Shown here piece by piece: positions 1 through 64,000 of a stretch of DNA of 64,000 nt. How positions within the stretch are numbered: the stretch's first letter is position 1; each line of letters opens with the position of its first letter. Location: NCBI GenBank assembly GCA_963803975.1, contig CAWDOY010000003.1:112446-176445 (forward strand). The letters are read 5' to 3'. A program made the position numbers and the translations under genes. Origin of the DNA: an uncultured delta proteobacterium. Its GTDB lineage: Bacteria; Desulfobacterota; WTBG01; CAIYCZ01. The notes under the pieces were generated by a model. The model was not told where the DNA came from. It worked only from the letters and a program-made list of their open reading frames with translations, and did no database searches.

Positions 1-823
1 TTGCACCATCGTAAATCCCTCGTCTTCAAGAAGGCAGGTATTCACGCTGTCTGTGCCCTGCGGAAATACACCGTAGCTCAGTAATTTTCCAGGGCCGACA
101 CCAATGCTTAAATAATCAGCATAATAACCGCCGGGACTAAAAAGAAGGTTCATATCCGGAATGTAGCTGCCGGTGATGAAGGTCTTTATATCGGTGAGCA
201 GACGTGGTCATGGTGGCAATATCAGCAGCTGACGGGTGTCGCAGAATTCCCGCCTCCGATGAAGGTTGCTCCATGGGGCTGTTTGCCCGCCGAGGATTGC
301 GCAGATGGTGTGGGCTTTTCTCCTGGCGGTAAGGGCTGCAACGTAATTCCCGGTTAATGCGTTTGTGTCTGCTAAATTAGGCCTCCTGTCGCCTCCATAG
401 ATCGGCGCCCAGGGGCCCAGTTCAAGGTGCCAGCGCCAAGGACCGTGGAGGACGGCATATCAATATAGTCCTGCAGCATAGAGGTGTAGCAGTGCAGGAC
501 GTGGCTGTGCAGAAATTCAGCGCCGTGAATGAGGTTGTGTCATGAGCCTGCCCTTGGGCGTGGGCTGAACATTTGCAGCAACATCCATGGCATTTACCGC
601 TGCAATGGCATGGATAGTCGGGACAAACGCCGCACACCCGCTGGGTAATGAGCGGTGCATCAAGGGGTTCCTGGCCGACCATGAAATTTTCAAACCCTCG
701 ATACATGTTCCCTGCCATCTGTGCATCTGTTACCGCCCCATGGTAGTGTTGTCAATGGTCAGGATGACCTTCAAGATGTCCTTCAATCCTTGGTATTGGA
801 TCTATTATTGTTGTTACAGCCAT
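1..823 (-). pseudogene. [NiFe]-hydrogenase large subunit, N-terminal remnant with multiple frameshifts
   Basis: Minus-strand start at 823 (RBS aaaaggag) gives MAVTTIIDPIPRIEGH. Downstream frames contain the RxCGxC L1 motif (ITQRVCGVCP) and HAIAAVNAMD (~HALASVRAVD). Reading requires several frame changes within a few hundred nt. Confidence 0.5.
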
Positions 824-845
824 AGTGTGCTCCTTTTATAATAAG

Positions 846-1930
846 TCAATTGTTATGTTCTAATTGTTTTAATTCGGGAACGGTAATGTTATTTATTTGA
901 CGGTTAAAAGGAACTGCTGGAAACATCGGTTGTGAGCAGCCGATGCAGAGATGGTTAATGCCAGGGGCATTGCACCATTTTCCGTGTGCCGCCAGTTCCC
1001 GTGCTGTTCCATCCCCTTGTGGGGCAGTCCGCATAGGTTTCTGTGCCTCTGCAGCCGACTGCTCTTAAACATTTAACCGGGTCACCGACACTGAATCGGC
1101 AAAGTTGCCCGACGTCATGCTGCGGTTTTCTCGGGCATTGGCTGTGAACGGTATTTTGGAAAAGAGGTATCACTGTTGTTCCGATGGTGACGGTTGTCGG
1201 TCTTCTATAACTATCTCGTGGAGGCAGAATAGCAGCCAGTTGGTGCTAATAATATGTACAATTGACAGTACTATCCAGTCAGGATGTACCGGGCATCCGG
1301 GGATATAAGACGCTTCTTGCGACGGTAGTTTATAATTCGTATTCCAGCGTAGCCCACATAAGGTGCACTCCAGTATGGATTGGCGGTGATTGCTTCTGGG
1401 TACATTCTGGAACTGATTCCCCCCGATGGCATTTACTCCACCATAAGCAGGCGCAGGCACCCACATAGATTACAGCCTTTGCGCGCTGCTCCCACCGGTT
1501 AAAGGCATCAATCAACATTCATGACTCCAACTGCGCAGTAGTGCTGTCTTCTCCTACAATGGCATAGCCATTAAGATTGCTTAAAGCACCCGGTTAAGAC
1601 AAGAATATATGGTGTCGTTGGGTAATTATCAGTATACCGCCTTTGCCTGCATCAATGGCCATTTGCCCGGATGCCCCCATGAGAACGCTTTCGATATTTG
1701 AGTTCAATGTTATTCAGCAGGACACTTTCAATGCCGGCAGATACGCCATCAAAATAATTGGCAAGCGATACAACGCATCCTGAATCCCCAAGCCCTTCAA
1801 ACCATATGACCGGCGGTCTTCCTGAGCCAGCTAATGCCTCATTCAGTTTGAACATGTCAAACTGAGTTGCACCTACTGCTGCAGCTGAATAGGCAGCCAT
1901 CCGTAAAAAGTCTCGACGTGATATTTTCAT
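846..1930 (-). pseudogene. [NiFe]-hydrogenase small subunit (Tat signal), frameshifted
   Basis: ORF 1652..1930 has a Tat motif (SRRDFLR) and PPVIWFEGLGDSGC. ORF 1170..1466 has the IPGCPVHPDW motif. ORF 846..1034 has the CIGCS cluster motif. These lie in three different frames. Confidence 0.6.
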
Positions 1931-1969
1931 AATAAGTTCTCCCTATAAAAGGTTATTGTTACAAATCAT

Positions 1970-2962
1970 TTAGTTTTGATGGAATAGAGAGTATATCCAT
2001 CGCGGAGTTGCCCTGACCGGTTTATGTTCGGTTACAGTGCCGGCTGTATCAACGTCTTCAAGTTTGTATATGTATATAATGCCATTTCTTACATCATCAT
2101 CTACGTAGGTATATTCTGCTCCGGATGTTGCAGTGCCCTTTGCCGGAATCAGCGTGTCATTCAGTTTGGTCATCTCGGATGAACCAATGACACCGCGATA
2201 AATATTGAAGCCTGCCGTGTCTATCTCGCTCTCAGTCCTCCACATAAGTGTTACTTCACCATCTCCAGGGATTGCTGAAAAATTTGAAAGTTCAATTACC
2301 GTTGGTATTGCTGTAGTGGTAGTTGTTGAACCTGTAATAGTTGTTGTTGTGGTTGGTGGTGGAGTTCCCTCATAGATAACCCACACCACATTCTGGATCA
2401 AGCTGCAGTTGAGGACATTCGAGAACTGGACAGTGATAGTGCGTGTATCTTGATCATTCCAGGGTGATGTAATATTCCAATAGGGATAGCTGACGCCGCT
2501 CTGGACCGATTGTACTGGTGTAATTGCGGGAAAAAGCTCTGTTGAAGCAAAAGATGCAGGGTAAACATCCGCAGACCAGTCCATGATACCATGTATTGTT
2601 TGATGCTGTTGCCGTCTGGTCTGCATTAGAGAAAATGCTTGTCCCATCATAGGCCATTGTTGACCAGGCAGCTGATGGTTGTGAACAAAGATTATTTGAC
2701 CACAGAAAAAGATTAACTAAGCGGGGGTTTGTGAGTGTGTCGCCAGAAATATTTTTCAGTTCATAAGTCTTGGTTAAAGTATTTGATACAGGGTCATAAG
2801 AATAGGTCATATTTTGGAGTTGGATCGCAGTACTTAAGGGATCTGGTGCTGCTAAGTAGGTTAAGCTGCTTGGACGTGGGCAGGGTTGGCTGTCATTGCC
2901 GCTATGGCTATGAGCAGGGCAATGGCAATACTGTTTAGTGATGAACTACACCTTCGTTTCAT
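1970..2962 (-). pseudogene. secreted protein with Thr-rich linker and C-terminal beta-sandwich-like domain; frameshifted
   Basis: Signal peptide MKRRCSSSLNSIAIALLIAIAAMTANPAHVQAA at 2962 runs into a stop. The gene resumes in ORFs 2454..2810 and 1970..2650, with a PPPTTTTTITGSTTTTTAIP linker. Confidence 0.4.
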
Positions 2963-3374
2963 AGTTAATCTCCTTTTGCTATTGTTTTTTGCCAGCACTA
3001 TCGGTTTTTAGAACACGACATTGTTACCTCCTTATATTTATTTTTACGACTATCTTATAATTTTTTATGTTACTGAACAGGCACCGCGTACTGCATTTAC
3101 TTTCATTGCAAACAGTATTTAACCATCATAATAGTAGACATTATGGGTAATCAATTTTTAAAAATTAATTACTATGTTTATTTTTAGATGCGTTGCTGGG
3201 AAGGTAGGTGTTTTTTCTGTTGCTGTAATTCGTTTTATGTAATTAAGTATCTTCTTTAAAAATCAAAATGTCAAGAGGATAATGACTGTATTCGAAAAAA
3301 AATAAAATTAACAATAATGCCATAAAAATTAAAATAGCATAAAATAGAAAATATATTAATTAATTATTTGAGCA

Positions 3375-3866
3375 TTATTTTTTATCTGTAATTATTATTG
3401 CTTTTTTTATCAATTCTTTAACAATTAACGCTATTAGTTTAGGGACCTTATCCTTTAAGCAATCACTGAGTTCCATGCCCCATGAGCTCATGTCCTCTGG
3501 TTCTATGCCAAAGAATATAATTTCAGGATTAATACCCAGCATCTTCCACTGATCAAGTGCCTCAAGAAACCCTATATCATGCACGGACATGGCCAGAGGA
3601 GTTGCAAAGTTGATATCATTGCGCGTGAAGCGATAGATAGTGCCGGGTTCACTGCCGGCTTTAACTGCATCGACAACGATTATAGTTTTACAATCCTCTA
3701 TTTCATTTATAAGCGCAAAACCCAGAGTGCCTCCGTCAACTATTTTAACCGGGGGAGAGAAAGTATATTGCTGCTGCAGCGCTTCAATAACTCTTACGCC
3801 TACGCCTTCATCGCGGAGTAAAATATTACCTAAACCTATTATAGCGATACTGCTGTCGTGTTTCAT
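3375..3866 (-). CDS. hydrogenase maturation protease (HyaD/HybD/HycI family)
   Basis: IAIIGLGNILLRDEGVGVRV motif, 163 aa; adjacent to the hydrogenase remnants. Confidence 0.8.
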   Translation of the reverse strand: MKHDSSIAIIGLGNILLRDEGVGVRVIEALQQQYTFSPPVKIVDGGTLGFALINEIEDCKTIIVVDAVKAGSEPGTIYRFTRNDINFATPLAMSVHDIGFLEALDQWKMLGINPEIIFFGIEPEDMSSWGMELSDCLKDKVPKLIALIVKELIKKAIIITDKK

Positions 3867-3963
3867 ATTTTATATTAATATGATACATAATAAGTACTTG
3901 TCAATGAGATAGGTCTAAAAAAGTAAACTGACAAAATAAAAAATTGCCCTGGAGTATCCAAAT

Positions 3964-4740
3964 ATGAAGGACAACATTAAATTAGCAGTTACCGGCAAGG
4001 GCGGGGTTGGTAAAACAACCATCTCAGCATTGTTGTGCAAAGCCTTAAGCGAGAGGGGGTACACGGTGCTGGCGGTAGATGGTGATCCCAGCGCCAATCT
4101 GGCATCAGCCCTTGGCTTCCCGGAGGATATGGTCATTACCCCGCTGGTGGAAATGAAGGAGCTTATCGAGGAGAGAATCGGGGCCGCGCCCGGCAGCATG
4201 GGCGGGATGTTAAAGTTAAACCCGAAGGTGGATGATCTTCCGGAAAAACTATGGAAAGAAAAAGATGGCATAAAGCTCATGGTGATGGGAACGGTAAAGA
4301 AAGGCGGCGGCGGATGCATGTGCCCTGAGAATATCATACTGAAATCGATGATTCAGAATTTGCTTCTGCAGCGCAATGAAGCCGTGATACTGGACATGGA
4401 GGCAGGGGTGGAGCACCTGGGCAGGGCTACTGCGCAGGCAGTTGATCAGCTTATTGTTGTTGTTGAGCCGGGCAGGAGAAGTATTGATACGGCATTTAAA
4501 ATCAGAGAGCTTGCGGAAGATATACGGCTCAACAAAATATCTGTTATAGTTAACAAAGTCAGGGATGATGCAGATATTGATTTCGTACAAAAAAATTGTG
4601 CAGGTCTCTCCGTGCTTGGGTACCTGCAGTTTGACCAGGGAATTGTGCGGTCTGACATGGAGCGGGTGCCGCCCTGGGAATTGAGCCTTCAATCACTTGC
4701 AGCAATGCGGGAGATAGCCGGGAAACTAATCGGGAGCTGA
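3964..4740 (+). CDS. CooC/MinD-family P-loop ATPase (nickel-insertion accessory type)
   Basis: AVTGKGGVGKTT Walker A and VDGDPSANL; CooC-like rather than NifH-like. Confidence 0.65.
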   Translation: MKDNIKLAVTGKGGVGKTTISALLCKALSERGYTVLAVDGDPSANLASALGFPEDMVITPLVEMKELIEERIGAAPGSMGGMLKLNPKVDDLPEKLWKEKDGIKLMVMGTVKKGGGGCMCPENIILKSMIQNLLLQRNEAVILDMEAGVEHLGRATAQAVDQLIVVVEPGRRSIDTAFKIRELAEDIRLNKISVIVNKVRDDADIDFVQKNCAGLSVLGYLQFDQGIVRSDMERVPPWELSLQSLAAMREIAGKLIGS

Positions 4741-4770
4741 ATTGCTCCTTGAGCTGAAGGATATATTACC

Positions 4771-5701
4771 GTGAAAACCGTTATTATCGGCCCGGGAGCC
4801 ATGGGCTGTCTGTATGCATTTCTGCTCACCAGAGCAGGTTATGAAGCGTGGCTGCTGGATAACAGCGAAGACCGCGCTGAACGGATACGGGCTCAGGGGT
4901 TGAAGATTGAGGGGGTGAGCGGAGCGTATCAGCTGCCGTTCCCGAGAATAAGCGCTTCCCCGGACGTAATCGGTAAGGCAGACCTGCTGATTCTTTTTGT
5001 TAAAGCCTATAGCACGGCAACAGCCCTTGAAAGCGCGCGGGAGCTGGTTACTGCCAATACCATGATTCTAACGCTGCAGAACGGTATCGGCAATGTGGAA
5101 TCCATACGGGACGCGTATCCACAGAATCCAATTGTTGCCGGCACTACCGCACAGGGGGCCACGCTGCTTGGCAGCGGGCACATACGGCATGCAGGCATGG
5201 GTGAGACCATCATCGGCGGAATTGATGCGAACAGCACGTTTCACGCAAAGCTGATCAAAGATCTGTTTATGAGTGCGTATATCCCAACTGAAATGACTGA
5301 GGATGTTCACGGGAGTTTTGTGGGGAAAGCTGCTGGTCAACTGCGGCATCAATCCCCTCACGGCAATCATGAGGGTACCTAATGGGCAGCTGCCAAAAAT
5401 TCCCGACCTTTGTGAAGTAATGAGCAGGGTTGTTGAGGAAGGCGCGGCCATTGCACAAAGCGCCGGTATAACGCTGCCCTACAGTGACCCGGTGGCAAAG
5501 GTCATGGAGGTTTGTGCGGCAACAGCCGGTAACCGCTCTTCAATGCTGCAGGACATCGAAGCAGGGAAAAAGACCGAGATTAATTATCTGAATGGTGCGC
5601 TTGTCAGATACGGTACAGAAACGGGAGTTGCAGCGCCGGTTAACAGTTTTCTTACTCACCTGGTACAGGCATTGGAAACGGGCAGCAGTGCGGTGCACTG
5701 A
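4771..5701 (+). CDS. panE: 2-dehydropantoate 2-reductase (ketopantoate reductase), split by one frameshift near 5320
   Basis: N-terminal VIIGPGAMGCLYAFLL and second ORF GKLLVNCGINPLTAI...NYLNGALVRYG; the two ORFs overlap 5303-5382. Confidence 0.7.
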
Positions 5702-5731
5702 ACACGGTATAAACCCGTTACGCAGCGCTCA

Positions 5732-6601
5732 TTACTTGGCACTTTTCTTCAGCTCCTGCTCAACCTGCTGCGACAGAGCATCGATAGAGCGCCCTCTAAA
5801 AGCCCTGCCATTAATAAAAACTGACGGGACACCTCTAATGCCCAGTTTCTTGCCGAGGTTCAGATCTTCAGCAATGATTGTTTTCAAGGCGTTATCCTCA
5901 CGCTCTTTATCAAAGGCTTCCATGTTGATGCCGGTCTGCTGCGCGTACTCTTTGATGGTCTGATCATTTAAATTTTTAAAATTCTTGAAATAGAGGCTGC
6001 TTAGCTCACGGTATTTATTCTGTTTTGCCGCGGCAAGGGCTGCCATAGCTGCTTTTTCTGCAAACGGGTGCATGCGCAAGGGGAAATGCTTGATAACAAG
6101 ACACACTTTTTGGGGATATTTATCCAGGAGTTGTTCTATCACCGGATATATTGATGTGCAGTAGGGGCACTGGAAGTCAAGAAAGGCAACTATACGAACC
6201 GGAGCATTTTTATCGCCAATAACCGGTGACCGGCCTATCTCGATATCATAGACTGTTGAAATTTTTATAATGGAAACTTTTTTCCCGTCAGTGCTGGCAA
6301 GAAACAGCGACTCTCCATCGGGGGCAACGGACATATGGGAATAATCATCGGTTACAGCAATCTTGTCGGTAATTTCATTGCGCTCAATTGAGTAAACATA
6401 AATACATTTATTGCCCAGTATATATGCCTTGGTTCCATCAGGGGAATTGGCAATATCTAAGGGCTTTTCTTCAAGGTTCAGTGTTTTAATCACTTCCGTC
6501 TCAATGGCGGCATGGGCAATTCCGGCCTTAGAACATATTACACATACCATAGCAGAGACAAGAACTGCCAGGACTGAAGCACTAATTCTCATTCGTTTCA
6601 T
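5732..6601 (-). CDS. DsbA-family thiol:disulfide oxidoreductase with signal peptide and N-terminal beta-propeller-like repeats
   Basis: Signal peptide; YVTN-like blades (SPDGTKAYIL, VAPDGESLFLAS); thioredoxin fold with CPYC. Confidence 0.65.
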   Translation of the reverse strand: MKRMRISASVLAVLVSAMVCVICSKAGIAHAAIETEVIKTLNLEEKPLDIANSPDGTKAYILGNKCIYVYSIERNEITDKIAVTDDYSHMSVAPDGESLFLASTDGKKVSIIKISTVYDIEIGRSPVIGDKNAPVRIVAFLDFQCPYCTSIYPVIEQLLDKYPQKVCLVIKHFPLRMHPFAEKAAMAALAAAKQNKYRELSSLYFKNFKNLNDQTIKEYAQQTGINMEAFDKEREDNALKTIIAEDLNLGKKLGIRGVPSVFINGRAFRGRSIDALSQQVEQELKKSAK

Positions 6602-6918
6602 AGAACCCCCTTTAGCACGAGTGCGTTGTATAGAGATACTGTCTTATAATTTAATGACTCACCAGTTTGTATAATAAATTATTATTTTTTACAATAGAAA
6701 TCTGAACAGGACGCGCTCTCATAATAACAGCTATATAAATTTCGGGGAAAGTCCTGAAATCTGAACGGTTGCAGACTTATTTTTATTGACATTTAAGCAT
6801 GCCTTCCCTTATAAATAAATGTTTACAGTATATATTAGTTCAATGCCCATCATCAGTTACTGGCTGATCATTTTCCATAATCACGGTAAAAATTAACCAC
6901 TGGAGAAGGAAAACAGGC

Positions 6919-9006
6919 ATGAAAAAATATGAATCCAAGGACATACGCAATGTTGCTCTCGTTGGCCACGGCAAATCAGGAAAAACCTCGTTAGCAGAAA
7001 CCTTCCTCTATAACGGAAAAGCCACCGATCGTCTCGGCAGGGTTGATAACGGCGACTCGGTACTGGACTTTGACCCGGAAGAAAAAGCACGACAATTGAC
7101 TATTAACAGCGCTTTTCATCACGTTAACTGGAAAAAGTGCATGGTTAATATAATTGATACGCCAGGGGATGCAAACTTTATTGCAGATACACACAACAGC
7201 CTTCAAGCGGCTGATGGTTCGATACTTGTTATTGAAGCAACCTCGGGCGTTCAGGTGATAACTGAAAAGGTATGGCAATACCTGAATGAGTTTAAGTTGC
7301 CGCGCCTGATTGTGATTAATAAACTCGACAGGGAAAATTCAGATTTTTACGCGACCCTGGATAACATCAAAAACAAACTCAAAATAAACCCGCTGGCACT
7401 GCAAATCCCTATCGGCAGGGAAGCCGATTTTAAAGGTGTTGTTGACCTGGTTAAAATGAAAGGTTTTGTTTTTGCTGATGATGAGTCGGGAGATTTTAAA
7501 GAAAGCGAGATTCCCGATGACTGCAGGGAGCAGGCTGCTGCCCAGCGCCAGAAAATGATTGAAGATGTTGCTGAAGCACATGAAGAACTGCTGGAAAAAT
7601 TTTTAGACGGACAGGAACTCTCGCCGGAGGAAATAAGCACCGGCATCAAAAAGGGCATTTTAAATCAGACCCTCATTCCCGTACTGTGCGGATCAGCGCT
7701 GAGCAATATAGGCATTAAGACCATAATGGATGCAGTGGTAGAATATCTGCCATCTCCCCTGGATAGAGGAGCGTTAGAAGTTTTAGATCTCAAGACAAAA
7801 GAAAAAAAGAAGCTGGAGCCGAAAGAAGCCGCCCCCCTTGCTGCTTTTGTATTTAAAACCATTGCTGATCCATACGCAGGAAAGCTCACTATCTTCAGAG
7901 TTTTCGCGGGGACCCTGAATGCTGACAGCACGGTGTTCAATGCAACCAAAAAGGTTAAGGAAAAGATAGGGCAGATTCTGCTGCTGGAAGGGAAGGGGCA
8001 GAAGCCGACGGAAAGCGCTATTACCGGAGATATTGTGGCCCTGGCAAAACTCAGGGAGACAACCACCGGTGACACGTTCTGTGATGAAAAGAATGAACTG
8101 TCTTTCGATAAGATAAAATTTCCCAGCCCGGTCATTTCATATTCACTTGCTCCTAAAAGCCGCGGTGACGAAGATAAAATGAGCAATGCGCTCGCCCGGC
8201 TTATAGAAGAAGACCCTTCGCTCACCATTCAACGGGAAGAACAGACCCATGAATTTATCCTCTCCGGCATGGGGCAGATACATCTGGATGCCACGATTGA
8301 AAAATTAAAAAGAAAATTCGGCGTTGAAGTGGAAACCGACATCCCGAAAATTCCCTACAAGGAGACGATCAAAGGAAAAACCAGAATACAGGGCAAGTAT
8401 AAAAAGCAGTCCGGCGGGCGGGGCCAGTATGGCGATGCCTGGCTTGAAATCGAGCCGCTGCCCCACGGTGCCGGTTTCGAATTTGCTGATAAGATAGTGG
8501 GCGGGTCCATACCAAGAAATTATATACCATCTGTTGAGAAGGGCGTTGCTGAGTCGATGCATGAGGGCGTGCTGGCAGGATATCCGGTTGTTGACATTAA
8601 AGTTTCAGTTGTTGACGGGTCCTACCATGAAGTTGATTCATCTGATATGGCTTTTAAAATAGCTGCCTCCATGGGGTTTAAGAAGGGCTTTATGGAATGC
8701 CATCCCATTCTGCTTGAGCCGGTTATGAATGTTGAAGTTACCGTTCCGGAGGAAATGACCGGTGATATTATCGGCGACATGAACAGCAGAAGGGGACGGG
8801 TGCTTGGCATGGACCAGGGCGTGGGCGGCCAGGTGGTCAAGGCAACAGCGCCGCTGGCTGAAATGCTCCGCTATGCGTCTGACCTCACTTCGATCACCAG
8901 CGGCAGGGGAATGTTCACCATGGAATTTGATCATTACGATGAAGTTCCGGCGCATTTGAGTGAAAAAATAATTGCTGCAGCAAAAACCGAAAAAACGGAA
9001 AAATAA
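6919..9006 (+). CDS. elongation factor G-like GTPase (EF-G paralog)
   Basis: VALVGHGKSGKTSL and DTPGDANF G-motifs; 695 aa with EF-G domain order. Confidence 0.85.
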   Translation: MKKYESKDIRNVALVGHGKSGKTSLAETFLYNGKATDRLGRVDNGDSVLDFDPEEKARQLTINSAFHHVNWKKCMVNIIDTPGDANFIADTHNSLQAADGSILVIEATSGVQVITEKVWQYLNEFKLPRLIVINKLDRENSDFYATLDNIKNKLKINPLALQIPIGREADFKGVVDLVKMKGFVFADDESGDFKESEIPDDCREQAAAQRQKMIEDVAEAHEELLEKFLDGQELSPEEISTGIKKGILNQTLIPVLCGSALSNIGIKTIMDAVVEYLPSPLDRGALEVLDLKTKEKKKLEPKEAAPLAAFVFKTIADPYAGKLTIFRVFAGTLNADSTVFNATKKVKEKIGQILLLEGKGQKPTESAITGDIVALAKLRETTTGDTFCDEKNELSFDKIKFPSPVISYSLAPKSRGDEDKMSNALARLIEEDPSLTIQREEQTHEFILSGMGQIHLDATIEKLKRKFGVEVETDIPKIPYKETIKGKTRIQGKYKKQSGGRGQYGDAWLEIEPLPHGAGFEFADKIVGGSIPRNYIPSVEKGVAESMHEGVLAGYPVVDIKVSVVDGSYHEVDSSDMAFKIAASMGFKKGFMECHPILLEPVMNVEVTVPEEMTGDIIGDMNSRRGRVLGMDQGVGGQVVKATAPLAEMLRYASDLTSITSGRGMFTMEFDHYDEVPAHLSEKIIAAAKTEKTEK

Positions 9007-9023
9007 AATTTATAGCATTCTCT

Positions 9024-9533
9024 ATGGATAACGAAAACGTTGTTGACGAATCGCAGTTTCCCAAGGAACTGATTGAGGAAAAGGAAGAACCGAAGGGGGC
9101 GCCGCCGGAGCAGAAGATATCCGAGTCACTCTATGGCAAAATCATGATGATGTCGGTAAGCGAAAAAATCAAACTGGCCACCATCGGCAACAGGGAAGCA
9201 CGCAATATTTTAATAAAGGAATCCAACAGAATTGTTCTGAGCGCAGTTATTAACAGTCCGAAGATGACTGAGGATGATGCACTCATGTATGCATCAAACC
9301 GGAGCCTGTCAGACGAAGTAATCAAGCTCATAACCCTGAAAAAAGAGTTTCTGCAGAATTATAGAATTAAACTTGCCCTGGTGACTAATCCCAAAACACC
9401 TCCAACCATTTCCCTCAAACTGCTGAGCCACGTTATGGAAAAAGACCTGCGCAGTTTGTCAAAAGACAAAAACGTTAACCCGCTAATTTCGCGTCAGGCC
9501 ATGCGCGTGCTATCCAAACAGGGTAAGATATAA
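9024..9533 (+). CDS. hypothetical protein
   Basis: 169-aa ORF directly downstream of the EF-G paralog; no family recognised. Confidence 0.4.
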   Translation: MDNENVVDESQFPKELIEEKEEPKGAPPEQKISESLYGKIMMMSVSEKIKLATIGNREARNILIKESNRIVLSAVINSPKMTEDDALMYASNRSLSDEVIKLITLKKEFLQNYRIKLALVTNPKTPPTISLKLLSHVMEKDLRSLSKDKNVNPLISRQAMRVLSKQGKI

Positions 9534-9558
9534 AACCACGGGGATTTTTAAAGATAGT

Positions 9559-10044
9559 ATGAAGGCAGGTATTTTAACTATCAGCGATAAAGGCGCGCGT
9601 CAGGAACGCGTCGATACCAGCGGCCCTGCCGTGGCTGCAGTGCTCGCGGAAATCGGCGCCACGATAGAAAAATATGAAATTATACCTGATGAGAAGGAAG
9701 TCATTGCGCGAAAGCTGGTCGAATACGCTGATACCCTGAGCCTTGATTTAGTGGTGACCACCGGCGGAACCGGTGTGGCGCCGCGGGATGTTACGCCGGA
9801 TGCAACAAAGATGGTTATTGAAAAGGAAGTTCCCGGCATGGCGGAAGCCATGAGAATGGAAAGCTTAAAGAAGACGCCTCATGCGGTTATATCACGGGCC
9901 CTCGCAGGAATACGGGGCAGGACGCTCATTATAAATCTCCCCGGAAGCCCCCGGGGAGCCACTGAAAATCTCCGCACAATCCTCAGCGCAATCCCCCACG
10001 CAGTATCAAAAATACAGGGGGACCCCAGCGAGTGTGCAACGTAG
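9559..10044 (+). CDS. molybdenum cofactor biosynthesis protein MogA/MoaB family
   Basis: GILTISDKGA...VVTTGGTGVAPRDVTPDAT motif. Confidence 0.8.
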   Translation: MKAGILTISDKGARQERVDTSGPAVAAVLAEIGATIEKYEIIPDEKEVIARKLVEYADTLSLDLVVTTGGTGVAPRDVTPDATKMVIEKEVPGMAEAMRMESLKKTPHAVISRALAGIRGRTLIINLPGSPRGATENLRTILSAIPHAVSKIQGDPSECAT

Positions 10045-10098
10045 CACCCCTGTTCACAGTCTCTCTGGAAACCCTTACTGACAGCGCTTATGAAATAT

Positions 10099-10130
10099 TG
10101 ACAAAGGCAGGGCCATTGCTGACCCTGCCT
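10099..10130. terminator. weak hairpin between convergent genes
   Basis: ggcaggg-N10-ccctgcc followed by a T-rich tract. Confidence 0.3.
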
Positions 10131-10153
10131 TACATTTCATTCACCTTGAAGGG

Positions 10154-10765
10154 CTATAAAGCCTTTTTAATTCCAGGTATTAATGTTTTAATCCTCTGTT
10201 TTAGTTTTGCTTTTAACTCAGGCTTATCTTCAATCAATTTTATTAGTATTGGTGAATACTCATAATAAAGTACAACCAACCTTTCCCCTTTCTCTGTTTT
10301 CAAAAGTATTTTATCTCTAAATTCCCTAAGTACATTTAAACATTCATCATCATCTTGCAATATTGTTTCTGCTACACAAGCAGGCCCGCCGCCACCGCCT
10401 GTAGAACACTTGCCTACATTTGCACCAGTTCCGCATACCGGATAATCAGATGGGCAGCAATACCCGTTCCCGCAGTCTATCGGATAATCAGCAGGGCATC
10501 CGCCGCCGCCACCGCCACCGTCTTTACCACACTTGCCTACATTTTCACCAGTTCCGCATACCGGATAATCAGATGGGCAGCAATACCCGTTCCCGCAGTC
10601 TATCGGATAATCAGCAGGGCATCCTGCGGCAGTTGACATTGACTGCTCGGGGATTATGAAACCATCAATTCCACCGTCCTTTATAAACGCATTAATTAAC
10701 TCTCCTGAATTATTATCTGTTGCATAAGCCGGACAATTAAAAAGAATTAAACAACACAACAACAC
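10154..10765 (-). CDS. secreted Cys-rich protein with two tandem CPADYPIDCGNGYCCPSDYPVCGTG modules and a conserved C-terminal domain
   Basis: Signal peptide; two near-identical Cys modules separated by a poly-Gly tract; C-terminal LNVLREFRDKILLKTEKGERLVVLYYEYSP is shared with the 14700..15248 protein. Confidence 0.6.
   Translation of the reverse strand: MLLCCLILFNCPAYATDNNSGELINAFIKDGGIDGFIIPEQSMSTAAGCPADYPIDCGNGYCCPSDYPVCGTGENVGKCGKDGGGGGGGCPADYPIDCGNGYCCPSDYPVCGTGANVGKCSTGGGGGPACVAETILQDDDECLNVLREFRDKILLKTEKGERLVVLYYEYSPILIKLIEDKPELKAKLKQRIKTLIPGIKKAL
10397..10638. repeat. near-perfect ~105-bp direct repeat at 121-bp period (two copies), inside the Cys-rich module coding region
   Basis: acacttgcctacatt[t/g]tcaccagttccgcataccggataatcagatgggcagcaatacccgttcccgcagtctatcggataatcagcagggcatcc occurs at ~10397 and ~10518. 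Confidence 0.8.
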
Positions 10766-11303
10766 CGAAGACAGACATAGTATTAATTTTAATGTGAAGA
10801 CATTTTTTCATAACATATCCCCTTTCCAAAAATTGACTGTATACCACCAGAAGTGACAAACTTTTTACTCTCTCACCTCCTTTCTGCGACGAACTACACT
10901 TTATTACATCCCCTCCGGAGAGTCAAGTCAAGTTTTTAGTTGAATTTTCTGACCTGCTATGTAAATAGACCCTGTATGGCTTGCCCATTTCCTGTAAATC
11001 AATGGCATCCAGTTTCTTCTCACCTCCTGTATAACGTCTCCGCATCATCATGCCCATTTCCAATTAAAATTGCATCCAGTCTCTTCTTCCCCTGTGAAAT
11101 TATCCGTACCTCCGATCTGTCAGTTCTTCACGACCATACAACTGCTCAAATACTTTTCTTGACTCTTTTCTCTTACTGGTATTTAATTTACATTAGTGGC
11201 TCCTTTATTTTTTAGGGCGTCCGTGGATTATGCCACGGGGGGCCACTACCTCAAATTTCAAAAAAATGCAATATATCCACCCTCTTGATGAGAGGAGGCA
11301 TCT

Positions 11304-13232
11304 ATGGTCAATCAACTATTAGAACTGCAGGCAACATTATTGAGGTATCTGTATATCGCCATAAGCGTAATGTTCACAGTTATGGCTGTTCCACAGCAGG
11401 GTTATTCTCTTGAACCCCCCCGCACAGGCGAAATAGAACAGTATAAAAAAGACGGCTCATTTCCCGACCGCAAGTGGTTTGCAGAGTATCTGCAAAACAA
11501 TAAATTTCATCCTGACGTAATCAAGCGGAAAATTGCACGGATGAAGTCCTCTCAGCATGGCAGCCAGATTACCACAAAAACTCTGTTCCCCTATAAAACA
11601 GGGCTTCCGGCAGAGGGTTCGCCTAAAATAGTCGTGCTGTTAGTTGACTTTCCCAACTACCCGCATACCACTGACCCATCTGTGTTTGCAGAGAAACTAT
11701 TTGGCAACGGAGACCCGAGTGCAATACCATTTGACAGCCTGAAAAATTATTATCAGCGTTCTTCGTATGGCAAGCTCAACATACAGGGAACGGTACTGGG
11801 CTGGTACCGGGCACGTCACCGGCGGGGGTTCTATAGCCTTGGATATCAAACCCGTCACAGTATAAACGGCGTTAAAAACCTCATCAAAGAAGCTTTCAAT
11901 CATTATGCTGCTGAGCATGACTTTTCACAGTATGATAACAATGGAGATGGCAAAATCGATTATTTTTGTATTATCTGGACCGGACCTGACAGGGGCTGGA
12001 GTTCAATCTGGTGGGGCTGGTGCAACAATACCGGAAGCTTGTTTGAAAATGATCCCTTTACCGTAAGCGGAAAAGGCCTTAGCGTTTTTTCCTGGCAATG
12101 GGAAAAAAATGAAGGACAAAATCAGCCTGAATATACCCCCCAGACAATCATTCATGAAACAGGGCATGGTCTTGGGTTGCCGGACTACTATGATTATGAT
12201 GAAAAAAAGGGGCCCAGCGGCGGCGTGGGCGGACTTGATATAATGGATGGCAACGACTATGACCACAACTGCTTCAGCAAGTGGATGCTGGAATGGTTAA
12301 CGCCTTCGTGCCAGATCACCAGCGGTGCATATTCCGTATCCCTAAAGCCTACTGCTATAACTAAAGAGTGTGTGGCAATAATGCCCGGGACCGGCACCAT
12401 AGATCCTTTTTCAGAATTCTTCATGGTACAGAATCGCACTGCGGGAATAGAAAATGATTTTAGATTACCCAATAGCGGTTTATTCATCTGGCATATAGAT
12501 GCCCGGCTAAACCAGGACGGGACCAATTTTCAATTTGATAACAGTAACACTGAGCACAAGCTTCTTCGGCTCATGGAAGCTGACGGCAGAGAACACCTGG
12601 AAACTTTAGGCAGGGTAAAAGAGGCATATTTTGATCCGCTTGATTTTTATGTGCAGGGCACAGAACTCACGCCAAATTCAACGCCAAACAGCAGGGATTA
12701 TGCGGGAAACGACACGGGCATTATAGTGAGGAACATCGTGGCAGACCCGGCTACTCAAACAATGATGGCGGATTGTGCCATCGGTGAATATTCCTCTACC
12801 CAAACGACGATTCCAGACAACCCAACAACATCAATTCCCGGAAACATATCTACAACAACCATCATCCCGGGACAAACCACTTCAACAATAATTCCAGGAG
12901 ACACAACAACCACTATTCCTGGCGGCGAGACGACAACAACAATTCCAGATTTCATAACAACAACTACTGCAATTGATGTATTCACAACAACAATACCAGG
13001 GGGGGTAACTACAACAATAATATCATCAAATTGTCCTCCAGAGTATCCTATAGACTGTTATAACGGCTATTGCTGCCCTGCGGATTATCCATACTGCGGT
13101 ATGGGCTTTATATGGGCTTTTGCTTTACAGAACCGCCTGCTCAATGATTATTTAAACTCGCAGCAAGAGCTTTTATTCAAAACAAGGAGGGTATATGCAA
13201 AGAATAAGAACGTATATTTTACCAATTATTAG
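11304..13232 (+). CDS. M6-family (immune inhibitor A-like) zinc metalloprotease with Thr-rich linker and C-terminal Cys-rich module
   Basis: HETGHGLGLPDYYD HExxH motif; (TTTIPG)n linker; NCPPEYPIDCYNGYCCPADYPYCGMG near the C-terminus. Confidence 0.6.
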   Translation: MVNQLLELQATLLRYLYIAISVMFTVMAVPQQGYSLEPPRTGEIEQYKKDGSFPDRKWFAEYLQNNKFHPDVIKRKIARMKSSQHGSQITTKTLFPYKTGLPAEGSPKIVVLLVDFPNYPHTTDPSVFAEKLFGNGDPSAIPFDSLKNYYQRSSYGKLNIQGTVLGWYRARHRRGFYSLGYQTRHSINGVKNLIKEAFNHYAAEHDFSQYDNNGDGKIDYFCIIWTGPDRGWSSIWWGWCNNTGSLFENDPFTVSGKGLSVFSWQWEKNEGQNQPEYTPQTIIHETGHGLGLPDYYDYDEKKGPSGGVGGLDIMDGNDYDHNCFSKWMLEWLTPSCQITSGAYSVSLKPTAITKECVAIMPGTGTIDPFSEFFMVQNRTAGIENDFRLPNSGLFIWHIDARLNQDGTNFQFDNSNTEHKLLRLMEADGREHLETLGRVKEAYFDPLDFYVQGTELTPNSTPNSRDYAGNDTGIIVRNIVADPATQTMMADCAIGEYSSTQTTIPDNPTTSIPGNISTTTIIPGQTTSTIIPGDTTTTIPGGETTTTIPDFITTTTAIDVFTTTIPGGVTTTIISSNCPPEYPIDCYNGYCCPADYPYCGMGFIWAFALQNRLLNDYLNSQQELLFKTRRVYAKNKNVYFTNY

Positions 13233-15248
13233 TCTTAGTTTATTTTTCCTTAATGGATTATTAAACACTGCACATGGTGCTAACGGAATAAAAATATTTG
13301 CAAACGAGCAAAGCAGACAAAATATTCTACACCCATGCCTACCAGAAAGACGGCGCTTGGTTTTCAAACCTCTACGCCATGAATCCTGATGGGACAGAAC
13401 CAACGCAGGTCACCGATTTTTATCCTGCCAATGCATCAGAAGCAAGCATTTCAACTGATGGGCAAATATCTTATATTTCACGTCAAATTATCAATCTTAT
13501 AGAAGCTACAATTATGAAGACATTTTCCGGCTTGAATTCAACGGTCTTAAGCTGACCAGAATTACCGGCATGGAATATGTCTCTGCAAAAAAAACCGGTT
13601 CAGTTGCACAAAAAATAACTGATGACACAGACAGAAGAAATTTCACCAGAGCAGCTATGTAGCATCATTTCAGGGATCGACGACGTATTATAATGTGCAA
13701 AAACTGATTGATACGACAGGCACACTTGATGGCGTCCCTGCCACTAAGGTCTGGGTTAAGGTACTTAAGGATAAATTCATAGGATCGGTTGGTTTTGTTG
13801 ATGTGCCCGCGGGTAAAACAGCTGTTATCAATATGAAACTGAGCGATGGTAATTATCTGGCATACAGCCCCAGCTGTTCACAAGGATGGATCAAAATTTG
13901 CCGGCATTTATGCACATGCTTTTTATGATTGGACTATGATATTCAGAGACCTCAGTCCTAATATCGTACAGACCAATCTGACCACCTGGGATACCAGCGG
14001 CAAGATGATTGACCAGCAGCAGAACAGCGAGACGGGAGATGCCTATCCGCAGTACTCTCCGGATGGCAGCAAAATTGCCTATACCCGGGGTGGCGGAGGG
14101 AAGGAGTCGGTGGTTGTTGTTCCCAGTAATAGTCTCAATGCTGTCCCTACCGTTGTTGCAGAAGGAGGATTTGACACAGCAACGGTTAAAAGCTTTGGGT
14201 ACTCTAATCCAGCCTGGTCATTGGATGGCACAAAAATAGTTTGTACCTATACGGTTTCCTCATCCGCTTCGATAAATGGTAATTTAGTATTACTCAATAG
14301 CGATGGAACCGGAAATAAAATTCAACTCACCAATGTTCCTAAGAATGCTATACCGGTGCAGCCTGCTTTCAGCCCTGACGGCGAATGGGTTGCCTACGCA
14401 CTGGTTACTTCAAAGGGTTCAATATTACGTGATACTGATCTTATGACCCATAACTTTACTGCCAATATATTCAAGCAGTCCATATCCGGAGGAGAGCCCG
14501 TACAGCTTACTACTGACGATGCTGCCGGTGAGCCAAACTGGGGAACTATAGGCCAGGTTACACCACCTGGTGACAACAACGACAACAGTGCCGGGGAGGA
14601 GATGAATGCCCGGAAGACTGGCCAATACCCTGCGGTGGCGGTGATGGAGACTGCTGCTCCCCTGACTACCCCAGCTGCTGTTCCAAACAGAACCCCGTAT
14701 TGAAAAAAATGTGCTGCCCGGCTGATTTTCCCTATTGCGGCCGCCTGGGCAGGAAATGCTATAAGGATCCTCCCGGGATCTGCGCCTTGACAGTTGTAGC
14801 TAAGGGAGATCCTGATGTACTGAAAACACTATACCGGTTGCGGGATACTATTTTGCGTCATACTGATAAGGGCAAGCAATATAAGGCTCTTTATTACAAA
14901 CATTCTCCCGAGTTTATTAAAATCCTCAATGAAGATGCTGCACTGATGGAGCAGGCAGAAAATGTTCTCTACTGGATGCTGCCAGGCATTGAATCATTTA
15001 CTGCAAGCCGTAAAATCACTATGACGCAAGATATGCTCCAGGAGATGCTCAGGCTCTGTGAAAGCATCAGCAAAAAAGCCAGCCCTGATTTAAAGCAAAC
15101 AATAACACTAATAGAAAAAGACCTCAGGCAGGGACAGCTCTTTGATGACCTGGTCAAATTTGATCCTGCTGTGCTTCTGCAAAAGCAGCCTGAAAGCGTA
15201 GAGCCAAAATCCCGTTTCTTGAAGACTTTTACAAGCGCTTCACCTTAA
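13195..15248 (+). pseudogene. secreted TolB-like (PD40) beta-propeller protein fused to Cys-rich module and conserved C-terminal domain; at least 4 frameshifts
   Basis: Signal peptide MQRIRTYILPIISLSLFFLNGLLNTAHGA. PD40 repeats (YSPDGSKIAY, WSLDGTKIV, FSPDGEWVAY) lie across ORFs 13195/13298/13695/13846. ECPEDWPIPCGGGDGDCCSPDYPSCC...MCCPADFPYCG continues in a shifted frame into ORF 14700..15248. Confidence 0.5.
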
Positions 15249-15709
15249 AGAGAGCGTTGTAATAAGACACTCAACCGTTGCATCATATTGTGATGATGTG
15301 TTCCTTTCCAGTAAATCTTTCTGCAGCAGGGACATTGCGAAAAATCGTTTATTGTACTGAATACATAATCAGGGACATTTTCCGCAACCAAAGCTTTTTC
15401 AATTGCTGCGAGCAATTCGTTACATAAAAGGCAGCGGGTGAAAAAACGGGAGCTGTCAGCCTGCAGGCTGAAATGACTGATGACATCCTGTAATTGCTCG
15501 TACGGATAATTGCTTTGAATGAAGTAGCTTGATGCCTGCTGCTCTGAAAGCAGTTGGCCGGTTCTGCGCGTCAACACTGTGCGCTGTTCTGCTGCAGCTG
15601 CCGCGATAATCTGTGACAGGGAGAGGGAACTCGAGTAGCTGGCATCCATCCCCACTATGCGCAAATATTTTGCCAGTTTGCCCAGCATGATATCACAGAT
15701 AAATTTCAT
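15245..15709 (-). CDS. Mut7-C RNase domain (DUF82) protein
   Basis: MKFICDIMLGKLAKYLRIVGMD N-terminus and C-terminal CPCCRKIYWKGTHH. Confidence 0.55.
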   Translation of the reverse strand: MKFICDIMLGKLAKYLRIVGMDASYSSSLSLSQIIAAAAAEQRTVLTRRTGQLLSEQQASSYFIQSNYPYEQLQDVISHFSLQADSSRFFTRCLLCNELLAAIEKALVAENVPDYVFSTINDFSQCPCCRKIYWKGTHHHNMMQRLSVLLQRSL

Positions 15710-15716
15710 ACAGAAA

Positions 15717-16604
15717 TCAGCGAAGATGAAGGTCTGCTGATAATTGTGTCACCACAGCAGCGAGCTTTTCAAATTCAAGCAGCGAAAGTGTTTCTCCCCG
15801 TCTTGAACAGTCAATCCCTTCCTTATGTAAACGGGCTTTTAAAACTGCCGCATCTATTTCCCTGCCTGAACAATAGGCTTTTAAGCAGTTAGACAATGTC
15901 TTCCGCCTGTGGGCTAGCGATGCAGTCACAATCTCTCTATACATATCCTCACCGGGCGTGTCCCAGGCCCGACCCGGCACCGGCTCCATGCGCAACACCG
16001 TTGAATCTATTTTCGGCTTAGGGAAAAAACATGAGGCGGGAACATCAAAGAGACGTGTTATGTTAAAATACCGCTGCGTTTGGATAGAAAGCACTCCGTA
16101 GTTCTTATTCCCGGGTTCAGCAATGAGGCGCTCTCCGGCTTCCTTCTGCACCATGAAGATGCCGCGCTTCATGAGACAGGATATTTCAGCAAACCGGGTA
16201 AAAAGTGACGTAGTAATTGCATAGGGAATATTACCGACCAGGACGGCCCTGGCAGGTGCCTGAATAAAATCTGCTAACGAAATATTGAGGATATTATCGT
16301 TGATAATGGTTATTGAAGCTCCAGCAGGACAAAACCGCTGCAGGATGTCTGTGAGCAAAGGATCAATTTCAATGGCAATAACCTGCTTTGCTTTCTCTGC
16401 CAGAAAAGTGGTGAGTGCTCCAAGGCCGGCGCCGATTTCAATAACCACATCAACGGGAGAGAGATCACTTGAGGTAATAATTTTATGGGCAAGGTGCTGA
16501 TCGATGAGGAAGTTTTGGCCAAGGGCTTTGCTGGGTTTTATATGCAGACTTTTGATAATACTAATCGAAGGGAACACCATAGCGGAGGATACCCTGTTTA
16601 ACAA
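15717..16604 (-). CDS. rsmA: 16S rRNA (adenine1518/1519-N6)-dimethyltransferase
   Basis: LGQNFLID and VIEIGAGLGALT SAM motif. Confidence 0.85.
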   Translation of the reverse strand: MLNRVSSAMVFPSISIIKSLHIKPSKALGQNFLIDQHLAHKIITSSDLSPVDVVIEIGAGLGALTTFLAEKAKQVIAIEIDPLLTDILQRFCPAGASITIINDNILNISLADFIQAPARAVLVGNIPYAITTSLFTRFAEISCLMKRGIFMVQKEAGERLIAEPGNKNYGVLSIQTQRYFNITRLFDVPASCFFPKPKIDSTVLRMEPVPGRAWDTPGEDMYREIVTASLAHRRKTLSNCLKAYCSGREIDAAVLKARLHKEGIDCSRRGETLSLLEFEKLAAVVTQLSADLHLR

Positions 16605-16640
16605 GACCAGCGATATGCCGCGATATTAAGGCTCATAAAA

Positions 16641-17147
16641 CTATTTGGCCGGAGCAATGCCAGCAAAACAGGGAAGGAGCCGGTCATAGGTATCTTCAAG
16701 ATACTCTGACATCACCTGGGTTTGAGCAATCACGGGCATAAAATTGGCATCGCCATTCCAGCGGGCGACAATATGGAAATGCAGATGATTCTCTTCACCG
16801 GCACCAGCCGCCTTCCCCAGGTTTGCCCCGACATTGTAGCCATGGGGCTTGAAGGCCTGTTCCAGAGCACTGATGGATAGTTGGACCTGTTCGAAAAAAT
16901 CAAGAAGTTCCTCTTTTGCAAGCTCCCGCAAATCTTTAAGATGGCGTTTCGGCACTACCAGCAAATGCCCCGGTGCATAAGGGTATTTATTCATGATGAT
17001 CATTGCATAGGTGCTTTCGTTCAGAATCAGGTGCTTCTTTTTGTAGCCTTTTGTTTTTTTAATACAGAATATGCAGGACTCAGATTTCTTGCCCAGTATA
17101 TATTTGATTCGCCAGGGTGCCCAGAGCGTTTTCACAGCAGACCTCAA
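16641..17147 (-). CDS. HIT-family (histidine triad) hydrolase
   Basis: LWAPWRIKYI N-terminus, NKYPYAPGHLLVVP, HLHFHIV triad. Confidence 0.8.
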   Translation of the reverse strand: MRSAVKTLWAPWRIKYILGKKSESCIFCIKKTKGYKKKHLILNESTYAMIIMNKYPYAPGHLLVVPKRHLKDLRELAKEELLDFFEQVQLSISALEQAFKPHGYNVGANLGKAAGAGEENHLHFHIVARWNGDANFMPVIAQTQVMSEYLEDTYDRLLPCFAGIAPAK

Positions 17148-17274
17148 AATAATGTTGGGTTACAGGGTGGAAAAAAGGGTTCAAGGTTTCCAGGGTTCAA
17201 GGGTAATGATGTTATCTTTTTGCCATCGAACTCTTGGCGACACTCAGCCTTTAGACCCTTTGCCTTCTTTAGTT

Positions 17275-18000
17275 TTATAATGCCACCAGATTAATATTGC
17301 CCCACACGCCCATATGCTCATCCTTGATGATGAGTATCCCGGCAACAGCTTCAATCTGTTTTCCGCTGTCAATGGCTTTCTGTATGTCTGAGGCAGCATT
17401 AACCAGATTGCCAATTGCTGTGGCTGCAGCATCTGCAAGAGACGCTGATGAAGAGACAATGGTTACCGCATCAGCAGTACCAAGGCTCAGGGACGGGCCA
17501 ACCGTTCCAGAGGAAGTACAGACTCCCCAGGCGCTGTTTGGCTGACTTATTTTTATGCCAATCCGGTTGCTCAGCGGAGATGCGCCGGCATATATACTGA
17601 GCGTGACGTCGCGGTTGACTTTTAGAAAGATGTCGCCGCCATTTTCCACTATTACCTCATCGCAGGATTTGAGAATCTCCCGGCCGGTATATTCGGCTAC
17701 AGCGCCGGCCACCGCGGCCATGGGTCCTACACCTGCTGCAGCGGAAGCCCGCAGCAGTGCCTGCACAATATCAGGAGCATATGCATCTTCAGGGAGCGGT
17801 ACCAGACTGATCAGGAACTCAGGATGTTTTTCTATATACTGTTCAAGTTTAAAGCGCACATCTAAAACAGCCTCGCGCGCTATTGCCTCAGCATTGTGAG
17901 ATGCGGCAATAAAAAGGTCAGTTTCCTTTATCACTACTGAACAATGAATCAGGCCGTCGGTCTTCAGACTGTCCCGGTATGTTCTTGGCTGATAGGGCAT
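17275..18000 (-). CDS. UPF0280/ApbE-like family protein
   Basis: 241 aa, Ala/Gly-rich; overall similarity pattern only. Confidence 0.35.
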   Translation of the reverse strand: MPYQPRTYRDSLKTDGLIHCSVVIKETDLFIAASHNAEAIAREAVLDVRFKLEQYIEKHPEFLISLVPLPEDAYAPDIVQALLRASAAAGVGPMAAVAGAVAEYTGREILKSCDEVIVENGGDIFLKVNRDVTLSIYAGASPLSNRIGIKISQPNSAWGVCTSSGTVGPSLSLGTADAVTIVSSSASLADAAATAIGNLVNAASDIQKAIDSGKQIEAVAGILIIKDEHMGVWGNINLVAL

Positions 18001-18060
18001 GGTACTACTACTTAAGGATAGTGCTATTGAATAATTTCACTGACCCTGCCACCAATAGTA

Positions 18061-21000
18061 TCAGTTATAGGTAATGCAGTTTTTTCCGACAAGTGCTTCT
18101 ATTTCGCTGACTAACAGTTCTGAAGGGTTTATGTAATAGTCTTTACCGAGGCTGATAACTGTTTCACTGGTGTCGGGAATAATAACATGGATATACACCC
18201 GGGATTTACCGGCATTATTCTGTAAAATATTTTTTATTCTGGTTATTTCATTAATGGTCAGGCGGTCAATATAGCACTTGATGTGGGTGTCAGGATGCAG
18301 TCGTTCACTGGCCTGCTCAAGCGATATGATTTCATTTACCACGATATTACGTTTTGTTTCACCCTCGATGGTAAGCCGGCCTTTAACCAGCAGCGGTTTA
18401 TCGCTTTTTAAAAGAGTGGTATTCTGCTTATACAGATCCGGGAAAACAGTCAGCTCTATAGAACCGGAAAGGTCTTCAAGAGTGACAAAAGCCATAATGT
18501 CGCCTTTTTTAGTTTTATATTCTTTTAAGCTCTGTACGACCCCCCCTATGGTCACATCAGCGTCTTCCTCTGCTGCCTGCGCCTCAAGGGTGTCTATGGT
18601 AGTAAACTTTTTAAGAACACCAAAAACCTTGTTGAGCGGATGACCGGTCAAATAAAATCCGAGGCATTCTTTTTCGTATATGAGCTTTTCATGTTCGTTC
18701 AATTCCGGAATGTCCGGATAGCGAATGGCATCTATATCTTCGCTTCTGCCGTTCTCTTTCAAGGCGGTAAAAATGCTCAGCTGGCTGTTTTCACTTTCTT
18801 TCTGCAGCGCCTGTGCTTTGTCAGCCACTTCCTCCATGATTGCCAGCAGCTGTGAGCGCTTGATCTGCAGGGAGTCAAAGGCGCCGCATTTGATGAGGCT
18901 TTCCAGGACTTTTTTATTTACCTTGCGAAGATCGACACGCGTGCAGAAGTCAAGCAGAGAGATAAAAGGTCCTGACTCAGAGCGAATCTTCACGATGGAA
19001 TCAATGGCATTGACACCGACATTTTTTACTGCTGCCAAACCAAAGCGAATTTTATTGCCGTCTACCGAAAAGTCGCTGGTGCTGGCATTAATATCAGGCG
19101 GGAGGACCTCAATAGCGTGTTCCCTGCACTCAAATATATGCCGCACTACTTTATCCGTATTATCCATCTCACAGCTGAGTAGTGCTGCCATGAATTCAAC
19201 AGGATAGTGGGCCTTAAGATATGCGGTTTGGTAGGCAATAACCGCATACGCAGCACTATGTGATTTATTGAAACCGTATTCAGCAAATTTTAACATGAGC
19301 TCAAATATTTTCTGGGCTTTTGGCTGGGAAATCTTGTTCTTCTTTGCGCCCTCCAAAAACTTTTCCTGCTGCTTCTGCATTTCCGAAGACTTTTTCTTGC
19401 CCATGGCCCGCCGCAGGATGTCCGCATCGCTCAGGGAAAAGTTTGCCAGGGCGCTTGCTATTTTCATGACCTGTTCCTGATACAGAATCACGCCATGGGT
19501 ATCTCCCAGGATCTCCTTCAATTGCGGCAGGTCAGAGGTGGCACCGCCTTTCCCATGCTTTCCCTTGATAAAATCGTCAACCATACCGCTGCCCAGAGGG
19601 CCTGGACGATACAGGGCAAGAAGCGCGATAATCTCATCAAATGTTTCAGGGCGCAGCCGTCTGATGAGGTCTTTCATACCCGAGCTTTCAAGCTGGAAGA
19701 TGCCTTCAGTATCTCCGGAACAGAGCAGCTCATAGGTTCTGGCATCATCGAGGGGCAGATTATTAATATCAAAAAGAGCATCAGGATGGCTGAAATGAAT
19801 TAAATGTATCGCTTCCTGAATGACGGTAAGGGTTCTCAATCCAAGAAAATCAAATTTTATCAGGCCAATTTTACCAACCTCATTCATGGCAAACTGGGTA
19901 ATCACTTCGCCTTTTTGCCCGCGATAGAGGGGGAGATAGTTGACCAGCGGTGCATCTGATATAACCACTCCTGCTGCATGGGTTGAAGCGTGCCGGGGCA
20001 GGCCTTCAAGCGCACGGGAAAGTTTGATGAGCGTTGCCACCTGCGGGTCTTTATCCATGAGCTCTTTTAATTTCGGCTCCTGGACGGTGGCTTGATCAAT
20101 GGTTATATTCAGAACGTTGGGCACCAGTTTTGCAATTTTGTCCACTTCCTTATAGGGCATGTCAAGGGCACGGCCCACATCGCGGAGAACAGCTTTGGCC
20201 TGCATTTTACCGAACGTAATAATTTGTGCGACATTGTCTTTGCCATATTTGTTAGTGACATACTCAATGACGCTGTCCCGGCCATCCATGCAGAAGTCGA
20301 TATCTATATCAGGCGGGCTGATTCGTTCAGGATTTAAAAAGCGCTCAAACAGCAGGCCATAGGGGATAGGATCAAGCTCGGTTATTTTTAATGCATATGC
20401 CACCAGGCTTCCAGCAGCAGAGCCTCTGCCCGGTCCGACGGGAATGTCATGCTGCTTGGCGTAGTTGACGAAGTCGGCAACGATGAGGAAGTATGAGACA
20501 AAGCCGGTCTTTTTTATCATCCGCATCTCTTCGTCGAGCCGCAGATGGTACGGGGCTGCCAGCTTATCAAAGCCCTGCGGATTCTGTTTCTGTAAAACAA
20601 CAAGCCGTTCCGCAAGACCTTCGCGGGCTGCTTTTTCGAAATGCTCCTCAATTGTGGTGTCGGGGGGCGGGGTAAAGGGAGGAAACTTGTACTCATTGAA
20701 GACAATATCAAGATTGCATTCTTCGGCAATGGCAATGGTATTCCTGAGAGCTTCGGGCGCATAGGAAAACGCCCGCTCCATCTCTTCCGGGGACTTAAAG
20801 TAAAACTGATCGGTTGAAAAGCGCATGCGGTCTGCTGAATTTATGGTTTTGCCGGTTTGAATGCAGAGGAGTATTTCATGCGCCCTGGCATCATCGGGAT
20901 TGAGATAATGGCAGTCATTTGTTGCTACCACAGGGAGAGAGAGCTTGCGGGAAACTTCCAAAAGTCCCTGATTAACTTTCTTCTGATCTTCGATGTTATT

Positions 21001-21540
21001 TTCCTGCAGTTCCAGATAGAAACGGCCATCACTGAAGATGCTGCGATATTCATCGGCAACAACGAGGGCCCGGTCCATGTCTCCTGCGAGCAGCGCGTGG
21101 GGAATCTCTCCGTGAAGGCAGCTGCTCAAGGCGATGAGCCCGTCATGGTTTTTGCTTAAAAGATCTTTGTCAACCCGGGGACGGTAATAGAACCCTTCAA
21201 AGTAAGCAGCGGTTATGAGCTTGAAGAGGTTCTGGTAGCCGGTTTTATTTTTTGCCAGCAGCACCAGGTGATGGGAGGCGTCTTTAGCGCCATGTGCCTC
21301 CTTATTAAACCTGCTGCCCGGCGCAACATATATCTCGCATCCTATAATCGGTTTAATGCCATGCTGGATGGCATGTTCATAGAACTCGATAGCACCAAAC
21401 ATATTGCCATGGTCTGTTATGGCCAGGGCAGGCATGCGAAATTCTTTTGCTCTCTTAAACAGATCATCCAGGCGCATTGCGCCGTCTAAGAGGCTGTACT
21501 GCGTGTGAACATGGAGATGAACAAATTCAGCGTGCTTCAT
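18061..21540 (-). CDS. dnaE: DNA polymerase III alpha subunit
   Basis: PHP-domain start FVHLHVHTQYSLLDGA; intact at 1159 aa. Confidence 0.95.
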   Translation of the reverse strand: MKHAEFVHLHVHTQYSLLDGAMRLDDLFKRAKEFRMPALAITDHGNMFGAIEFYEHAIQHGIKPIIGCEIYVAPGSRFNKEAHGAKDASHHLVLLAKNKTGYQNLFKLITAAYFEGFYYRPRVDKDLLSKNHDGLIALSSCLHGEIPHALLAGDMDRALVVADEYRSIFSDGRFYLELQENNIEDQKKVNQGLLEVSRKLSLPVVATNDCHYLNPDDARAHEILLCIQTGKTINSADRMRFSTDQFYFKSPEEMERAFSYAPEALRNTIAIAEECNLDIVFNEYKFPPFTPPPDTTIEEHFEKAAREGLAERLVVLQKQNPQGFDKLAAPYHLRLDEEMRMIKKTGFVSYFLIVADFVNYAKQHDIPVGPGRGSAAGSLVAYALKITELDPIPYGLLFERFLNPERISPPDIDIDFCMDGRDSVIEYVTNKYGKDNVAQIITFGKMQAKAVLRDVGRALDMPYKEVDKIAKLVPNVLNITIDQATVQEPKLKELMDKDPQVATLIKLSRALEGLPRHASTHAAGVVISDAPLVNYLPLYRGQKGEVITQFAMNEVGKIGLIKFDFLGLRTLTVIQEAIHLIHFSHPDALFDINNLPLDDARTYELLCSGDTEGIFQLESSGMKDLIRRLRPETFDEIIALLALYRPGPLGSGMVDDFIKGKHGKGGATSDLPQLKEILGDTHGVILYQEQVMKIASALANFSLSDADILRRAMGKKKSSEMQKQQEKFLEGAKKNKISQPKAQKIFELMLKFAEYGFNKSHSAAYAVIAYQTAYLKAHYPVEFMAALLSCEMDNTDKVVRHIFECREHAIEVLPPDINASTSDFSVDGNKIRFGLAAVKNVGVNAIDSIVKIRSESGPFISLLDFCTRVDLRKVNKKVLESLIKCGAFDSLQIKRSQLLAIMEEVADKAQALQKESENSQLSIFTALKENGRSEDIDAIRYPDIPELNEHEKLIYEKECLGFYLTGHPLNKVFGVLKKFTTIDTLEAQAAEEDADVTIGGVVQSLKEYKTKKGDIMAFVTLEDLSGSIELTVFPDLYKQNTTLLKSDKPLLVKGRLTIEGETKRNIVVNEIISLEQASERLHPDTHIKCYIDRLTINEITRIKNILQNNAGKSRVYIHVIIPDTSETVISLGKDYYINPSELLVSEIEALVGKNCITYN

Positions 21541-21761
21541 GATTTTTTACAGGATGTTTTTATTGCTCCAATGGTGCGGCATTGGGGGAGAACTATCTGC
21601 TATCAAGTGCATATGTTTTTATCATAAGCAACGTCAATTATCCATCTTAAAGTTGTCTATTTACCCCTTGACTCACCTGAGGCTTTTACATATACTCTAA
21701 TCACTGAGTTCTTGATCCCGTGCGGGGAAGAAGGATTGCCAGAAAGAATGGATAGTAAAGA

Positions 21762-22723
21762 ATGTGCATGCAAATGATGGTAAATAAACTCTTTTTAATG
21801 CTTGCGTTATTATTACTATATAATAACGTTTCTGCGCAAGATGAGTTTACCCGGGAGCTGAAGGCCTATCCCTATAACCTCAAGGATACGACGGTTATCG
21901 GATCGACGCTGCGGGCAACCATACGAGCAGAAAGACACGCTTCTTGATGTGGCACGACGCTATGACCTCAGCTACTACAATGAACTGGAGTTTTTATATC
22001 CCCATCTGGATGAATGGCTGCCGCCGCGTGATAAGCCCATGGTGATTCCCACCATGTGGGTACTGCCGCCCACCAGGCATCAGCAGCTGGTAATTAATCT
22101 GCCTGAGCAGCGGCTCTATTATTTCAATAAAACAAGCGCAACGGTTCAGACCTATCCGATTGGCATCGGGGATGAAGGATGGGAAACGCCCGTGGGCACT
22201 TTTCACATTTATGAAAAGCGTCCAAACCCTACCTGGTATATCCCGGCATCTCTGCAGGAGAAATACGGCATGAAAATAATGCCGCCCGGACCTGATAATC
22301 CCATGGGTGATTTTGTTATGAAGTTCTCAGCCGGAGCCTATGGTATTCACGGTACCAATGTCCCCTGGGGAGTTGGCGGTCTGGTTAGCCATGGGTGTAT
22401 CCGCCTCTATCCGGAAGATATTCGCATTTTATACTCTCAGGTAAAGATGGGAACAAAGCTTGAGATCATATATGAACCGGTTAAACTGGGACAGCGCAAG
22501 CGGGCATATTTATATGGAAGCACATCCTGATATTTACCGGCGAATTCCTGATTATTGTCGTTATGCCTGGGATAAATTGAGACAATTTTCACTGGCAGAT
22601 AACGTTGATCTCAAGCGTTTTCAGCTGGCACTTCTCCTGCAAAATGGCATGGTTACCGACATCACCCGTTTACCGGTGACGGATGGATTTGAACGCGAAA
22701 TTATTAATCTCATGATCCAGTAA
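21762..22723 (+). CDS. L,D-transpeptidase (YkuD domain) with signal peptide; two frameshifts
   Basis: Signal peptide ORF 21762..21947; LysM-like TLLDVARRYDL; catalytic SHGCIRL; the C-terminal part continues in ORF 22460..22723. Confidence 0.7.
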
Positions 22724-22815
22724 CTATCTGTAATGAAATTATTATAAGAAATTATTAAATTAAAATAGCAGCCATTTAAAAGGTTTGCATTTTTGATAAA
22801 AATAGTTTATAAAAT

Positions 22816-22851
22816 ATTACTTGATTTTTCCAATAAAGCTGATTATACTTC
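22816..22851 (+). promoter_or_regulatory. sigma70-like promoter (TTGATT-17-TATACT) upstream of the lipoprotein gene
   Basis: ttgatttttccaataaagctgattatact. Confidence 0.35.
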
Positions 22852-22996
22852 TCAAATATAAACTGAGCATATCAAAGGGCACAGCCCAAAAAAATAATCA
22901 AATTAATTAAGGAGGTGAGAGGCGAGAGAAACGATACGAGTCGTTAACATAAAATAAACGGGTACACAGTAAAACAAAAACTTTTAAAAGGAGGAA

Positions 22997-23260
22997 ATGG
23001 TAATGAAAAAGATTTTAGCAGGACTTTTTGTAATGGCTTTTGCAATCAGTTTAACCGCATGCGCTTCGCTGAACGATGTCAGGAAATTAGAGGATGAGGC
23101 CAAGCAGACACTGAGCAAATGCGAGGCTTCAGCAACAAAGGCAGAAGACGCTGCAATGAAAGCTGAAAAATCAGCGGCCAAGGCTGAAGAGATGGCAAAC
23201 AAGGCCGAGGCAATGGCTGACAAGTGCGAGCAGATTTTCAAGAAAAGAATGAAAAAGTAA
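22997..23260 (+). CDS. Lpp-like Ala-rich coiled-coil lipoprotein
   Basis: Lipobox SLTAC; strong RBS aaggagg; Ala/Lys/Glu-rich heptads. Confidence 0.6.
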   Translation: MVMKKILAGLFVMAFAISLTACASLNDVRKLEDEAKQTLSKCEASATKAEDAAMKAEKSAAKAEEMANKAEAMADKCEQIFKKRMKK

Positions 23261-23281
23261 CTTGCTATACGAAGCTCAATA

Positions 23282-23316
23282 AAAAAGGCCAGTTTTTAAA
23301 CTGGCCTTTTTTATTG
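23282..23316. terminator. bidirectional rho-independent terminator
   Basis: aaaaaaggccagtttttaaactggcctttttt: 8-bp stem flanked by an A-tract and a T-tract, between convergent genes. Confidence 0.7.
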
Positions 23317-23332
23317 AATGGGGTTCAATGCG

Positions 23333-24574
23333 TTACGGATTAACGGTCATTATCTTTTTGGCTATAGCCGGATATTTTGCAATAAAAATCAGCTCCTCCT
23401 CAGTCAAAGGCTTTTGCGTGTGGACATTGGCAAAGCGTACCAGATCAAGTATTTCACGGGCTTCTGTCTCATCTTTGAATTCAATTTCTAATTTACCAAA
23501 AACGTGTTGAAATCCTTTAATACCTCCGTACTCACCCGTGGTAATTTTCCTGCCGGTCTCCAGAAATTCAAGCTGTCCTCTTCCCAGATCCTCACAGTCA
23601 TACAGCTCGTAGTTACGCCTGGCTTTCAATGCGCCATCCGCATGTATCCCCGACTCGTGAGCAAAAGCATTATCACCGACCCCTACTTGAAATACCGGTA
23701 TTGGTAAACCAAAAGAGTAGGCTGCATACTTTGCCAGTTTATAGGATTTGGTAAGATCAATTTTTTGCAGGAACTTTGAATAATCATTTTCAAAACCACT
23801 TGATTTTTGAATCGCAAGGATAACCGAAAGCATATCAGCATTGCCGGCACGCTCCCCAACGCCATTAACGGTTGTATTAATATACGCATCCTGACCACCG
23901 TCAAGACAGCCTTTGGCACCTGCCACAGAACAGGCAACAGCCATCCCCAAGTCATTATGACAGTGGAGTTCACAGGGAAGTTTGGTTTTTTCCACAAGGG
24001 TTTTAATGCGCTGGTAAATGGTAAAAGGTTCGTCGTAGCCAAGTGTGTCGCAGTAGCGGATGCGATCTGCGCCGTTTTCTTTGGCCTGCTGGCAAAATTC
24101 AATTAAAAATCCCATATCGGTGCGGGATGCATCTTCCGCATTAACGCCGACGGTCTCGAAGTTTAAATCTTTAGCGCACTTCAAAGCAGCTACCATCATC
24201 TGGATGACATCATCGCGGCTTTTTTTGCCGCCAAATTTTCCCTGGATCATCTGATCTGAGGTGGAAAGAGAAATATTTATATGTTGAAGGCGGGGAACAA
24301 GCTGACGGGCTTCCTTTACATCAGAAACAGTCGCCCTGGTCCATCCTGCAAGGCGCATGGGAGCGAGCACACCCATCTCTGCAAGCTCAATGTTTGCATT
24401 AAGATAATTCAGTTCATGCCGGGTATTAGGAAAACCAATTTCCGACTGAAAAATTCCCATCTCATTGAGCAGCATGTTGAGAAGGGATTTTTCCAGCTTG
24501 GCAAGTCCCAACCGTGAAGTTTGAACACCATCACGGTTGGTGACATCCAGTATATAGATTTTATGCTTGCTCAT
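23333..24574 (-). CDS. homocitrate/2-isopropylmalate/citramalate synthase family (DRE-TIM metallolyase, short form)
   Basis: DVTNRDGVQ, HCHNDLGMAVA and TVNGVGERAGNA motifs; 413 aa with no LeuA regulatory domain. Confidence 0.7.
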   Translation of the reverse strand: MSKHKIYILDVTNRDGVQTSRLGLAKLEKSLLNMLLNEMGIFQSEIGFPNTRHELNYLNANIELAEMGVLAPMRLAGWTRATVSDVKEARQLVPRLQHINISLSTSDQMIQGKFGGKKSRDDVIQMMVAALKCAKDLNFETVGVNAEDASRTDMGFLIEFCQQAKENGADRIRYCDTLGYDEPFTIYQRIKTLVEKTKLPCELHCHNDLGMAVACSVAGAKGCLDGGQDAYINTTVNGVGERAGNADMLSVILAIQKSSGFENDYSKFLQKIDLTKSYKLAKYAAYSFGLPIPVFQVGVGDNAFAHESGIHADGALKARRNYELYDCEDLGRGQLEFLETGRKITTGEYGGIKGFQHVFGKLEIEFKDETEAREILDLVRFANVHTQKPLTEEELIFIAKYPAIAKKIMTVNP

Positions 24575-24588
24575 GATAATCAGCCTCC

Positions 24589-25653
24589 TTATAGACGTTC
24601 AATAATAGTATCTGCCATTTCCATGGTCCCCACATATGCAGCTGGATTCAGATCACGGGTAACATAGCGGCCTTCTTTTACCACAGCTTCAACCGCGTTC
24701 TGCAAACGGTCAGCAGCGTCTGATTCTCCCAGATACCTGAGAAGCATGACGCCGGCCAGGGTCAAGGCACAGGGGTTCATCAGATTTTTTCCTTTATATT
24801 GTGGCGCTGAGCCATGCACTGCTTCAAACATGGCGCAATCTTTTCCGATATTGGCGCTTGGCACCATGCCAAGGCCTCCAACCAGCGCAGCGCACAAATC
24901 AGAAATAATATCTCCATAAAGATTGGGGGCCAGCAGTATATCAAATTTCTGGGGGTTGGAAACCAGCTGAAAACACATGTTATCAACTAAAAAATGATCG
25001 CATGCTATCTGCGGAAACTGTTTTGCGTACGCTTCTATTTCCTGGTGAAACAAGCCGTCAGTAAACTTCATGATATTGTCTTTGGTCACGATGGTGATTT
25101 TGTTGCGCCTGTTTTCCTGTGCATATCTGAAGGCAAATTCTCCAATCCGCCTTGTTGCAGAGCGTGAAATTGGTTTCAGGGTAATACCTGAATCCGGGGC
25201 TATTTCCTTATGCAGGGTGGCTTTTACAAAGTCAATAATCTTAAGGGTGGCAGCATCGCCCTCTTTGAATTCAATGCCGGCATACAGGTCTTCAGTATTT
25301 TCCCGTATGATTACGAGGTCGGCATTTTCAACCGAGCACCTGAAGCCGGTTATGGTTTTACAAGGCCTGATGCAGGCGAAAAGATCAAAATGCTGGCGAA
25401 GCGCAACATTTACGCTTCTATACCCGGTGCCTAAAGGAGTAGTTATGGGACCTTTCAGTGCAATGCGATTTTTTTCTATGGAGTCAAGTACTGACTGAGG
25501 GAGTGGCGTTCCCTGCTGATTAAAAACATCAAGGCCTGCATCTACTGTTTCCCATTGGATCTTTACACCAGTGGCATCAATACATTTCTTAGCTGCAGCT
25601 GTCAGTTCAGGCCCGGTTCCGTCACCGGGAATTAGTGTTACTCTGTGGGCCAT
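24589..25653 (-). CDS. isocitrate/homoisocitrate/isopropylmalate dehydrogenase family
   Basis: TLIPGDGTGPE...LKGPITTP...FDLFACIRPC. Confidence 0.8.
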   Translation of the reverse strand: MAHRVTLIPGDGTGPELTAAAKKCIDATGVKIQWETVDAGLDVFNQQGTPLPQSVLDSIEKNRIALKGPITTPLGTGYRSVNVALRQHFDLFACIRPCKTITGFRCSVENADLVIIRENTEDLYAGIEFKEGDAATLKIIDFVKATLHKEIAPDSGITLKPISRSATRRIGEFAFRYAQENRRNKITIVTKDNIMKFTDGLFHQEIEAYAKQFPQIACDHFLVDNMCFQLVSNPQKFDILLAPNLYGDIISDLCAALVGGLGMVPSANIGKDCAMFEAVHGSAPQYKGKNLMNPCALTLAGVMLLRYLGESDAADRLQNAVEAVVKEGRYVTRDLNPAAYVGTMEMADTIIERL

Positions 25654-25743
25654 CTAGTCACCGTGCTTGGTAATTTAATAAAGAATGCTTAGCATAATTA
25701 AACGGGCAGGGCAAATCATATACCATATATGCAAGGTACATAA

Positions 25744-25776
25744 TAAAAAAGGCTCCCTGGAGGGGGCCAGGGAGCC
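25744..25776 (-). terminator. rho-independent terminator downstream of mmsA
   Basis: Perfect 10-bp stem ggctccctgg/ccagggagcc followed on the minus strand by TTTTTT. Confidence 0.65.
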
Positions 25777-25869
25777 TATAACAGGGGAGACTCGAAATCA
25801 TTTTCAGTATGCAGGGTCCACTATCACATCCGCGCAATCGTTCCTTCCCAGGTGCTGACTTTTCCCTTT

Positions 25870-27408
25870 TTACGTATCCTTGAGCCATCTCGTGGTAACC
25901 GTTTTCGATTCAGTGTAGAATTGTACGCCGTCTCTCCCCATGCAATGAAGATCTCCAAAGAAAGAGTTTTTATGACCGCAGAACGGGAAATATGAAACCG
26001 GTACGGGAATACCCACATTGACACCTACCATGCCGCCGTCGGTTCTCAAGACAAACTCGCGCGCCCAATGGCCGCTTTCAGTGAAAATTGCAGATCCATT
26101 GGCAAACTGGTTGTTGTTCATCAGGGTAATTCCTTCTTCAAAGTCTTTAACGCGCTTGATGAAGGTGACTGGCCCGAACACTTCCTCTTTACCGCAGCTC
26201 ATATCCTCGGTAACAAGATCAAAAATCGTTGGGCCGATAAAATGTCCTTTTTCAAAGCCCGGTACTATCGCATTTCTTCCGTCAAGGATCAGTTGAGCGC
26301 CTTCCTCAATTGCCTTGTTAATCCAGCCGAGAACAAACTGTTTATGTTCTGCGGAAACAACCGGCCCGAGATCAGTTTCAGGGTCATAGGAACAGCCGAT
26401 TTTCCTCAGTTGTGCGTATTTTTTGAGATAGGAAACAAACTCGTCAGCAACACAATCTTCCACAACCATCACCGGCAGAGCCATGCAGCGCATGCCGGCG
26501 CAGCCGAAAGTGGAATTGATGATGCGTTGTGCAGCCACCTCAAGCTCTGCATCACGCATGATCAGCGCGTGATTTTTTGCCTCAGTAAGGCACTGGACGC
26601 GCTTGCCGTTTTTAGCTGCGGTGGAGTAGATATGGGTACCAACCGAGGTTGAGCCGACAAAAGAAATACCGCTGATATCCGGATGCTCAAGCAGGAGGTC
26701 AGCTTCATTTCTGCTGCAGGTAACCAGATTCACAACCCCCGGGGGCAGTCCGGCTTCAATTGCAAGCTCAAGTATTCTCATGGAGGTCATGGGTGTAAGG
26801 CTTGCTGATTTTAAGACAAAAGTATTACCGCAGCTGATGCAAAAGGGAATCATCCATCCCCAGGGAATCATTGCCGGAAAATTAAACGGAACGATGCCGG
26901 CAAATACGCCGATCGGTTCACGATACATCACCGTGTCATGGCCGGTCGATACGTTCAGCAGTGAGTCACCCTGCATGAGATAGGGTGTAGCACAGGCGCA
27001 CTCGACAACCTCGATGGCCTTAATAACATCACCGCGGGCTTCATCAAGGGTTTTGCCAAGCTCTTTAGAAACGCTTAATGAAAGTTCCGCGAGATGGTTA
27101 TCCATGAGAGCTTTAAGTTTGAACATGACAGCAATTCTTTGCTGAATAGGGGTATATCTCCATTTCTGAAAAGCTGTTTTTGCTGCTGCCACTGCTTCCA
27201 GAACTTCTTCCCTGGTACAGCAGGGTGCTTCTGCCATTACCTCACCGGTGCTTGAATCGGTAATAGGCATATATTTGCTGGTTTTTGACTGCTTCCAGCT
27301 ATTGTTAACGCAGTATTTTAATTTAGGTGCAGCGGTTGTTTCACCCTGAAAGACAATAGCTGCGGCTGGTTCTTTTGACATGATGTGGCTCCTTTCATGG
27401 ATAAGCAT
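25870..27408 (-). CDS. mmsA: CoA-acylating methylmalonate-semialdehyde dehydrogenase
   Basis: ALDH fold with FPFCGHKNSFFGDLH...RWLKD C-terminus. Confidence 0.8.
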   Translation of the reverse strand: MLIHERSHIMSKEPAAAIVFQGETTAAPKLKYCVNNSWKQSKTSKYMPITDSSTGEVMAEAPCCTREEVLEAVAAAKTAFQKWRYTPIQQRIAVMFKLKALMDNHLAELSLSVSKELGKTLDEARGDVIKAIEVVECACATPYLMQGDSLLNVSTGHDTVMYREPIGVFAGIVPFNFPAMIPWGWMIPFCISCGNTFVLKSASLTPMTSMRILELAIEAGLPPGVVNLVTCSRNEADLLLEHPDISGISFVGSTSVGTHIYSTAAKNGKRVQCLTEAKNHALIMRDAELEVAAQRIINSTFGCAGMRCMALPVMVVEDCVADEFVSYLKKYAQLRKIGCSYDPETDLGPVVSAEHKQFVLGWINKAIEEGAQLILDGRNAIVPGFEKGHFIGPTIFDLVTEDMSCGKEEVFGPVTFIKRVKDFEEGITLMNNNQFANGSAIFTESGHWAREFVLRTDGGMVGVNVGIPVPVSYFPFCGHKNSFFGDLHCMGRDGVQFYTESKTVTTRWLKDT

Positions 27409-27678
27409 TCTTATCTTCTGCTATTATCAATTTACATGCCAAAAGGTAATTAATTGCAACCATATGAAATTACATGCTAATTATAAGATTCATATCAAAA
27501 TATTTATCTATATTGAGTCAAAGGTCATGTGTATATCCTATGTGGGATAATAATAAGTATTGAAATTCTAATTGCATTGAATTTTAATGATTTTCTATTT
27601 GTTCTCTAAACGGGGCAATGCAAATGTGGAACACGTGCGGAAAGCGAGGTTTGAATGGCTGTTAAAGATATATTATAA

Positions 27679-29229
27679 TTATTCCCATTCAATGGTGCTG
27701 GGTGGTTTTGAGGAGATATCATAAACAATGCGGTTAATTCCCCTTATCTCATTAATTATGCGATTAGATATGGTCCCAAGCAGGTCGTAGGGCAGTTTAG
27801 CCCAGTCAGCGGTCATGGCATCAATGCTCTGTACCACCCGCACGGCAACCACCTTTTCATAGGTGCGCTCATCGCCCATGACGCCAACAGTCTGGATGGG
27901 AAGAAGCACGGCAAAAGCCTGCCATACCTGACGATACCATCCTGATTTTTTCATCTCATCAAGTATGATTTCATCAGCTTCACGAACGAGCCTCAGGTTC
28001 TCATCGGTAATCTCACCAATGATGCGGATCGCGAGGCCAGGGCCGGGGAAGGGATGGCGATAAATAGCATCATCCGGCAAGCCGAGTTCCTTCCCCAGTT
28101 CACGCACTTCATCTTTAAAAAGTTCACGAAATGGCTCAATCAGCTTGAGGTTCATCTTTTCCGGCAAGCCGCCGACATTGTGATGGCTTTTGATGGTAGC
28201 TGATGGGCCTTTAAATGAAATGCTTTCTATAACATCAGGATAGAGAGTGCCCTGTGCCAGAAAATCGACTTTGCCAAGTTTGCGCGCCTCTTCTTCAAAG
28301 ACATAAATAAATTCATGGCCTATAATTTTTCTTTTTCTCTCAGGGTCAACAACACCTTTAAGGTTTTGCAGAAAGCGCTGCGAAGCATCAATGGTTAACA
28401 GGTTCACATTGAAAGACTTTGTGAGTAATTCTGAAACTTTTACAAACTCATTTTTTCGCAGCAGCCCGTTATCAATGAAGATGCAGGTGAGCTGATGACC
28501 TATTGCTTTCTCCAGCAGCACTGCAGCAACAGTAGAATCTACCCCGCCACTGCACCCGCATATGACTTTGTTCTCTCCAACAGCCCTGCGTATCTCCTTA
28601 ATGGACTGTTGAATAAAAGATTTCATGGTCCAGACTGGTGAGCACTTGCAAATTTTGAATATGAAGTTATTGAGTATTTCTTTTCCCTGGGGGGTATGCA
28701 CAACTTCCGGGTGAAACTGTACACCAAAGATGTTGTGTTCTTTATCCCGCATTGCGGCAAAGGGCGAGTTTTCACTGTGGCCGATTATCTCAAATCCCTG
28801 CGGCAGTCGTTTGATCCGGTCGCCGTGACTCATCCACACTTGAATTGTATCGTTTACAGAAAAACCCGCAAAGAGATCGTTGGCAGCATCAATAATAAGC
28901 TCTGCTTTACCATATTCGCGCTTCTGCGATGGCGCAACCTCACCTGCAAGAAGAAAGGTTGTAATCTGCATGCCATAACAAATACCAAGAATCGGAATGC
29001 CAAGCTGAAAAAGGTCTTTTTCAATACAGGGTGATTTTTCATCATAAACGCTGGAGGGGCTGCCAGACAGGATGATTCCCTTGGGCTGCAGCTCACGTAT
29101 CCTGTCTAAGCTGATATTGTAGGGATAAATCTCAGAATAGACCTTGCTCTCACGGACCCGCCGGGCAATGAGCTGGGTATACTGAGAGCCGAAATCAAGT
29201 ATGATTATTTTTTCCTGTTCTATTTTCAT
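27679..29229 (-). CDS. guaA: GMP synthase (glutamine-hydrolysing)
   Basis: GATase start [17 protein letters not shown]; SGGVDS PP-loop; 516 aa. Confidence 0.95.
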
Positions 29230-29238
29230 GGCAGTAAT

Positions 29239-29275
29239 GAAAATCAGCCCCTCCCCAAAAGATGAGGAGGGGTGA
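29239..29275 (-). terminator. possible hairpin/attenuator between guaB and guaA
   Basis: cccctcctc...gaggagggg stem with a short U-run on the minus strand. Confidence 0.3.
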
Positions 29276-29365
29276 TTTTTTTATGGTTATCCTTAGGGGG
29301 GATTAACCATTATTTTGCCGCTGCCGCGCATCCTCTGTAATGAGAAGCACGATCAGGGCAAAAGG

Positions 29366-30829
29366 TTATTCAACCTGATAATTGGGCGCTTCTTTGGTGA
29401 TTATAACGTTGTGAACATGGCTCTCTTTGAGCCCTGAACTGGTAATCTTTATAAACCGGGCTTTCTCACGCAGTTCATGTATGCTGGCGCAGCCAACGTA
29501 CCCCATGCCGGAGCGCAAGCCGCCGACCAACTGATAAATATTAGAGGAAAGGCTGCCGCGATACGGCACCCGGCCCTCTATTCCTTCAGGGACAAGCTTT
29601 GACTGGTTTTCAACATCGCACTGAAAATAACGGTCACTTGAGCCTTCCTTCATGGCTTCAATCGAACCCATGCCGCGGTATACTTTGTAGGTGCGGCCCT
29701 GGTACAGGACCGTTTCCCCCGGGCTTTCATCCGTTCCGGCAAACAGGCTGCCAATCATGACAGAATGCGCTCCAGCCGCAATAGCCTTGGGTACATCACC
29801 GGAATATTTAATGCCGCCATCGGCAATAAGCGGTATGCCATGTTTGTCAGAAATCTTTCTGCACTCCATTATTGCGGTAATCTGCGGCACGCCAACACCT
29901 GCTATTATCCGGGTAGTACAAATGGAGCCGGGTCCCATCCCGACTTTTATAGCGTCACAGCCGGCCTGCATGAGATCCTCTGCAGCCTCTGCGGTGGCGA
30001 TGTTGCCGCCGATAAGCTCACAGTCTTTAAAATTCTTTTTTGTATCACGAATTGCTTCAAGCACTGTTTTGGTGTGCCCATGAGCAGTGTCGATGGCGAG
30101 CACATCAGCGCCGGCTTTTAGAACTGCTTCGGTGCGTGCCTCACGGTCAGGTCCCACGCCGATGGCAGCACCCACGCGCAGCCTGCCGAAGGAGTCCTTG
30201 CATGCCTGCGGATACTGGACAGTTTTTTCAATGTCTTTTACCGTGATGAGACCCTTGAGATTATTATTCTCATCAACTACCAGCAATTTCTCGATGCGGT
30301 TTTTATGTAATAGTTTTTTTGCTTCTTCAAGACTGATACCCGTCGGTGCGGTGACCAGATTTTCTTTGGTCATGACCGAGGAAATCGGCTTTTCAAGTTT
30401 GGTTTCAAAGCGCAGGTCCCGGTTGGTAAGGATACCGACAAGCTTTCCTTTCTTTACGACCGGAAGGCCTGATATCCGGTACTGCTTCATGATCTCCAGT
30501 GCGGTATAAATTTTCTGGTCGGGATCAAGGGTAATAGGATCTACGATCATACCGCTTTCAGATTTTTTTACCTTTTCAACTTCAAGGGCCTGTGTTTCAA
30601 TGGAAAGGTTTTTATGAATAATACCGATCCCGCCTTCCCGTGCCATGGTAATAGCAGTCTGCGCCCTTGTTACGGTATCCATGGCAGCACTGAGCAGGGG
30701 AATATTCAGTTTGATATTTCTGGTCAGCAGTGTTGATACATCTACATCCCGGGGCAGGACCGAGGACTTCGCAGGTACGAGCAGCACATCATCAAATGTC
30801 AGGCTCGTTTGTATATGATCGTTGCTCAT
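29366..30829 (-). CDS. guaB: IMP dehydrogenase
   Basis: [13 protein letters not shown] pair, GSICTT. Confidence 0.95.
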
Positions 30830-30947
30830 TGAAAGTACCTTGTTTAGTAATAAAAAGTCCCCCTTGGGTTGGGGGGAGAAGATGTTAGAAGAGGGAAAAA
30901 GAGTGTTATTTGTGAGTGAGTATAATTATACTAAACCCTGGTTCATG

Positions 30948-31893
30948 TCAAGTATTTACCCCGGCTTTTTCGAGAAGTATTCCCTCCAGAAGCCCGGCAT
31001 CGCTTACCGACAGTTCCTGAACATGCAGCAGCTCCATAATGGTCAATACAATAGCAGTCCCGGCAATAATAACTATTTCCCGACCCGGCTCGAGCCCCGG
31101 CAAATCAACCCTTTCTTTAGAATTAAGGGTAATAATCATATTATAAAGATAATTCAGATAATTATAAGACAAAATATGTTTATTAACCTTATCTATATTG
31201 TACTCAACGAGCTTCAGATCCATTGCTGCAAGGGTGGTAACAGTGCCGGCTGTTCCGATAATGCGGACGTTTTGACTAGTTACTTTTAATTAAATTATTA
31301 ATGATATTACTATTAGTTAAAATTATTGATCTGATGGTATGGTTTAAAATATTGAGGTCATCTTTCAGGGGCGGGTCGTGCTGTAAATACTGTTCAGAAA
31401 GAGTGACAACACCAAGGGGAATACTTTCCACACACTCTATTGACTGGTTGCTGGTAAGAATAAGCTCTGTGCTTCCTCCGCCAATATCGAGGATAAGCGA
31501 CAGATTAGGGTTATCGTTAAAAACAGACTGAACACCTTTCAGGGAAAGGTTCGCTTCTTCCTCTCCGGTTACCAATCTCACCAAAAGATTGGTCTCTGTT
31601 AAAACATTATTTAGAAATGCCCTGCCATTTACAGCTTCCCTGACACATGCAGTTGCAACAGCATAGATATGTTCTGCTCCTTTTTGCCGGGCGCTCATGA
31701 CAAACTTTTTTATGCATGATAACGCCCGGTTCATAGGCTCATTTTGCAGCTGTTTGCTCTCGTTCATCCCCTGACCGAGCCTGACTATCGAGCGATCCCG
31801 GTAGATGGGAACAATCCCGCCATTATTGCTTACATCTGCAACAAGAAGACGAATGGTTTGCGTGCCGATATCAATTGAAGCGTAGCGGGGCAT
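30948..31893 (-). CDS. Ppx/GppA-family phosphatase, frameshifted between the two ORFs
   Basis: IDIGTQTIRLLVA and DIGGGSTE in ORF 31276..31893; C-terminal VIIAGTAIVL...VSDAGLLEGILL in ORF 30948..31223. Confidence 0.6.
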
Positions 31894-31949
31894 AAAAACT
31901 TTGTTCTACTGGTTGATTAGTGTATTAGTTATATTGGTTCCTTAATTGA

Positions 31950-33216
31950 TCAATAGCACCAATCAAAACCAATGAAACCAACATAACCAATACAATTATT
32001 TGATTTTGTTAACAGTTTGTTTAATTCATCCTTTGCCTTAAAGCCAAAATCTTTTATCTTTTCAGGGGTGCTGAGGGCATTGCCTGCAAGTGAGCCGACT
32101 TTCTTTGCAATACTTCCGGCGATCTGCTGAATGATTTTTTCACGTAACTTGAACTTTAATTTATCAAAATTACCCTTCACCTGAAAATCAAAATCTATGC
32201 TGCCGTTAGTTGTTTCCAGTACTTTCATTAGCCCTGCTGCCGGCAGACCCAGGAAGGTTTTGCCCAGAAGGGTTTTATCCCTGCCGGTTAACGTGAGATT
32301 TTTAACCTCAACATGATGGCTGCTGTCCAGATAATCATCTTTAATACTGATCTTTGACGTAACCCAGGCATTGCCATCCTCTATTTTCACGGCAGTGTCA
32401 GGGTAATAATAGTAATAATCAGAGAGGTCTATATTGTCGATTTTGCTTTGCGCCGTAAGGGTAAGCTGTTTTTTAAACAGCAGCCCTTCTCCAGTGCATT
32501 TCAAGGGGGCCTTATGCTGTGAAGAGGTGAGCGAAGCGGTGATGGTAAAAGTAGTTTTAACATCTTTTGTGTTAGGGACTATAACATCTTCTATTTCGAT
32601 ATTCAGTTCAGTTAAAACAATCGTTGGGTCCTGACTGCGGGTTTTGTAATTATAAATCGTAAGGGTACCATCTTTGACAACAAGATTATTGATGTGAAGA
32701 GTAAAGGGTTCGGGAGAATTTTCAGAGGCAACCGGAAAGGAAGATTCTTTTGCCGGCAGAACAGAAGAAGTATTTGTTGCTCTCTCCGCGTTCAAGGCTA
32801 TCAGTCTTTGAAGAAAATATGTAGTCAGTATTAATCTTTTCATCACGGGTCATTATTACCGTAAACTCCGGTTTGATAATGGTGATGTTTTTAAAAGGCA
32901 GGCTATTCCTGAAAAGAGGTAATATTTCAAAATTGCTTTGTAATGATGCTGCCTTTAGCAGGTTCCCCTTTCCAAAGCCCTCCGGCTGCAGCAGCTCAAC
33001 ATCCTTTAATTCAACCATCCAGCGAAAGAGTGAAATATTGACAGAACCGATTTTAAGCCTGTTCTGAAAGATGGGATAAACCCTTTGCTCAACAATTCTC
33101 TGGGCTATGGGATTTATATAAAATGGAACTATCGCAAGAATTACTATTATAATAGCAACAAGTATGAATAGAATTTTTAAGCCCTTATTTTCATAAAACA
33201 TTCCCCTAATCCCCAT
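31950..33216 (-). CDS. membrane-anchored hypothetical protein (AsmA-like/DUF748-like), one frameshift
   Basis: N-terminal TM helix; beta-rich repeats; ORFs overlap 32722-32846. Confidence 0.3.
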
Positions 33217-33579
33217 CTTAATTCAACAATTTTCTATTGCCTTTTGCCTGTTGCCTATTGCCTCACGCTTCTTGCCTTTTACTAATCCCGAACCCCTAAC
33301 TCCCATTCCCTATTTTATAGCAAATTGATAAAATTAAGCAATTATAGTTCATTGACTCTTATCAGGCCATTTGATAAGTTGATACATGTCGTTTGTCGTC
33401 ATTGCTGGCAAAATGTTTTATTATGTGTGACATAAATAGGCTGTAGAGACTATGAAGCACAGTCAAAAGATACCAAGAAGCCATTTGGCCTATTTAAGAA
33501 TCGACGAGCGTAACCCCTTCGATATACTTCTCTCTTTTCCCTGGTTGGCTAACAACCATGCTGGATTGGGAGCGTGTAA

Positions 33580-33876
33580 ATGAATAAAACCCCCCCTGCA
33601 GGACCTGAATCCGCTGAGATCCTCCTCTACCAGACCGAGGACGGACAGACGCGGCTGGAAGTGCGCTTACAAGACGAAACCGTTTGGCTCACACAGAAGC
33701 GAATGGCAGAGCTATTCCAGAAGGATGTCCGAACAATCAACGAACACATTAAGAACATCTTCACGGAGGGCGAGCTCAAGTCGGAATCAGTTATCCGGAA
33801 TTTCCGGATAACTGCGGATCAGAACACAACAGTATCAGAAGGAATTCTCGATGGCAAAAAGAACCGCCTCTCTTGA
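33580..33876 (+). pseudogene. RhuM-family protein, N-terminal fragment
   Basis: ILLYQTEDGQTRLEVRLQDETVWLTQKRMAELFQ matches the RhuM N-terminus; truncated at 98 aa. Confidence 0.6.
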
Positions 33877-33967
33877 TCTGACAGATTGACATCTTTTGGA
33901 CTTATAAAAAAAGAAGGCAGCACTGGCAAAGGCGTCATCTATCGATTGGCCAAAGGGGCATTCGCTA

Positions 33968-34198
33968 ATGGCAGAGAGGCAAACGGTTCATAATTGGCTC
34001 AAATGGCTCATCGGGAACCAGACACCAAAGTGGCCACAAAGGAGCCAAATGCGCCACATCAAGTATCGAAAGGCCGTCGGTGGGATTACCGGGGAAGTTA
34101 CCGGGGAAGTTACCGGGGAAGTACAGAGGCTTCTCAGTGTACTGGCTGGAGAGATGAAACGTACGGTTATCCAGGAGGGCTCTGGCCCTCCGGCATGA
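33968..34198 (+). pseudogene. remnant ORF with three 12-bp tandem repeats ((TGEV)n)
   Basis: ggggaagttacc x3 at 34087-34125; no start context. Confidence 0.25.
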
Positions 34199-34239
34199 AG
34201 ACTACTTCAGGGAGGCTTATCTTCTTCCGGCGCTAACTT

Positions 34240-34560
34240 GTTCGCGGTCAAAGAGTGATTATGGATTGCGATCTTGCAGCGTTAAACGGCATTCCGACCT
34301 TTAGATTTAATGAAGCGGTAAAGCGCAACCAAAAACGGTTCCCTGATGATTTTATGTTTCAATTAACTGCTCCGGAATATGCAGTTTTGACATCGCAATT
34401 TACGATGTCAAAACCTGGCAGGGGTGGACGAAGAACCCTTCCTTATGTCTTTACCGAACACGGTGCCATCATGGCGGCAAACATAAGGCTAAGAGCTGAT
34501 AGCTCTTGCACCGGTGCTGAAGGCTACTAAAAAGAAAAAAGAAGGCAAGATGCCTAGTAA
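34240..34560 (+). pseudogene. ORF6N-domain gene copy A, 5'-truncated and internally deleted
   Basis: IRGQRVIMDCDLAALNGIP...RFPDDFMFQLT...GGRRTLPYVFTEHGAIMAAN, then a remnant of the family's 3' end (gtgaactaaaca). Confidence 0.5.
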
Positions 34561-34611
34561 CAAAAAGAGGGAAATGTGAACTAAACAACAGGCAGATAAC
34601 TATTTAAAAGT

Positions 34612-36190
34612 GGCTGTGGGGGTGTTGAAAAAGTCTCCGTGAGAAATGATTATATGATATGCTGCAGAGCAAAATCAAACATAATCATGGAGACATTATG
34701 ATAGGCAAGCAGGACCGTTGGCAGCGGCACTTATTTATCGCAGGAGACATCGATCAGTTCATTCCTGAAGATCACATACTGCGGCGGGTAGATAGAATCC
34801 TTGATTTGAGCTGGTTGCGAGAAGAAGTGCGGGGGAGTTACTGTGAAGAAAACGGACGGCCAGGGATAGACCCGGAAGCAGCAGTACGGCTGATGCTGGC
34901 CGGGTTTTTTCATGGGGTAGTGCATGATCGGAAGTTAATGAGAGAGGCACAGGTAAATCTGGCGCTCCGATGGTTTGCGGGATACAGTCTGGAAGATAAA
35001 TTGCCGGATCATTCGAGCCTGAGCCGGATACGGCAGCGCTGGGGGGAAGAGCGGTTTAAGAAGATATTTCAGAGGACGGTACAGAGCTGTATAGCAAAGG
35101 GGTTGGTGAGCGGAGAAACAGTGCATATCGATGCGACCTTGATACGAGCGGACGTGTCGTGGGAGAGCATAACCGAGAGACACGCAGAGCAGGTGGTGGC
35201 AGAGAACAATACCGAGGAGGACAACCGGGCGGAAGATCCATTGCCACGGGGGCCGGGACGACCGCGGACAAAGAAGGAGCATCCGAAGAAGGTAAGCAGT
35301 ACCGACCCGGAGGCAACGCTGGTGACCTCACGGAGGGATTTTCACCTTGAGCCGTCATACAAACAGCACACGGCAGTCGATGACAAGGAAGGGGTAATCG
35401 TAGATATTGAGATAACGACTGGAGAAGCGAATGAGGGCCAACGGTTACTTGAGACGGTAGAACGAATTGAGCAGACAACCGGGAAGAAGCTGGGCCGGGT
35501 AACGGCAGACAAGAGCTACGCACATGCACGGAATTATGAGGGGTTAGAGAAACGAGGGATAGATGGCATCATACCGCCGGAGCGGGAGCGGGTGAAGGAG
35601 AAGCGGATACCGATCAGGCGGTTCAAATATGACGGCAAGCATCAACGGGTACGGTGTCCTGGAGGTAAAAGTCTGGAGCGGGCAAACCGTACGAAGAATG
35701 GGTGGTTCTACCGCGCACGGAAGAGTGATTGTAGCGCTTGTCCACTACAGAAACGCTGTATCCCTGAGACAGCGAAGGCACGGGTGATACTCATTGTAGA
35801 CGGCTATGAGGCACTGTTGCGAGCGCGCAGGAGAAAGAACCGTGGCTGGGATACAGATACGCAACGGGTCTATAACCGGCATCGGGTTTATGTTGAAGGA
35901 GTGCATGGTGAGGGTAAAACGCAGCATGGCTTGCGGCGGGCAGTACGTCGCGGATTAGCAAATGTGGCGATTCAAGTGTATTTGATAGCGGCAGTAATCA
36001 ATCTGAAGCGGCTGGCCAAGGCCTTAAGCCCCCGACCAGATGATGGAGACTGGTATTTAATTATTCGTAACAGGTTAGGAGCTGTTATTAAACAGTTTTT
36101 TGGTGATTGGGTAGAAAAACTGTATAGCGCTTTGTTTTGTGCTGCATGACAATACTTATAGAGGGGGTTTTTCAACACCCCCGCTGTCCC
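34612..36190 (+). mobile_element. IS5/IS1182-family insertion sequence
   Basis: Terminal inverted repeats GGGGGTGTTGAAAAA (34618-34632) and TTTTTCAACACCCCC (36168-36182) flank a 496-aa DDE transposase. Confidence 0.8.
34659..36149 (+). CDS. IS5/IS1182-family DDE transposase
   Basis: N-terminal InsH-like domain (IPEDHILRRVDRILDLSWL...PDHSSLSRIRQRW); 496 aa. Confidence 0.85.
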   Translation: MLQSKIKHNHGDIMIGKQDRWQRHLFIAGDIDQFIPEDHILRRVDRILDLSWLREEVRGSYCEENGRPGIDPEAAVRLMLAGFFHGVVHDRKLMREAQVNLALRWFAGYSLEDKLPDHSSLSRIRQRWGEERFKKIFQRTVQSCIAKGLVSGETVHIDATLIRADVSWESITERHAEQVVAENNTEEDNRAEDPLPRGPGRPRTKKEHPKKVSSTDPEATLVTSRRDFHLEPSYKQHTAVDDKEGVIVDIEITTGEANEGQRLLETVERIEQTTGKKLGRVTADKSYAHARNYEGLEKRGIDGIIPPERERVKEKRIPIRRFKYDGKHQRVRCPGGKSLERANRTKNGWFYRARKSDCSACPLQKRCIPETAKARVILIVDGYEALLRARRRKNRGWDTDTQRVYNRHRVYVEGVHGEGKTQHGLRRAVRRGLANVAIQVYLIAAVINLKRLAKALSPRPDDGDWYLIIRNRLGAVIKQFFGDWVEKLYSALFCAA

Positions 36191-36194
36191 CACA

Positions 36195-36614
36195 TAAGGC
36201 GGATTTCCTGAAGATTTCATGTTTGTGCTATCCAGCGAAGAAGCTAAAAACTTGAGGTCACAAATTGTGACCTCAAGTTTACCCCATTGGGGTGGTTCCC
36301 GCTATCTGCCTATGGCCTTTACTGAACAGAGCGTTGCAATGTTGTCCAGTGTACTTAAAAGTGATCGAGCTATAGAGGTTAACATCCAGATTATGAGGGT
36401 GTTCACCAGGCTTAGACAAATACTCTTGGGCAATAAAGATCTAAGGCGGGAACTTGAAGAATTAAAGCGGGTTACTGATGATAGGTTTCGTGTCGTTTTC
36501 GAGACACTGGACCAGTTGTTAAGTAATGATGAAAGGCCCAAACGAAAAATCGGGTTCGAGGTGAAGGAAAGGGCGGCAAGATACCGGGTAAACAGAAAGA
36601 AAACTGTGAACTAA
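36195..36614 (+). pseudogene. ORF6N-domain gene copy B, N-truncated at the IS right end
   Basis: Resumes at RFPEDFMF right after the IS right IR; C-terminus KERAARYRVNRKKTVN. Confidence 0.55.
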
Positions 36615-36649
36615 ACATAAAGTTAAGATAACGGGCGCTGTTCCCATTA

Positions 36650-36760
36650 CCCATTGGTCACGAGACCCGAGTCACGAGCCACGATTCAGCTGACTGCTGT
36701 AGTCTATTTTGCACGATTCACAGGTCACGGGTCACTTGCTTGCGAGCCCCGTCCCTAACC
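36650..36760. repeat. cluster of GTCACG(A/G)G direct repeats
   Basis: ggtcacgag, agtcacgag, ggtcacggg and ggtcactt occur within ~100 bp upstream of 36780. Confidence 0.4.
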
Positions 36761-36779
36761 CCTAGTTAGAGAGAGCATT

Positions 36780-37340
36780 ATGATGAAAAAGACACTACGC
36801 ATACTGTTTTTCATCCTTATCGTGCTGGGTGGTGTTGGATTTTATTTCACGCCATATATATCCTTTCACAACATGAGACTAACGGCTGAGAATCGCGATG
36901 CAGTGACATTGACAGATTATATTGACTATCCGTCGCTCAAGGAAAGCTTGAAAGTAAATTTACATGCCCGGATGTCAGGTGAGGCTCAGGGCAAACAGGA
37001 TAAAGACCCGTTTGAGAAAGTGGGTGAAGCTATTGTTTCAGCTTTTATCAATCCGGTGGTTGATGCATTTGTCACGCCTGAAAGCCTGAGTATGATGATG
37101 CGGGGCTATATACCGCCAGTCAATAAATCAGATCGCACGTCAGAAAAGAAATCAGAAAATGCTTCAAAAAAGAAAACCTCACATGATGATTCGGATATCG
37201 AAACCACAATGTATTATGAGAGCTTTAATCGCTTTGTGGTGAAGGTGAAGAATAAAGATTCTGCTGAAGATCCGGTCGAACTTATATTCAGGCGGGATGG
37301 GGTTATTTACTGGAAACTATCTGCCATAAAGCTGCCTTAG
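36780..37340 (+). CDS. membrane-anchored DUF2939-like protein
   Basis: N-terminal TM segment (ILFFILIVLGGVGFYF); 186 aa. Confidence 0.35.
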   Translation: MMKKTLRILFFILIVLGGVGFYFTPYISFHNMRLTAENRDAVTLTDYIDYPSLKESLKVNLHARMSGEAQGKQDKDPFEKVGEAIVSAFINPVVDAFVTPESLSMMMRGYIPPVNKSDRTSEKKSENASKKKTSHDDSDIETTMYYESFNRFVVKVKNKDSAEDPVELIFRRDGVIYWKLSAIKLP

Positions 37341-37440
37341 TAAAAGAAGCAGCCATGAGGGTGCGGCAATACTTTTAAGAGAAGAGGATTAAAATAACGT
37401 GCTCTATTATTGGCTTCTTCAAGGTAAAAAAGGGGAATGA

Positions 37441-38039
37441 TTGATGAAAGATAAACTATCCAGATATGAGCCAGAAGATATTGAAAGAAGAATTTATACT
37501 ATTCGCGGTCAAAGAGTGATTATGGATTGCGATCTTGCAACATTATACGTCATTCCGACCTTTAGATTTATGAAGCGGTAAAGCGCAACCAAAAACGTTT
37601 CCCTGATGATTTTATGTTTCAATTAACTGCTCCGGAATATGCAGTTTTGACATCGCAAATTGCGATGTCAAAACCTGGCAGGGGAGGACGAAGAACCCTT
37701 CCGTATGTCTTTACCGAACATGGTGCCATCATGGCGGCGAATGTGCTCAATAGCCCGAAAGCAATAGAGATGAGTGTTTTTGTCGTCCGTGCATTCATTA
37801 AGATGCGTGAAACTCTTGCTAATAATAAAGCACCGGCGTTAGAATTGTCAGAGCTTGAAAAGAAACTTACCGGGCGGCTTAATGTCCATGAAAGAGCCAT
37901 TGTGCATGTTTTGGCCGAGATAAGAAAGTTAATGGCTTCAGCAGAGCCGTCACCTGAACCGACAAAACAAAAAATAGGATTTACGGTAAAGGAGAAGGCG
38001 GCAAGATACCAGATAACAAGAAAGAAAACTGTAAACTAA
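37441..38039 (+). pseudogene. ORF6N-domain gene copy C with a 1-nt frameshift near 37570
   Basis: MKDKLSRYEPEDIERRIYTIRGQRVIMDCDLA then a stop; resumes in FPDDFMFQLTAPEYAVL...AARYQITRKKTVN. Confidence 0.55.
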
Positions 38040-38064
38040 ACATAAAGATAATAAACAGGATTCT

Positions 38065-39525
38065 ATGTTTGAACAAGCCTTCAAAAACATCGACGACGTC
38101 CTCTGGAAAGAGGCCGGCTGCACCACCGAGCTGGACTACACCGAGCAGACCTCCTGGCTGCTGTTCCTGAAATACCTCGACGGGCTGGAGCAGGACAAGG
38201 CCGATGGAGGCCGCGCTGGAGGGGAAGAAGTACACCTACATCCTCGACAAGCCCTACCGCTGGGAAAGCTGGGCCGCGCCCAAGGGCAAGGACGGCAAGC
38301 TCGACCACAACAAGGCCCTGACCGGCGACGACCTGCGCGACTTCGTCAATCAGAAGCTCTTTCCCTACCTGCACGGCTTCAAGCAGAAGGCCAGCGGGCC
38401 GAACACCATCGAATACAAGATCGGGGAGATCTTCGGCGAGATCAAAAACAAGATCCACAGCGGCTACAACCTGCGCGAGATCATCGACCACATCGACGAA
38501 CTGCGCTTCCGCTCGCAGACCGAGAAGCACGAGCTCTCGCACCTCTACGAAGCCAAGATCAAGAACATGGGCAACGCCGGGCGCAACGGCGGCGAGTATT
38601 ACACCCCGCGCCCGCTCATCCGCGCCATCGTGCAGGTGGTCAAGCCCAAGATCGGCGAGCGCATCTACGACGGCGCGGTCGGCTCGGCGGGCTTCTTGTG
38701 CGAAGCGTTCGACTACCTGAAGAGCCAAGCCCAAGCTGCACCACCGCCAGGACCTGAAGACGCTGCAGGAGCGCACCTTCTACGGCAAGGAAAAGAAGTC
38801 GCTCGCCTACGTCATCGCGATCATGAACATGATCCTGCACGGCATCGAGGCGCCGAACATCATCCACACCAACACGCTCACCGAGAACCTCGCCGACATT
38901 CAGGAGAAGGACCGCTATCGACGTGGTGCTGGCCAATCCGCCCTTCGGCGGCAAGGAGCGCAAGGAGGTCCAGCAGAACTTCCCCATCCGCACCGGCGAG
39001 ACCGCCTTCCTGTTCCTCCAGCACTTCATCAAGATGCTCAAGGCCGGCGGGCGCGGCGGCGTGGTCATCAAGAACACCTTCCTCTCCAACACCGACAACG
39101 CCTCGGTGAGCCTGCGCAAGCTGCTGCTGGAAAGCTGCAACCTGCACACCGTGCTCGACTGCCCCGGCGGCACGTTCCAGGGCGCGGGCGTGAAGACCGT
39201 GGTGCTGTTCTTCGAGAAGGGCGCGCCGACCCGCAAGGTCTGGTACTACCAGCTCGACCCCGGCCGCAACCTGGGCAAGACCAACCCGCTCAACGATGAC
39301 GACCTCGCCGAGTTCGTCGAACTGCAAAAGACCTTCGCCGACTCGCCCAAGAGCTGGAGCGTGGACGCCAAGAGCATCGACCAGACGACCTTCGATCTCT
39401 CCGTGAAGAACCCCAACGGCGGCGAGGAAGTCACCCACCGCAGCCCGCAGGAGATCATGGACGAGATCGCCGCGCTGGATGCCGAGAGTGCGGAGGTGCT
39501 GGCGAACATCAGGGCGCTGCTATGA
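38065..39525 (+). pseudogene. hsdM: type I R-M methyltransferase subunit, at least 3 frameshifts, ~65% GC
   Basis: HsdM_N start MFEQAFKNIDDVLWKEAGCTTELDYTEQTSWLLFLKYLD; NPPFGG motif in ORF 38923..39525; read through 4 overlapping ORFs. Confidence 0.75.
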
Positions 39526-40770
39526 AGAACGGGTGGCAAACGAAGAACGCTTGGGCGACGTCTGCGAGTCATCGACTACGGGCAAGCACGCCAGCAAAGA
39601 CAATCGACCGTTCTGACGGCAATCACTGACGAATGTGATATCTGCGGTCATTACAGACTGTAACCGATGAAAGTTCGTTGACAGACCGAGACATGTCGAT
39701 ATGGTCAGCGATGCTCGAGCAATTCCAGAAGGGTGACGTTCTGTTTGCGACATCACTGAGTCACGTCGGGCAAGGTCGCGCATTGCATACTGACGAGCGA
39801 GTTGCTATCGGCACGACGATGCGCATTGTCTGCATCCGACCAATGACGCAAGCTATTGACTCGAGATTCTTGCTTTACTATCTGCTTCTATCGACTAGTT
39901 CAAGAGCATGTTCGAGCAGCAGATGGAGTCAGGCGCGACCGTCAAGCGTAATCAAAGTCGAGCTTCAAGAGCATTCAGATTCCCATTCCCCCGCTCCCCG
40001 AACAGCAGCGGATCGTCGGCATCCTCGACGAAGCGTTTGACGGCATCGCCACCGCCAAAGCCAACGCCGAAAAGAACCTCCAAAACGCCCGCGCCCTCTT
40101 CGAAAGCCACCTCCAATCCGTCTTCACCCAGCGCGGCGAGGGGTGGGTGGAGAAGACGCTTGGAGAATCTGTCGAATGATCAACGGCGACAGCGGAAGCA
40201 CTATCCGACCGAGAGAATACGTCGAGACGGCATTCCTGTTGTGAACACCGGACAAACGTTCGATGCACGATGGTACTTGTCGCAGACGATATATGAGTTA
40301 CATTCGACCAAGGATGCTACGAATCCACGAAGACGTGCAAATTCAGCAGGCGGCGACGTCTGATTGTTGCATCGACGGCGCAACCGCTGGAAGAGCGGCA
40401 TTGCGATTGTCCGACACCGCAGCGAGCTTACGACATCTGCTTGATCAGCGTCGATCTCAGTTACAGCAAGCAGTCGCGACATAGTCGCTTCGCTTTATCT
40501 GCTATGCTTCAAGTCCGAGGATCTTTCAGGCAGACATCACGTTGATGACAGTTCTGGCAGCTGCACAACAGCTCAACTTGAGACTAAAGCTGTTGAGACT
40601 CTTCGATGCCATCTCCTGAATCGACCGAACAAGCAAGTCAGTATCTCGAAAGCTCGATGACCTCGTCAGACCGAAACCCAACGCCTCGAATCCATCTACC
40701 AGCAGAAGCTCGCCGCACTGGAGGAGTTGAAAAAATCGCTGCTGCACCAAGCCTTCAGCGGCCAACTTTA
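39522..40770 (+). pseudogene. hsdS: type I R-M specificity subunit, heavily frameshifted
   Basis: LGDVCE..., DSRFLLYYLL..., IPIPPLPEQQRIVGILDEAF... and ...YQQKLAALEELKKSLLHQAFSGQL lie in different frames. Confidence 0.55.
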
Positions 40771-40780
40771 GGAATACGCC

Positions 40781-43196
40781 ATGAACGAAGCCGAAACCCG
40801 AGCCGAACATATCGACCCTGCGCTGAAAGCGGCGGGCTGGGGCGTGGTTGAAGGCAGCCGCATCCGGCGCGAGTATCCGATCACGCTGGGCCGCATCGAA
40901 GGCCACGGCAAGCGCGGCAAGGCGCTGACCGCCGATTATGTGCTGGAGTACCGCAACACCAAGCTGGCGGTGGTCGAGGCCAAGGCGTGGGACAAACCGC
41001 TGACCGAAGGCGTGGGGCAGGCCAAGGACTACGCCGGCAAGCTGGCCATCCGCTTCACCTATGCCACCAACGGCCAGGGCATCTACGGCATCGACATGGA
41101 GACCGGCGCCGAGGGCGAACTGGCGCAGTATCCGACGCCGGATGAACTGTGGAACCGGACCTTTGCCACGCAGAACGCCTGGCGCGACCGCTTCGCCGCC
41201 GTGCCGTTCGAGGACAAGGGCGGCTACTTCCAGGGCCGCTACTATCAGGACATCGCCATCGAGCGGGTGCTGGAGGCCATCGCCGACGGACAAGCAGCGC
41301 ATCCTGCTGACGCTGGCCACCGGCACGGGCAAGACCTTCATCGCCTTCCAGATCGCCTGGAAGCTGTTCCACAGCCGCTGGAACCTGACCGACTGGAAGA
41401 CGGAGGGCGAACCAACGCGCCGGCCGCGCATCCTGTTCCTGGCCGACCGCAACATTCTGGCCGACCAGGCATACAACGCCTTTTCCGCCTTTCCCGAAGA
41501 CGCCCTGGTGCGCATCGCCCCGGACGACATCACGCAAGAAGGGCAAGGTGCCGAAGAACGGCAGCATCTTCTTCACCATCTTCCAGACCTTCATGAGCGG
41601 GCCGCCCAAGGATGGCCAGCCATCGCCCTATTTCGGCGAGTATCCGCCGGACTTCTTCGACTTCATCGTCATCGACGAGTGCCACCGCGGCGGCGCCAAC
41701 GACGAGAGCAACTGGCGCGGCATCCTGGACTACTTCGCCCCTGCCGTGCAGCTCGGCCTGACCGCCACGCCCAAGCGCAAGGACAACGTGGACACCTACG
41801 CCTATTTCGGCGAGCCGGTCTACATCTACTCGCTGAAGGACGGCATCAACGACGGCTTTCTCACGCCGTTCCGGGTGAAGCAGATTTCCACGACGCTGGA
41901 CGAGTACGTCTATACGCCCGACGACACGGTGGTCGAGGGCGAGATCGAGGCGGGCAAGCGGTACGAGGAACCCGACTTCAACAAGATCATCGAGATCAAG
42001 GAGCGGGAGAAGAAGCGGGTCGAAATCTTCATGTCGCAGATCGACCAGCGGGAGAAGACGCTGGTCTTCTGCGCCACCCAGGACCATGCGCTGGCGGTGC
42101 GCGACCTCATCAACCAGATGAAGACCAGCACCGACCCGAACTACTGCCAGCGGGTGACGGCCAACGACGGCGCGCTGGGCGAACAGCACCTGCGGGACTT
42201 CCAGGACAACGAGAAGACCATCCCGACCATCCTGACCACCTCGCAGAAGCTCTCGACCGGCGTGGATGCCCGCAATATCCGCAACATCGTGCTGATGCGC
42301 CCGATCAACTCGATGATCGAGTTCAAGCAGATCATCGGGCGCGGCACACGGCTCTACGACGGCAAGGACTACTTCACGATCTACGATTTCGTGAAGGCGC
42401 ACCATCATTTCAGCGATCCGGAGTGGGATGGCGAGCCGCTTGAGCCGGAAACTGTCCAAAATGCGGCTGCTATCCCTGCCAATGCGAAAAGCCACCGCCG
42501 AAACCTTGTCCGGTCTGCGGCAAGCAGCCTTGCGAATGCGTCGAAAGAACCGTGCCCGAACTGCGGCAAGCGTCCGTGCGTGTGCAAGAAGAAAGCGAAG
42601 GTGAAGCTCGCCGACGGCAAGGAACGCACCATCCAGCACATGATGGTGACGAGCTTCTGGCACCCCGACGGCACGCCGATGTCGGCGCAGCAGTTCATGG
42701 AAGTGCTCTTCGGCAAGCTGCCGGAGTTCTTCAAGGACGAAGAGGAACTGCGCGCCCTCTGGAGCGCGCCGGATACGCGCAAGAAGCTGCTGGAGGGACT
42801 GGCCGAAAAGGGCTTCGGCAAAGATCAACTGGCCGAGATGCAGAAGATCATCGACGCCGAGAAGAGCGACCTGTTCGACGTGCTGGCCCATGTGGCCTAT
42901 GCCCTGCCGCCGCTCACCCGTGAGGAACGGGCCGCAAAGGCCAAGGTCATCATCAGCACAGCATTTCAACAGCAAGCAGCAGGTCTTCCTCGACTTCGTG
43001 CTGTCGCATTACGTGAGCGTCGGCGTGGAGGAACTCGACCAGGACAAAGCTGACACCGCTGCTGCGGCTCAAGTATCACGACTCCATTGCCGATGCCGTG
43101 GCCGACCTGGGCAAGCCGGAGGAGATTGGCAAGGTGTTCGCCGGCTTCCAGAAGTACCTCTATCAGCAGCAAGCGGCAGTAACGCAAGAAAAATAA
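40781..43196 (+). pseudogene. hsdR: type I restriction enzyme R subunit, at least 4 frameshifts
   Basis: N-terminus ETRAEHIDPALKAAGW; helicase motifs [24 protein letters not shown]; read across ORFs 40781/41061/41548/42890. Confidence 0.75.
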
Positions 43197-43259
43197 GTTA
43201 AATACGGGCTAACAAGGCACCGTACACACAGGGCAACAGATACTATTCGTGGAGTATAC

Positions 43260-44327
43260 ATGGTGAGTGATAAACTGCTGAAAAAAACAATTTCGGCACA
43301 GGGCGAAGTTTTACTCTATCAGACCGAAGACGGCGCAACTCGAATTGAAGTACGAATGGAGGGTGAAACCGTCTGGATGACGCAGGGAACCATGGCGGAA
43401 CTGTATCAGAACCACGCCGCAAAATATCACGCTTCATTTAAAAGCCATTTATGAGGAGGGCGAACTGGAGGAAGGAGCAACTTGTAAGGAATTCTTACAA
43501 GTTCAAAATGAAGGGGCGCGGAAGGTGACCCGGTCACGAAAATTCTACAGTCTGCCTGCTATTCTTGCAGTCGGCTATCGTGTGCGCTCACACCGGGGAA
43601 CACAGTTCCGGCAATGGGCAACTGAACGGCTTACTGAATATCTCGTCAAGGGCTTTAACCTTGATGACGAGCGATTTAAAAGAGCTGGCGGCGGCGGATA
43701 TTTCGATGAGCTGCTCGCCCGCATCCGCGACATACGCTCATCAGAGAAGGTTTTCTGGCGCAAGGTGCTTGATATTTACGCCACGAGCATTGACTATGAC
43801 TCTCCACGGAAATGTCACAGAAATTCTTTGCCACAGTGCAGAACAAAATGCACTGGGCTGCCCACGGCCACACCGCAGCGGAGGTAATCGCCGCGCGTGT
43901 CGATTCTGAAAAACCCAGCATGGGACTCACCAGCTGGACTGGCGCTCATCCCAACAAAGATGATGTGAGCATTGCGAAGAACTATCTCGACGAAAAGGAA
44001 CTCGATGCGCTCAATCGCATTGTGACACTGTATTTGGAATTTGCAGAACTTCAGGCATTGAACCGTAAACCCATGTATATGGGCGAATGGATCGCCAAGC
44101 TCGACGAATTTCTACGAATAAGTGAGCGCGATATTCTTACTCATGCAGGCAAGGTGAGCCATGAGAACGCTCTACTGAAAGCTGAAACTGAATATCAGAA
44201 GTTCGAGCAGAAGCGTCTGGCTGAACCGACACAGGCGGAGAAGGATTTTGAGGAAGCCGTGAAGAAACTGAGGAAGCTGAAAGCACCCAGCAGGGGAGCA
44301 AAAAAGCCAAAAGGAAAGATGTCATGA
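43260..44327 (+). pseudogene. RhuM-family protein, full length but in three frames
   Basis: VLLYQTEDGATRIEVRMEGETVWMTQ; VGYRVRSHRGTQFRQWATERLTEYLVKGF; FATVQNKMHWAAHGHTAAEVI. Confidence 0.65.
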
Positions 44328-44449
44328 ACCGTTATGTAAATGCAATCGCCGGGCGATTAAGTCTGCGGCAGCCACAGCGTCGCTTCTTGAGAATTAAAGG
44401 GGCAGAGCCCAAAAGACTGCTTCGGTGAAGAATAATATGGAGATAGAAA

Positions 44450-45692
44450 ATGCCTTTAAAATCCTACGAGCACTGCTGTTCTTCCTGTATTGCTCTTGCT
44501 AATCTCGGAAAGATTGAGGGAGTGATACCCATCCTCCATGGACCGCAGGCCTGCGCCTTCGGCAATCAGATCGGCTCCATGTTCTGCCGGCCATCCCGGT
44601 TGCTGACCATTGGCACCACACTTAAAAAGAGTGAAGTTATTTTTGGCGGTGAAGATAAGCTCAAAGAACAGATTGTTAATGTCTATAAACAATACAAGCC
44701 CAAAATTATCGTGATTATTAACACCTGTGTTCCGCAGCTCATAGGCGAAGATTTAAAGGGAGTAATCATCGAGCTGAAGGAAGAACTGCCGGAGCTGAAG
44801 GTGACCTATTGTGAGACCGGATTCAATCAGCCAAAATCTACCCCACTGGGCAATGACGTATCATGGCGGGCGATTATTGACGTGCTGGAGCCCAGGGATA
44901 TGATCAAGGGCTCAGTGGGAATACTGGGGAGGGCAGGGCAGGATGCGGACAGCATGGGCTGTCTTGACGTCTCTGTTGCGGGAAGCGGGTATTACCACGT
45001 TTGCTTTTCCTGCCGGGCACCTTGAAGAAATGGAGAAGATTGTCCAGGCTGAGTATCTGTTCCCCATTCATTTAGTCCCCTATCTGACCAGCAAACGGAT
45101 TAATGAACGGTTTGGCTCAAAGACTGTTTATATTGAACTGCCGGTGGGGATTGCCGGGACTACCAATTTTCTACGCGGAGTTGCCGACCTGACAGGCAGC
45201 ATTAAACTTAAAGAAATTGCAGACCGTGAAGAAAAAAGATCATTGCCGCGATTAGAGAAAATAAGGGAGCAATTCAGACAGAAGCCAACAAAGGTTCTGT
45301 TAGTATCCGGGCCTGCCAATGAAACATCAATTGGGAAAATACTGGCTGAATTCGGAGCAGAAGTGATTATTGTGCCATCCATGCGCAATGCCTTTGCCCG
45401 CCAGGAGCAGGACATTTTGCAAAAGCGCTATGGCTCCCGCATTATCTTCCATGAAAATGACTTTAACAAAGTTTCAGACCTTGTAGGTTTATATAAGCCG
45501 GATGTTGTGTTTGGTGATTTCCAGGCACGCGTTGAGGTTATACGAAACCTTATCCCCTGTCTCATCAACGAGAACTATTTGAATGAATACGGCTATGATT
45601 ATGCCCTGGACTTTGGTGAAAACTTTTTTGAGAACTTGAAGCAGCCATTTTTTACCGAGTGGAAGGATATTATGCGTCAATACGCAGGATAG
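44450..45692 (+). CDS. nitrogenase component 1-type oxidoreductase, NifD/NifE/BchN-like (copy 1), one frameshift near 44960
   Basis: ALANLGKIEGVIPILHGPQACAFG; the second ORF 44943..45692 continues the fold. Confidence 0.7.
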
Positions 45693-45696
45693 AATC

Positions 45697-45775
45697 TGGA
45701 ACTCAGGAACTCATAAATTACAGCCTAATCAAATTAATCTGGAACTCAGGAACTGCATAAATATGATTTTTAAAC
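45697..45775. repeat. two ~26-bp direct repeats in the D-like/B-like intergenic region
   Basis: aatctggaactcaggaactcataaat ... aatctggaactcaggaactgcataaat. Confidence 0.6.
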
Positions 45776-45810
45776 CCTGTGCACGATCGTAGTTTTGTAT
45801 TGGAGATAGC

Positions 45811-47542
45811 ATGTCTGCAACTGACAGAAGAGATTTTATTGCTCCAGAAATAAAGATGAAGGAGATTCATAAGCCATCTTCTTTTGAAGGCGCTTTATGG
45901 GCCGCGCAGGGGATAACAGATGCCCGGGTGATTTATCATGCACCTCCCGGCTGCTATCTTATGCAGCACATGAACTCCATCTGCAATGAATGGCATCCTG
46001 AGATGTACAGCACGCTCATATCATACGCTGAAGTTATGCAGGGCACCGGGAAAAAGCTGGAGGAGGTGCTGGAAAAGGTTGTCGCTGAAAAGCCGCAGGC
46101 AATTATTATAATAACCTCACCGGTGATTGAGATTACCGGCGATGACGTTCAGGGTGCAGTCGCGGCTGCAGGATTCGAGAAGACGGTAATAATAAGACCA
46201 ACCCTGGGCGGCACACTCGCTGATGGAAAGGAAAAGGCATTTATCGCTCTGACCGGACTGATGAAGACAGACGAAGAGAAGCGGAAAAAGTCCGTCAATT
46301 TAATAGGGCCGACCTATAATACGTTCAACTGGCGGGCGGATGTATTTGAACTTAAAAGAATGCTCTCTGCCATCGGTATCTGCGTCAACGCTGTTTTAAC
46401 AGCTGACTGCACGGTTGATGAAATTATACATGCACCCCGGGCTGAACTAAATATATGCATGTATCCCTATGATTGCGGGATAGAATTTGCCAAGAAAATG
46501 CAGGAGCAGTTCAGCATACCGTATATTGCAAGCCATATTCCCCTTGGCTTCCGAGAATCAGCTGCATGGCTTGATGAAATTGCCCGGTTCTTTCTGATTG
46601 ATGCAAAGCAGTATATTGCACAGGAAATAAAAAGTGCCCGGGACTTTGTCACAACGCTTTTGGTAACCAACACCTTCTTTGAAGCAACGGCTGCCCTCTC
46701 AACTGACAACTGTGATACCTACAGCGTCGGGATAAGCAGTTTTCTGAAAAGAGAACTCGGCATGGATGTTTGCATGGCGTCGGTAGCAACTGATGAGGCA
46801 TTGGAAAAAGTGTCCCAGGTTTGCTCTACGGTACTATTAAATCCAAGCATTGATGAGAAAAAGTCGGTAATGCTGGAGAAATCCCCGACCATTATTCTCG
46901 GGAATTACTATGACCTCAAGCTTGCAACTGACCTGGGATTCAAGAACTTCCTGTTTGCGGATATCCCGCTTATCGGATACATCTTTTCAGAAACTACTCC
47001 ATTCATGGGCTTCATGGGTGCTAAGCATCTGGTGCAGGCCATGGGCAATGAGATTTATACCAAGATATTTATTGAGACCAAGGGGGAAATGGAAGGCGCC
47101 ATATCAGCAGGGGAGGTGCCGTGGGAACTCGATGCGGAGCGGGCGCTGGGAAGGATTGCTGAGATGCTCCCTCATTTTATACGTTCAATCGCGCTGAAGA
47201 AAATTCATCAAGTGGCAGATGAGACAGCCGTGCAAAAAAAATCTTCGGTCACGCTGGGGATCCTGCAGGAGGTCGCCACAAAATATACCCCGACGAGGTT
47301 TAAGTCAAAATATGCCACCATCTTTACGGATATAAAAGATACCCCGCTTGTTCCAGATGGCGCTGAGCAGACCGTGTTTCAGATGGAGTGGGATCAGGGC
47401 TGCTAAAGAGATGCTTGAGATGGTGCCCGATGAGTTCGTGGCAAAGGCGGTGAGGGAAACAGAAGGCTATGCCCGCGAGAACAATTATGGTCAAATAACT
47501 ACAGCGGTTGTCGAGGAATACCGGAAGAAGCTCGGCTTTTGA
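45811..47542 (+). CDS. nitrogenase component 1-type oxidoreductase, NifK/NifN/BchB-like (copy 1) with two C-terminal PCP_red-like domains; frameshift near 47395
   Basis: VIYHAPPGCY; PWELDAERALGRIAEMLPHFIRSIALKK; the last domain WSGIRAAKEMLEMVPDEFVAKAVRETEGYARENNYGQITTAVV is out of frame (ORF 47348..47542). Confidence 0.7.
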
Positions 47543-47555
47543 TTAATTGAAATAA

Positions 47556-48429
47556 CTATTCTTCGTCAAACCGCTTATCCCTCAGACTGTCTACAAACTG
47601 CGGGGTAATGACAGAAATTCCCTTTTCTTTTGCTGCATCAACAACCACTTCTATCATTCCATTCAAAAAGATAGCGGGCACTTTCAAAAGCCGTGCGCAG
47701 GCATCTTCCTGCCATGTGATGTTCGGGTCAAATCGGGAACAGGCATACTTAACGGTTGCCATGGTGTTGCCTTTTCCCCGCGGGATCGGGATAGCATAGG
47801 GCGGTGAGTGCCTGGCAAACCAGAACCGTACATTATCCCGGTATCCATAATCAACGGGCAGGGCAGGGAACCCCTGTCCCTTGAATAAACAATCCCGCCA
47901 TTTTTTCTGCATGATGATTTTGTCAATGCGCAGCAGAAAGTGGTATTCCATGCGCTCTTTATTATGCTGCAGCGTAAAACTCTCATCCCAGCTGCACAAA
48001 AAGACCTGAACCGCCTCTTTCACAATATCAGGATGCGTCGCGCAAACCTGGCGGTTGCGCGGCTTGCCATACGGGGTTGCCGGCAGCAGGGTAAAGATGC
48101 TTCTTTTCATTTTCTCCTCAGTGGTCTCACCGGGATAACCAAGCATAACGCAGTTCTTCATATATTTCTTCGTGTCAGGAATATAATTAAGGGAGCAAAC
48201 TTTCGTGCGTATGATGTTAGCGGCGGTATTGCTGCTGCCGCGTGCGATAAGCATCATGGCGTGCTGCTGGTCTCCCGCGATAATATGGGGAAAGCAGAGT
48301 GAATACGGTCCCAGGTTGATCATCCCGGACTCTGAATAAGGTGCTCACCAGTATCACCGGCATCGGAATAAAACTCGACGTCTGATAAAAGTTATCTACA
48401 ATTCGTATTTCGGTAAAATCCTGAGACAT
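47556..48429 (-). CDS. hypothetical protein with C-terminal PCP_red-like domain; one frameshift
   Basis: TWQEDACARLLKVPAIFLNGMIEVVVDAAKEKGISVIT; ORFs 47556..48323 and 48217..48429 overlap. Confidence 0.4.
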
Positions 48430-48656
48430 GCATGAACCTCCATTGGAAAGAGTAAAATGTTATAATTAACCGCGTTAAACAGATAATATAAGAGCCCTTT
48501 AATTTCAAGAAAAATGAAATTAAAGGGCTGATAAATATATCTTGACTCGAAAGTTGCTTGTGATAATAGTTTGGAAACTAAATATAAGGTATCAAATTAA
48601 ACAGCATGTGGCAACATAATTATTACAGCTGATAATCGGCTGACCATTTACCGGAT

Positions 48657-49157
48657 ATGAAGACAGGAAAGAAAATAATGAAAAATAAAAATGAAAACAT
48701 TAATTTAAAGGAAATTGAGGAGTTCGGAGATCATCTGCGCAATTGGAGAAATTTTTTCACTGAGTTTTTTAATAACGTAATAAAAGACAGCGGCAAAATA
48801 TCAGGCTTTGATTTCAGTATGTCACAGTTTAAGACCATGGGGGCCTTTCGGGAAGATACGGTCTATACCATGGGCGAGTTAAGTAAAAATGCTTCTGTTA
48901 CCATGCCGACCATGACTGAAATGATTGATAATCTGGAGCGGGAAGGAATTGCCGAGCGGATAAGGGATTCTCAGGATCGGAGGGTAGTAAAGGTACGTTT
49001 AACTGCAAAAGGAAAAAAGCTGCGCAAGAAATTCATGGATAAACGAAGGAATGAACTTAAAAACATACTCAGCAATCTGAGTAAAGAAGACCGGGGTGAG
49101 CTTATGAATGCGCTTGCCAAAGCGTACAGCGTACTGAAGAAAAACAGCACGGTATAA
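48657..49157 (+). CDS. MarR-family transcriptional regulator
   Basis: Winged HTH TMGELSKNASVTMPTMTEMIDNLEREGIAERIRDSQDRRVVKVRLTAKG. Confidence 0.7.
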   Translation: MKTGKKIMKNKNENINLKEIEEFGDHLRNWRNFFTEFFNNVIKDSGKISGFDFSMSQFKTMGAFREDTVYTMGELSKNASVTMPTMTEMIDNLEREGIAERIRDSQDRRVVKVRLTAKGKKLRKKFMDKRRNELKNILSNLSKEDRGELMNALAKAYSVLKKNSTV

Positions 49158-49192
49158 TACGGCCTGTAGAATAAACAGATAAGGAGAGGATT

Positions 49193-50438
49193 ATGCTTAA
49201 AAGCTATGAGCACTGCTGTTCTTCAATGCAGGCTTTGGCAACACTGGGGAAGGTGGAGGGAATCATTCCTTTGCTGCATGGACCGCAGCCATGCGCCTAT
49301 CAGATTCAGATAGGAACCATGACCTGCCGTCCATCACGCCTTCTTACCGCTGGTACTTTGATTAAGAAATCAGAGGTGGTCTTCGGCGGCGAAGAAAATT
49401 TAAAAAATCAAATAATCAATATGTACCGCCAGTATAAGCCAAAAATAATCGTAATCATCAATACGTGTCTTCCCCAGCTCATCGGCGAGGATATAAAAGG
49501 GGTAATCAGTGAAATAGAACTGGAACTGCCTGATTTAAAAGTGACCTATATTGACAGTGGATTCAATTTCCCTAAATGTATGCCTCTGGGAAACGATGTG
49601 GCGTGGGTATCGATCGTGAGACTGCTTGAAATAAAAGAGAAGGTAAAGGGATCAATTGGTCTGGTTGGAAGGTCAGGGCAGGATGCCGGAGCTTTTACAT
49701 CATTTGACACGTTTTTAAAGCGGGCAGGGATTACGGTATTCCCGTTTCCCGCTCCGCATCTGAATGAAATGGAAAAAATTGCATGTGCAGAAATTATATT
49801 CCCAGTCCATGTAGTACCGTTCCTGACCTGCAAAGAGATGAGCGAACGCTTCGGGTCAAGGGTAGAATATATTGAAATTCCTGCAGGTGTGCAGGGCACT
49901 ACAAATTTCCTGCGGGGGGTTGCTGATATCCTGAAAAACCAGAAGCTGCATGATCTGGTGGATACAGCAGGAGCAGGAAATGCGGCCCCGCATAGAAGCT
50001 ATAAAAGAGCGCTTTGCCAAAAACCCGATTAAAGTGATGTTTGCATTCGGGCCGGCAAGTGAGTTCGGGCTGAGCAAGATTATGGCTGACTTCGGAGCTG
50101 AGGTCATAATGATTCCTTCAATGAAAAATAAGTTCGCACAGCAGGAGAAAGAGCTGCAGAAGAAGCGATACAACGTGACTATTATTGAGGAAGATTTTGA
50201 TACCCTGGAGGATCTCTATGATCAGTACCGGCCGGATGCAGTGTTTTGTGAAACGCAGGGCCGGGTAGAACTTACCTCGCGGCTTATTCCAACATTTTGC
50301 AACATGACTTATTTAACTGCTTACGGATATGACTTTGCTCTGGATATGGGGGAAAAGTTCCATGAGAGTATGAAGCTCGATGTATTATCATCCTGGAGAG
50401 ATGTGGTTCAGAGATACGGAGGCGATCTCAATGCGTAG
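49193..50438 (+). CDS. nitrogenase component 1-type oxidoreductase, NifD/BchN-like (copy 2), one frameshift near 49990
   Basis: ALATLGKVEGIIPLLHGPQPCAY; paralog of 44450..45692. Confidence 0.7.
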
Positions 50439-52194
50439 TACTGAAGGCAAGGCAATGAAGCAGCTGGAACTGGCAGGCGCCCGCGAGCTGAAGATGAAGG
50501 AGATTCATAAGCCTTCAGCGTTTGAGGGGGCTTTGTGGACGGCTCTCGGTATAAAAGATGCGCGGGTTATTTACCACGCACCTCCCGGCTGCTACATCAG
50601 TCAGCATATGGATGCGCTGATGCATGAGTATCCGTTTGAATTATATACGACGTCACTTTCATATGCCAATGTTATGCAGGGTGCAGAGAACCAGCTCGAA
50701 GCAGTGTTGAGAAAAACCCTGGCACGAAAACCAAAACCGAAACTGGTAATCATTGTTACTTCTCCCAGTGTTGAAATAACCGGCGATGATGTGGAGGGGG
50801 TTGTAGAAAAAGTCGGAGATAAAAACTGTGTCGTAATAAGGCCCCCGATTGGCGGAAGCCTGCACGAGGGAAGGGAAAAGGCGTTAATAAGTCTGATAGA
50901 CATAATGGTTCCAGCTGTTGAAAAGATTGCTAAAACAGTTAATTTTATTGGTCCGACTTTTGATACCTTTAACTGGAGAGCTGACGCATTTGAGCTAAAA
51001 AGAATGCTTTCACGTATCGGCATCAAGGTTAATGCGGTACTGACCGGTGGATCACGAGTGAATGAAATTATTAACGCACCACGTGCTTTATTAAACCTCT
51101 GCTTGTATCCCTATGACTGCGGTATTGAGACGGCGCAGATCATGGAGAAGAAATTCGGCATTCCGTATCTTGCCGGCCATGTACCAATTGGTTTTAAAGA
51201 ATCTGCTGTCTGGCTTGAAGAAATTGCTGGCTTTTTCAAGGTGGACGCACGGGAATATCTTAAAGAAGAGACCGAAATGATATTTGAACTAATCCAGTCC
51301 TTTATGGTGCTGCCTATTACGTTTGAATGCTCTGCTGCTCTGTCGCTGGATAATAACGATACCTATGCAGTGGGCATAAGTCAATTTCTGAAAAAGGAAT
51401 TGGGAATGGAGCTCTCCATGGTGGCTGTAGGCAGTGATGCTGCAGGGGAAAAAGTAAAAGAAGTCTGCAGTAATGTTCTGGTAGAACCTACCATTGATGA
51501 AAAGAAGGAGCAGTTTATCGAAAAGGGCCCGATGATGATTATGGGCAACTTTTATGATTTAAAGATAGCCAAAGAACTTGGTTTTAATAACTTCCTCTTC
51601 GCTGATATTCCAACGCTGGGATACATTGCCACAGAGGCAAGCCCCTACATGGGTTTCCAGGGGGCAAGGAATTTGATTCAGCAGACGGGCAATCAGATTT
51701 ATATCAATTTTCTCATTGAGACCAAGGGCGGCATGGAAGAAGCCATCTCTTTGGGAGAAATTCCCTGGGACCTTGATGCACGGGAAGCGTTTGTAAAAGT
51801 CGCAGCCGTAATTCCGCATTTTATTAAAGCTACCGCCATGAGAAAGCTGCAGAAAAAAGCAGAAGAGCTTGCAGTTAAAAATGGCACGGGAATTACTATG
51901 GATATAATTAGAACGGTAACAGAACAGTACACGCCAACCAGGTTTAAATCAAAATTTTTATCTGCATTGCAGGGCGGTCAAGACGGAGAGCAACAGGGGG
52001 AATTTTCTGCAGAACTAACATTTACCATGGAATGGGATGCACCAGCCAGGGAATTGATGGAAAAGATTCCGCAGGAAGTTAAAACAATGGCAGTTGCAGG
52101 TACTGAGGAATTTGCAAGAGAGAAAGGCTACAAAAAAATAACAGTCGGCGTAGTGAATGAGTTCAAAGAAGAGGCCGGCATGGGGAAAAATTAA
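50380..52194 (+). CDS. nitrogenase component 1-type oxidoreductase, NifK/BchB-like (copy 2) with two C-terminal PCP_red-like domains, intact
   Basis: VIYHAPPGCYISQHM; IPWDLDAREAFVKVAAVIPHFIKATAMRKL; MEWDAPARELMEKIPQEVKTMAVAGTEEFAREKGYKKITVGVV. Confidence 0.75.
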   Translation: MYYHPGEMWFRDTEAISMRSTEGKAMKQLELAGARELKMKEIHKPSAFEGALWTALGIKDARVIYHAPPGCYISQHMDALMHEYPFELYTTSLSYANVMQGAENQLEAVLRKTLARKPKPKLVIIVTSPSVEITGDDVEGVVEKVGDKNCVVIRPPIGGSLHEGREKALISLIDIMVPAVEKIAKTVNFIGPTFDTFNWRADAFELKRMLSRIGIKVNAVLTGGSRVNEIINAPRALLNLCLYPYDCGIETAQIMEKKFGIPYLAGHVPIGFKESAVWLEEIAGFFKVDAREYLKEETEMIFELIQSFMVLPITFECSAALSLDNNDTYAVGISQFLKKELGMELSMVAVGSDAAGEKVKEVCSNVLVEPTIDEKKEQFIEKGPMMIMGNFYDLKIAKELGFNNFLFADIPTLGYIATEASPYMGFQGARNLIQQTGNQIYINFLIETKGGMEEAISLGEIPWDLDAREAFVKVAAVIPHFIKATAMRKLQKKAEELAVKNGTGITMDIIRTVTEQYTPTRFKSKFLSALQGGQDGEQQGEFSAELTFTMEWDAPARELMEKIPQEVKTMAVAGTEEFAREKGYKKITVGVVNEFKEEAGMGKN

Positions 52195-52299
52195 ACGAAA
52201 TGTTCTTAACAGAAAGGAGGCAAACATTTACGCAATAATAGCAGAAAATGAAAGCCAGAGAAAATTTAAAACTATGAAAAAATATGGAGGAGAATTGTT

Positions 52300-53239
52300 A
52301 TGAAAAAAACATTGTCAGTACTGTTTGCTTTTATATTTATGGTTAGTTCCGCCTCTATACTATTTGCTTCAGAAGCAAAAAAGGCAGCAACTGCAGGCGG
52401 CAAAGAAAAGATAGGTATTCTTATGGTTGCCCATGGAGAGCCGGAAACGTTTGATGCTCCGGTATGGGAAAAAGGCTTAAAACTGATGTTCAAAGAGTTT
52501 AAGGACTCCGGCATGGAAGTACCTACTGATGAAGCATTTCCGACAATCCTTGAAGAGATTAAGCATAAATATGAGGTTATGGGAGGTAAATCACGCCATG
52601 CCGAAATGTCACGATTGCAGTGCAAGCTTGTCTGCACAGAAGATGCCCGGCTATGATTTCCGTCTTGGCTTTATGGAGTTTATGGGGCCTGAATTTTCCG
52701 AAGTGGCAGAAGGGATGATTAAGGATGGAATTAAAAAGATAGTCTTTCTGCACATGCTGCAGACGGATTCCACACACACCGGAGAAATAAACAACAAGAT
52801 AAAAGAGATGAAGCTTGAGGAGCGGGGGATAAAATACGCAATCAGCAAGCCACTCTTCTACAGACCTGAACCTACGCAGCTCGTTATCGATAAAATTTTG
52901 AAAGCTACCGGGAATACGCCGTATGAGCAGGTCGGGGTTGTGCTTGCATCACACGGAGAACCTGAGGCCTGGGTTAAAGCGAATCTGTTAAATACAAAAT
53001 GCAAAGAGCAGGAGATTGCATTCTGTAACTGCGTAAAAAAGGGCTTAATTGAGAGAGGCTTTGTTTGGGAAAATATTACCCAGGGATTTAATGAATTCCA
53101 AAAACCGGAAATGCCCGAGGCGGTAGAGCTTATGGCTGAACGGAAAGCAAAGAAAGTGGTTGTCATCCCCAGCTTTGGCACTACTGAAGGAATGCATATC
53201 ACCTACGATATACCGACCAAAGCACGGACAGCTTGGTAG
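52300..53239 (+). CDS. secreted two-domain class II chelatase-fold protein (CbiX/CbiK/SirB-like); one frameshift
   Basis: Signal peptide; GILMVAHGEPE and VGVVLASHGEPE half-domains; VVVIPSFGTTEGMHITYDIP. Confidence 0.5.
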
Positions 53240-53339
53240 ATCCTTCAATAGAACTGGTTTATACCGGAGGATGGAACGATAACCCGCTTCTTATAAAAGC
53301 ATGGGTTGAGCTTGCAAAAGAGGCTTTGAAAAGGTTGTA

Positions 53340-53540
53340 GTGACTAACTATTTTAAAAGGATACTAAGCATGGCAAAAATAGATACAACTAAGTGTGTAG
53401 GATGCGGCGGGTGCATTGACCTCTGTCCAGTGATTGCGATTGCTATGATACAGGATGTGGTGACTGTAGATCAGGATATCTGTACAAAATGCGGCATCTG
53501 CATAAAAGTCTGTCCCGTGCGTGCACCTTACGAAGATTAG
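53340..53540 (+). CDS. 2[4Fe-4S] ferredoxin
   Basis: CVGCGGCIDLCP and CTKCGICIKVCP. Confidence 0.8.
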   Translation: MTNYFKRILSMAKIDTTKCVGCGGCIDLCPVIAIAMIQDVVTVDQDICTKCGICIKVCPVRAPYED

Positions 53541-53577
53541 CACGAATAATTAGACATTTTATAAAAGAGGATGCTAT

Positions 53578-54909
53578 ATGGCAAAAAAATATGATCTCGT
53601 GATAGTGGGCGCGGGCCCTGCAGGATTAATGGCTGGAAGAATCGCTGCTGAGAACGGCTTGAAGGTTGTCATTTTAGAGAGGAAAACAGATATCTGCAAG
53701 GTGAGAAGATTTGACGGCGGCGTGTTTGCTATCAATGAATACACCTTTGGCCAGCTCGCTTTGTATAACGAACGGGATAAGAGGGTCACTTTTCCTGTTG
53801 GCGGATTTTCCACTCGCTATGACGGCCCGTACACCAATGTTTTTGGCTTCCACCTTTATTCGCCGGGAGGAAAAAGGCTGCGGTTTGGTGACTGGACGAA
53901 ACTGAAGGACGATCCAATAAAAAACCGGGTAGCCATAGCGCTCAATAAAGAAATACTGTTAAAAAGCATGCTTGATGATTGTCTGGCAACGAGTGTTGAG
54001 GTGTTACCCAATGTAAATGTCACTGCCGTGAAAACCGGCGATAACCGGGTTACGGTAACCGGCAACGGCGAGGAGTATGAAGCACCGTTTCTGATAGCGG
54101 CAGATGGTTCTAATTCGAGGATTGCACGGCTTGCCGGTTTCAACAAAGAACGGGAGTTTTTTGCTACCTCGCGTCACATCGGTTATGAGGTTGAGGGAAT
54201 GGACTATGATGAATTAAACGGGTTTATCATAGCTCTCACCAAACATGGCTTCTACAGCATACTCCCTTATTTTGAAAAAGGGGTAAATCACATCGGGCAT
54301 CTTACCCATGACCCGTCAGTAGACCTGCATGCAACCATGCAATGGTTCATCAAGGAATCGCCGGTCTTTTCATCCTGGTTTAAAAAGGCCAAGGTGCGCG
54401 AAACAGGACTTACCGGATGTGTTGTGAATGTCTATAAGGCACTGGAAGACCCGTTTAAAGATAATGTGATACTGGTGTCTGATGCTGCCTGGATACAGGA
54501 GGTGAGCATTCCCTCGGCAATGTGTTTTGGCTGGAAGGCGGCAAATGCTGTTACGCTGGCTTTGCATGATGGAAAACCAAACCGTGAAGGAGTGCAAAGC
54601 TATCTTGATTGGTATGGCATTAATTTTTACCAGCCGCACGGCAACAGAAAAATGGTTGCAATTGAAATGCAGAAGTTTCTTGCAACCGAAGACCTTGATT
54701 ATCTGGCAGAGCTGCCGGGGAAGGTCTTTCGCCAGACCATGGATTTCCACTATCTGTTCCATATGCTCGGCGAGATATATGGCGGAGACGGGATGATAAA
54801 AATATCAGAAGAGCGTCCGGATATCATGGAAAAGCTTATTGATGCGCGGGGAAGTATGGCAGAAGCATCTGAGGAAAGACGCAAGATGGGTTTTCCCGGG
54901 AAAAAATAA
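53578..54909 (+). CDS. FAD-dependent oxidoreductase, geranylgeranyl reductase family
   Basis: YDLVIVGAGPAGLMAGRIAAENGLKVVILERK; ~440 aa; cognate ferredoxin directly upstream. Confidence 0.7.
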   Translation: MAKKYDLVIVGAGPAGLMAGRIAAENGLKVVILERKTDICKVRRFDGGVFAINEYTFGQLALYNERDKRVTFPVGGFSTRYDGPYTNVFGFHLYSPGGKRLRFGDWTKLKDDPIKNRVAIALNKEILLKSMLDDCLATSVEVLPNVNVTAVKTGDNRVTVTGNGEEYEAPFLIAADGSNSRIARLAGFNKEREFFATSRHIGYEVEGMDYDELNGFIIALTKHGFYSILPYFEKGVNHIGHLTHDPSVDLHATMQWFIKESPVFSSWFKKAKVRETGLTGCVVNVYKALEDPFKDNVILVSDAAWIQEVSIPSAMCFGWKAANAVTLALHDGKPNREGVQSYLDWYGINFYQPHGNRKMVAIEMQKFLATEDLDYLAELPGKVFRQTMDFHYLFHMLGEIYGGDGMIKISEERPDIMEKLIDARGSMAEASEERRKMGFPGKK

Positions 54910-54927
54910 TAAACAAAGGAGAAGAAC

Positions 54928-55743
54928 ATGAATAAAATCAGATTACCAATAATACCAGTTATAGTTGCAGCACTGATGTGCATGTGGGCATACGGCACCG
55001 TAGCCTACGCAGCCGCAGATATAAAAGCTTTGAAAACTAAAATAGACGATACCTGGGACAGTGGTGATTTTAAAGCATTTGAAAATCTGGAAAAGGAATT
55101 AACTTCACAGGTTAGCGATAAGGATGCTGATGGCTGTCTGGTGCTGGCTAAATTTTACTATTGGTATTCGATGCTCTATGCGGAAAAAGCAAATACTGAT
55201 AAAAAGCACTGGCTTGATGAGGAAAAGTATGCCGGCGATAAGGCACTGTGGGCTAAAGGCGGGGAGATGATTGATAAGGCCCTTGACTTAATTAAAAAGG
55301 CTGATGAAATGAGTCCGGGAAATCCCCAAATACTTCCTTATTATGCTGTAATCAAATATCGCAAGATACGCCATTGCGGCAACATGATATGTGCCATGCT
55401 GCATATGAAGAGCCTTTTGGATGTAACCCGGCTTACCATTGAGAAAGGCAAAAATGACGCAAGCGCCAATCTGGCTTATGGTATCTACAAGCTCGGCAGA
55501 TCACAGAAAATGGGAGGCAATCCCCGTGAAGCCATCAGCTATCTGCAGGTGGTTATAAAACTTGATCCCAACAGGGCCGAAGGATATTTCTGGTACGGTA
55601 AATTTTTCATGAGCCCGAATATAAAATTTCAACCTAAGCTTGCCCGTCCGAATTTTGAAAAGGCGGTTGCTCTTAATCCAAAAAACTGGCTGTATAAGGA
55701 AACGCTTGAACAATTTAACAAAGACTATCCTCCTGAAAAATAA
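54928..55743 (+). CDS. secreted hypothetical protein (helical/TPR-like)
   Basis: Signal peptide; 271 aa. Confidence 0.4.
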   Translation: MNKIRLPIIPVIVAALMCMWAYGTVAYAAADIKALKTKIDDTWDSGDFKAFENLEKELTSQVSDKDADGCLVLAKFYYWYSMLYAEKANTDKKHWLDEEKYAGDKALWAKGGEMIDKALDLIKKADEMSPGNPQILPYYAVIKYRKIRHCGNMICAMLHMKSLLDVTRLTIEKGKNDASANLAYGIYKLGRSQKMGGNPREAISYLQVVIKLDPNRAEGYFWYGKFFMSPNIKFQPKLARPNFEKAVALNPKNWLYKETLEQFNKDYPPEK

Positions 55744-55832
55744 AACAACAATAATTCTGCTATGGTTCGGGACCATCTTTAGTTTAGGCGGTTCCGAACC
55801 TTAATAAATTTAAATACACCAAGAGGTATAGC

Positions 55833-57272
55833 ATGAAAATTCTTAAAATAGTCCTACTATGTATAGTTGTTCTTGTTATCGCAGGGTATGGATTATACAA
55901 GTATAAAAACCTACCACAAAAACCCGATTATTATGAGTTCTATAAGAATCAGGATACCGTGCCTGAAGGGAAGATAGGGGTTCTGGTGGCCGGCTTGATC
56001 ATGCCGGAAAAGATCAGCCCGGTGTTTTTCAATAATGTAGCGAAAAAAATCTTTAAGACGATCGTTCCCTGGCCGGCCCGCAATTTTGTTACAGCAGATA
56101 AAGGGGTCGCTCTGCTTGATCCGGTTACGTTCCACTCTCATGAATCTTTTACGCCGACCAGTCTTATTGACCCTGATGGTAGCGACCGTGACATAGACGG
56201 AATGCCCTATATCGAGAAGTATAAGCAGGGACTGGTGAAATGGGTTCCCCCATCATCCATGCTCTATCTTGATCACGGCTATTTTCTCTACACCGGACGC
56301 AAGGGTGGCCAGCCAACTATTTGCGGGAAAATAATAAATAAATCCCGCATCTGGTATCACAATAAAGGCAGCCTCCAGCATGATCTTCCCCACTGGAAGC
56401 AGACCTTTAAGGTAATTGATGGTGCACATGAAAAGCTGAAGGAAAAATATGGAAATATTGAGTTCCGGGCTGAATGTAATATGTTTTATTATGAGCTGCG
56501 CGAAAAGCTCTATGAACTGCTCGATGCAGGATGCACTACGCTCGTGCTCAGCTCGCCTCTTCCCATGTACTCGCACTTTGAAGAATTTAACTCAGGTTTT
56601 CGCCACTGCTTTGAGTTTATTGAGGAGTGGGAAAAAGAACACCCCGGTAAGAAAATTAAGGTCATCATGGCGCCGCCCATGGGGCTCTATCAGCCCTATC
56701 GAAAGGCGTTTTTAGAAATGCTGAAAGACCGATTGGATACTTTGCCTAAAGATGCCAGCATTACGGTAGTGGTAAGTGTTCACGGCATGCCCTGGGATCT
56801 TTTCACATGGGAAGCATGGATACAGCTTGCTCCACCCTGGCGCGACAAGCTGTTTGAAGAAATCAAGGAGATGGTGGATTCATATAAATTTAAAAAGACT
56901 AATGTGGTAGCAGCACAGGATGAGTTTGCAGACCCGATCTGGGACCCAAAACAAAAATATCTTTCAACCAACCGCGCCTACTGGAATGCAATCAAGGAAG
57001 GATATGATTATGCGATTAATATCCCGATAGAATTTTATGGCGAAAACTCAGATACGATGTTTCACCATGCACTGAAAAACTATCACGGGTTTGATCAGTA
57101 TGATTTGTATAAGCCGATTGATTATCCTGACTGGTCGGTTCCTTTAACCAGAGAATTTGTACAAGGAAAAACCCGCATAATATATAATGGAGTGCCGGTA
57201 GGCAAATATCAAAAGTACGTAATTGAAGCATTTTACCAATCAATTGACTCCATTTTATCTAAGAAAAAATAA
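55833..57272 (+). CDS. membrane-anchored ferrochelatase-like (class II chelatase fold) protein
   Basis: N-terminal TM helix; KIGVLVAGLIMPEK and ITVVVSVHGMPWD resemble HemH signatures. Confidence 0.35.
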   Translation: MKILKIVLLCIVVLVIAGYGLYKYKNLPQKPDYYEFYKNQDTVPEGKIGVLVAGLIMPEKISPVFFNNVAKKIFKTIVPWPARNFVTADKGVALLDPVTFHSHESFTPTSLIDPDGSDRDIDGMPYIEKYKQGLVKWVPPSSMLYLDHGYFLYTGRKGGQPTICGKIINKSRIWYHNKGSLQHDLPHWKQTFKVIDGAHEKLKEKYGNIEFRAECNMFYYELREKLYELLDAGCTTLVLSSPLPMYSHFEEFNSGFRHCFEFIEEWEKEHPGKKIKVIMAPPMGLYQPYRKAFLEMLKDRLDTLPKDASITVVVSVHGMPWDLFTWEAWIQLAPPWRDKLFEEIKEMVDSYKFKKTNVVAAQDEFADPIWDPKQKYLSTNRAYWNAIKEGYDYAINIPIEFYGENSDTMFHHALKNYHGFDQYDLYKPIDYPDWSVPLTREFVQGKTRIIYNGVPVGKYQKYVIEAFYQSIDSILSKKK

Positions 57273-57407
57273 TTTGTTATTTGCCTGACTCGCAAGCAGG
57301 TTCAGACCTTGCCGCATAAGGATGGGTCTGAACCTGCTTGGAAAATTCAATCTGCAACACATAATATATCAACCAGCACTAAATGGGTCTTAACGGTGGA
57401 GAAATTA

Positions 57408-57995
57408 ATGGACATTTTAGCAATCTGTGGAAGTCCCAGAAAACATAAAACTACTCACAGCGTGCTGGAGGCGGTACTGTCTGGAGCAGGCAGGCCATAT
57501 GAAATACTGTGGCCTGCTTTTATGAAGATTGGCCACTGCATAAGCTGTCAAAAGTGTAAGTACAAAACACCTGGCGAATGCTGGCAGGACGATGACATGA
57601 AAGTGGCCATCGAAAAAATGTTTGCAGCCAGAGCGCTTATAATAGCATCTCCCACTTATTTTGGTAATGTACCAGGCCCCTTAAAGAACTTTATCGATAG
57701 AACCATCCCTACCTGCTATACCGGCAAGGGAGACACTTGGATGGGAGCAGAGAACCACGGGAAACGGCCTTTTAAGGGGCAACTCGGCATGATTGTTGTC
57801 GTGTCGGGTGGTGCTGACCAGGAGAAAACAGCAGCTAATCTGCGCCTGGTATTTGATTATTATGAATATGCTGTGATTGGAGAATTTGCCGAGAGCATGG
57901 GTGGGATTATTGTCAGCAAACAAGAATACCCGGATATCTATACCAGGCTTTTTGCTCTTGGCAAAATACTTGATGAAGCCCTGAAAACAAGGTAA
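57408..57995 (+). CDS. iron-sulfur flavoprotein (Isf)/NADPH-dependent FMN reductase family
   Basis: MDILAICGSPRK plus compact CISCQKCKYKTPGEC motif. Confidence 0.65.
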   Translation: MDILAICGSPRKHKTTHSVLEAVLSGAGRPYEILWPAFMKIGHCISCQKCKYKTPGECWQDDDMKVAIEKMFAARALIIASPTYFGNVPGPLKNFIDRTIPTCYTGKGDTWMGAENHGKRPFKGQLGMIVVVSGGADQEKTAANLRLVFDYYEYAVIGEFAESMGGIIVSKQEYPDIYTRLFALGKILDEALKTR

Positions 57996-58004
57996 TATAC
58001 GAAC

Positions 58005-59117
58005 ATGACAATAGAAGGGATAAATTCCAAAACAGGGATAATCATGATTGGCCATGGAGAGCCGGAAGTCTTTGAAGAAGAACTGTGGGCTGAAGCGCTG
58101 CATGAAATGTTTGAGGAGTTAAAGAGAACCGGTATCGAAGCTCCTTCTGATGAAGCCATTCCCCTGATGCTGCCCATAATAGAGGGAAAATATGCAGCCA
58201 TAGGGGGCAGATCAAGACATAATGAGATCATTGGCAAGCAAAGCGAACTAATAGCCCGGACGTTGCATGAACACGTAGTCAGTTATGGATTCAATGAATT
58301 CACCAGCCCGCATTTTACGGCCGTTACCGAGCAGATGATACGTGAAGGAATAACCAGGATGGTGTTTGTTCCCATGCTGATGACAGATTCCTCGCATACG
58401 CAGGAGATAAAAAATAAAATTGAATGCATGAATCTGCAAGAACAGGGTGTTACCTGGGTTATGAGTAAGCCACTCTTTTATAGACCGGAACCAATACAAC
58501 TGGTAATAAATAAAATTATGCGAGCTGCGGGAAACATTCCGCCAGATAAAACAGGCATACTACTCGTTTCCCATGGAGAACCGGATCAGTGGGCTTTATC
58601 GTCCACTATACATACCAAATGCAATGAGCAGGAGAAAGCGTTTGCTTTGAGTGTAAAAAAGGGGCTTATTGAGAGAGGCTTCCCAGGGGAGAATATCGTG
58701 CGGGCATTTAATGAATTCACCCATCCTGAAATAGCAGAAGCGGCTGAAGGACTGGCGCATAAAAAAGTCAAAAAGATTATTGCCGCAGCCACCTTTGGCA
58801 ATACTGACTGTATCCATGTAAACTATGACATACCGGCAAAACTAATAGAATCTATTGATAACGCAGCCGTAGAGATTGTTTGTCTTGATGGGTGGAATGA
58901 AGATCCTCTGCTGATTACCGCATATTGCGAACTGATCAAGGAATCGCTGCTACTGCTATCTGAAAACCAGATTGAAGGTTGCTACCTGTCGAAGGGGGGT
59001 AGCAGCGTCTGCAGTCAGAATGCAAACAATCATTACAGAGCAATAATAAAGCGTCTGGCTGCTGCTCGCATAGGGGCACATGTCTCTTTATCCCTGACCA
59101 TAGAGCCGTACGACTAA
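58005..59117 (+). CDS. two-domain class II chelatase-fold protein (paralog of 52300..53239) with extra C-terminal domain
   Basis: GIIMIGHGEPE and GILLVSHGEPD; alignable over ~300 aa to the 52300 protein. Confidence 0.5.
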   Translation: MTIEGINSKTGIIMIGHGEPEVFEEELWAEALHEMFEELKRTGIEAPSDEAIPLMLPIIEGKYAAIGGRSRHNEIIGKQSELIARTLHEHVVSYGFNEFTSPHFTAVTEQMIREGITRMVFVPMLMTDSSHTQEIKNKIECMNLQEQGVTWVMSKPLFYRPEPIQLVINKIMRAAGNIPPDKTGILLVSHGEPDQWALSSTIHTKCNEQEKAFALSVKKGLIERGFPGENIVRAFNEFTHPEIAEAAEGLAHKKVKKIIAAATFGNTDCIHVNYDIPAKLIESIDNAAVEIVCLDGWNEDPLLITAYCELIKESLLLLSENQIEGCYLSKGGSSVCSQNANNHYRAIIKRLAAARIGAHVSLSLTIEPYD

Positions 59118-59842
59118 AAAATTACCTGAGATACGCATATTTCATCCGGCAGAGGAACGCTTCTTCCCATGGTATCCTCCCCGTAATTAACTTCAGCAAG
59201 CAGCTTGAGATCGTGGAGTGTTTTTTTATCTCCCCGGAACTCAACTGCCGTGATACCCTCCTTTTTTATGATTCCAGCAGCCCACATCATGTCAATGACA
59301 CTCGCGGCATCGAACTCTTTATTGCTTACTACCATGGTTGTTTTAGTGCCGTAGTTGTTTACTGCTTTAGCCACAAGGGTTGATGGTCTAAGATGAAAGC
59401 CAAGTCCCTGGGGTACATTAAGCGTGATGGAATCAACAACGGTATATTTTGTGACAATAGATTCAGCCAGCGTCAGGCCGTCTTTTATAAACAGGGTGTA
59501 GTAATAAAGAGCAAAATTAATAATGGTATTGAGCACTTCTTTTCTGCTGACAATTTTTTCAATGCGCTTCATGGTGCTTTCAGCCCGCACTTTGGTTTCA
59601 TGCCGTTCAACAAAATGACAGAGGCCCTGGGCGATTTCCAGAAAATGGAGGGTAATGGAAATATAGCCGCGTAAACTTTTCAGCGATTCGTCCTTCAATT
59701 CAACCGGCGTTTTATGAATATAGGTATCATACATTGACTGCAGACTGTGCATTTTAGCTTCGATATGACGCAGGATGTCTTCATTGATTTTTGCCGGTAT
59801 GAGTTTTTCTATATTTTTATCAGTGATTTTTTTCTCGAACAA
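59114..59842 (-). CDS. HPr-domain (phosphocarrier-like) protein with N-terminal helical domain
   Basis: C-terminal GLGFHLRPSTLVAKAV...TAVEFRGDKKTLHDLKLLAEV HPr-like fold. Confidence 0.5.
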   Translation of the reverse strand: MFEKKITDKNIEKLIPAKINEDILRHIEAKMHSLQSMYDTYIHKTPVELKDESLKSLRGYISITLHFLEIAQGLCHFVERHETKVRAESTMKRIEKIVSRKEVLNTIINFALYYYTLFIKDGLTLAESIVTKYTVVDSITLNVPQGLGFHLRPSTLVAKAVNNYGTKTTMVVSNKEFDAASVIDMMWAAGIIKKEGITAVEFRGDKKTLHDLKLLAEVNYGEDTMGRSVPLPDEICVSQVIF

Positions 59843-59928
59843 TAAGATGTTCCGAAGCTTTTATAACGGCAAGAAATTCAGCGGCAACGCGGGTAACATT
59901 TTCATTAATTTCATGCACCGTCTCCTCG

Positions 59929-60426
59929 TCAATCGTGTGGGGCAGGATCTTTAACGATCAGATTTTCTTCCACATCTTCTTCATTAAGCACGCAGGATGG
60001 GATGCTCAAGTGGTTAAATAGTTCAGCCTCTTTTTTAAGACTGGAAAAGAGGGATATGATGGACTCATTCAGGAACTGCACTATCAACTGGGCATCCTGA
60101 ATAAAGGAAGTCTCATGTTTATTGTTCAGGCGGTACAGAGTGATGCGGCGCAGTATATGGCTGATTATATAGGCAACGTTTGCAAAGTTGCGGATAGAAG
60201 CGACAAGTTCACCAAAATAGACCCAGGTTTTGTTGTTGCGCGCCCCATGGTCATCGAGCAGGTCTTCTAAATCCGTTGCTTCCTTAATCAGTATCCCATA
60301 CAGCTTTTTGTTGAGCTTGTGGGTATTATCAAGCAAACAGGATGACAGAATAAGCATTTTACGGGCTGCTTTTTGTGCAATGCCCAGAAACTCTTCTTCC
60401 TTTATTATTTCAAGCAGTGATTCCAT
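59929..60426 (-). CDS. hypothetical protein, possibly the 5' part of the HPr-domain gene
   Basis: 165-aa helical ORF separated by 86 bp and a frame change from 59114..59842. Confidence 0.3.
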   Translation of the reverse strand: MESLLEIIKEEEFLGIAQKAARKMLILSSCLLDNTHKLNKKLYGILIKEATDLEDLLDDHGARNNKTWVYFGELVASIRNFANVAYIISHILRRITLYRLNNKHETSFIQDAQLIVQFLNESIISLFSSLKKEAELFNHLSIPSCVLNEEDVEENLIVKDPAPHD

Positions 60427-60466
60427 ATTTCCCCTGTTTGTGTCTCAAGACCAATGGTAGATGGTT

Positions 60467-62186
60467 CTAATCGTTAATGGTATCAGGCTCCTGGCTCATG
60501 AAAATGTGAAAAGGCCAGGGGATAAGGGCCGCATTCAGCTCTAAGGAATCATCAACCGCAGGGTTGATATTTTTTCTTATACAGGGAAGATAGCCGGGCG
60601 CTGCAATAGTAATGTCAGTTTTGCAGACCGGAAGATCCAAAGTATAGAATCCCTCTGTATCTGTTTTAGAAAGCGCACCATAGCCGGTGCTGACGACAAC
60701 AGCTTCAATTGGCTTCCCGGTAAAGATATTGTGTACTGCTCCGTGAACAGTTCCCATGCCAGCAGCTTCAAGTAAAACATCCTGCTCCAGTATGTTATCA
60801 CCAGACACGACAATATCAGCTTGTGCTCCGGAGAGGTAACAAGGGTGCGACACGTTGACGGTATGGCTGCCGGGCTCTATATCTTTCAGCATATATCTGC
60901 CATCAGAAGAGCTGATGCAGGAAACTGCAGGATCTTCCTTCAGGGTTACTATGGCCCCCTTAATGCCACAGCCGTTATGGCGGTCCCGGATGAAACCTGA
61001 AATAATTCCCAGAGGCTGCATTGAAAAATTGAGAGTGGTCACCGTCCCCTTGCCTATTGATACGGATTTCAATATTGGCAGCAAACCCTGCCGTGAGGCA
61101 AACAGGGTCAGTCGTACAGATGCTCGAGTATAATTTATAGGTTCCGTCTTGAGTGCTGAAACTGGCTGCGCCATTATCCGCCTCTACGCGCACACCCGAT
61201 AGCGGAGCTCCGGTATCACGATTGGTAATTAACCCCCGGATGAGTCCGGTACCATTTGTTGTGGGGATGAGAGAGAAATCATAGGTTTTTACAGAAAAAG
61301 GGCTGAGAAAAAAGGTTTGACTGCTGAACTGATAACCATCAGCGCTGACGATCAGGGTAGACAGTCCAAGAGGGGTATCTATGGAATAGAATCCATCACT
61401 GCTTGCGGAGATTTCGCCGGCATTTGAAATAATAATAGCGTCATTTATCCGTATGCCGGTGCAGGCATCCTTGATGATACCTTTAACCGCGATGCGAGCA
61501 GCAGGAGCTGTATTGAGTTCAACATTAAGATTGGTTGTAACATAGGGGTATAGGGGATATTTTTTAACTTGTTTACTGGTAAACCCGTCTGCAGAAAAAG
61601 TAATGGTAACCACGCCTGAGGGGGAAGGCAACCTGAAACTGCCGTCCCTGCCGCTTGAAATGGTTGCGCCGCCAAGGTCCGTTGTGATCAGTGCCCCCTG
61701 AATACCCTCTCCGTTAGAAGAGCGAACTATATGACCCTCAACATAGCCAACCGGGGTGGAAGCGGGTGTAATGCCGAAATCGACCTGTGCAATGTTTCCG
61801 GGAGTAGCGGGAATACCTGATAAGAGATTTGCCGAAGAGTCAGGCGCAGTTGCGATTAACGTATAGATGCTGGGAGGAACGCGTAACACATACGCCCCGT
61901 TTGACGAGGCGGTTGAAACTCCATTTGCCGTTGTAATGGTTGCACCGGTTACCAGCGTACTGCTAAACGTGTTAAATATGGTGCCTTTGATAAATGCGGG
62001 CTGAATAGCATGTGCGGGGATAGCTGAAAAGGGCAGAGAAAACAGAGAGAACAGTAAAAGCGCAAGTATCATAACTGCCGGAATGCAGTTCGACGGTGGG
62101 GTGCTTCTATTTTTCAACAAAAACCCGGTGTCCACTAAAGGGCAGTAGATCGCCTGCCTTAAGATTATATTTTCTGATAATTTCAT
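60467..62186 (-). CDS. secreted protein with tandem carboxypeptidase-regulatory-like domains; one frameshift
   Basis: Signal peptide; 5-6 CarbopepD_reg-like repeats (e.g. GLITNRDTGAPLSGVRVEADNGAASFSTQDGTYKL); ORFs overlap 60975-61174. Confidence 0.5.
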
Positions 62187-62427
62187 TATCGAGCGATACT
62201 TTTTCCCCGCTGATGGTGATATAATATTTACGCATCGGTATTACCATCGCTTTACGAGCGGGCTTTTTTGATGGCTTTTTTATTGCTCTGACCTGTTTTT
62301 TTACCGGTTTCTGCTTTGTCTTGGTTTTGGCTGCTGCGGCAGTGCTGCTTTTTTGCCTGGTGCGAACCTTGCGCTGTACCTTGGTGCGACGGGAGATCAG
62401 AGACTTACTTTTTTTTGCTTTCATCAA
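62107..62427 (-). CDS. AbrB/MazE/SpoVT-type DNA-binding domain protein with Lys/Ala-rich N-terminal tail
   Basis: C-terminal YYITISGEKVSLDNEIIRKYNLKAGDLLPF swapped-hairpin pattern; histone-like basic tail. Confidence 0.4.
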   Translation of the reverse strand: MMKAKKSKSLISRRTKVQRKVRTRQKSSTAAAAKTKTKQKPVKKQVRAIKKPSKKPARKAMVIPMRKYYITISGEKVSLDNEIIRKYNLKAGDLLPFSGHRVFVEK

Positions 62428-62665
62428 CTGGTTTCTGTTTTAACCTTTTCAGTAGATTAATCGGCTTGTGAATAATCTCACATTCCTCTAATTTGTTTTG
62501 CCCGTCAGGCAAAAGACCGGAAATATCTTTTACATATTTTTCCTGTTCTGCTAATTCCATATGCTCAACTAAACGTTTATCCTTTATATCCATGGCAACT
62601 CATTCCTCTCCCAAATTACTGTATGGCGGGGTTTCAAGACATTTTATTTTAAAAAACCATTATGG

Positions 62666-63046
62666 TTATGAAACACCGCTTATCAGGGAATCCCGTATCT
62701 GCAGGATCTCTTCCTTTATCTCTTTTAATACCTCCCGGTATTTATGCGGTACAAAGCCGAGGGGTAACTGTTTCTCTTTATCTTTCTCTTTCTCGTGAAT
62801 GTTTGAATCTTTCAGTTTTAGCTTTGCCCCGGCAATGGTAAACTTATCCTCATAGAGCATTTTTTTTATTTTTAGAATTGATTCAACGTCTTTTTTACGG
62901 TACAGGCGCTGATTTGATTTTGTCCGGTATGGTTTCACTAACTTGAATTCTGATTCCCAATAGCGCAAAATGTACGGCTCAACCCCGGTAATCTTGCACA
63001 CTTCGCCTATTTTAAAGTAGAGCTTATCGGGAATTACTGCTACCAT
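62666..63046 (-). CDS. MerR-family transcriptional regulator
   Basis: [28 protein letters not shown]; follows ihfA, which is conserved synteny. Confidence 0.7.
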
Positions 63047-63186
63047 GATATGTCTGCTCCCGGCGTTTCGTATCTGACTTAGTTATCTTTATATAAATTA
63101 TTAACTAAGTGCAAGGAAATTATAACAATAATTAGAATTTATATGCAGCTTTATGGTAACGCTGCTAAATAAAAAATAAAGTTATA

Positions 63187-63462
63187 TTATCTATTTAGGT
63201 ATTTCTTGAGTACCGGGCTTGCCTTAAAAGTAAGCACACTGCGCGCTGAAATGGCGATCTCTTCCCCGGTCTGCGGGTTTCTGCCCCGTCTCACCTTCTT
63301 TGAACGAACATTAAAATTTCCAAACCCTGATATTTTTACCTTATCGCCGTGCTCAAGGGAAGATCGGATAATTTCAAAAATAAGCTCAACAATCATTGTT
63401 GATTCCTTTTTGGAAAGCCCCACCTTTTCATAAATGTTTGCAATTAAATCTGCCTTGGTCAT
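63187..63462 (-). CDS. ihfA: integration host factor subunit alpha
   Basis: GFGNFNVRSKKVRRGRNPQTGEEIAISARSVLTFK. Confidence 0.8.
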   Translation of the reverse strand: MTKADLIANIYEKVGLSKKESTMIVELIFEIIRSSLEHGDKVKISGFGNFNVRSKKVRRGRNPQTGEEIAISARSVLTFKASPVLKKYLNR

Positions 63463-63487
63463 AAATCAGTGCCCTCCTTGAAATGTG

Positions 63488-64000
63488 TTACCTGAGATCA
63501 GCTCCTACCTCTTTGGTTAGGTGTAGGAGAAGCTTTTCCTGGATTTTATTTATTTCATCATCAGTAAGGTTGCGGCTGTAGGATTGATACTGTATTCGAT
63601 ATGCAAGGCTCTTTTTCCCCGGCGGAATCGTGCCGCCGGAAAAACAATCGAACAGCAGGATATGCTCAATCAGTTTATTTTTAAATGAAGCAATAGCATT
63701 GTGTACCGCCTCTGCGGTTACGCTTTCATCAACTATCAGGGCAACGTCGCGATAAATCGCCGGATGGCGGGGCAGTGGGGCAAACTGAGCAGCTTTTCCG
63801 GAAACAGAGGAACAGATAAAATCAAAATCAAGATCAAACAGATACGCAGTCCGGTCAATATTGAATTTTTCCAGCACTTCAGGATGCACCTCGCCAACAA
63901 AGCCGGCGTAGAAATCATCGGCTACCAGGGACAGGCAATTGTGCGGATGCATGAATGGCTCACGGATATCATGCATAAAACGGATATTTGAAATAGATGC
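63488..64000 (-). CDS. pheT: phenylalanine--tRNA ligase beta subunit, C-terminal part (runs off the window)
   Basis: FDX-ACB C-terminal domain (DVALIVDESVTAEAV...YRIQYQS); pheT-ihfA synteny. Confidence 0.75.
   Translation of the reverse strand, partial: ASISNIRFMHDIREPFMHPHNCLSLVADDFYAGFVGEVHPEVLEKFNIDRTAYLFDLDFDFICSSVSGKAAQFAPLPRHPAIYRDVALIVDESVTAEAVHNAIASFKNKLIEHILLFDCFSGGTIPPGKKSLAYRIQYQSYSRNLTDDEINKIQEKLLLHLTKEVGADLR

Follow-up and report, generated by a model that had tools for sequence, protein, structure and literature searches.

A variable defence locus between conserved core genes of an uncultured bacterium, with probable cargo turnover by recombination and frameshifts that are mostly probable consensus errors

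Does a block of broken defence genes record decay, or does it mark a slot in which cargo is exchanged, and which of its breaks are real? The question was raised by a stretch of DNA of 64,000 nucleotides (the window) from an uncultured delta proteobacterium (contig CAWDOY010000003.1 of GCA_963803975.1). The original prediction had listed two RhuM genes, three ORF6N genes, an insertion sequence (IS), a DUF2939 gene, and a type I restriction-modification (R-M) operon in one part of it, and all of these elements were found at or close to where they had been placed (Table 1). Our reading, which we consider probable, is that this is an approximately 11-kb variable defence locus in a fixed slot, that its cargo is turned over by homologous recombination, and that its single-base frameshifts are mostly consensus errors. 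The host of the locus would be an uncultured Thermodesulfobacteriota lineage.

Table 1. Features of the island and its overall extent, in coordinates of the window.
Feature	Coordinates	Strand	Evidence
Whole variable island	33377..44426	.	Synteny with L024/L027, L001
RhuM1, RhuM N-terminal fragment	33580..33876	+	Similarity to L023 fragment and RhuM2 N-terminus
Fic-like_C remnant (HATPase_c_4/Fic-like_C gene), truncated, frame-broken	about 33880..34240	+	PF21247
ORF6N copy A, 5′-truncated, internally deleted	34241..34590	+	PF10543
IS1182-family insertion sequence, 1565 bp	34618..36182	+	Transposase profile, inverted repeats, target duplication
ORF6N copy B, 5′-truncated	36204..36614	+	PF10543
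DUF2939 gene, intact, 186 aa	36780..37340	+	PF11159
ORF6N copy C, full length but for one −1 frameshift near 37570	37444..38039	+	PF10543 on downstream part
hsdM (type IB)	38065..39525	+	tblastn with L019 HsdM; net +1 shifts ~38202, 38723-38749, 38918
hsdS	39522..40771	+	tblastn with L019 HsdS; at least 5 frame changes
hsdR (EcoAI/FtnUII family)	40781..43196	+	NF046051; six indels
RhuM2, full length, two frameshifts (+1 near 43410, −1 near 43803)	43260..44327	+	PF13310

The island borders were set by synteny. Homology to L024/L027 (relatives at about 84% identity) ended at 33376 and resumed from 44427, and homology to L001 began at 44416. Synteny confirmed that the block lies between core genes, with an asmA/DUF748 gene as its left neighbour and the first nitrogenase-like gene (nif1) as its right one. 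The genes asmA-ppx-guaB-guaA were common to the window, L023, L024–L027, and L028, and nif1 was also common to the window and L024. The GC content was 0.59–0.64 across the hsdMSR operon and about 0.45 elsewhere, and the operon had rightly been called foreign (about 60% GC in a 45%-GC genome). An Rfam scan of positions 30000–46000 gave no match, and none of the NCBIfam models matched RhuM2, ORF6N, DUF2939, or the accessory proteins of L023 and L028. The right half of the island is probably the current payload, comprising a complete type IB hsdM-hsdS-hsdR operon whose composition is foreign and proteobacterial or plasmid-like, a full-length ORF6N gene before it, and a full-length RhuM gene after it. 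The left half would be a scrapyard from earlier occupants, with a RhuM N-terminal stump, a Fic-like_C remnant, and two damaged ORF6N copies. The intact DUF2939 gene and the single IS1182-family insertion, with its target duplication, also lie in this half.

RhuM1 keeps only the part upstream of the RhuM Pfam domain and had no Pfam match of its own; its assignment therefore comes from its similarity to RhuM2 and to L023. It was 96% identical at the amino acid level, over 85 residues, to the same truncated gene in L023, and DNA homology with L023 stopped at 33829, within the gene. The truncation is real. The adjacent Fic-like_C remnant, which was missing from the original list of elements, matched PF21247 with 32.4 bits (profile positions 2–41 of 64, frame-merged translation), and longer versions of 154 and 326 aa were present in L023 and L028, respectively. 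All three ORF6N copies exceeded the PF10543 gathering cutoff of 27.8 bits: copy A (34255–34530) with 80.9 bits, copy B (36219–36614) with 39.2 bits over profile positions 44–86 only, and copy C (37614–38039) with 34.4 bits. Positions 34241–34481 of copy A were 94–95% identical to positions 37502–37741 of copy C, and in the 3′ part of copy A the match to ORF6N 3′ ends was limited to the last ~16 nt. At its frameshift, copy C reads TTTATG where copy A has TTTAATG. Copy B, with 85% nucleotide and 67% amino acid identity to the intact ORF6N gene in the same slot of L024, is judged to be its vertical ortholog. The DUF2939 gene scored 77.5 bits against PF11159 and was 97.8% identical to its L023 counterpart.

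The IS, predicted to have clear inverted repeats, carries perfect ones (15/15 bp, 34618–34632 and 36168–36182) and was assigned to the IS1182 family. Its transposase (34659–36149, 496 aa) is intact and scored 374.8 bits against the NCBIfam IS1182 model NF033551 (cutoff 270), and the 5-bp direct repeat GCTGT lies on both sides of the element (34613–34617 and 36183–36187). The element has everything by which the family is recognized, namely a single DDE transposase above the NCBIfam cutoff, terminal inverted repeats, and a short target duplication; it differs in that only one copy is visible in the window and that there is no sign of cargo moved by it. The IS was also considered as the cause of the truncation of ORF6N copy B and was ruled out, as the intact target duplication on both sides argues against an adjacent IS-mediated deletion.

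The operon resembles type IB (EcoAI/FtnUII) systems in its hsdM-hsdS-hsdR order, its NF046051 score, its EcoEI_R_C domain, and its conserved central and C-terminal HsdS regions. The genes follow each other with an ATGA overlap and a 9-nt gap. In contrast to type IB systems generally, the operon has 60% GC inside a 45%-GC host, its HsdS target-recognition domains are dissimilar to those of the systems compared, and all three genes are frame-broken as deposited. At least 15 frame-breaking indels were counted in the operon as assembled (three net shifts in hsdM, at least five in hsdS, and six in hsdR), and the deposited operon does not have uninterrupted reading frames. These indels had gone unmentioned in the original prediction.

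The intact HsdM of L019 aligned to hsdM in four tblastn pieces (frames 1, 2, 3, and 1; 88–91% amino acid identity), and HsdM_N and N6_Mtase Pfam matches were found. The indel-corrected HsdM has 484 aa, no internal stop, and 90% amino acid identity to that of L019. For hsdS, the L019 protein matched in different frames at the conserved central region (39952–40167) and the C-terminus (40673–40768), two more frame shifts lie inside the first ~30 codons, and the target-recognition domains are variable. No Methylase_S Pfam match was obtained on any single hsdS ORF because of the frame changes. The hsdR indels lie at about 41291–41296, 41532, 42452, 42542, 42960, and 43044. The hsdR fragments matched HSDR_N (sub-threshold), ResIII, SWI2_SNF2, Helicase_C, and EcoEI_R_C; the insertion at 41532 was placed by alignment with L028, and its removal restored the family motif IRKKGKVP. 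The corrected HsdR (799 aa) is free of stops and scored 843.8 bits against NF046051 (cutoff 550). The operon was 82–92% identical in amino acids to many intact homologs, and its family occurs on proteobacterial plasmids. Homology to other operons started at the hsdM ATG or 16 nt before it and ended about 15 nt past the hsdR stop (16 nt by coordinates), and these limits coincide with the GC step. Next to the operon, RhuM2 matched PF13310 above the gathering score in two frames (156.6 and 193.6 bits, profile positions 18–113 and 115–249), and the corrected protein (355 aa) and intact RhuM proteins of 353 aa could be aligned over their full lengths, with up to 92% identity.

Among four related contigs that share the asmA flank, four different contents were found. 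In L024–L027, an ORF6N gene, an HsdR-like gene, an IVP gene, and an M/S fusion, all intact, lie between asmA and nif1. The L023 slot holds a RhuM stump, a Fic-like_C gene, KilA-N, DUF2939, and IS3, followed by purA. In L028, a Fic-like gene is present together with hsdM/S of the same type IB family, GmrSD fragments (between hsdS and hsdR), and hsdR. The locus thus has what defines a defence hotspot, i.e., conserved flanking core genes and defence cargo that differs between related genomes. Relatives with an identical gene order and intact genes would have pointed to an assembly artefact; for the structure of the island this was not observed, as the content of the relatives differs. No empty slot was found among the relatives compared. 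The relatives found by a scan with the nitrogenase-like protein had no conserved left-hand synteny, and the closest of them, L001, ends 243 bp upstream of nif1.

Between the window and L028, identity was 95% in hsdR, 86% in hsdM, and about 84% in the core genes, which indicates that parts of the operon differ in history. The 5′ part of nif1 was 94–99% identical to L024 and about 80% identical beyond, which points to a recombination tract crossing the right island border. Cargo turnover by homologous recombination is supported by these mosaic identity patterns, and together with the four contents behind one asmA flank they bear out the predicted recombination hotspot with insertion, deletion, and replacement of defence cargo. 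The exchange would take place in the conserved flanks and in those cassette genes that are conserved (ORF6N and, to a very high degree, hsd), and site-specific integration would play no part in it.

Consensus errors in a long-read metagenome assembly most likely account for the single-base frameshifts of the operon, of RhuM2, and of ORF6N copy C, the label "long-read" being taken only from Flye-style contig names in related ENA samples. In a comparison with 102 homologs, the corrected HsdR had no deviations at 282 invariant columns or at 476 columns with at least 95% conservation; the homologs had been picked for their similarity to the window, a choice that favours a consensus-like appearance. 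Since the corrected genes lack substitution-level decay, the frameshifts are poor evidence of decay. The indels were mostly +1 and had no link to long homopolymers. One of them, a +1 at HsdR residue 171, was present in the window, L028, L030, and L031 (three different ERZ2503xxxx samples, different hosts), and one ENA project appears to be the source of all four contigs. The inserted base was A, G, and A in the three placeable contigs (window, L028, and L031, respectively). In the other metagenome contigs (short-read-style) that share a downstream 29-mer, a short and degenerate one, the site was in frame in 80 of 80; when an exact 36-mer of the hsdR sublineage was used instead, no metagenome contig matched. 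Downstream of the site, dN/dS was 0.08–0.10 at dS up to 0.5. Inheritance of this frameshift from a dead ancestor was considered and rejected, the downstream dN/dS being about 0.1. If the frameshifts are errors, the R-M system would probably be intact and active in the cell. Damaged copies had been taken as a signature of turnover; this holds for the truncations, the internal deletion, and the IS insertion, to which the solid scars are limited, and not for the frameshifts.

It is nevertheless conceivable, though we consider it unlikely, that the whole island, with the operon, RhuM2, and ORF6N copy C among its parts, is a genuine graveyard of true pseudogenes to which frameshift mutations were added under relaxed selection. 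At least 18 frame-breaking indels lie inside 7 kb, and core genes nearby are broken too (ppx, asmA, and two nitrogenase-like genes). The 8-nt deletion in asmA, seen relative to two relatives, looks like a real mutation, and some pseudogenes may be genuine. The indel density was about 1 per 350 bp in the operon, and the long core ORFs (about 14 kb) had no indels. Errors at a simple uniform rate would not predict such unevenness, and the purging of real indels by selection would, leaving them dense in dispensable DNA. What weighs against true decay is the state of the corrected genes, which are free of nonsense mutations and have all 476 conserved HsdR columns unsubstituted: neutral divergence is bounded at roughly below 0.3%, as opposed to six indels in the same gene. 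The usual bias in bacterial pseudogenes is deletion, opposite to the +1 bias seen here. Recurrence of the residue-171 shift in four contigs, with strong purifying selection downstream and its absence from all 80 others, also argues against decay. The same recurrence could be explained by a real +1 and a recoded or split HsdR (a nuclease part and a motor part) of a mobile type IB sublineage; the site lies where the N-terminal nuclease domain borders on helicase motif I, and purifying selection acts on both halves. This we regard as highly improbable, given the apparent single ENA project, the differing inserted bases, the in-frame site in the contigs of other sources, the absence of a slippery sequence at the site, and the several further, non-shared frameshifts in each contig. 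If true, the shift would be the mark of a widely mobile type IB sublineage in which HsdR is recoded or made in two pieces.

Two further readings concern the structure of the island. The 60%-GC operon might belong to another, proteobacterial organism in the sample and have been joined in by the assembler, as the sharp GC step exactly at the operon ends, the high error density within the segment, and the occurrence of the same operon family in high-GC contigs of related ENA samples (e.g., L030) would allow. Such a chimera is very unlikely, however: it requires two precise joins at gene boundaries, both junctions lead to low-GC island genes and then to core flanks syntenic with L024, and the independent contig L028 has the same family beside the same asmA gene. 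The foreign composition, the IS, and the variable presence in relatives would also suit a single 11-kb genomic island inserted by site-specific recombination, but the relatives differ piecewise rather than by the presence or absence of one unit. The original prediction had suggested a search for att sites, tRNA genes, or an integrase outside the window. No tRNA was found anywhere in the window, no integrase or recombinase domain in the island ORFs, no integrase in the annotated syntenic flanks of L024, where the neighbour genes are metabolic, and no direct repeats at the island borders. With none of the marks of an integrase-mobilised island in place, an integrative element is extremely improbable.

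As a variable locus with exchanged cargo, the island is an ordinary but real defence hotspot, and the principle is not new. In Escherichia coli, the immigration control region (defence hotspot #37; the hsd-mcrBC-mrr locus, flanked by yjiS and yjiA) is a fixed slot with alternative segments carrying type I R-M systems of different families (PMC3874165), and very diverse defence cargo fills it in nearly every genome (PMC10121019). The island studied here likewise occupies a fixed slot between conserved core genes and holds alternative R-M cargo, and EcoAI, the prototype of its operon family, belongs to the tradition of the immigration control region. It differs from that region in phylum and flanks (asmA/DUF748 and a nitrogenase-like gene), in the four or five states sampled, and in its cargo, which includes ORF6N, RhuM, and Fic-like passengers and an IS1182 element. 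The locus adds one slot with R-M systems swapped by recombination, in an uncultured sulfate-reducer-related lineage. In practical terms, a cluster that appears heavily pseudogenised after metagenome assembly can be an intact operon with many sequence errors, and setting the indel load against substitution-level conservation and recurrence in other assemblies separates error from decay without raw reads.

RhuM and ORF6N genes had been predicted to be typical passengers of type I R-M loci. For RhuM, enrichment beside type I R-M and hsdS inversion loci is documented, with examples between core hsd genes (PMC9881135). The passenger types of the island are those of known R-M accessory genes (RhuM, ORF6N/KilA-N, Fic/DOC, and GmrSD); unlike embedded accessory genes, the passengers here flank the operon instead of lying inside it, several are only stumps, and their roles are putative. 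One RhuM2 homolog sits between a methylase gene and a ResIII gene.

To find syntenic loci, the AsmA-like fragment was used as a protein query, and the contigs of its matches were then looked up. In relatives L024-L027 (JGI and Logan), the order guaA-guaB-ppx-asmA is kept (AsmA 84% aa identity to the window). There, asmA is followed by an intact 184-aa ORF6N gene and by genes for an HsdR-like protein (846 aa), a 23S_rRNA_IVP protein, and a methylase/specificity fusion (844 aa), and then by the same two nitrogenase-like genes as in the window. DNA homology to these contigs ends at 33376 and restarts at 44427, and the island was bounded accordingly. In L023 (ENA; AsmA 97%), collinearity with the window takes in the RhuM stump and reaches 33829; beyond that point come genes for Fic-like_C and KilA-N proteins, the DUF2939 gene that the window also has (97.8%), an IS3, and purA. 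In L028 (ENA; asmA ~84% nt), remnants of ORF6N and a HATPase_c_4/Fic-like_C gene precede an operon of the window's type IB family, in which GmrSD fragments separate hsdS from hsdR. In L001 (nif2 97%), the gene upstream of nif1 is a different one. The contents of these loci and of the window differ, and therefore at least four different contents occupy one slot among the relatives.

Synteny thus supported the recombination hotspot proposed in the original prediction. In its behaviour the locus resembles the immigration control region of E. coli, a highly divergent slot amid conserved genes in which type I R-M systems are carried on alternative segments (PMC3874165), and also core-gene-flanked defence hotspots in general (PMC10121019). 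That RhuM genes lie next to type I R-M loci is documented (PMC9881135), and one RhuM2 homolog lies within another R-M operon. The locus is a new instance of an already known kind of defence hotspot. Near the island, an aldehyde dehydrogenase gene (25870-27408), found in the window and L024 and missing from the 97% relative L023, makes a second presence/absence difference.

All elements named from the sequence were recovered by the ORF listing and Pfam/NCBIfam scans, together with a Fic-like_C remnant that had not been listed. The IS has perfect 15-bp inverted repeats and a GCTGT repeat at both sides. GC content is 0.59-0.64 across the hsdM-hsdS-hsdR operon vs ~0.45 elsewhere. No tRNA was found in the whole 64-kb window, and no Rfam family matched in 30000-46000.

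Island features and split core genes (window positions)
Feature	Positions	State or evidence
panE/ApbA	4771-5701	core gene outside island; split in assembly
ppx	30948-31893	split in assembly; +1 at 31276
asmA/DUF748	31950-33216	split in assembly; -8 at 32781, possible -1 at 32010
RhuM1	33580-33876	N-terminal stump; ORF listing, Pfam/NCBIfam scans
Fic-like_C remnant	~33880-34240	PF21247, 32.4 bits, frame-merged translation
ORF6N copy A	34241-34590	5'-truncated, internal deletion; 94-95% identity to copy C over 241 nt
IS (1565 bp)	34618-36182	intact 496-aa IS1182-family transposase, 374.8 bits (cutoff 270)
ORF6N copy B	36204-36614	5'-truncated
DUF2939 gene	36780-37340	intact
ORF6N copy C	37444-38039	single -1 shift
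hsdM	38065-39525	
hsdS	39522-40771	
hsdR	40781-43196	
RhuM2	43260-44327	two shifts
Nitrogenase-like Oxidored_nitro gene	44450-45692	split in assembly; +1 at 44966
Nitrogenase-like Oxidored_nitro gene	49193-50438	split in assembly; +1 at 49964

In the deposited sequence, HsdM lies in four frame pieces, HsdR in five, and HsdS has at least five frame changes. HsdR of the type IB family has three tandem CPxCGxxPCxC motifs (42448-42585) between the helicase and the EcoEI_R_C tail; a compensating -1/+1 pair disrupts two of them. With the indels removed, HsdR (799 aa) and HsdM (484 aa) have no internal stops. Corrected HsdR was compared with 102 homologs selected by similarity to the window, which biases it towards a consensus look but leaves lineage-specific random changes visible as singletons: it deviates at 0 of 282 invariant columns and 0 of 476 columns conserved at ≥95%, and has three singleton residues only, all of which we attribute to misplacement of one indel. 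Long-term decay should add substitutions; none had accumulated, and the indels are therefore a poor sign of decay. Most indels in the window add one base (+1) and lie outside long homopolymers, whereas bacterial pseudogenes usually show a bias towards deletions. Corrected RhuM2 and intact 353-aa Desulfobacterota RhuM proteins align over their full lengths (identity up to 92%). In L031, another operon-bearing contig, frameshifts cluster in the high-GC operon and the adjoining lower-GC Gabija-like genes are intact; in L030, a contig of high GC throughout, many genes appear split. The probable source of most frameshifts is consensus error in a presumed long-read metagenome assembly; if so, the genes of the operon as well as RhuM2 and ORF6N copy C are probably intact in vivo. 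The frameshifts in the copies named in the original prediction are thus likely an artefact. The RhuM truncation is certainly real, since L023 carries the same stump.

Error alone does not account for the uneven indel density, which is ~1 per 350 bp in the operon and zero across long core ORFs totalling ~14 kb. An error rate that depends on GC, or low depth of a strain-variable cassette, could explain it. Intact versions of the split core genes occur in L023, L024, and L001. Some lesions look real, e.g. the asmA 8-nt deletion, which is seen relative to both L023 and L028. The nitrogenase-like genes form two paralogous Oxidored_nitro pairs (44450-47406 and 49193-52194), with a MarR-family regulator gene (48657-49157) and, on the minus strand, an unannotated gene for a 255-aa protein between them. 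The contigs L001 and L015 have the same duplication.

One shift argues especially for consensus error: an extra base at HsdR residue 171 common to the window, L028, L030, and L031. Three different ERZ2503xxxx samples are represented among the carriers, as are different genomic contexts, and the inserted base is not constant (A, G, A for the window, L028, and L031, in which it is placeable). All 80 retrieved metagenome contigs with the same downstream 29-mer (80/80) are in frame at this site. Downstream of it, the carriers show dN/dS of 0.08-0.10 with dS reaching 0.5, so this part was translated throughout their divergence. The sole unusual reading left, a genuine recoding or split of HsdR at this residue, is considered very improbable.

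Domain scans of island ORFs, a repeat search, and the window tRNA scan associated no integrase, att repeat, or tRNA with the block; the neighbouring syntenic genes annotated in L024 have metabolic functions. We infer that cargo is exchanged by homologous recombination, which would act through the flanks and the conserved coding sequence of resident cassettes and would account for the ORF6N and RhuM stumps accumulating at the left. ORF6N copy B has 85% nt identity to the L024 ORF6N, the same level as core genes, so this copy is the resident passed down vertically. Identity patterns around the block are mosaic. The first 600 bp of nif1 are 94-99% identical to L024, and the remainder is ~80% to L024 and ≥95% to L001. 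This 5' part (44527-45127), 77-88% identical to the close relative L001 and 94-99% to the otherwise ~84% relative L024, is a putative recombination tract across the right island border. The ppx product is 55-58% identical (aa) to that of L024, with neighbours at ~84%, which suggests allelic replacement of a core gene beside the hotspot.

Between the window and L028, hsdR is 94.9% and hsdM 86% identical, core genes are at ~84%, and the hsdS recognition domains are unrelated. Operon homology starts at the hsdM ATG (L019, a contig with an intact HsdM) or 16 nt upstream (L028) and ends ~15 nt past the hsdR stop (16 nt by coordinates); these limits fall at the GC step. The family is unusually conserved: of 8000 members found, 102 full-length homologs were compared, and these share 82-92% aa identity. 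It also occurs on proteobacterial plasmids.

The IS was rejected as the cause of the adjacent truncation: its 5-bp duplication is intact, so the junction had been rearranged before the IS entered it. L023 has an additional, isolated copy of the final 50 nt of the DUF2939 gene (37296-37345), and L028 retains them as a remnant although it lacks the gene, which suggests that this gene has repeatedly been a site of breakage or rejoining. Upstream of asmA, a 65-nt non-coding stretch (33312-33376) is 97% identical to L028, with adjacent coding DNA at ~84%, and island variation begins immediately past it. It had no Rfam match and may be a promoter/regulatory element or a recombination anchor. In L031 (5307-8641), from another sample, the same type IB operon family lies beside two Gabija-like genes, one for an AAA_15/TOPRIM protein and one for a UvrD helicase, so the mobile operon has another defence-island setting there.

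Follow-up and report, generated by a model that had tools for sequence, protein, structure and literature searches.

Within 64,000 nucleotides of an uncultured delta proteobacterium (GCA_963803975.1, CAWDOY010000003.1:112446-176445; hereafter the window), positions 38065-43196 of the plus strand hold a compact hsdM-hsdS-hsdR type I restriction-modification (R-M) operon that is richer in GC than its surroundings and broken in every gene. What does such a locus record: a horizontal acquisition now decaying, a chimeric contig join or sequencing error specific to high GC, as an initial annotation had proposed side by side? Our comparisons suggest that it is probably a real, recently acquired R-M cargo of a variable island, presumably still intact, and that its frame breaks are errors of the deposited consensus.

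The identity and order of the three genes, as initially annotated, were borne out by tblastn, by alignment with the DNA of intact operons and by searches of NCBIfam and Pfam, with hsdM, hsdS and hsdR linked in one orientation as the three genes of a type I system. On sequence comparison, the operon is a new copy within the known EcoAI/FtnUII (type IB) family. As in the EcoAI and EcoEI type IB systems, HsdR matches the NCBIfam equivalog NF046051 end to end and carries EcoEI_R_C, HsdM_N and N6_Mtase are present, and the centre and C-terminus of HsdS are conserved; in contrast to those systems, all three genes are frame-broken as deposited, and the HsdS recognition domains diverge from all retrieved homologues (only 35-50% identity). 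E. coli genomes searched at megablast level gave no match. The best annotated DNA match is the hsdMSR operon of the Methylomagnum ishizawai plasmid pRS11DPr4 (NZ_AP019787.1), which has the same gene order and ~85% DNA identity (hsdM 85.6%, hsdR 83.6%) but differs in having a Phd/YefM-PIN toxin-antitoxin pair between hsdS and hsdR, other recognition domains, a lower GC3 (0.82) and all genes intact. The JGI metagenome contig Ga0598264_0001781 shares the compact layout, with a protein identity of ~90% for HsdM and of 92% for HsdR, the highest to any HsdR homologue; its operon, however, has only 52% GC, and the type IB family therefore occurs in many GC backgrounds. A similarly high GC3 (0.82-0.89) was seen in the operon of the Rhodocyclaceae MAG GCA_041396245.1 (DNA identity 84-88%, hsdM 88%), which differs by GmrSD and another gene between hsdS and hsdR. 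Neither of the latter two operons is flanked by ORF6N or RhuM genes, and the settings of the relatives vary and include mobile elements (the plasmid pRS11DPr4, and an integrase/resolvase element in another contig).

The GC content of the operon is 0.601 (hsdM 0.621, hsdS 0.534, hsdR 0.622) against 0.453 for the remaining window, and the first estimate of ~65% GC thus describes most of hsdM and hsdR and overstates the operon as a whole. Windows of 150 nt confirmed the reported jump at the hsdM start and drop at the hsdR end, with GC values of 0.39-0.41 over 37900-38124, 0.62-0.68 from 38125 and 0.43 at 43150-43299; the two target-recognition domains of hsdS reach only 47-58% GC, as they do in homologous operons. 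Third codon positions account for the whole excess (GC3 0.94 for hsdM and 0.88 for hsdR, 0.475-0.49 for native genes), and the tetranucleotide profiles of the left and right flanks correlate at r = 0.92-0.95 while that of the operon correlates with either flank at r ~ -0.1, which upholds the claim that the operon is compositionally foreign to its host, a genome of ~45% GC with relatives among Thermodesulfobacteriota MAGs. From this composition we infer a donor in a high-GC lineage, most likely Pseudomonadota of Rhodocyclaceae-like composition; the transfer would be recent, and no amelioration is visible (GC3 ~0.9).

The operon lies in a variable island of defence genes and mobile elements, at ~33.5-44.4 kb of the window, that contains a RhuM fragment, three ORF6N genes, an IS1182 element, a DUF2939 gene, hsdMSR and a RhuM gene. 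The IS1182-family insertion sequence (34618..36182, plus strand) has an intact transposase and 15-bp perfect terminal inverted repeats. To its left the operon adjoins copy C of the ORF6N-domain genes (37441..38039, plus strand, Pfam ORF6N), which encodes 198 aa if a 1-nt deletion at ~37570 is repaired; this gap was seen against copy A and against five independent contigs (92% nt identity), and intact 198-aa homologues exist at 88-89%. The right neighbour (43260..44327, plus strand, Pfam Virulence_RhuM) encodes ~355 aa if two indels are repaired (+1 at ~43410 and -1 at ~43801), the same two being called against three full-length homologues by frameshift-aware alignment.

A 25-nt AT-rich spacer (38040..38064) separates the ORF6N-C stop from the hsdM ATG and forms the left junction: similarity to ORF6N relatives stops at 38037, similarity to hsd operons begins at 38065, the hsdM ATG itself, and in five independent contigs the match to the window breaks off at the ORF6N-C stop. 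The right junction (43197..43215) lies between the hsdR stop and the end of similarity to the Ga0598264_0001781 operon, which extends ~15 nt beyond that stop (to ~43212), reaching the start of the gene that comes next in Ga0598264_0001781, and then ends. The breakpoints have a biological look, the left one being that of a natural module boundary or synteny breakpoint. A simple chimeric end-join, the second of the options proposed at the outset, was excluded because both flanks share one genome signature from which the operon departs; the left breakpoint, moreover, is a synteny breakpoint in the five contigs. No independent assembly with the same junction was found, the nearest relative contig stopping ~200 nt short of the island.

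It had also been suggested that the junction at the HsdM N-terminus reflects homologous replacement of a native hsdM. However, the first 24 nt of hsdM are identical to pRS11DPr4 hsdM at 23 of 24 positions, and the AT-ending first codons are therefore common to a high-GC homologue, which places the composition break at or before the ATG and not inside hsdM. The close relatives of ORF6N-C carry downstream cargo other than hsdM and relatives of RhuM adjoin only distant type I families, which likewise speaks against replacement.

All three genes required multiple frame changes in frameshift-aware alignments, so that the operon is untranslatable as assembled, in agreement with the initial annotation; its count of at least 10 frameshifts was correct but too low, ~20 breaks being present in all (4-5 in hsdM, 6 in hsdR and at least 7-10 in hsdS). 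The same frame-broken ORFs (486 aa and 141 aa) occur in the public NCBI/ENA record, and the breaks therefore belong to the deposited assembly. The indels of hsdM and hsdR were located using the intact operons of pRS11DPr4 and Ga0598264_0001781 as references. The hsdM gene (38065..39525, plus strand), for the N6-adenine methyltransferase subunit, encodes 484 aa once frame-corrected, and its pieces are 87-91% identical in amino acids to the intact HsdM of both references without any stop (tblastn and frameshift-aware alignment). DNA alignment to both reference operons placed a 1-nt insertion at 38201..38203 (ACAAGG[C]CGATGG, frame 1 to 2). A cluster of three insertions follows at 38723..38750 (A at 38723, C at 38739 and AG at 38749-50, net +4); the inserted bases are absent from both references, and without them the translation reads DYLKAKPKLTTADLKT, as in homologues. 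A further 1-nt insertion lies at 38916..38922 (frame 3 to 1, alignment to the reference operons). Corrected HsdM matches Pfam HsdM_N and N6_Mtase (E = 2.6e-61), and the AdoMet-binding motif DGAVGSAGFL and the catalytic NPPF motif (in ANPPFGG) are readable.

The hsdR gene (40781..43196, plus strand), for the helicase-nuclease subunit, yields 799 aa with no stop after six 1-nt corrections (five +1 and one -1). The corrected product scores 841.8 bits against NF046051 (cut-off 550) over model positions 1-768 of 768, matches the Pfam families ResIII, DEAD, SWI2_SNF2, Helicase_C and EcoEI_R_C (PF08463, E = 3.8e-34), and has readable Walker A (TGTGKT) and DECH box motifs. It thus agrees with the superfamily-2 helicase motifs and the nuclease region at the N-terminus expected of a type I HsdR. 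Four of the 1-nt insertions lie at 41288..41292 and 43042..43046 (both by alignment to intact homologues), at 41532..41547 (exact position uncertain inside this range) and at 42960..42961 (AGCAC[A]GCATTTC). The remaining pair, -1 at ~42451 and +1 at ~42543, encloses a hidden out-of-frame stretch (42451..42543, frameshift-aware alignment) that reads CPKCGCYPCQCEKPPPKPCPVCGKQPCECV in the corrected frame, a Cys-rich zinc-ribbon-like repeat, and a tandem repeat was found there. Compared with 105 homologues, corrected HsdR has no change at 283 invariant and 188 at least 95%-conserved columns (471 in total), whereas a leave-one-out control on intact homologues gave on average 0.6 changed invariant columns; before correction, invariant Cys and Pro columns were altered only in the 42451..42543 stretch and in the mis-framed residues 727-745. 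Assuming 2-5 substitutions per indel, the probability of no hit at the conserved columns is 6e-3 to 3e-6.

The specificity gene hsdS (39522..40770, plus strand) was delimited by tblastn to the HsdS of pRS11DPr4 and Ga0598264_0001781 and by frameshift-aware alignments. The gene starts at an ATG that shares bases with the hsdM stop (ATGA), and a gap of 10 nt separates it from hsdR, the same punctuation as in Ga0598264_0001781. The conserved centre (39960-40165) and C-terminus (40673-40768) have no frame breaks and are 83-91% identical to the Ga0598264_0001781 homologue, while both target-recognition domains (~39550-39950 and ~40170-40670) are scrambled by at least 7-10 indels, with at least 7 breaks on a minimum stop-free path (seven switches) and at least 10 by homology-guided alignment. 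The stitched HsdS gave a Pfam Methylase_S match for the first recognition domain only, the second being too scrambled. Unlike in hsdM and hsdR, the frame path through the recognition domains points to deletions rather than insertions.

Acquisition, the first half of the decay proposal, agrees with the composition and context of the operon, whereas decay itself does not agree with its coding content. Decay should leave in-frame stops, substitutions at conserved sites and a bias towards deletions; the corrected genes have 0 stops, HsdR has changes at 0 of 471 conserved columns with HsdM equally clean, and insertions prevail 10-11 to 1. In silico correction thus restored full-length ORFs for both hsdM and hsdR, an outcome named at the outset as one that would overturn the initial reading. 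In these two genes the 10-11 insertions and single deletion are each 1-2 nt long, lie mostly outside homopolymers and include three insertions within 30 nt, whereas in genuine bacterial pseudogenes 300 insertions stand against 396 deletions, with sizes spread over a broad range (PMC6054270); the insertion bias departs from that ratio with a binomial p of 7e-4 to 1.5e-3. It is quite improbable, then, that this is a genuine pseudo-operon in which an acquired R-M system is being inactivated in vivo by multiple frameshifts, even though its ~20 breaks are 17-20 times denser than in the remaining window, R-M systems of foreign origin can carry a cost and are frequently lost, and the nearby IS element with truncated ORF6N and RhuM copies indicates an island in flux. 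A first frameshift already inactivates a gene, and 5-10 more per gene with no substitutions would be unexpected under neutral decay; native genes, furthermore, carry identical indel types. Least probable of all the readings we weighed is that the indels are real, an insertion-biased, locus-targeted mutational process in vivo disabling a fresh import while leaving its codons otherwise untouched, with the scrambled recognition domains reflecting allele turnover in the population.

Indels of the same kind extend beyond the operon. RhuM (50% GC) and ORF6N-C (43% GC) show ~2 events per kb, comparison with a 94%-identical MAG contig revealed 1-nt insertions at 44966, 47397 and 49964 and four intergenic ones, and PanE, Ppx, an AsmA-like gene, a CarboxypepD_reg gene and two Oxidored_nitro (nitrogenase-like) genes are each split. 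This bears on the idea that the platform or its polishing fails at high GC and produces indels only there. Short-read polishing suffers coverage bias at extreme GC, and the 5 kb with the highest density coincides with the high-GC segment; however, the densest breaks fall in recognition domains of ~50% GC while conserved hsdS parts of 60% GC are clean, RhuM, ORF6N-C and native genes of 45% GC are hit by the same single-base indels, and 62% GC is not extreme for any platform. Error that tracks GC alone is thus very improbable as the whole explanation, and the high-GC-specific error initially proposed gives way to error that tracks the locus. In error-prone long-read assemblies, single-base indels likewise split conserved genes and cluster by region, but the insertion bias and the 17-20-fold local peak seen here exceed the expectation for uniform error. 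That the breaks crowd so extremely in the recognition domains of hsdS is a further point against reading them as consensus errors.

A misassembly or consensus contamination, in which the operon, or the bulk of its bases, came from a different organism of high GC in the sample and was threaded into or polished over the contig, the mixture of reads giving rise to the indels and scrambled recognition domains, is the rival that deserves most attention, and we consider it unlikely. It would suit the wholly foreign composition, boundaries almost exactly at the hsdM ATG and the hsdR stop, and an indel density that peaks within the operon and is greatest in the allele-specific recognition domains, next to clean conserved hsdS, as in a pile-up of non-identical operons; relatives of the operon are also very common in metagenomes at 83-92% identity, and the host lineage is represented by MAGs only. 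Against it, a host-foreign-host arrangement needs two joins between flanks of one common signature, and a mosaic with a native allele is not visible because GC3 is uniform at ~0.9 throughout hsdM and hsdR without any low-GC patch. Nor was any native type IB operon found beside ORF6N or RhuM relatives, and the left breakpoint is a natural module boundary while similarity to Ga0598264_0001781 runs slightly past the hsdR stop.

If the operon is acquired cargo with consensus errors, as we favour, the ~20 breaks would be assembly or polishing errors rather than mutations, the indel pattern pointing to an indel-prone assembly of long-read type. It is known that the error rates of long reads lead to pseudogenised genes through frameshifts (PMC12007338). 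For the peak at this locus we infer locally poor consensus quality, the error being tied to the locus and not to GC; the island may be carried by only a fraction of the population, or its reads may have been mixed with those of other hsdS alleles or homologous operons. The true operon is most likely intact and active, judging from its restored coding content. By analogy with other type I systems, the two HsdS recognition domains would define a bipartite target for methylation by an M2S1 complex, and with two HsdR subunits the complex would translocate and cut unmodified DNA. The host of an intact operon should accordingly show a bipartite 6mA motif, and methylation-based binning could exploit this motif to assign the island to its host.

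So read, the locus would be one more type IB R-M module moved between phyla, from a high-GC Pseudomonadota-like donor to a ~45% GC Thermodesulfobacteriota-like host, and placed in a variable defence island without amelioration, in itself scientifically minor. It also advises caution, as tallies of pseudogenised defence systems in such long contigs would call the operon dead although conservation analysis favours consensus errors, and the local error rate at strain-variable islands can apparently reach ~17-20 times the contig background. In a comparable public long contig, leuS is spread over five ORFs, while the leuS of its relative contig is intact.

We assigned the operon at 38065-43196 on the forward strand, comprising hsdM (38065..39525), hsdS (39522..40770) and hsdR (40781..43196), to its family by DNA, protein and profile searches. 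Megablast against plasmids returned an 85% match of the hsdM and hsdR parts to the Methylomagnum ishizawai plasmid pRS11DPr4, whose matched genes are annotated as N-6 DNA methylase, restriction endonuclease subunit S and EcoAI-FtnUII family subunit R. The longest stretch of HsdR free of frame breaks, used as a protein query, recovered thousands of homologues, the best full-length ones being 88-92% identical, with names suggesting Rhodocyclaceae, Propionivibrio and Pseudomonadales. The frame-corrected HsdR scored 841.8 bits against the NCBIfam equivalog NF046051 (cut-off 550 bits), covering the whole model, and contains ResIII, Helicase_C and EcoEI_R_C domains, while HsdM contains HsdM_N and N6_Mtase. 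Judged by this model hit and these domains, the operon is predicted to be an ordinary EcoAI-family (type IB) type I R-M operon. The metagenome contig Ga0598264_0001781 (L020) carries an intact operon encoding proteins of 484, 404 and 799 aa, and shares with the window both the ATGA overlap of hsdM and hsdS and the 10-nt gap between hsdS and hsdR. A search of E. coli genomes at megablast level gave no match, and a 'distant' DNA search of plasmids with hsdS matched in conserved parts only. Three tandem repeats of ~46-54 nt within hsdR (42448-42585) encode zinc-ribbon-like CxxC...CxC units conserved throughout the family.

The sharp GC jump reported in the initial annotation was confirmed in 150-nt windows. 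GC was 0.39-0.41 at 37900-38124 and 0.43 at 43150-43299; the proposed value of ~65% agrees with the 0.62-0.68 seen across most of 38125-39550 and 40750-43150, but is too high for the operon as a whole (0.601; hsdM 0.621, hsdS 0.534, hsdR 0.622), the remaining window having 0.453. The excess in hsdM and hsdR is confined to third codon positions, with GC3 of 0.94 and 0.88, respectively, compared with 0.475-0.49 in thirteen long native ORFs, which GC1 and GC2 resemble. GC3 is evenly high along both genes (0.75-0.98 in 50-codon blocks), which led us to reject a patchwork of native and foreign alleles within hsdM or hsdR. Family members occupy widely differing GC backgrounds, from 52% GC in L020 to GC3 of 0.82-0.89 in a Rhodocyclaceae MAG (GCA_041396245.1, 62-68% GC), and the window operon resembles the high-GC end of this range. 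The family also occurs on mobile elements, namely the Methylomagnum plasmid and an integrase/resolvase element (L110).

The operon has a tetranucleotide profile uncorrelated with that of the host (r = -0.03 to -0.15), and between the two sides of the window, at 1-34 kb and 44.4-64 kb, the correlation is r = 0.92-0.95. Because the foreign segment lies between two stretches of host DNA with matching signatures, a simple chimeric end-join, one of the origins initially considered, is excluded, and the segment is a real compositional island carrying the operon. We regard mis-threading of the assembly, or over-polishing with another organism's reads, as an unlikely alternative. The operon was most likely acquired recently from a high-GC donor of Pseudomonadota type by a Thermodesulfobacteriota-like genome, where it entered a variable defence island.

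At the left junction, ORF6N relatives on five contigs (92% nucleotide identity) remain similar up to the stop of ORF6N copy C at 38037, and carry DUF1016/YhcG nuclease, MNT/HepT and CARF genes downstream, not hsd. Similarity to other hsd operons begins exactly at the hsdM ATG, upstream of which the window, pRS11DPr4 and L020 are mutually unrelated. The first codons of hsdM end in A or T, and 23 of their 24 nt recur in the Methylomagnum gene, itself high in GC, so these codons are a trait of the family and not a scar of recombination. At the right junction, similarity to L020 ends ~15 nt beyond the hsdR stop of the window, inside the start of the next gene in L020. Neither direct repeats nor att-like sites nor an integrase could be identified at either boundary of the operon. 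A metagenome search with RhuM, the right neighbour, returned relatives of at most 70% identity, with distant type I genes nearby in 14 of 80 loci and a type IB operon in none of the 80; nor was a native type IB operon found near ORF6N relatives, which leaves the suggested homologous replacement of a native hsdM unsupported.

The operon sits within a patchwork island (~33.5-44.4 kb). A 98-aa ORF at 33580-33876 is a truncated RhuM N-terminus, resembling the beginning of the full-length RhuM gene (43260) at ~60% identity as judged by eye, so that RhuM-type sequences bracket the island at both ends. Between them lie ORF6N copy A (34237-34590), truncated at its C-terminal side; a complete IS1182-family element (34618-36182), which encodes an intact 496-aa transposase (NF033551, 374.8 bits), is bounded by terminal inverted repeats of 15 bp that match perfectly (GGGGGTGTTGAAAAA / TTTTTCAACACCCCC) and may be flanked by a 5-bp target duplication (GCTGT); ORF6N copy B (36198-36614), lacking its first ~50 residues; a DUF2939 gene; ORF6N copy C (37441-38039); and hsdMSR, followed by RhuM at the right end. 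Copies A and C have a 240-nt block in common (94-95% identity), and a tandem of B-like and C-like ORF6N genes also occurs in the related contigs L104, L106 and L108 in a different genomic neighbourhood. A search of genome contigs with the nitrogenase-like neighbour provided the host lineage and one contig, L002, from the related MAG LacPavin_0419_WC90_MAG_50_6 (94% identical). The window is syntenic with L002 from 44416 rightward; the first 205 nt of L002 are a different sequence, and as the contig stops ~200 nt short of the island, no 'empty site' can be read from it. Identity to L002 is 83% in the island-proximal 770 nt (44416-45187 versus 206-980) and 94% beyond, and stretches of 148 nt (45185-45332) and 48 nt (50486-50533) are present in the window and absent from L002.

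Indels within the operon were placed by DNA alignment to two references together with frameshift-aware protein-to-DNA alignment. With intact homologues as tblastn queries, HsdM was recovered in four pieces (frames 1, 2, 3, 1) and HsdR in five (frames 2, 3, 1, 2, 3). hsdM contains a +1 event at 38201-03, a cluster of A 38723, C 38739 and AG 38749-50 (net +4 in 30 nt) and a further +1 at 38916-22, and hsdR contains single-nucleotide insertions at ~41288, 41532, 42543, 42961 and 43046 and a deletion at ~42451. The -1/+1 pair at 42451 and 42543 is invisible to ORF inspection because no stop arises, and the enclosed stretch, read in the corrected frame (CPKCGCYPCQCEKPPPKPCPVCGKQPCECV), fits the conserved cysteine repeats of the family. 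For hsdS, at least 7 frame switches are needed merely to escape stops (minimum stop-free path), and homology-guided, frameshift-aware alignment under a strict penalty gave ~10 events, so we report at least 7-10; a lax penalty yielded an over-fitted 27-34, the recognition-domain homologues being only 35-50% identical. The hsdS breaks lie in both target-recognition domains, and none falls in the conserved centre (39960-40165) or the C-terminus (40673-40768). The total is thus about 20 events, and the earlier count of at least 10 frameshifts is an underestimate.

After six corrections, HsdR reads through as 799 aa without a stop and shows no change at 283 invariant and 188 at least 95%-conserved columns among 105 full-length homologues; when each intact homologue was left out in turn, the mean was 0.6 changes per sequence in the invariant set. 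With as few as 2-5 substitutions per indel, the conserved columns would all have escaped change with a probability of 6e-3 to 3e-6. Corrected HsdM is likewise stop-free (484 aa, ~90% identical to an intact homologue). The spectrum in hsdM and hsdR, 10-11 insertions versus 1 deletion, all of 1-2 nt, differs from that of curated bacterial pseudogenes (300 insertions versus 396 deletions, with a long size tail; PMC6054270) at p = 7e-4 to 1.5e-3 in a binomial test of the insertion bias. Homopolymer slippage or phase variation was rejected, as the insertion sites lie mostly outside runs. Consensus errors of indel-prone assemblies are a known source of false pseudogenes (PMC12007338), and the conservation in the corrected frame and the indel spectrum agree with such errors and do not fit neutral decay. 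Assembly errors that cluster at this locus are therefore the best explanation of the many frameshifts, rather than the decay considered initially, and biological inactivity of the system is left unsupported. The frame-broken ORFs (P0001 and P0254) are in a public NCBI/ENA record and were thus not introduced downstream.

Indels also occur outside the operon. Compared with L002, the window has coding 1-nt insertions at 44966, 47397 and 49964 and four intergenic ones within 48337-48628, and no 1-nt deletion was seen in well-aligned sequence. Pfam hits show single genes split in two for Oxidored_nitro (44450-45692 and 49193-50438) and, as same-strand overlapping ORFs agreeing with +1, for PanE (4771-5701), an AsmA-like gene (31950-33216) and a CarboxypepD_reg gene (60467-62186); Ppx/GppA (30948-31893, split at ~31250) and two ORF pairs without Pfam support (1970-2810 and 52300-53239) have the same arrangement. 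RhuM is repaired by correcting a +1 at ~43410 and a -1 at ~43801, identically with three full-length references. ORF6N-C lacks, at ~37570, one nucleotide that copy A and five independent contigs have, and with the base restored equals intact 198-aa homologues (88-89% identity). A tetrapyrrole-type cluster conserved in Thermodesulfobacteriota MAGs (44450-47406, 49193-52194, 52529-53239 and 53578-54909) comprises two tandem pairs of nitrogenase-like Oxidored_nitro genes, a MarR regulator, a CbiX/ferrochelatase-like gene and an FAD-dependent reductase; each pair has one frame-broken gene, and the last Oxidored_nitro gene has a protochlorophyllide-reductase PCP_red domain at its end.

Altogether, 18-21 coding events fall in the 5.1 kb of the operon versus about 12 in 59 kb elsewhere, a 17-20-fold higher density (p = 6e-13 to 1e-15); genes at 6.9-30.8 kb read through, among them a 1159-aa ORF. 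Breaks per length are most frequent in the recognition domains of hsdS (~50% GC), and they also affect RhuM (50% GC) and ORF6N-C (43% GC), so that high-GC-specific sequencing error, another of the initial options, is very unlikely to explain the peak. As the peak does not track GC, its probable cause is a consensus of locally poor quality over a strain-variable island, to which mixed hsdS alleles possibly contribute. A clear example of clustered frameshift errors in a comparable assembly is leuS in L104 (ERZ25039461 contig_33638, 4844-7583), broken into five fragments of 481, 97, 70, 93 and 80 aa and intact, with 859 aa, in the related L108 (ERZ25039503 contig_64186, 6619-9198).

Follow-up and report, generated by a model that had tools for sequence, protein, structure and literature searches.

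The nearest known kin of the B-subunits described here are BchB and BchZ (114–156 bits by HMM; 108–118 bits by BLAST to BchZ). In structures of DPOR the C-terminal PCP_red domain of the B-subunit acts as a lid over the substrate pocket, and an all-Cys [4Fe-4S] centre has been reported for COR. Amongst less familiar members of the superfamily, a Group VI nitrogenase-like precedent has been interpreted in terms of cofactor synthesis (PMC13474568); homologs of bacteriochlorophyll genes have also been reported in 17 MAGs without a reaction centre and chlG, and similar genes in the Desulfobacterota class ‘Anaeropigmentia’ were interpreted as bacteriochlorophyll genes (10.1101/2021.03.22.436540); this 2021 preprint probably already saw genes of the kind analysed below. 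Judged by sequence, the 64-kb stretch of DNA examined in this study (the window) holds two paralogous pairs of a previously unstudied relative of nitrogenase and the chlorophyll-ring reductases.

Organisation of the gene cluster

ORF calling across the ~15 kb from 44450 to 59117 recovers every gene that a preliminary description had placed there, all on the forward strand save one. Reading from the upstream end, a NifD/BchN-type subunit (D1; 44450–45692) and a NifK/BchB-type subunit with a C-terminal PCP_red domain (B1; 45811–47539) make up a ‘class-A’ pair. This is followed, on the reverse strand, by a flavin-reductase-like split-barrel protein with a PCP_red-like C-terminus (p290; 47556–48429), 80–84% identical to a 290-aa protein of a related locus, L001. 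The separate PCP_red protein noted previously is thus present as a gene, but its own match to that domain is weak (E = 0.005–0.007). Amongst the 586 homologs of p290 some have precomputed PF01613 (flavin reductase) and/or PF08369 matches. The protein adjoins class-A or class-C pairs in 10 loci, and BilR/BaiCD-type OYE enzymes and Fe_bilin_red are encoded next to p290 homologs.

The divergent promoter region between p290 and a MarR-family regulator (48657–49157; PF01047) contains a 22-nt inverted repeat (48486–48536; core AGCCCTTTAATTTCA-N7-TGAAATTAAAGGGCT, arms 86% complementary), a candidate MarR operator. Next comes the ‘class-C’ pair, D2 (49193–50438) and the PCP_red-bearing B2 (50431–52194), and then the chelatase-fold, redox and TPR proteins discussed below. 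Independent contigs (L001, L004, L007, L038, L044 and L045) share this order of genes, bearing out the neighbourhood conservation sought earlier and arguing that the cluster is not a chance grouping. Just upstream of the cluster lie insertions of an IS element and of a restriction-modification island, the latter degraded.

In the sequence as it stands, frameshifts affect four of the five core genes, the full set of broken genes being D1, B1, D2, p290 and chelatase-1 (twice), with B2 intact. The changes are +1 insertions near 44966 in D1 (judged against L007/L038), near 47397–47401 in B1, at 49964 in D2 and at 48337 in p290; for core genes with a close ortholog (L007/L038, 92–96% nucleotide identity) they are invariably insertions, never deletions, and fall outside homopolymers. 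In chelatase-1, for which the only comparator is a paralog of 66% identity, one change is an insertion and the other a deletion. Since they appear as +1 insertions relative to relatives, the core-gene frameshifts are probably sequence errors. Were they real, the cluster would be a decaying relic and its pathway dead in this organism; a reading to which the ~9 frameshifts over 44–62 kb, set against intact DnaE, EF-G, GuaA and GuaB, and the insertions just upstream lend something, but which we judge very unlikely given the uniform nature of the changes, frames otherwise kept at 80–97% protein identity, the apparent frameshifting of further window genes, and a pattern that errors of reads or assembly would more typically leave.

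The D and B subunits

After repair, both D1 and D2 are 414 aa in length, with B1 at 577 and B2 at 587–604 aa, in line with the sizes first given (~415 and 577–604 aa). All four match PF00148 (D1, 191 bits over its full length; B1, 220; D2, 185; B2, 227), and both B-subunits exceed the PCP_red cutoff of 32.5 bits (39.5 for B1, 45 for B2), so that the two paralogous pairs with PCP_red-tailed B stand as described. D1 is 83/74% identical to D1 of L001 and retains all five cysteines invariant in the family.

None of the cluster proteins reaches the cutoff of an NCBIfam equivalog for Nif, Vnf, Anf, NifEN, BchNB, BchYZ or CfbD (BchB, 156 against 490 bits; BchZ, 131 against 529; NifE, 99 against 505; CfbD, 56 against 268), and identity to real BchZ, BchB or NifE is 22–24%. 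The pairs thus fall in no characterised clade, in agreement with the earlier view that the locus matches no textbook system. When 1.84 billion representatives are searched with B, matches of 672, 498 and 403 bits are followed by none above 160 bits; within this search the B family is isolated.

That the locus might carry genuine, if fragmentary, bacteriochlorophyll a genes (chlLNB, bchXYZ, bchE, chlP), as proposed for ‘Anaeropigmentia’, would accord with the homologs in 17 MAGs (10.1101/2021.03.22.436540), with the automatic annotation of B proteins as BchB or BchZ by JGI, and with agreement in GC content (~47%) and habitat. We nevertheless find it scarcely credible: every equivalog score lies 3- to 5-fold under its cutoff, identity to real BchB/BchZ is low, the FAD protein of the cluster has no BLAST match to BchP, the chelatases are of class II rather than Mg-chelatase, the B-subunit has cysteine where DPOR has Asp36, and bchM/G/F/C, puf and puh genes are absent from the family loci.

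Alignment places C9, C34 and C92 of D2 (kept in 24–25 of 25 D sequences) upon the cluster cysteines of NifE/VnfD, and the invariant Cys54 of B upon Asp36 of ChlB. The column of the FeMo-co ligand Cys275 has no cysteine in D2, and the P-cluster cysteines at positions C70 and C153 of NifK are absent from B. With three canonical cysteines in D and a B cysteine replacing Asp36, the pattern suggests a simple all-Cys [4Fe-4S] centre like that reported for COR. That said, D carries two further invariant cysteines, C8 and C45, by virtue of which the cluster may not be a plain [4Fe-4S]. A search of the PDB with B2 finds ChlB (71 bits) and MarK (69 bits) with near-equal scores; the AF2 model of B2 superposes best on BchB/ChlB (TM 0.77–0.80). 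In sequence, the C-terminal PCP_red domain of B2 aligns with its ChlB counterpart.

The wider family and its NifH-type partners

Across 109 contigs the family numbers 89 distinct B proteins; the hosts are, with few exceptions, uncultured Thermodesulfobacteriota, and almost exclusively sulfate-reducer-like bacteria from lakes and sediments. A neighbour-joining tree splits the B proteins into three clades, A, B and C, with B1 in clade A; the distinct D/B pairs number 29, 43 and 17, respectively. The canonical operon reads MarR-H1-H2-D-B, where H1 and H2 are a conserved tandem of NifH paralogs; of the 54 loci with H genes, 41 keep the two in this order. Each has a P-loop, Cys97 and Cys132, and both score higher against NifH/CfbC (296–310 bits) than against BchL/BchX (173–221 bits). 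A MarR gene adjoins 45 of the 89 pairs, mostly as the first gene of the operon.

The window pairs have no adjoining H gene. The 64 kb contain no NifH-type gene, the sole tblastn match of Av NifH being to the P-loop in a CbiA/MinD-type ATPase (3964–4740); the previously noted lack of a NifH/BchL-like ATPase therefore holds for the window, but the system is not NifH-less, two NifH paralogs being the family norm. H genes adjoin 32 of 43 class-B and 9 of 17 class-C pairs, and 3 of 29 class-A pairs. Loci L039 and L041, whose B proteins are 86–88% identical to B2, have the full MarR-H1-H2-D-B arrangement, with L039 continuing into genes for the FAD, chelatase and TPR proteins. In all seven MAGs with an H-less locus an H1-H2 locus lies on another contig; for the closest relative, H-less L007 is paired with the H1-H2 locus L029. 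We infer that, in this organism too, the window D/B pairs partner an H1/H2 encoded elsewhere.

Chelatase-fold and redox proteins

Two of the three proposed class II chelatases are clear by Pfam cutoffs. Chelatase-1 (52300–53340; CbiX 62.9, Ferrochelatase 53.4 bits) is 345 aa after repair, with matches spanning the whole of each model, and begins with a Sec-type signal peptide (MKKTLSVLFAFIFMVSSASILFA); its secreted homologs include P0320–P0322. Chelatase-2 (58005–59117; CbiX 61, Ferrochelatase 57.6 bits) is cytoplasmic and 49% identical to chelatase-1; its family of 32 clusters has invariant H17, H72, H131, H190 and H271, and its last ~45 aa are missing in orthologs. The AlphaFold model of chelatase-2 (pLDDT 81.8) superposes, by Foldseek, on CpfC/HemH, SirB and CbiK (E ~1e-13, TM 0.76–0.79). 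The third, a 479-aa protein with an N-terminal membrane anchor (55833–57272), is only borderline: it scores 26.3 bits (E = 4.7e-6) against a PF00762 cutoff of 27, and 26 bits against TIGR00109; it bears a His motif, ‘VSVHGMPW’, gives no significant hhalign match to the chelatase profile, and has no counterpart in related loci.

Between these lie a 2x[4Fe-4S] ferredoxin (53340–53540, probable start 53370; Fer4 family matches, two CxxCxxCxxxCP motifs), 82% identical to that of L001, and an FAD-dependent oxidoreductase (53578–54909). Both had been described, the latter as a geranylgeranyl-reductase flavoprotein; it is a distant member of the geranylgeranyl-reductase/FixC superfamily (TIGR02032, 75 bits; cutoff 158.8), with a weak BLAST match to FixC, and we reject its identification as BchP/ChlP. 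It adjoins 9 of 17 class-C pairs. A secreted TPR protein (54928–55743; TPR Pfam matches, signal-peptide-like N-terminus) comes next; its place behind the chelatase is conserved in 7 of the 17 class-C loci. The Isf flavoprotein (57309–57995, probable start 57408), like the MarR regulator, is as first reported, with FMN_red at 85 bits and a CxxCxxCx7C motif (CISCQKCKYKTPGEC); 6 related loci likewise encode FMN_red proteins.

Genomic neighbours and probable substrate

Class II chelatases adjoin 16 D/B pairs and Fe_bilin_red adjoins 9. Next to 3 pairs is a B12 radical SAM protein whose best NCBIfam match is BchE (under cutoff); PNPOx-like and flavin-reductase-like split-barrel proteins also recur. 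Such tetrapyrrole-type neighbours are present in a minority of loci, and strengthen the substrate class originally proposed: because of the recurrent chelatases, bilin-reductase-like and BchE-like genes, the substrate is probably a tetrapyrrole with a porphyrin-type ring. Genes of the hem, cob or cysG type did not turn up within 10 kb, nor did uroporphyrinogen, precorrin or siroheme genes in the flanks. Amongst the genes of class-A loci are those for a His-rich P-type ATPase and for membrane metal transport; DUF1302 and DUF1329 adjoin 11 and 8 class-B pairs, and SDR and NmrA proteins occur in related loci. DUF1302/DUF1329, the GGR-like flavoprotein and SDRs would also suit a lipid or isoprenoid substrate.

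A low-potential reduction of some other kind (dearomatisation, reduction of an isoprenoid or lipid, or cleavage of a C-S bond in the manner of Mar/Isr), with the chelatase fold given over to metal or cofactor handling, is in our estimation quite improbable. It could draw upon these same lipid-type neighbours, NmrA included, the affinity of H for NifH/CfbC, the MarK match of B2, the extra cysteines of D and the MarR regulators, which are typical of aromatic catabolism (e.g. BadR); but the PCP_red tail speaks for a tetrapyrrole, as do the neighbouring class II chelatases, Fe_bilin_red and the BchE-like and BilR-like proteins, the recurrent neighbours include neither sulfur-assimilation nor NifB-like radical SAM genes, and B has no P-cluster cysteines.

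Proposed mechanism and comparison with known systems

Starting from the observed gene content, family structure, ligand pattern and chelatase fold, we tentatively propose, at a little short of an even chance, that the window encodes classes A and C, out of three D/B classes, of a MarR-H1-H2-D-B reductase that inducibly processes an external metallotetrapyrrole. H1 and H2, encoded at another locus together with a class-B pair, would take electrons from the ferredoxin or Isf protein and, powered by ATP hydrolysis, deliver them to a [4Fe-4S] cluster held at the D/B interface by three cysteines from D and one from B. Pairs of electrons and protons would then serve to reduce C=C bonds in a porphyrin-type macrocycle, seated in the pocket which in DPOR is covered by the PCP_red tail; like DPOR and COR, the three classes may act upon different bonds or successive intermediates. 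The exported and cytoplasmic chelatase-fold proteins could bind the macrocycle and insert or remove its metal, with the ferredoxin and FAD protein serving side-chain reduction or electron supply.

The same chemistry might run in the opposite direction, as de novo synthesis of a novel, highly reduced metallotetrapyrrole that serves as cofactor or pigment, with three successive ring reductions and metal insertion by a class II chelatase, as for F430 or bacteriochlorophyll. The three classes parallel DPOR plus COR; the BchE-like radical SAM protein, GGR-like flavoprotein and chelatases recall the bch/cfb toolkits; and the metal-transport genes of class-A loci, the Group VI precedent (PMC13474568) and lineage-wide conservation would suit a housekeeping cofactor. 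We consider this unlikely, if by no means far-fetched: the MarR-type control, the exported chelatase and TPR protein, and the outer-membrane DUF1302/DUF1329, Fe_bilin_red and BilR-like neighbours better suit an outside compound, and the flanks have none of the precursor-pathway genes listed above. Regulator type and protein export give a weak indication of pathway direction; because of MarR control and exported binding proteins, and because sister loci carry outer-membrane DUF1302/DUF1329 pairs and bilin-reductase-like genes, we lean towards inducible processing of a metallotetrapyrrole taken from outside, by salvage or breakdown, over housekeeping cofactor synthesis.

The family is distinct from every characterised clade scored, and we infer its substrate class, a porphyrin-type ring. 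Nitrogenase has the FeMo-co cysteine Cys275 and the NifK P-cluster cysteines C70 and C153, whereas the family has no cysteine at these aligned positions; in DPOR the B-subunit (ChlB) contributes Asp36 as cluster ligand, whilst the family presents a cysteine at that position.

Results

Gene content of the cluster

Working along the window from left to right, ORF calls together with Pfam and NCBIfam searches place all but one of the substantial reading frames of 44450–59117 on the plus strand. The first is D1 (44450–45692; 414 aa after frame joining), a NifD/BchN-type subunit matching Oxidored_nitro, followed by its NifK/BchB-type partner B1 (45811–47539; 577 aa after joining), in which Oxidored_nitro is combined with PCP_red. 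The exception in strand is a 290-aa gene, p290 (47556–48429, minus), beyond which lie a MarR-family regulator (48657–49157, plus) and a second pair of subunits on the plus strand: D2 (49193–50438; Oxidored_nitro, 414 aa after joining) and B2 (50431–52194; Oxidored_nitro and PCP_red, 587 aa, or 604 aa if read from an upstream ATG). The remaining genes, all again on the plus strand, encode a CbiX/Ferrochelatase-type protein with a signal peptide (chelatase-1, 52300–53340), a 2x[4Fe-4S] ferredoxin (53340–53540), a FAD protein that matches the geranylgeranyl-reductase superfamily best (53578–54909), a secreted TPR protein (54928–55743), a 479-aa protein with an N-terminal anchor (55833–57272), an FMN_red protein of the Isf type carrying a CxxCxxCx7C motif (57309–57995) and a second CbiX/Ferrochelatase-type protein (chelatase-2, 58005–59117).

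Once their frames are joined, D1, B1, D2 and B2 each match full Pfam models, and the duplicated genes are clearly related (D1 and D2 are 57% identical, B1 and B2 54%, the two chelatases 49%). Because the repaired proteins fit full models in length, and both the pairs and the chelatases are paralogous, we take the gene inventory of the preliminary description to be correct. Rfam and tRNA scans of the window gave no matches, and promoter and terminator scans performed no better there than on shuffled sequence. A 22-nt inverted repeat (48486–48536) lies between the divergent p290 and MarR genes, and is a possible MarR operator.

Frameshifts and sequence quality

Compared with the orthologous cluster of L001, a related locus on another contig, the reading frame shifts in approximately nine genes of the 44–62 kb region. 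DNA alignment with two further loci, L007 and L038 (92–96% identity), resolves the breaks in D1, B1, p290 and D2 as a single extra base in the window in each case; the genes downstream likewise have insertions only, with no deletion, wherever L007/L038 orthologs allowed comparison. The insertion sites (44966, 47397–47401, 48337, 49964, 59845, 59948 and 61109) do not fall in homopolymers. For chelatase-1 the sole available comparison, with a paralog 66% identical, shows one insertion and one deletion. Elsewhere in the window the restriction-modification genes, an AsmA-like gene and probably panE are also frameshifted; the long housekeeping genes are intact. As the indels run in one direction and the reading frames are otherwise well conserved, sequence error looks a likelier cause than gene decay on this comparison of sequences; a one-directional pattern of insertions is itself odd for error. 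Chelatase-2 extends some 45 aa beyond all of its orthologs (58970–59117), the tail modelling with pLDDT below 50, and probably represents read-through, either because the stop codon has been lost or because the sequence is in error.

An island of ~11 kb (33300–44400) parts an AsmA/DUF748-like gene (31950–33216) from D1, the two being direct neighbours in L001. It contains an IS transposase (DUF772/DDE, 34659–36149), a DUF2939 gene (36780–37340), heavily frameshifted type I restriction-modification genes of 58–60% GC (HsdM 38065–39109, HsdR 40781–43053) and a split RhuM gene (43525–44327).

D and B lie outside the characterised clades

All NCBIfam equivalog scores of the D and B proteins fall several-fold below the cutoff required to count as the named enzyme. 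For B, the highest are to BchB (TIGR01278; B2 155.6 bits, B1 136.3 bits, cutoff 490), then BchZ (TIGR02014; 114–131, cutoff 529) and NifE (78–99, cutoff 505). The BchY score is 18 bits (TIGR02015; cutoff 425). The D fragments reach 54–63 bits on NifE and 20–48 on BchN (TIGR01279; cutoff 420), with BLAST to BchN returning 31 bits or nothing. CfbD scores are 26–56 bits overall and 46–56 for the D fragments (TIGR03282; cutoff 268), and those across the NifD/K/E/N models 23–99 bits against cutoffs of 327–874. Comparison with solved structures gives 71 bits for B2 on ChlB and 69 on MarK (9d9u_C), and 50–58 bits for D2 on NifE, VnfD and MarD (9d9u_A, 50). Amongst annotated plasmids and reference proteins, the best BLAST match of B1 and B2 is BchZ (23–27% identity, 97–118 bits), with BchB of S. 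guttiformis at 22–23% (69–85 bits) and NifE at 24% identity. Against genuine plasmid-borne proteins, the figures for BchZ are 23–24% identity and 108–118 bits.

The isolation of the B family is also apparent in a profile-free scan of 1.84 billion representatives, whose top hit, a full-length representative, scored 672 bits, followed by two divergent representatives with 498 and 403; beyond these three, and its own short fragments aside, nothing exceeds 160 bits or 32% identity. The nearest outgroups of the family likewise fail every equivalog cutoff. The PCP_red domain (PF08369) is recognised above its cutoff of 32.5 in both B2 (45 bits) and B1 (39.5), and aligns with the C-terminus of ChlB. 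Our B2 model (pLDDT 68) matches β-type subunits generally, with top TM scores (0.77–0.80) to BchB/ChlB; the moderate quality of the model means that BchB cannot be ranked firmly over AnfK/NifK.

Equivalog cutoffs, PDB scores and BLAST against genuine Bch and Nif proteins thus lead us to reject orthology with DPOR, COR, CfbCD, NifEN or Mar, and bear out the earlier statement that the gene content fits no textbook system, D and B belonging to no characterised clade. We conclude that the D/B system is a real, conserved and well-delimited nitrogenase-like (NFL) branch of unusual architecture, a verdict limited by an inferred function, by the absence of the reductase genes from the window and by poor local sequence quality.

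A predicted all-cysteine inter-subunit cluster

Cysteines 9, 34 and 92 of D fall, in alignment, on the cysteines that bind the cluster in NifE and VnfD—equivalents of NifD C62/C88/C154—and are conserved in 24–25 of 25 D sequences. B contributes one invariant cysteine (C54) in the motif HxPPGCY, located at the column of ChlB Asp36 (HAPPGC versus HAPLGD), the residue that serves as fourth ligand to the cluster of DPOR; in COR, the inter-subunit cluster has a four-cysteine pattern. The simplest reading of these alignments would be an inter-subunit, all-cysteine [4Fe-4S] cluster, with three ligands provided by D and one by B.

Cysteine is absent from B at the P-cluster positions of NifK C70 and C153 (which read ‘FEGALW’ and ‘TSPSVEITGDD’), and from D at the FeMo-co Cys275 column. 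With no FeMo-co cysteine, two P-cluster cysteines missing from B, very small scores on the Nif models and no nifB/E/N genes, we reject a role in nitrogen fixation. Further invariant cysteines are found at C8 and C45 of D and at C224 and C346 of B. Those of D sit in an HCC doublet and an ‘MxCRP’ motif in D1 and D2; a cysteine of B, in ‘LNLCLYPYDCG’, falls by eye two residues from the NifD Cys275 column.

A family of loci with two probable NifH-type partners

We found more than 147 homologs of B2, each of ~580 aa and all combining PF00148 with PF08369; those that carry a name are called ‘hypothetical’ or bear BchB/BchZ labels assigned automatically. We scanned species-representative genomes and metagenome contigs and recovered 106 loci. 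Among those with a named host, nearly all belong to MAGs of uncultured Thermodesulfobacteriota or of a ‘delta proteobacterium’, sampled in lakes, sediments and springs, and one to a Spirochaetota single-cell genome. With ORFs called and clustered on 109 loci, the window included, the D/B pair emerges as the constant element, the two genes always occurring together; a MarR gene adjoins 45 of the 89 distinct pairs.

NifH-like genes occur in 54 loci and nearly always come as a tandem of two: H1 (279 aa, motif DILGDVVC) and H2 (~281–300 aa, motif DVLGDVVC), their order being fixed in 41 of the 54 (e.g. L029:2567–4268, L039 and L009:6949–8674). Both retain the P-loop and the two cluster cysteines (Cys97/Cys132). 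Since orthologs across genomes (73–85% identical) resemble each other more than H1 resembles H2 (51–61%), the sequences indicate that H1 and H2 are old paralogs. They score 296–310 bits on NifH and 291–304 on CfbC, below the cutoff in both cases, and lower still on BchL/BchX. In the characterised nitrogenase-like systems known to us, the Fe protein is a single homodimer.

An NJ tree with best-hit assignment, using B proteins only, divides the family into three classes that differ in the company they keep: H1-H2 is adjacent in 32 of the 43 members of class B, in 9 of the 17 of class C (which includes B2) and in 3 of the 29 of class A (which includes B1). Two relatives, L039 and L041, whose B proteins are 86–88% identical to B2, have the order MarR-H1-H2-D-B, in L039 continuing with FAD protein, chelatase and TPR protein. 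Moreover, in all seven of the seven MAGs contributing an H-less locus, an H1-H2 locus is found on another contig; the closest relative comprises L007 (94% B2 identity) plus L029, of the order MarR-H1-H2-D-B.

For the window itself we concur with the preliminary description that no NifH/BchL-like ATPase is encoded, having found none within the 64 kb. Taken with the related loci, the D/B system is probably NifH-dependent all the same, and the lineage of the window most likely keeps H1-H2 elsewhere in its genome, alongside a third, class-B pair. One NifH candidate, at 3964–4740 (plus), proved to be only a CbiA/MinD/CooC-type P-loop ATPase. At 23333–24574 (minus) lies a gene for an HMGL-like protein whose second domain is of the homocitrate-synthase type. 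Homocitrate, like ATPases of the CooC type, can have a part in assembling metalloclusters; here, both genes probably belong to ordinary metabolism.

Chelatase-fold and other accessory proteins

The earlier count of three class II chelatases stands for two of them: chelatase-1 and chelatase-2 exceed both the CbiX and the Ferrochelatase Pfam cutoffs, but the 479-aa protein is borderline (Ferrochelatase 26.3 bits, cutoff 27), and hhalign against a chelatase profile returned nothing significant for it. The two chelatases remain below the cutoffs for named enzymes (hemH 31–43 bits versus 124.6; CfbA 54–61 versus 120) and belong to a small family—32 clusters, ~320 aa—that travels with this NFL cluster and in which forms with a signal peptide recur. 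Each half of the protein bears a GHGEP(E/D) and a (T/S)D..H motif, with five histidines invariant overall. In Foldseek searches the chelatase-2 model (pLDDT 82) superposes on CpfC/HemH (E ~1e-13, TM 0.76–0.79), the next matches being SirB and the periplasmic CbiK of Desulfovibrio (E ~1e-9).

The flavoprotein previously assigned to the geranylgeranyl-reductase family does have that superfamily as its best model, but falls short of the cutoff (TIGR02032, 75 bits versus 158.8) and is not BchP, there being no BLAST match to BchP of S. guttiformis and a weak one to FixC. The Isf protein bears both marks of its family: the FMN_red fold (PF03358, 85 bits) and a compact N-terminal cysteine motif, C-x2-C-x2-C-x7-C. 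The p290 family (586 clusters) joins a flavin-reductase-like domain to a PCP_red-like tail, and its homologs elsewhere adjoin OYE enzymes of BaiCD/bilirubin-reductase type (below cutoffs), Fe_bilin_red, DUF1302/DUF1329 and α/β-hydrolases. In L036 (2925–8864) and L037 (7075–10910), p290 homologs stand beside 650-aa OYE/FadH-type enzymes whose best NCBIfam models, both below cutoff, are BaiCD and ‘bilirubin reductase, long form’; an RND pump is also present amongst these neighbours.

Around the D/B pairs, Fe_bilin_red adjoins nine, and the outer-membrane proteins DUF1302 and DUF1329 adjoin 11 and 8 class-B pairs, respectively. A B12 radical SAM neighbour has BchE as its best model (208 bits, cutoff 481). 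Also recurrent are DUF169, reductases of the NmrA-like and SDR types, a PNPOx-like protein and transporter genes, among them one for a His-rich P-type ATPase; NifB-like and sulfur genes are not among the recurrent neighbours. In the class-A loci L012 (189–3783) and L013 (12345–15950), D/B is separated from the Fe_bilin_red and B12-radical-SAM genes by genes for two His-rich membrane proteins, one small and one of 320 aa, and for a P-type heavy-metal ATPase. Two candidate neighbours were set aside: a ‘TP_methylase’ beside L034 is RsmI, a 16S rRNA methyltransferase, rather than a tetrapyrrole methylase, and the SDR neighbours are generic FabG/glucose-dehydrogenase-like proteins rather than BchC. 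Each individual association is seen in a minority of loci; taken together, the accessory neighbours suggest a molecule of the porphyrin, chlorin or bilin type. We consider a non-tetrapyrrole substrate unlikely.

Discussion

Proposed mechanism

In our working model, H1/H2 would be reduced by the ferredoxin or by Isf, and would pass single electrons to the D/B [4Fe-4S] cluster through ATP-driven docking; the cluster might then reduce a C=C bond of a macrocycle held beneath the PCP_red lid. The three D/B classes could each take a different bond, or could work one after another on a series of intermediates, with the chelatase-fold proteins binding the macrocycle and inserting or removing its metal.

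As to the purpose of such chemistry, we incline towards inducible processing of an external tetrapyrrole, on account of the MarR control, the exported binding proteins, the outer-membrane proteins of uptake type and the bilin-reductase- and BilR-like neighbours. The mirror-image of this, in which a new reduced metallo-cofactor is made de novo, is nearly as likely. Within the processing that we favour, a more specific and on balance doubtful proposal is that uncultured Thermodesulfobacteriota in anoxic lakes and sediments dismantle or remodel environmental metallotetrapyrroles (chlorophyll, haem or geoporphyrin derivatives) independently of O2, by the following steps taken jointly: the exported chelatase-fold and TPR proteins, with the DUF1302/DUF1329 outer-membrane proteins, would capture the substrate; class II chelatase-fold enzymes working in reverse would demetalate it; the three D/B paralogs, ATP-driven, would de-aromatise the macrocycle stepwise, H1/H2 in serving them constituting the first heterodimeric Fe protein; and BchE-like radical SAM, Fe_bilin_red-like and BilR-like enzymes would then open the ring and carry out bilin reduction. 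If true, such a pathway would be the tetrapyrrole counterpart of ATP-dependent benzoyl-CoA reduction.

NFL enzymes carry out some of the hardest reductions in biology, and the family should be of high interest to both the NFL and tetrapyrrole fields. It offers several handles absent from known systems: two conserved Fe-protein paralogs per operon, which might form a heterodimer or divide the work between them; three catalytic paralogs in each genome, apparently with H1/H2 in common; a DPOR-type substrate-lid domain joined to predicted COR-type all-cysteine ligation; and symmetric class II chelatases with five histidines, a family peculiar to the system that includes exported members. Should the substrate be a tetrapyrrole, the system would bring to light a reduced metallo-cofactor not seen before or, alternatively, the first route by which tetrapyrroles are turned over reductively and anaerobically in sediments. 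A likely mis-annotation is also corrected, namely the BchB/BchZ labels applied by pipelines and the reading of these genes as ‘bacteriochlorophyll synthesis’ in non-phototrophs.

Comparison with known systems

We found no paper describing the H1-H2-D-B family as such, the nearest being an NFL review, a paper on Group VI and a preprint on Candidatus Anaeropigmentia; the pre-PcyA papers make no mention of nitrogenase-like neighbours. The review, from 2026, recognises Groups IV-A to IV-F, V and VI, and regards the uncharacterised ones as the main challenge (PMC13474568).

Of the Group V enzymes, COR (BchXYZ) is likewise a three-part ATP-dependent reductase, and shares the 3+1 all-cysteine inter-subunit ligation that alignment predicts for D/B; it differs in the PCP_red tail of B, in having one BchX rather than two H paralogs, and in context, the D/B loci being without photosynthesis genes and in uncultured anaerobes. 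DPOR (BchLNB/ChlLNB) resembles our system in that BchB is the best HMM match of B, in the PCP_red tail, in the three BchN-type cysteines of D and in the best TM score of the B2 model, to BchB/ChlB. Against this, B has cysteine in place of the Asp36 ligand, and H is nearer to NifH/CfbC than to BchL.

CfbCD (Group IV-B) likewise sets an NFL reductase beside a small class II chelatase, its substrate being a metallated isobacteriochlorin, and H and the chelatases score 291–304 bits on CfbC and 54–61 bits on CfbA; both cutoffs (402 and 120) are, however, missed. CfbD works without a K/B-type partner (PMC13474568), whereas D and B form heteromers, and the D/B hosts are bacteria with no mcr context. 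From MarHDK (Group IV-C/F) the family is set apart by scores of only 50 bits (MarD) and 69 bits (MarK), and by the lack of a NifB-like/sulfur context. The chelatases appear from modelling to share the two-domain fold of the class II enzymes CpfC/HemH, SirB, CbiK and CfbA/CbiX, with exported variants as in CbiK(P), but are only 12–20% identical to them and carry GHGEP(E/D) in both halves along with the five invariant histidines.

Candidatus Anaeropigmentia, a class of Desulfobacterota, has been described as lacking both chlG and a reaction centre yet having chlLNB-, bchXYZ-, bchE- and chlP-like genes; the genes were assigned to BChl a synthesis by KEGG/HMM homology, and pigmentation inferred (Murphy et al. 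2021 preprint). The hosts are similar to ours—Desulfobacterota MAGs of ~47% GC from lakes and sediments—and the preprint is probably an earlier sighting of the same gene families. None of the proteins here passes an equivalog cutoff, though, and the context of class II chelatase, MarR and two H genes is unlike bch; the tests that we ran argue against a true bch function.

The closest concept is that of the Group VI NFL proteins of Elusimicrobia, Myxococcales and Gracilibacteria, with divergent HDK, a context rich in radical SAM genes and a proposed role in tetrapyrrole reduction (Meheust et al. 2020). Common to both are NifHDK-like proteins without FeMo-co ligands, in a tetrapyrrole-type/B12-radical-SAM context; the MAGs found here are absent from the published Group VI genome list. 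The nearest sister that we found, L034 (6936–15032; B 39% identical to B2), is arranged rSAM-H-D-B-rSAM, a context that looks like the published Group VI description; in this locus one NifH-like gene (263 aa) accompanies a B of 502 aa that lacks PCP_red, and three radical SAM/SPASM genes flank the set. Going by that description, our family differs from Group VI in its two H genes, in PCP_red on B, in its MarR regulator and class II chelatases, and in lying only rarely beside radical SAM genes.

Follow-up and report, generated by a model that had tools for sequence, protein, structure and literature searches.

The D-like/B-like nitrogenase-like modules of this bacterium are likely intact genes that carry consensus indel errors, and not a redundant system in decay. 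Two such modules lie at 44450-52194 of the 64-kb stretch of DNA analysed here (the window). The four extra bases that interrupt genes in this interval would be spurious consensus insertions of an error-prone, long-read-style metagenome assembly and not mutations in the organism. We base this reading on lesions that are private and scattered, on frames that can be restored, on constraint that is kept, on an odd indel spectrum, and on a pattern that tracks sequencing technology.

Two nitrogenase-like modules interrupted by single extra bases

Pfam domains on open reading frames (ORFs) and DNA alignments to orthologues confirmed both modules (Table 1), as well as the frame changes that the initial annotation had described in D1, B1 and D2. 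The Oxidored_nitro domain of D1 is spread over two overlapping ORFs (44450-45025 and 44943-45692; domain positions 1-155 and 164-392), and that of D2 is split across overlapping ORFs 49193-50032 and 49950-50438. B1 carries Oxidored_nitro in ORF 45811-47406, followed by PCP_red in a different frame (47348-47542). B2 holds both domains in one ORF, as had been claimed; it has an 8-nt overlap with the D2 stop, and its homologue matches begin at ORF residue 18.

D1, B1 and D2 each contain one frame change, a +1 shift, and each lesion base is missing from four independent relatives. The D1 lesion is an extra G at 44966 (CTT[G]ACG) that does not occur in L003, L004, L006 or L010. In B1, one extra base lies within 47397-47401 (CAGGGC[T]GCT, compared with L003), 48 codons from the end of the gene. 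The D2 lesion is an extra A at 49964 (GAT[A]CAG), not found in L001, L002, L004 or L006. The positions first proposed, ~44960 and ~47395, were accurate, whereas ~49990 was about 25 nt off, yet inside the ORF overlap. A fourth lesion, missed at that stage, is an extra base at 48337-48340 in the minus-strand gene between the modules, which is whole in L003, L004 and L005. On the source contig, four of the interval's six genes come out split, and the D1 and B1 products recorded from it are truncated.

Deletion of one base per site yields open frames of 413 (D1), 576 (B1) and 414 (D2) aa with no internal stop. D1 orthologues are unbroken in L003 and L004 (414-417 aa), and corrected B1 aligns over residues 1-576 to the unbroken protein P0056 at 96.5% identity. 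Comparison with orthologous loci, which the initial annotation had suggested as a check, found continuous frames in relatives and the extra bases missing there. Nucleotide identity of these relatives over the modules is 92-98% (L003, 97-98% over B1 and flanks; L006, 94%; L004/L005, 92%), and D1 itself is less similar to the same four (83-88%). When genome and metagenome collections were scanned with a pattern allowing either version of the D2 site, only the uninserted version was found; no independent copy of any lesion was found in relatives or other public contigs.

The D1-B1 spacer, with an extra G at 45755 after its second AATCTGGAACTCAGGAACT copy, is also found in the short-read assembly L006; L004 has an 8-nt overlap of D1 and B1 in its place. 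Downstream of the modules, the CbiX-a gene is shifted by +1 near 52629 and by -1 or +2 near 53230, and its orthologues are unbroken at 320 aa. The second CbiX gene aligns in one frame to L003 (98.8%), and its ORF measures 370 aa versus 332 aa there, with a 1-nt difference at 58991 that shifts the stop. Neither the Rfam scan nor the tRNA scan of the window returned a match.

Table 1. Modules, neighbouring genes and interrupted genes elsewhere in the window.
Feature	Coordinates	Strand	Remarks
YkuD			extra bases at 21924 and 22500
Ppx			extra base at 31276
AsmA-like gene			extra base at 32781
40.7-43.2 kb region	40.7-43.2 kb		same lesion type
D1, NifD/BchN-like subunit, module 1	44450-45692	+	413 aa after extra-base removal
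D1-B1 spacer	45693-45810	.	19-nt repeat AATCTGGAACTCAGGAACT occurs twice (45693, 45736)
B1, BchB/NifK-like subunit, module 1, C-terminal PCP_red	45811-47542	+	576 aa once corrected
Conserved 290-aa gene between modules, weak PCP_red-like C-terminus	47556-48429	-	interrupted by one extra base
MarR-family regulator, upstream of module 2	48657-49157	+	conserved in L001, L002, L004, L005
D2, NifD/BchN-like subunit, module 2	49193-50438	+	414 aa once corrected
B2, BchB/NifK-like subunit, module 2	50431-52194	+	intact, 587 aa, Oxidored_nitro + PCP_red
CbiX/ferrochelatase-like gene (CbiX-a), signal-peptide-like N-terminus	52300-53340	+	two frame shifts
Ferredoxin	53340-53540	+	no visible frame shift
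FAD oxidoreductase	53578-54909	+	no visible shift; 0 coding indels vs L004
TPR protein	54928-55743	+	no visible frame shift
Chelatase-like protein	55833-57272	+	no visible frame shift
FMN reductase	57309-57995	+	no visible frame shift
Second CbiX/ferrochelatase	58005-59117	+	no visible frame shift; gene end uncertain
426-aa gene	59138-60021		shifted
CarboxypepD_reg gene			lesions at 60709 and 61108

Constraint and indel spectrum

Constraint persists beyond the shifts: read in the corrected frame, the upstream parts have a pN/pS of 0.08-0.13 and the downstream parts one of 0.00-0.11. About 400 substitutions fall in the seven shifted genes that were examined (about 610 in all eight), and none creates a nonsense codon, whereas the same genes hold 13 frameshifting extra bases. 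The shifted genes show none of the marks of genuine pseudogenes, whether relaxed selection, nonsense codons or larger indels, and none of the lesions is repeated in independent sequence of the lineage (L003, L004/L005/L007, L006 and L010).

Similar lesions, mostly 1-nt insertions of non-repeated bases, hit at least 12 other genes in the window, with PanE and RhuM each split between frames, and extra bases also lie in intergenic DNA (for example at 45755 and 22811-22982). Relative to short-read comparators, all 11 private coding indels of the window are insertions of a single or double base, mostly not repeating a neighbour. Spontaneous bacterial indels are deletion-biased and homopolymer-bound, and the insertion-only, non-homopolymer spectrum is thus unlike them. 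The indels are clustered, with 8-9 of them within 59.1-61.1 kb. DnaE (3.5 kb), an HMGL-like gene and LeuB have no indel relative to L008, and EF-G, GuaA, GuaB and an aldehyde dehydrogenase give end-to-end Pfam domain matches. Clean accessory sequence in the same island as the modules amounts to 6-8 kb (B2, FAD oxidoreductase, TPR, chelatase-like and FMN reductase genes), and these untouched accessory genes indicate that the indels cluster by position and not by function.

Several simple error models were set aside. Uniform random error was rejected because the indels cluster along the contig, and a systematic error bound to a methylation motif or homopolymers because the sites have no common motif and the inserted base differs from its neighbours in most cases. 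'Collapsed SNP' insertions would fit a minority of the sites, such as 49964 (GAT[A]CAG in the window, GATAAG in L002, GATCAG in L004).

Private frameshifts also occur in the ENA assemblies named 'contig_N' (L003, L009 and L010), a naming style that by convention suggests long-read sequencing; they affect the same genes at other positions, and L003 has pheT split. L010 has a deletion as its D1 lesion, and L009 shows insertions as well as deletions, so insertions only is not a signature common to all 'contig_N' assemblies. The short-read assemblies L004-L008 have no private frameshifting indel at any compared site, and genes are full length where called (L004, L005 and L008).

Origin of the frame shifts

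The pattern resembles frameshift errors of long-read genome and metagenome assemblies, in which scattered 1-nt indels split conserved genes, are missing from short-read relatives and differ between independent assemblies. Unlike such errors, the indels here are not concentrated in homopolymers and are unevenly spread along the contig. The initial annotation had left two options, scattered indel errors or ongoing decay of a redundant system. The first gains support from the same lesion type in unrelated genes across the window, and the second finds none in constraint, nonsense mutations or lesions common to relatives. The argument of the initial annotation that non-coincident lesions speak against one systematic artefact holds for a motif-bound artefact; random consensus errors are still compatible with them.

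The strongest alternative is that the extra bases are real and very recent, with a dispensable, tetrapyrrole-related island and other accessory genes being inactivated while essential genes are kept. DnaE, EF-G, GuaA, GuaB and LeuB are indeed whole, and YkuD, PanE, Ppx, the nitrogenase-like genes, CbiX-a, a restriction-modification island and hypothetical genes are broken. Some broken genes have several lesions and are slightly more divergent (2-6%, versus about 1% in flanks), and L003 lacks 48430-57936, so that module content differs among close relatives. However, no relative or other public contig has any of the lesions, pN/pS is as low downstream as upstream of the shifts, and 13 frameshifts are accompanied by no nonsense codon. 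The 11 of 11 insertions, mostly outside homopolymers, form an unnatural spectrum, several accessory genes of the same island are untouched, and assemblies of the same naming style carry private frameshifts even in pheT. Clustered indels and clean large housekeeping genes leave genuine recent decay some probability, but we consider it unlikely. An insertion-biased, very recent loss of both modules and many accessory genes, caught in the first moments of island decay, would be quite unlikely.

Age of the two copies

The initial annotation had called the copies paralogous but diverged, which their protein identity bears out (D1/D2, 57%; B1/B2, 54%; about 66% for DNA), and had ascribed them to tandem duplication, which as an event in this genome does not hold. 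Each module copy has its own orthologues at 92-97% nucleotide identity, and the layout is conserved: the order D1-B1-(290 aa)-MarR-D2-B2 is intact in L004/L005 and also occurs in L006. Single-module loci occur as well, with module 1 only in L003 and module 2 only in L001 and L002. That a recent tandem duplication gave a redundant second module, and that redundancy lets either copy decay, would suit modules that adjoin in the same orientation and gene order. The divergence of the copies and the conservation of orthologous pairs refute it, pN/pS of about 0.1 in both paralogues speaks against it as well, and we regard it as very improbable. By their divergence and orthology, the two D/B copies are old, anciently diverged paralogues, with no recent duplication.

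It is scarcely credible that the shifts are decoded, with programmed +1 ribosomal frameshifting or transcriptional slippage yielding full proteins: the same +1 correction is needed at all four lesions of the interval and purifying selection acts on the downstream frames, but the extra bases are missing in relatives of 92-98% identity and the sites are thus not conserved, their contexts have no common slippery motif, homopolymer or in-frame stop, and the same lesions occur in intergenic DNA (45755; 22811-22982).

Relation to known nitrogenase-like enzymes

With the genes taken as intact and functional, we infer that the modules encode the catalytic component (D-like plus B-like) of an uncharacterised clade of nitrogenase-like reductases. 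Membership in the nitrogenase component-1-type oxidoreductase superfamily follows from Pfam PF00148 (Oxidored_nitro; cut-off 28.6), with bit scores of 109 and 75 for D1, 220 for B1, 142 and 31 for D2, and 227 for B2. The C-terminal PCP_red domain scores 45 bits in B2 (cut-off 32.5) and 29.3, just under the cut-off, in the shifted tail of B1.

The architecture is that of the catalytic component of dark-operative protochlorophyllide oxidoreductase (DPOR; BchN/BchB, ChlN/ChlB; nitrogenase-like Group V), with D-like and B-like subunits that both contain Oxidored_nitro and a B subunit that, like BchB/ChlB, ends in PCP_red. Among solved structures, B2 matches ChlB/BchB best (2xdq_B, E 6e-19), the C-terminal domain aligning too. 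NCBIfam equivalog scores fall far short of DPOR: against a TIGR01278 (BchB) cut-off of 490, B2 scores 155.6 and B1 136.3, and the D fragments score at most 48 against a TIGR01279 (BchN) cut-off of 420. In DPOR structures, Asp36 of BchB/ChlB is the fourth ligand of the inter-subunit [4Fe-4S] cluster. Alignment by phmmer to 2xdq_B and 8vqi_B places a Cys of B2 (HAPPGC) at this position (HAPLGD/HAPQGD), and the SSC Cys position of BchB reads TSP here. Unlike DPOR loci, the window contains no BchL-like gene and no photosynthesis genes that we could find, and its host seems to be non-phototrophic and Desulfobacterota-like.

Chlorophyllide a oxidoreductase (COR; BchY/BchZ) is about equally close to B1, which scores 130.6 bits for BchZ versus 136.3 for BchB. 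Its inter-subunit cluster is reported to be all-Cys, and an all-Cys cluster would be expected here too. Scores stay far below the COR cut-offs (BchZ, 529 versus 130.6 for B1 and 114.1 for B2; BchY, 425 versus 18 for D1), and BchZ lacks the genomic context found here. The modules also score at most 56 bits for CfbD, the Ni-sirohydrochlorin a,c-diamide reductive cyclase (TIGR03282, cut-off 268.4), and far below the NifDK/NifEN cut-offs (for example nifE, 99 versus 505; nifK, 52 versus 427).

Group VI NflHDK proteins of Elusimicrobia, Myxococcales and Gracilibacteria are uncharacterised, lack FeMo-co/NifB features, can occur in several copies per genome, and have a context that suggests tetrapyrrole reduction (10.1101/765248; PMC13474568). 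By description, the modules here match these points, with two copies in the window. Group VI loci are ringed by radical SAM genes; here the neighbours are instead MarR, ferredoxin, FAD oxidoreductase, CbiX/ferrochelatase-like, TPR and FMN reductase genes, and a scan of the neighbours turned up no radical SAM gene, against the typical Group VI context. Whether or not the frame shifts are real, the D/B pairs would belong to an undescribed nitrogenase-like clade, with a predicted all-Cys cluster site, a BchB-type C-terminal domain and chelatase and flavoprotein neighbours.

In the mechanism we propose, D and B would form a heterotetramer whose inter-subunit [4Fe-4S] cluster would be bound by one Cys of B (HAPPGC) together with Cys residues of D (in its HGPQxC and NTC motifs). 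Electrons would come from a NifH/BchL-like ATPase whose gene lies elsewhere, and a tetrapyrrole-type substrate would be reduced. In the window, tblastn with two NifH-like proteins of L002 gave only a weak P-loop match (3979-4134). Two NifH-like genes adjoin module 2 in L002, and this genome may therefore encode the partner at another locus.

Significance

The claim of decay or redundancy is most likely unimportant, given that the lesions resemble consensus errors; the practical upshot is that gene calls on the source contig need frameshift-aware correction. The pair itself is widespread in Desulfobacterota-type bacteria, with more than 140 homologues of 575-590 aa, and often occurs as two conserved paralogues; it is set amid CbiX/ferrochelatase-like, ferredoxin and flavoprotein genes. 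No equivalog model fits it, and we found no description of it in Desulfobacterota in the literature searched. The D/B pair is a candidate enzyme for new tetrapyrrole chemistry outside phototrophs.

Frame changes in the two modules

Module genes were delimited by ORF listing and three-frame translation, and domains were assigned with Pfam. Each module pairs a D-like (NifD/BchN-like) with a B-like (BchB/NifK-like) subunit gene, D1 with B1 and D2 with B2. Because every homologue begins at ORF residue 18, position 50431 is the likely start of B2. B2 ends in a PCP_red domain (PF08369), and the shifted tail of B1 scores 29.3 bits for the same domain, just under the gathering score of 32.5 bits.

Orthologous loci were found through the list of B2 homologues (L001 to L006, L006 being a Lac Pavin MAG in GenBank), and lesions were placed by pairwise DNA alignment of the window against them. 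Every frame change proved to be one extra base in the window. The comparison thus confirmed the shifts that the initial annotation had described in D1, B1 and D2; its tally of three lesions was correct as far as it went, with one more splitting the minus-strand 290-aa gene between the modules. Deleting one base per site gave open frames of 413 (D1), 576 (B1), 414 (D2) and 290 aa (minus-strand gene), and corrected B1 aligned over residues 1–576 with an intact protein at 96.5% identity. Products on record for the contig (383,918 bp; NCBI/ENA) include truncated D1 (191 aa) and B1 (531 aa).

Genes of the two modules and their neighbours, and lesions in the window
Feature	Position	Strand	Remarks
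D1	44450-45025 and 44943-45692	+	Split ORFs; Oxidored_nitro (PF00148)
B1	45811-47406, last 48 codons in another frame to 47542	+	Oxidored_nitro (PF00148)
290-aa gene between modules	47556-48429	-	290 aa in L003, L004, L005
MarR regulator between modules	48657-49157	+
D2	49193-50032 and 49950-50438	+	Split ORFs; Oxidored_nitro (PF00148)
B2	ORF from 50380, end 52194	+	Intact; Oxidored_nitro and PCP_red
CbiX/ferrochelatase-like paralogues	52300-53340 (CbiX-a), 55833-57272, 58005-59117		Three in one island
D1 lesion	44966		Extra G, CTT[G]ACG
B1 lesion	47397-47401		One extra base, CAGGGC[T]GCT, vs L003
D2 lesion	49964		Extra A, GAT[A]CAG
290-aa gene lesion	48337-48340	-	Extra base, splits gene
YkuD	21924, 22500		Extra bases vs L008
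Ppx	31276		Difference of same kind vs L010
AsmA-like gene	32781		Difference of same kind vs L010
CbiX-a			Shifted twice, near 52629 and 53230
426-aa gene	59138, 59844, 59948, 60010, 60021		Lesions
CarboxypepD_reg gene	60709, 61108		Lesions
40.7-43.2 kb region			Same lesion type
PanE, RhuM			Split between frames
Intergenic repeat copy	45755		Extra base

The C-terminus of the 290-aa gene product resembles PCP_red below threshold (E ~0.008 for the window fragment and for the intact L004 orthologue alike), a hint that this protein works together with the B-like subunits. Within the D1-B1 spacer (45693-45810), the 19-nt repeat AATCTGGAACTCAGGAACT occurs twice, at 45693 and 45736. L006 shares this spacer and L003 has a longer one, whereas L004 has none, its D1 and B1 genes overlapping by 8 nt. 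L008 contains a 197-nt segment, missing from the window at 18016, with a similar motif; the repeat is possibly a small mobile element of intergenic DNA.

Source of the extra bases

None of the extra bases was found in any relative compared. At the D2 site, a pattern allowing the base to be present or absent returned only uninserted sequences from genome and metagenome collections. In the corrected frame, pN/pS was 0.08 upstream and 0.11 downstream of the shift in D1, 0.12 and 0.08 in D2, and 0.13 and 0.00 in B1; selection on the shifted genes has not relaxed. Across eight genes, seven of them shifted, removal of 13 frameshifting extra bases left no internal stop codon, amid ~400 substitutions in the seven and ~610 in all eight. 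The indel-to-substitution ratio exceeds what neutral decay would give.

Unrelated genes across the window bear the same type of lesion. The L,D-transpeptidase gene ykuD (21782-22726; 314 aa in the short-read contig L008) is cut into three frames, and no indel separates the neighbouring 3.5-kb dnaE from that of L008. All 11 private coding indels of the window relative to short-read comparators are 1- or 2-base insertions, and the inserted bases mostly do not repeat a neighbouring base. Since spontaneous bacterial indels are deletion-biased and homopolymer-bound, this spectrum favours an artefact. The size of the source contig fits a long-read assembly.

Among relatives, the frameshift pattern tracks assembly type. 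ENA assemblies with 'contig_N' names (L003, L009, L010), a style we take as a sign of long reads, carry private frameshifts that hit the same genes but at different sites: D1 of L010 breaks at codon ~182, and in L009 both D and B fall into several pieces. In L003 there is an extra G at 59180 relative to both the window and L004, and pheT is divided into parts of 202 and 569 aa (L003 17635-20047). Over 27.7-31.3 kb, a stretch free of such lesions in the window, L010 has five extra bases; it also has a 665-aa AsmA-DUF748-Ppx 'fusion' (L010 4034-6031) made by private 1-nt indels; this fusion and the pheT split look like artefactual gene calls. The short-read assemblies L004 to L008 were free of private frameshifting indels wherever sites were compared, and genes were full length where called (L004, L005, L008); L006 has a 148-nt gap in D1 and a 48-nt gap in B2.

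Taken together, the frameshifts are most probably indel errors in the consensus of a metagenome contig of long-read style. The initial annotation had offered scattered indel errors or ongoing decay of a redundant system; the former is the likelier, and the latter is at odds with the absence of relaxed selection.

Genuine, very recent inactivation by real mutations is an improbable alternative, although the uneven spread of indels along the window speaks for it. DnaE, an HMGL-like gene and LeuB have no indel against L008, and EF-G, GuaA, GuaB and aldehyde dehydrogenase give end-to-end Pfam domain matches, while 59.1-61.1 kb holds 8-9 indels at 2-6% substitution divergence, against ~1% in the flanks; selection would yield clean essential genes beside broken accessory ones. 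However, 6-8 kb of accessory genes in the same island have no internal frame shift (B2, ferredoxin, FAD oxidoreductase, TPR protein, 479-aa chelatase-like protein and FMN reductase), so the clustering is spatial, not functional. The second CbiX gene has a single frame with an uncertain end. Clustering also rejects a uniform error process, and is better explained by local consensus quality, through coverage or strain mixture, than by selection. Programmed +1 decoding is highly implausible, as the sites lack both conservation and a common slippery context and have counterparts in non-coding DNA.

Age and setting of the paired modules

The copies share 57% (D1/D2) and 54% (B1/B2) protein identity and ~66% DNA identity, and close orthologues exist separately for each paralogue, which rules out a recent duplication. 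The order D1-B1-(290 aa)-MarR-D2-B2-ferredoxin-FAD oxidoreductase recurs with all genes intact in JGI contig Ga0209777_10001314 (L004/L007) and in L005, and the arrangement is also found in L006. Module 2 stands alone in L001 and L002, and module 1 in L003, which matches the window at 97-98% identity on both flanks and is without 48430-57936 (9.5 kb: MarR, D2, B2, CbiX-a, ferredoxin, FAD oxidoreductase, TPR, chelatase-like and FMN reductase genes). Given these separate orthologues, intact layouts and single-module relatives, the modules are an old, conserved paralogous pair within a variable island; of the tandem duplication proposed earlier, the diverged tandem paralogues are real, but not a duplication event in this genome.

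Island gene content and order differ among close relatives. The 5' two-thirds of D1 (44416-45333) are 83-87% identical to L003, L004, L006 and L010, whereas their B1 genes reach 92-97%, a contrast suggestive of mosaicism by recombination within module 1. Upstream, 38000-44400 forms an island of 56-60% GC in a window of ~45% GC, densely fragmented on both strands. Its RhuM gene (43525-44327) is split, and 2.4 kb of it differ from L003 by 14 small indels; L003 shows fragmentation here as well, and L004 has a type I restriction-modification system at the corresponding position. A DUF772/DDE transposase gene (34659-36149) lies between ORF6N fragments (34237-34527 and 36219-36614). Because L010 has one intact 176-aa ORF6N gene at that position, the transposase gene seems to mark a genuine IS insertion.

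Relation to characterised enzymes

NCBIfam equivalog models for BchB, BchN, BchZ, BchY, CfbD, NifD/K, NifE/N and Vnf/Anf all scored far under their cut-offs. The nearest solved structures to B2 are ChlB/BchB of dark-operative protochlorophyllide oxidoreductase (DPOR; E 6e-19), with the C-terminal PCP_red segment aligning too; the best for D2 are NifE/NifEN and VnfD. Unlike DPOR BchB/ChlB, in which Asp36 is a cluster ligand, B2 has Cys (HAPPGC) at the aligned position, and TSP replaces the Cys-bearing SSC of BchB. As D retains the HGPQxC and NTC motifs, these residues suggest an all-Cys inter-subunit [4Fe-4S] site.

Neighbouring genes encode MarR, a 2x[4Fe-4S] ferredoxin, a 443-aa FAD oxidoreductase, three CbiX/ferrochelatase-like proteins, a TPR protein and an FMN reductase. 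The signal-peptide-like N-terminus of CbiX-a, MKKTLSVLFAFIFMVSSASILFA, is reminiscent of periplasmic CbiK-type proteins. The window holds no NifH-like gene; in L002, two such genes immediately precede module 2. From homology and context, the D2B2 component would reduce a tetrapyrrole-type substrate in an ATP-dependent manner, fed by a NifH-like reductase encoded elsewhere.

The B-like family is common, with >140 proteins of 575-590 aa, several of which carry the label Desulfobacterota or Deltaproteobacteria, to which DnaE homologues likewise point. A 2026 review of nitrogenase-like systems (PMC13474568) recognises a tetrapyrrole-associated, uncharacterised Group VI, first described in 10.1101/765248. 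In gene context the two differ: radical SAM genes abound at Group VI loci, and none was found among the neighbours scanned here.

The frameshifts hold little biological interest beyond a warning on gene calls from this contig. The window adds no functional insight into the enzyme family, which is itself uncharacterised and worth study.
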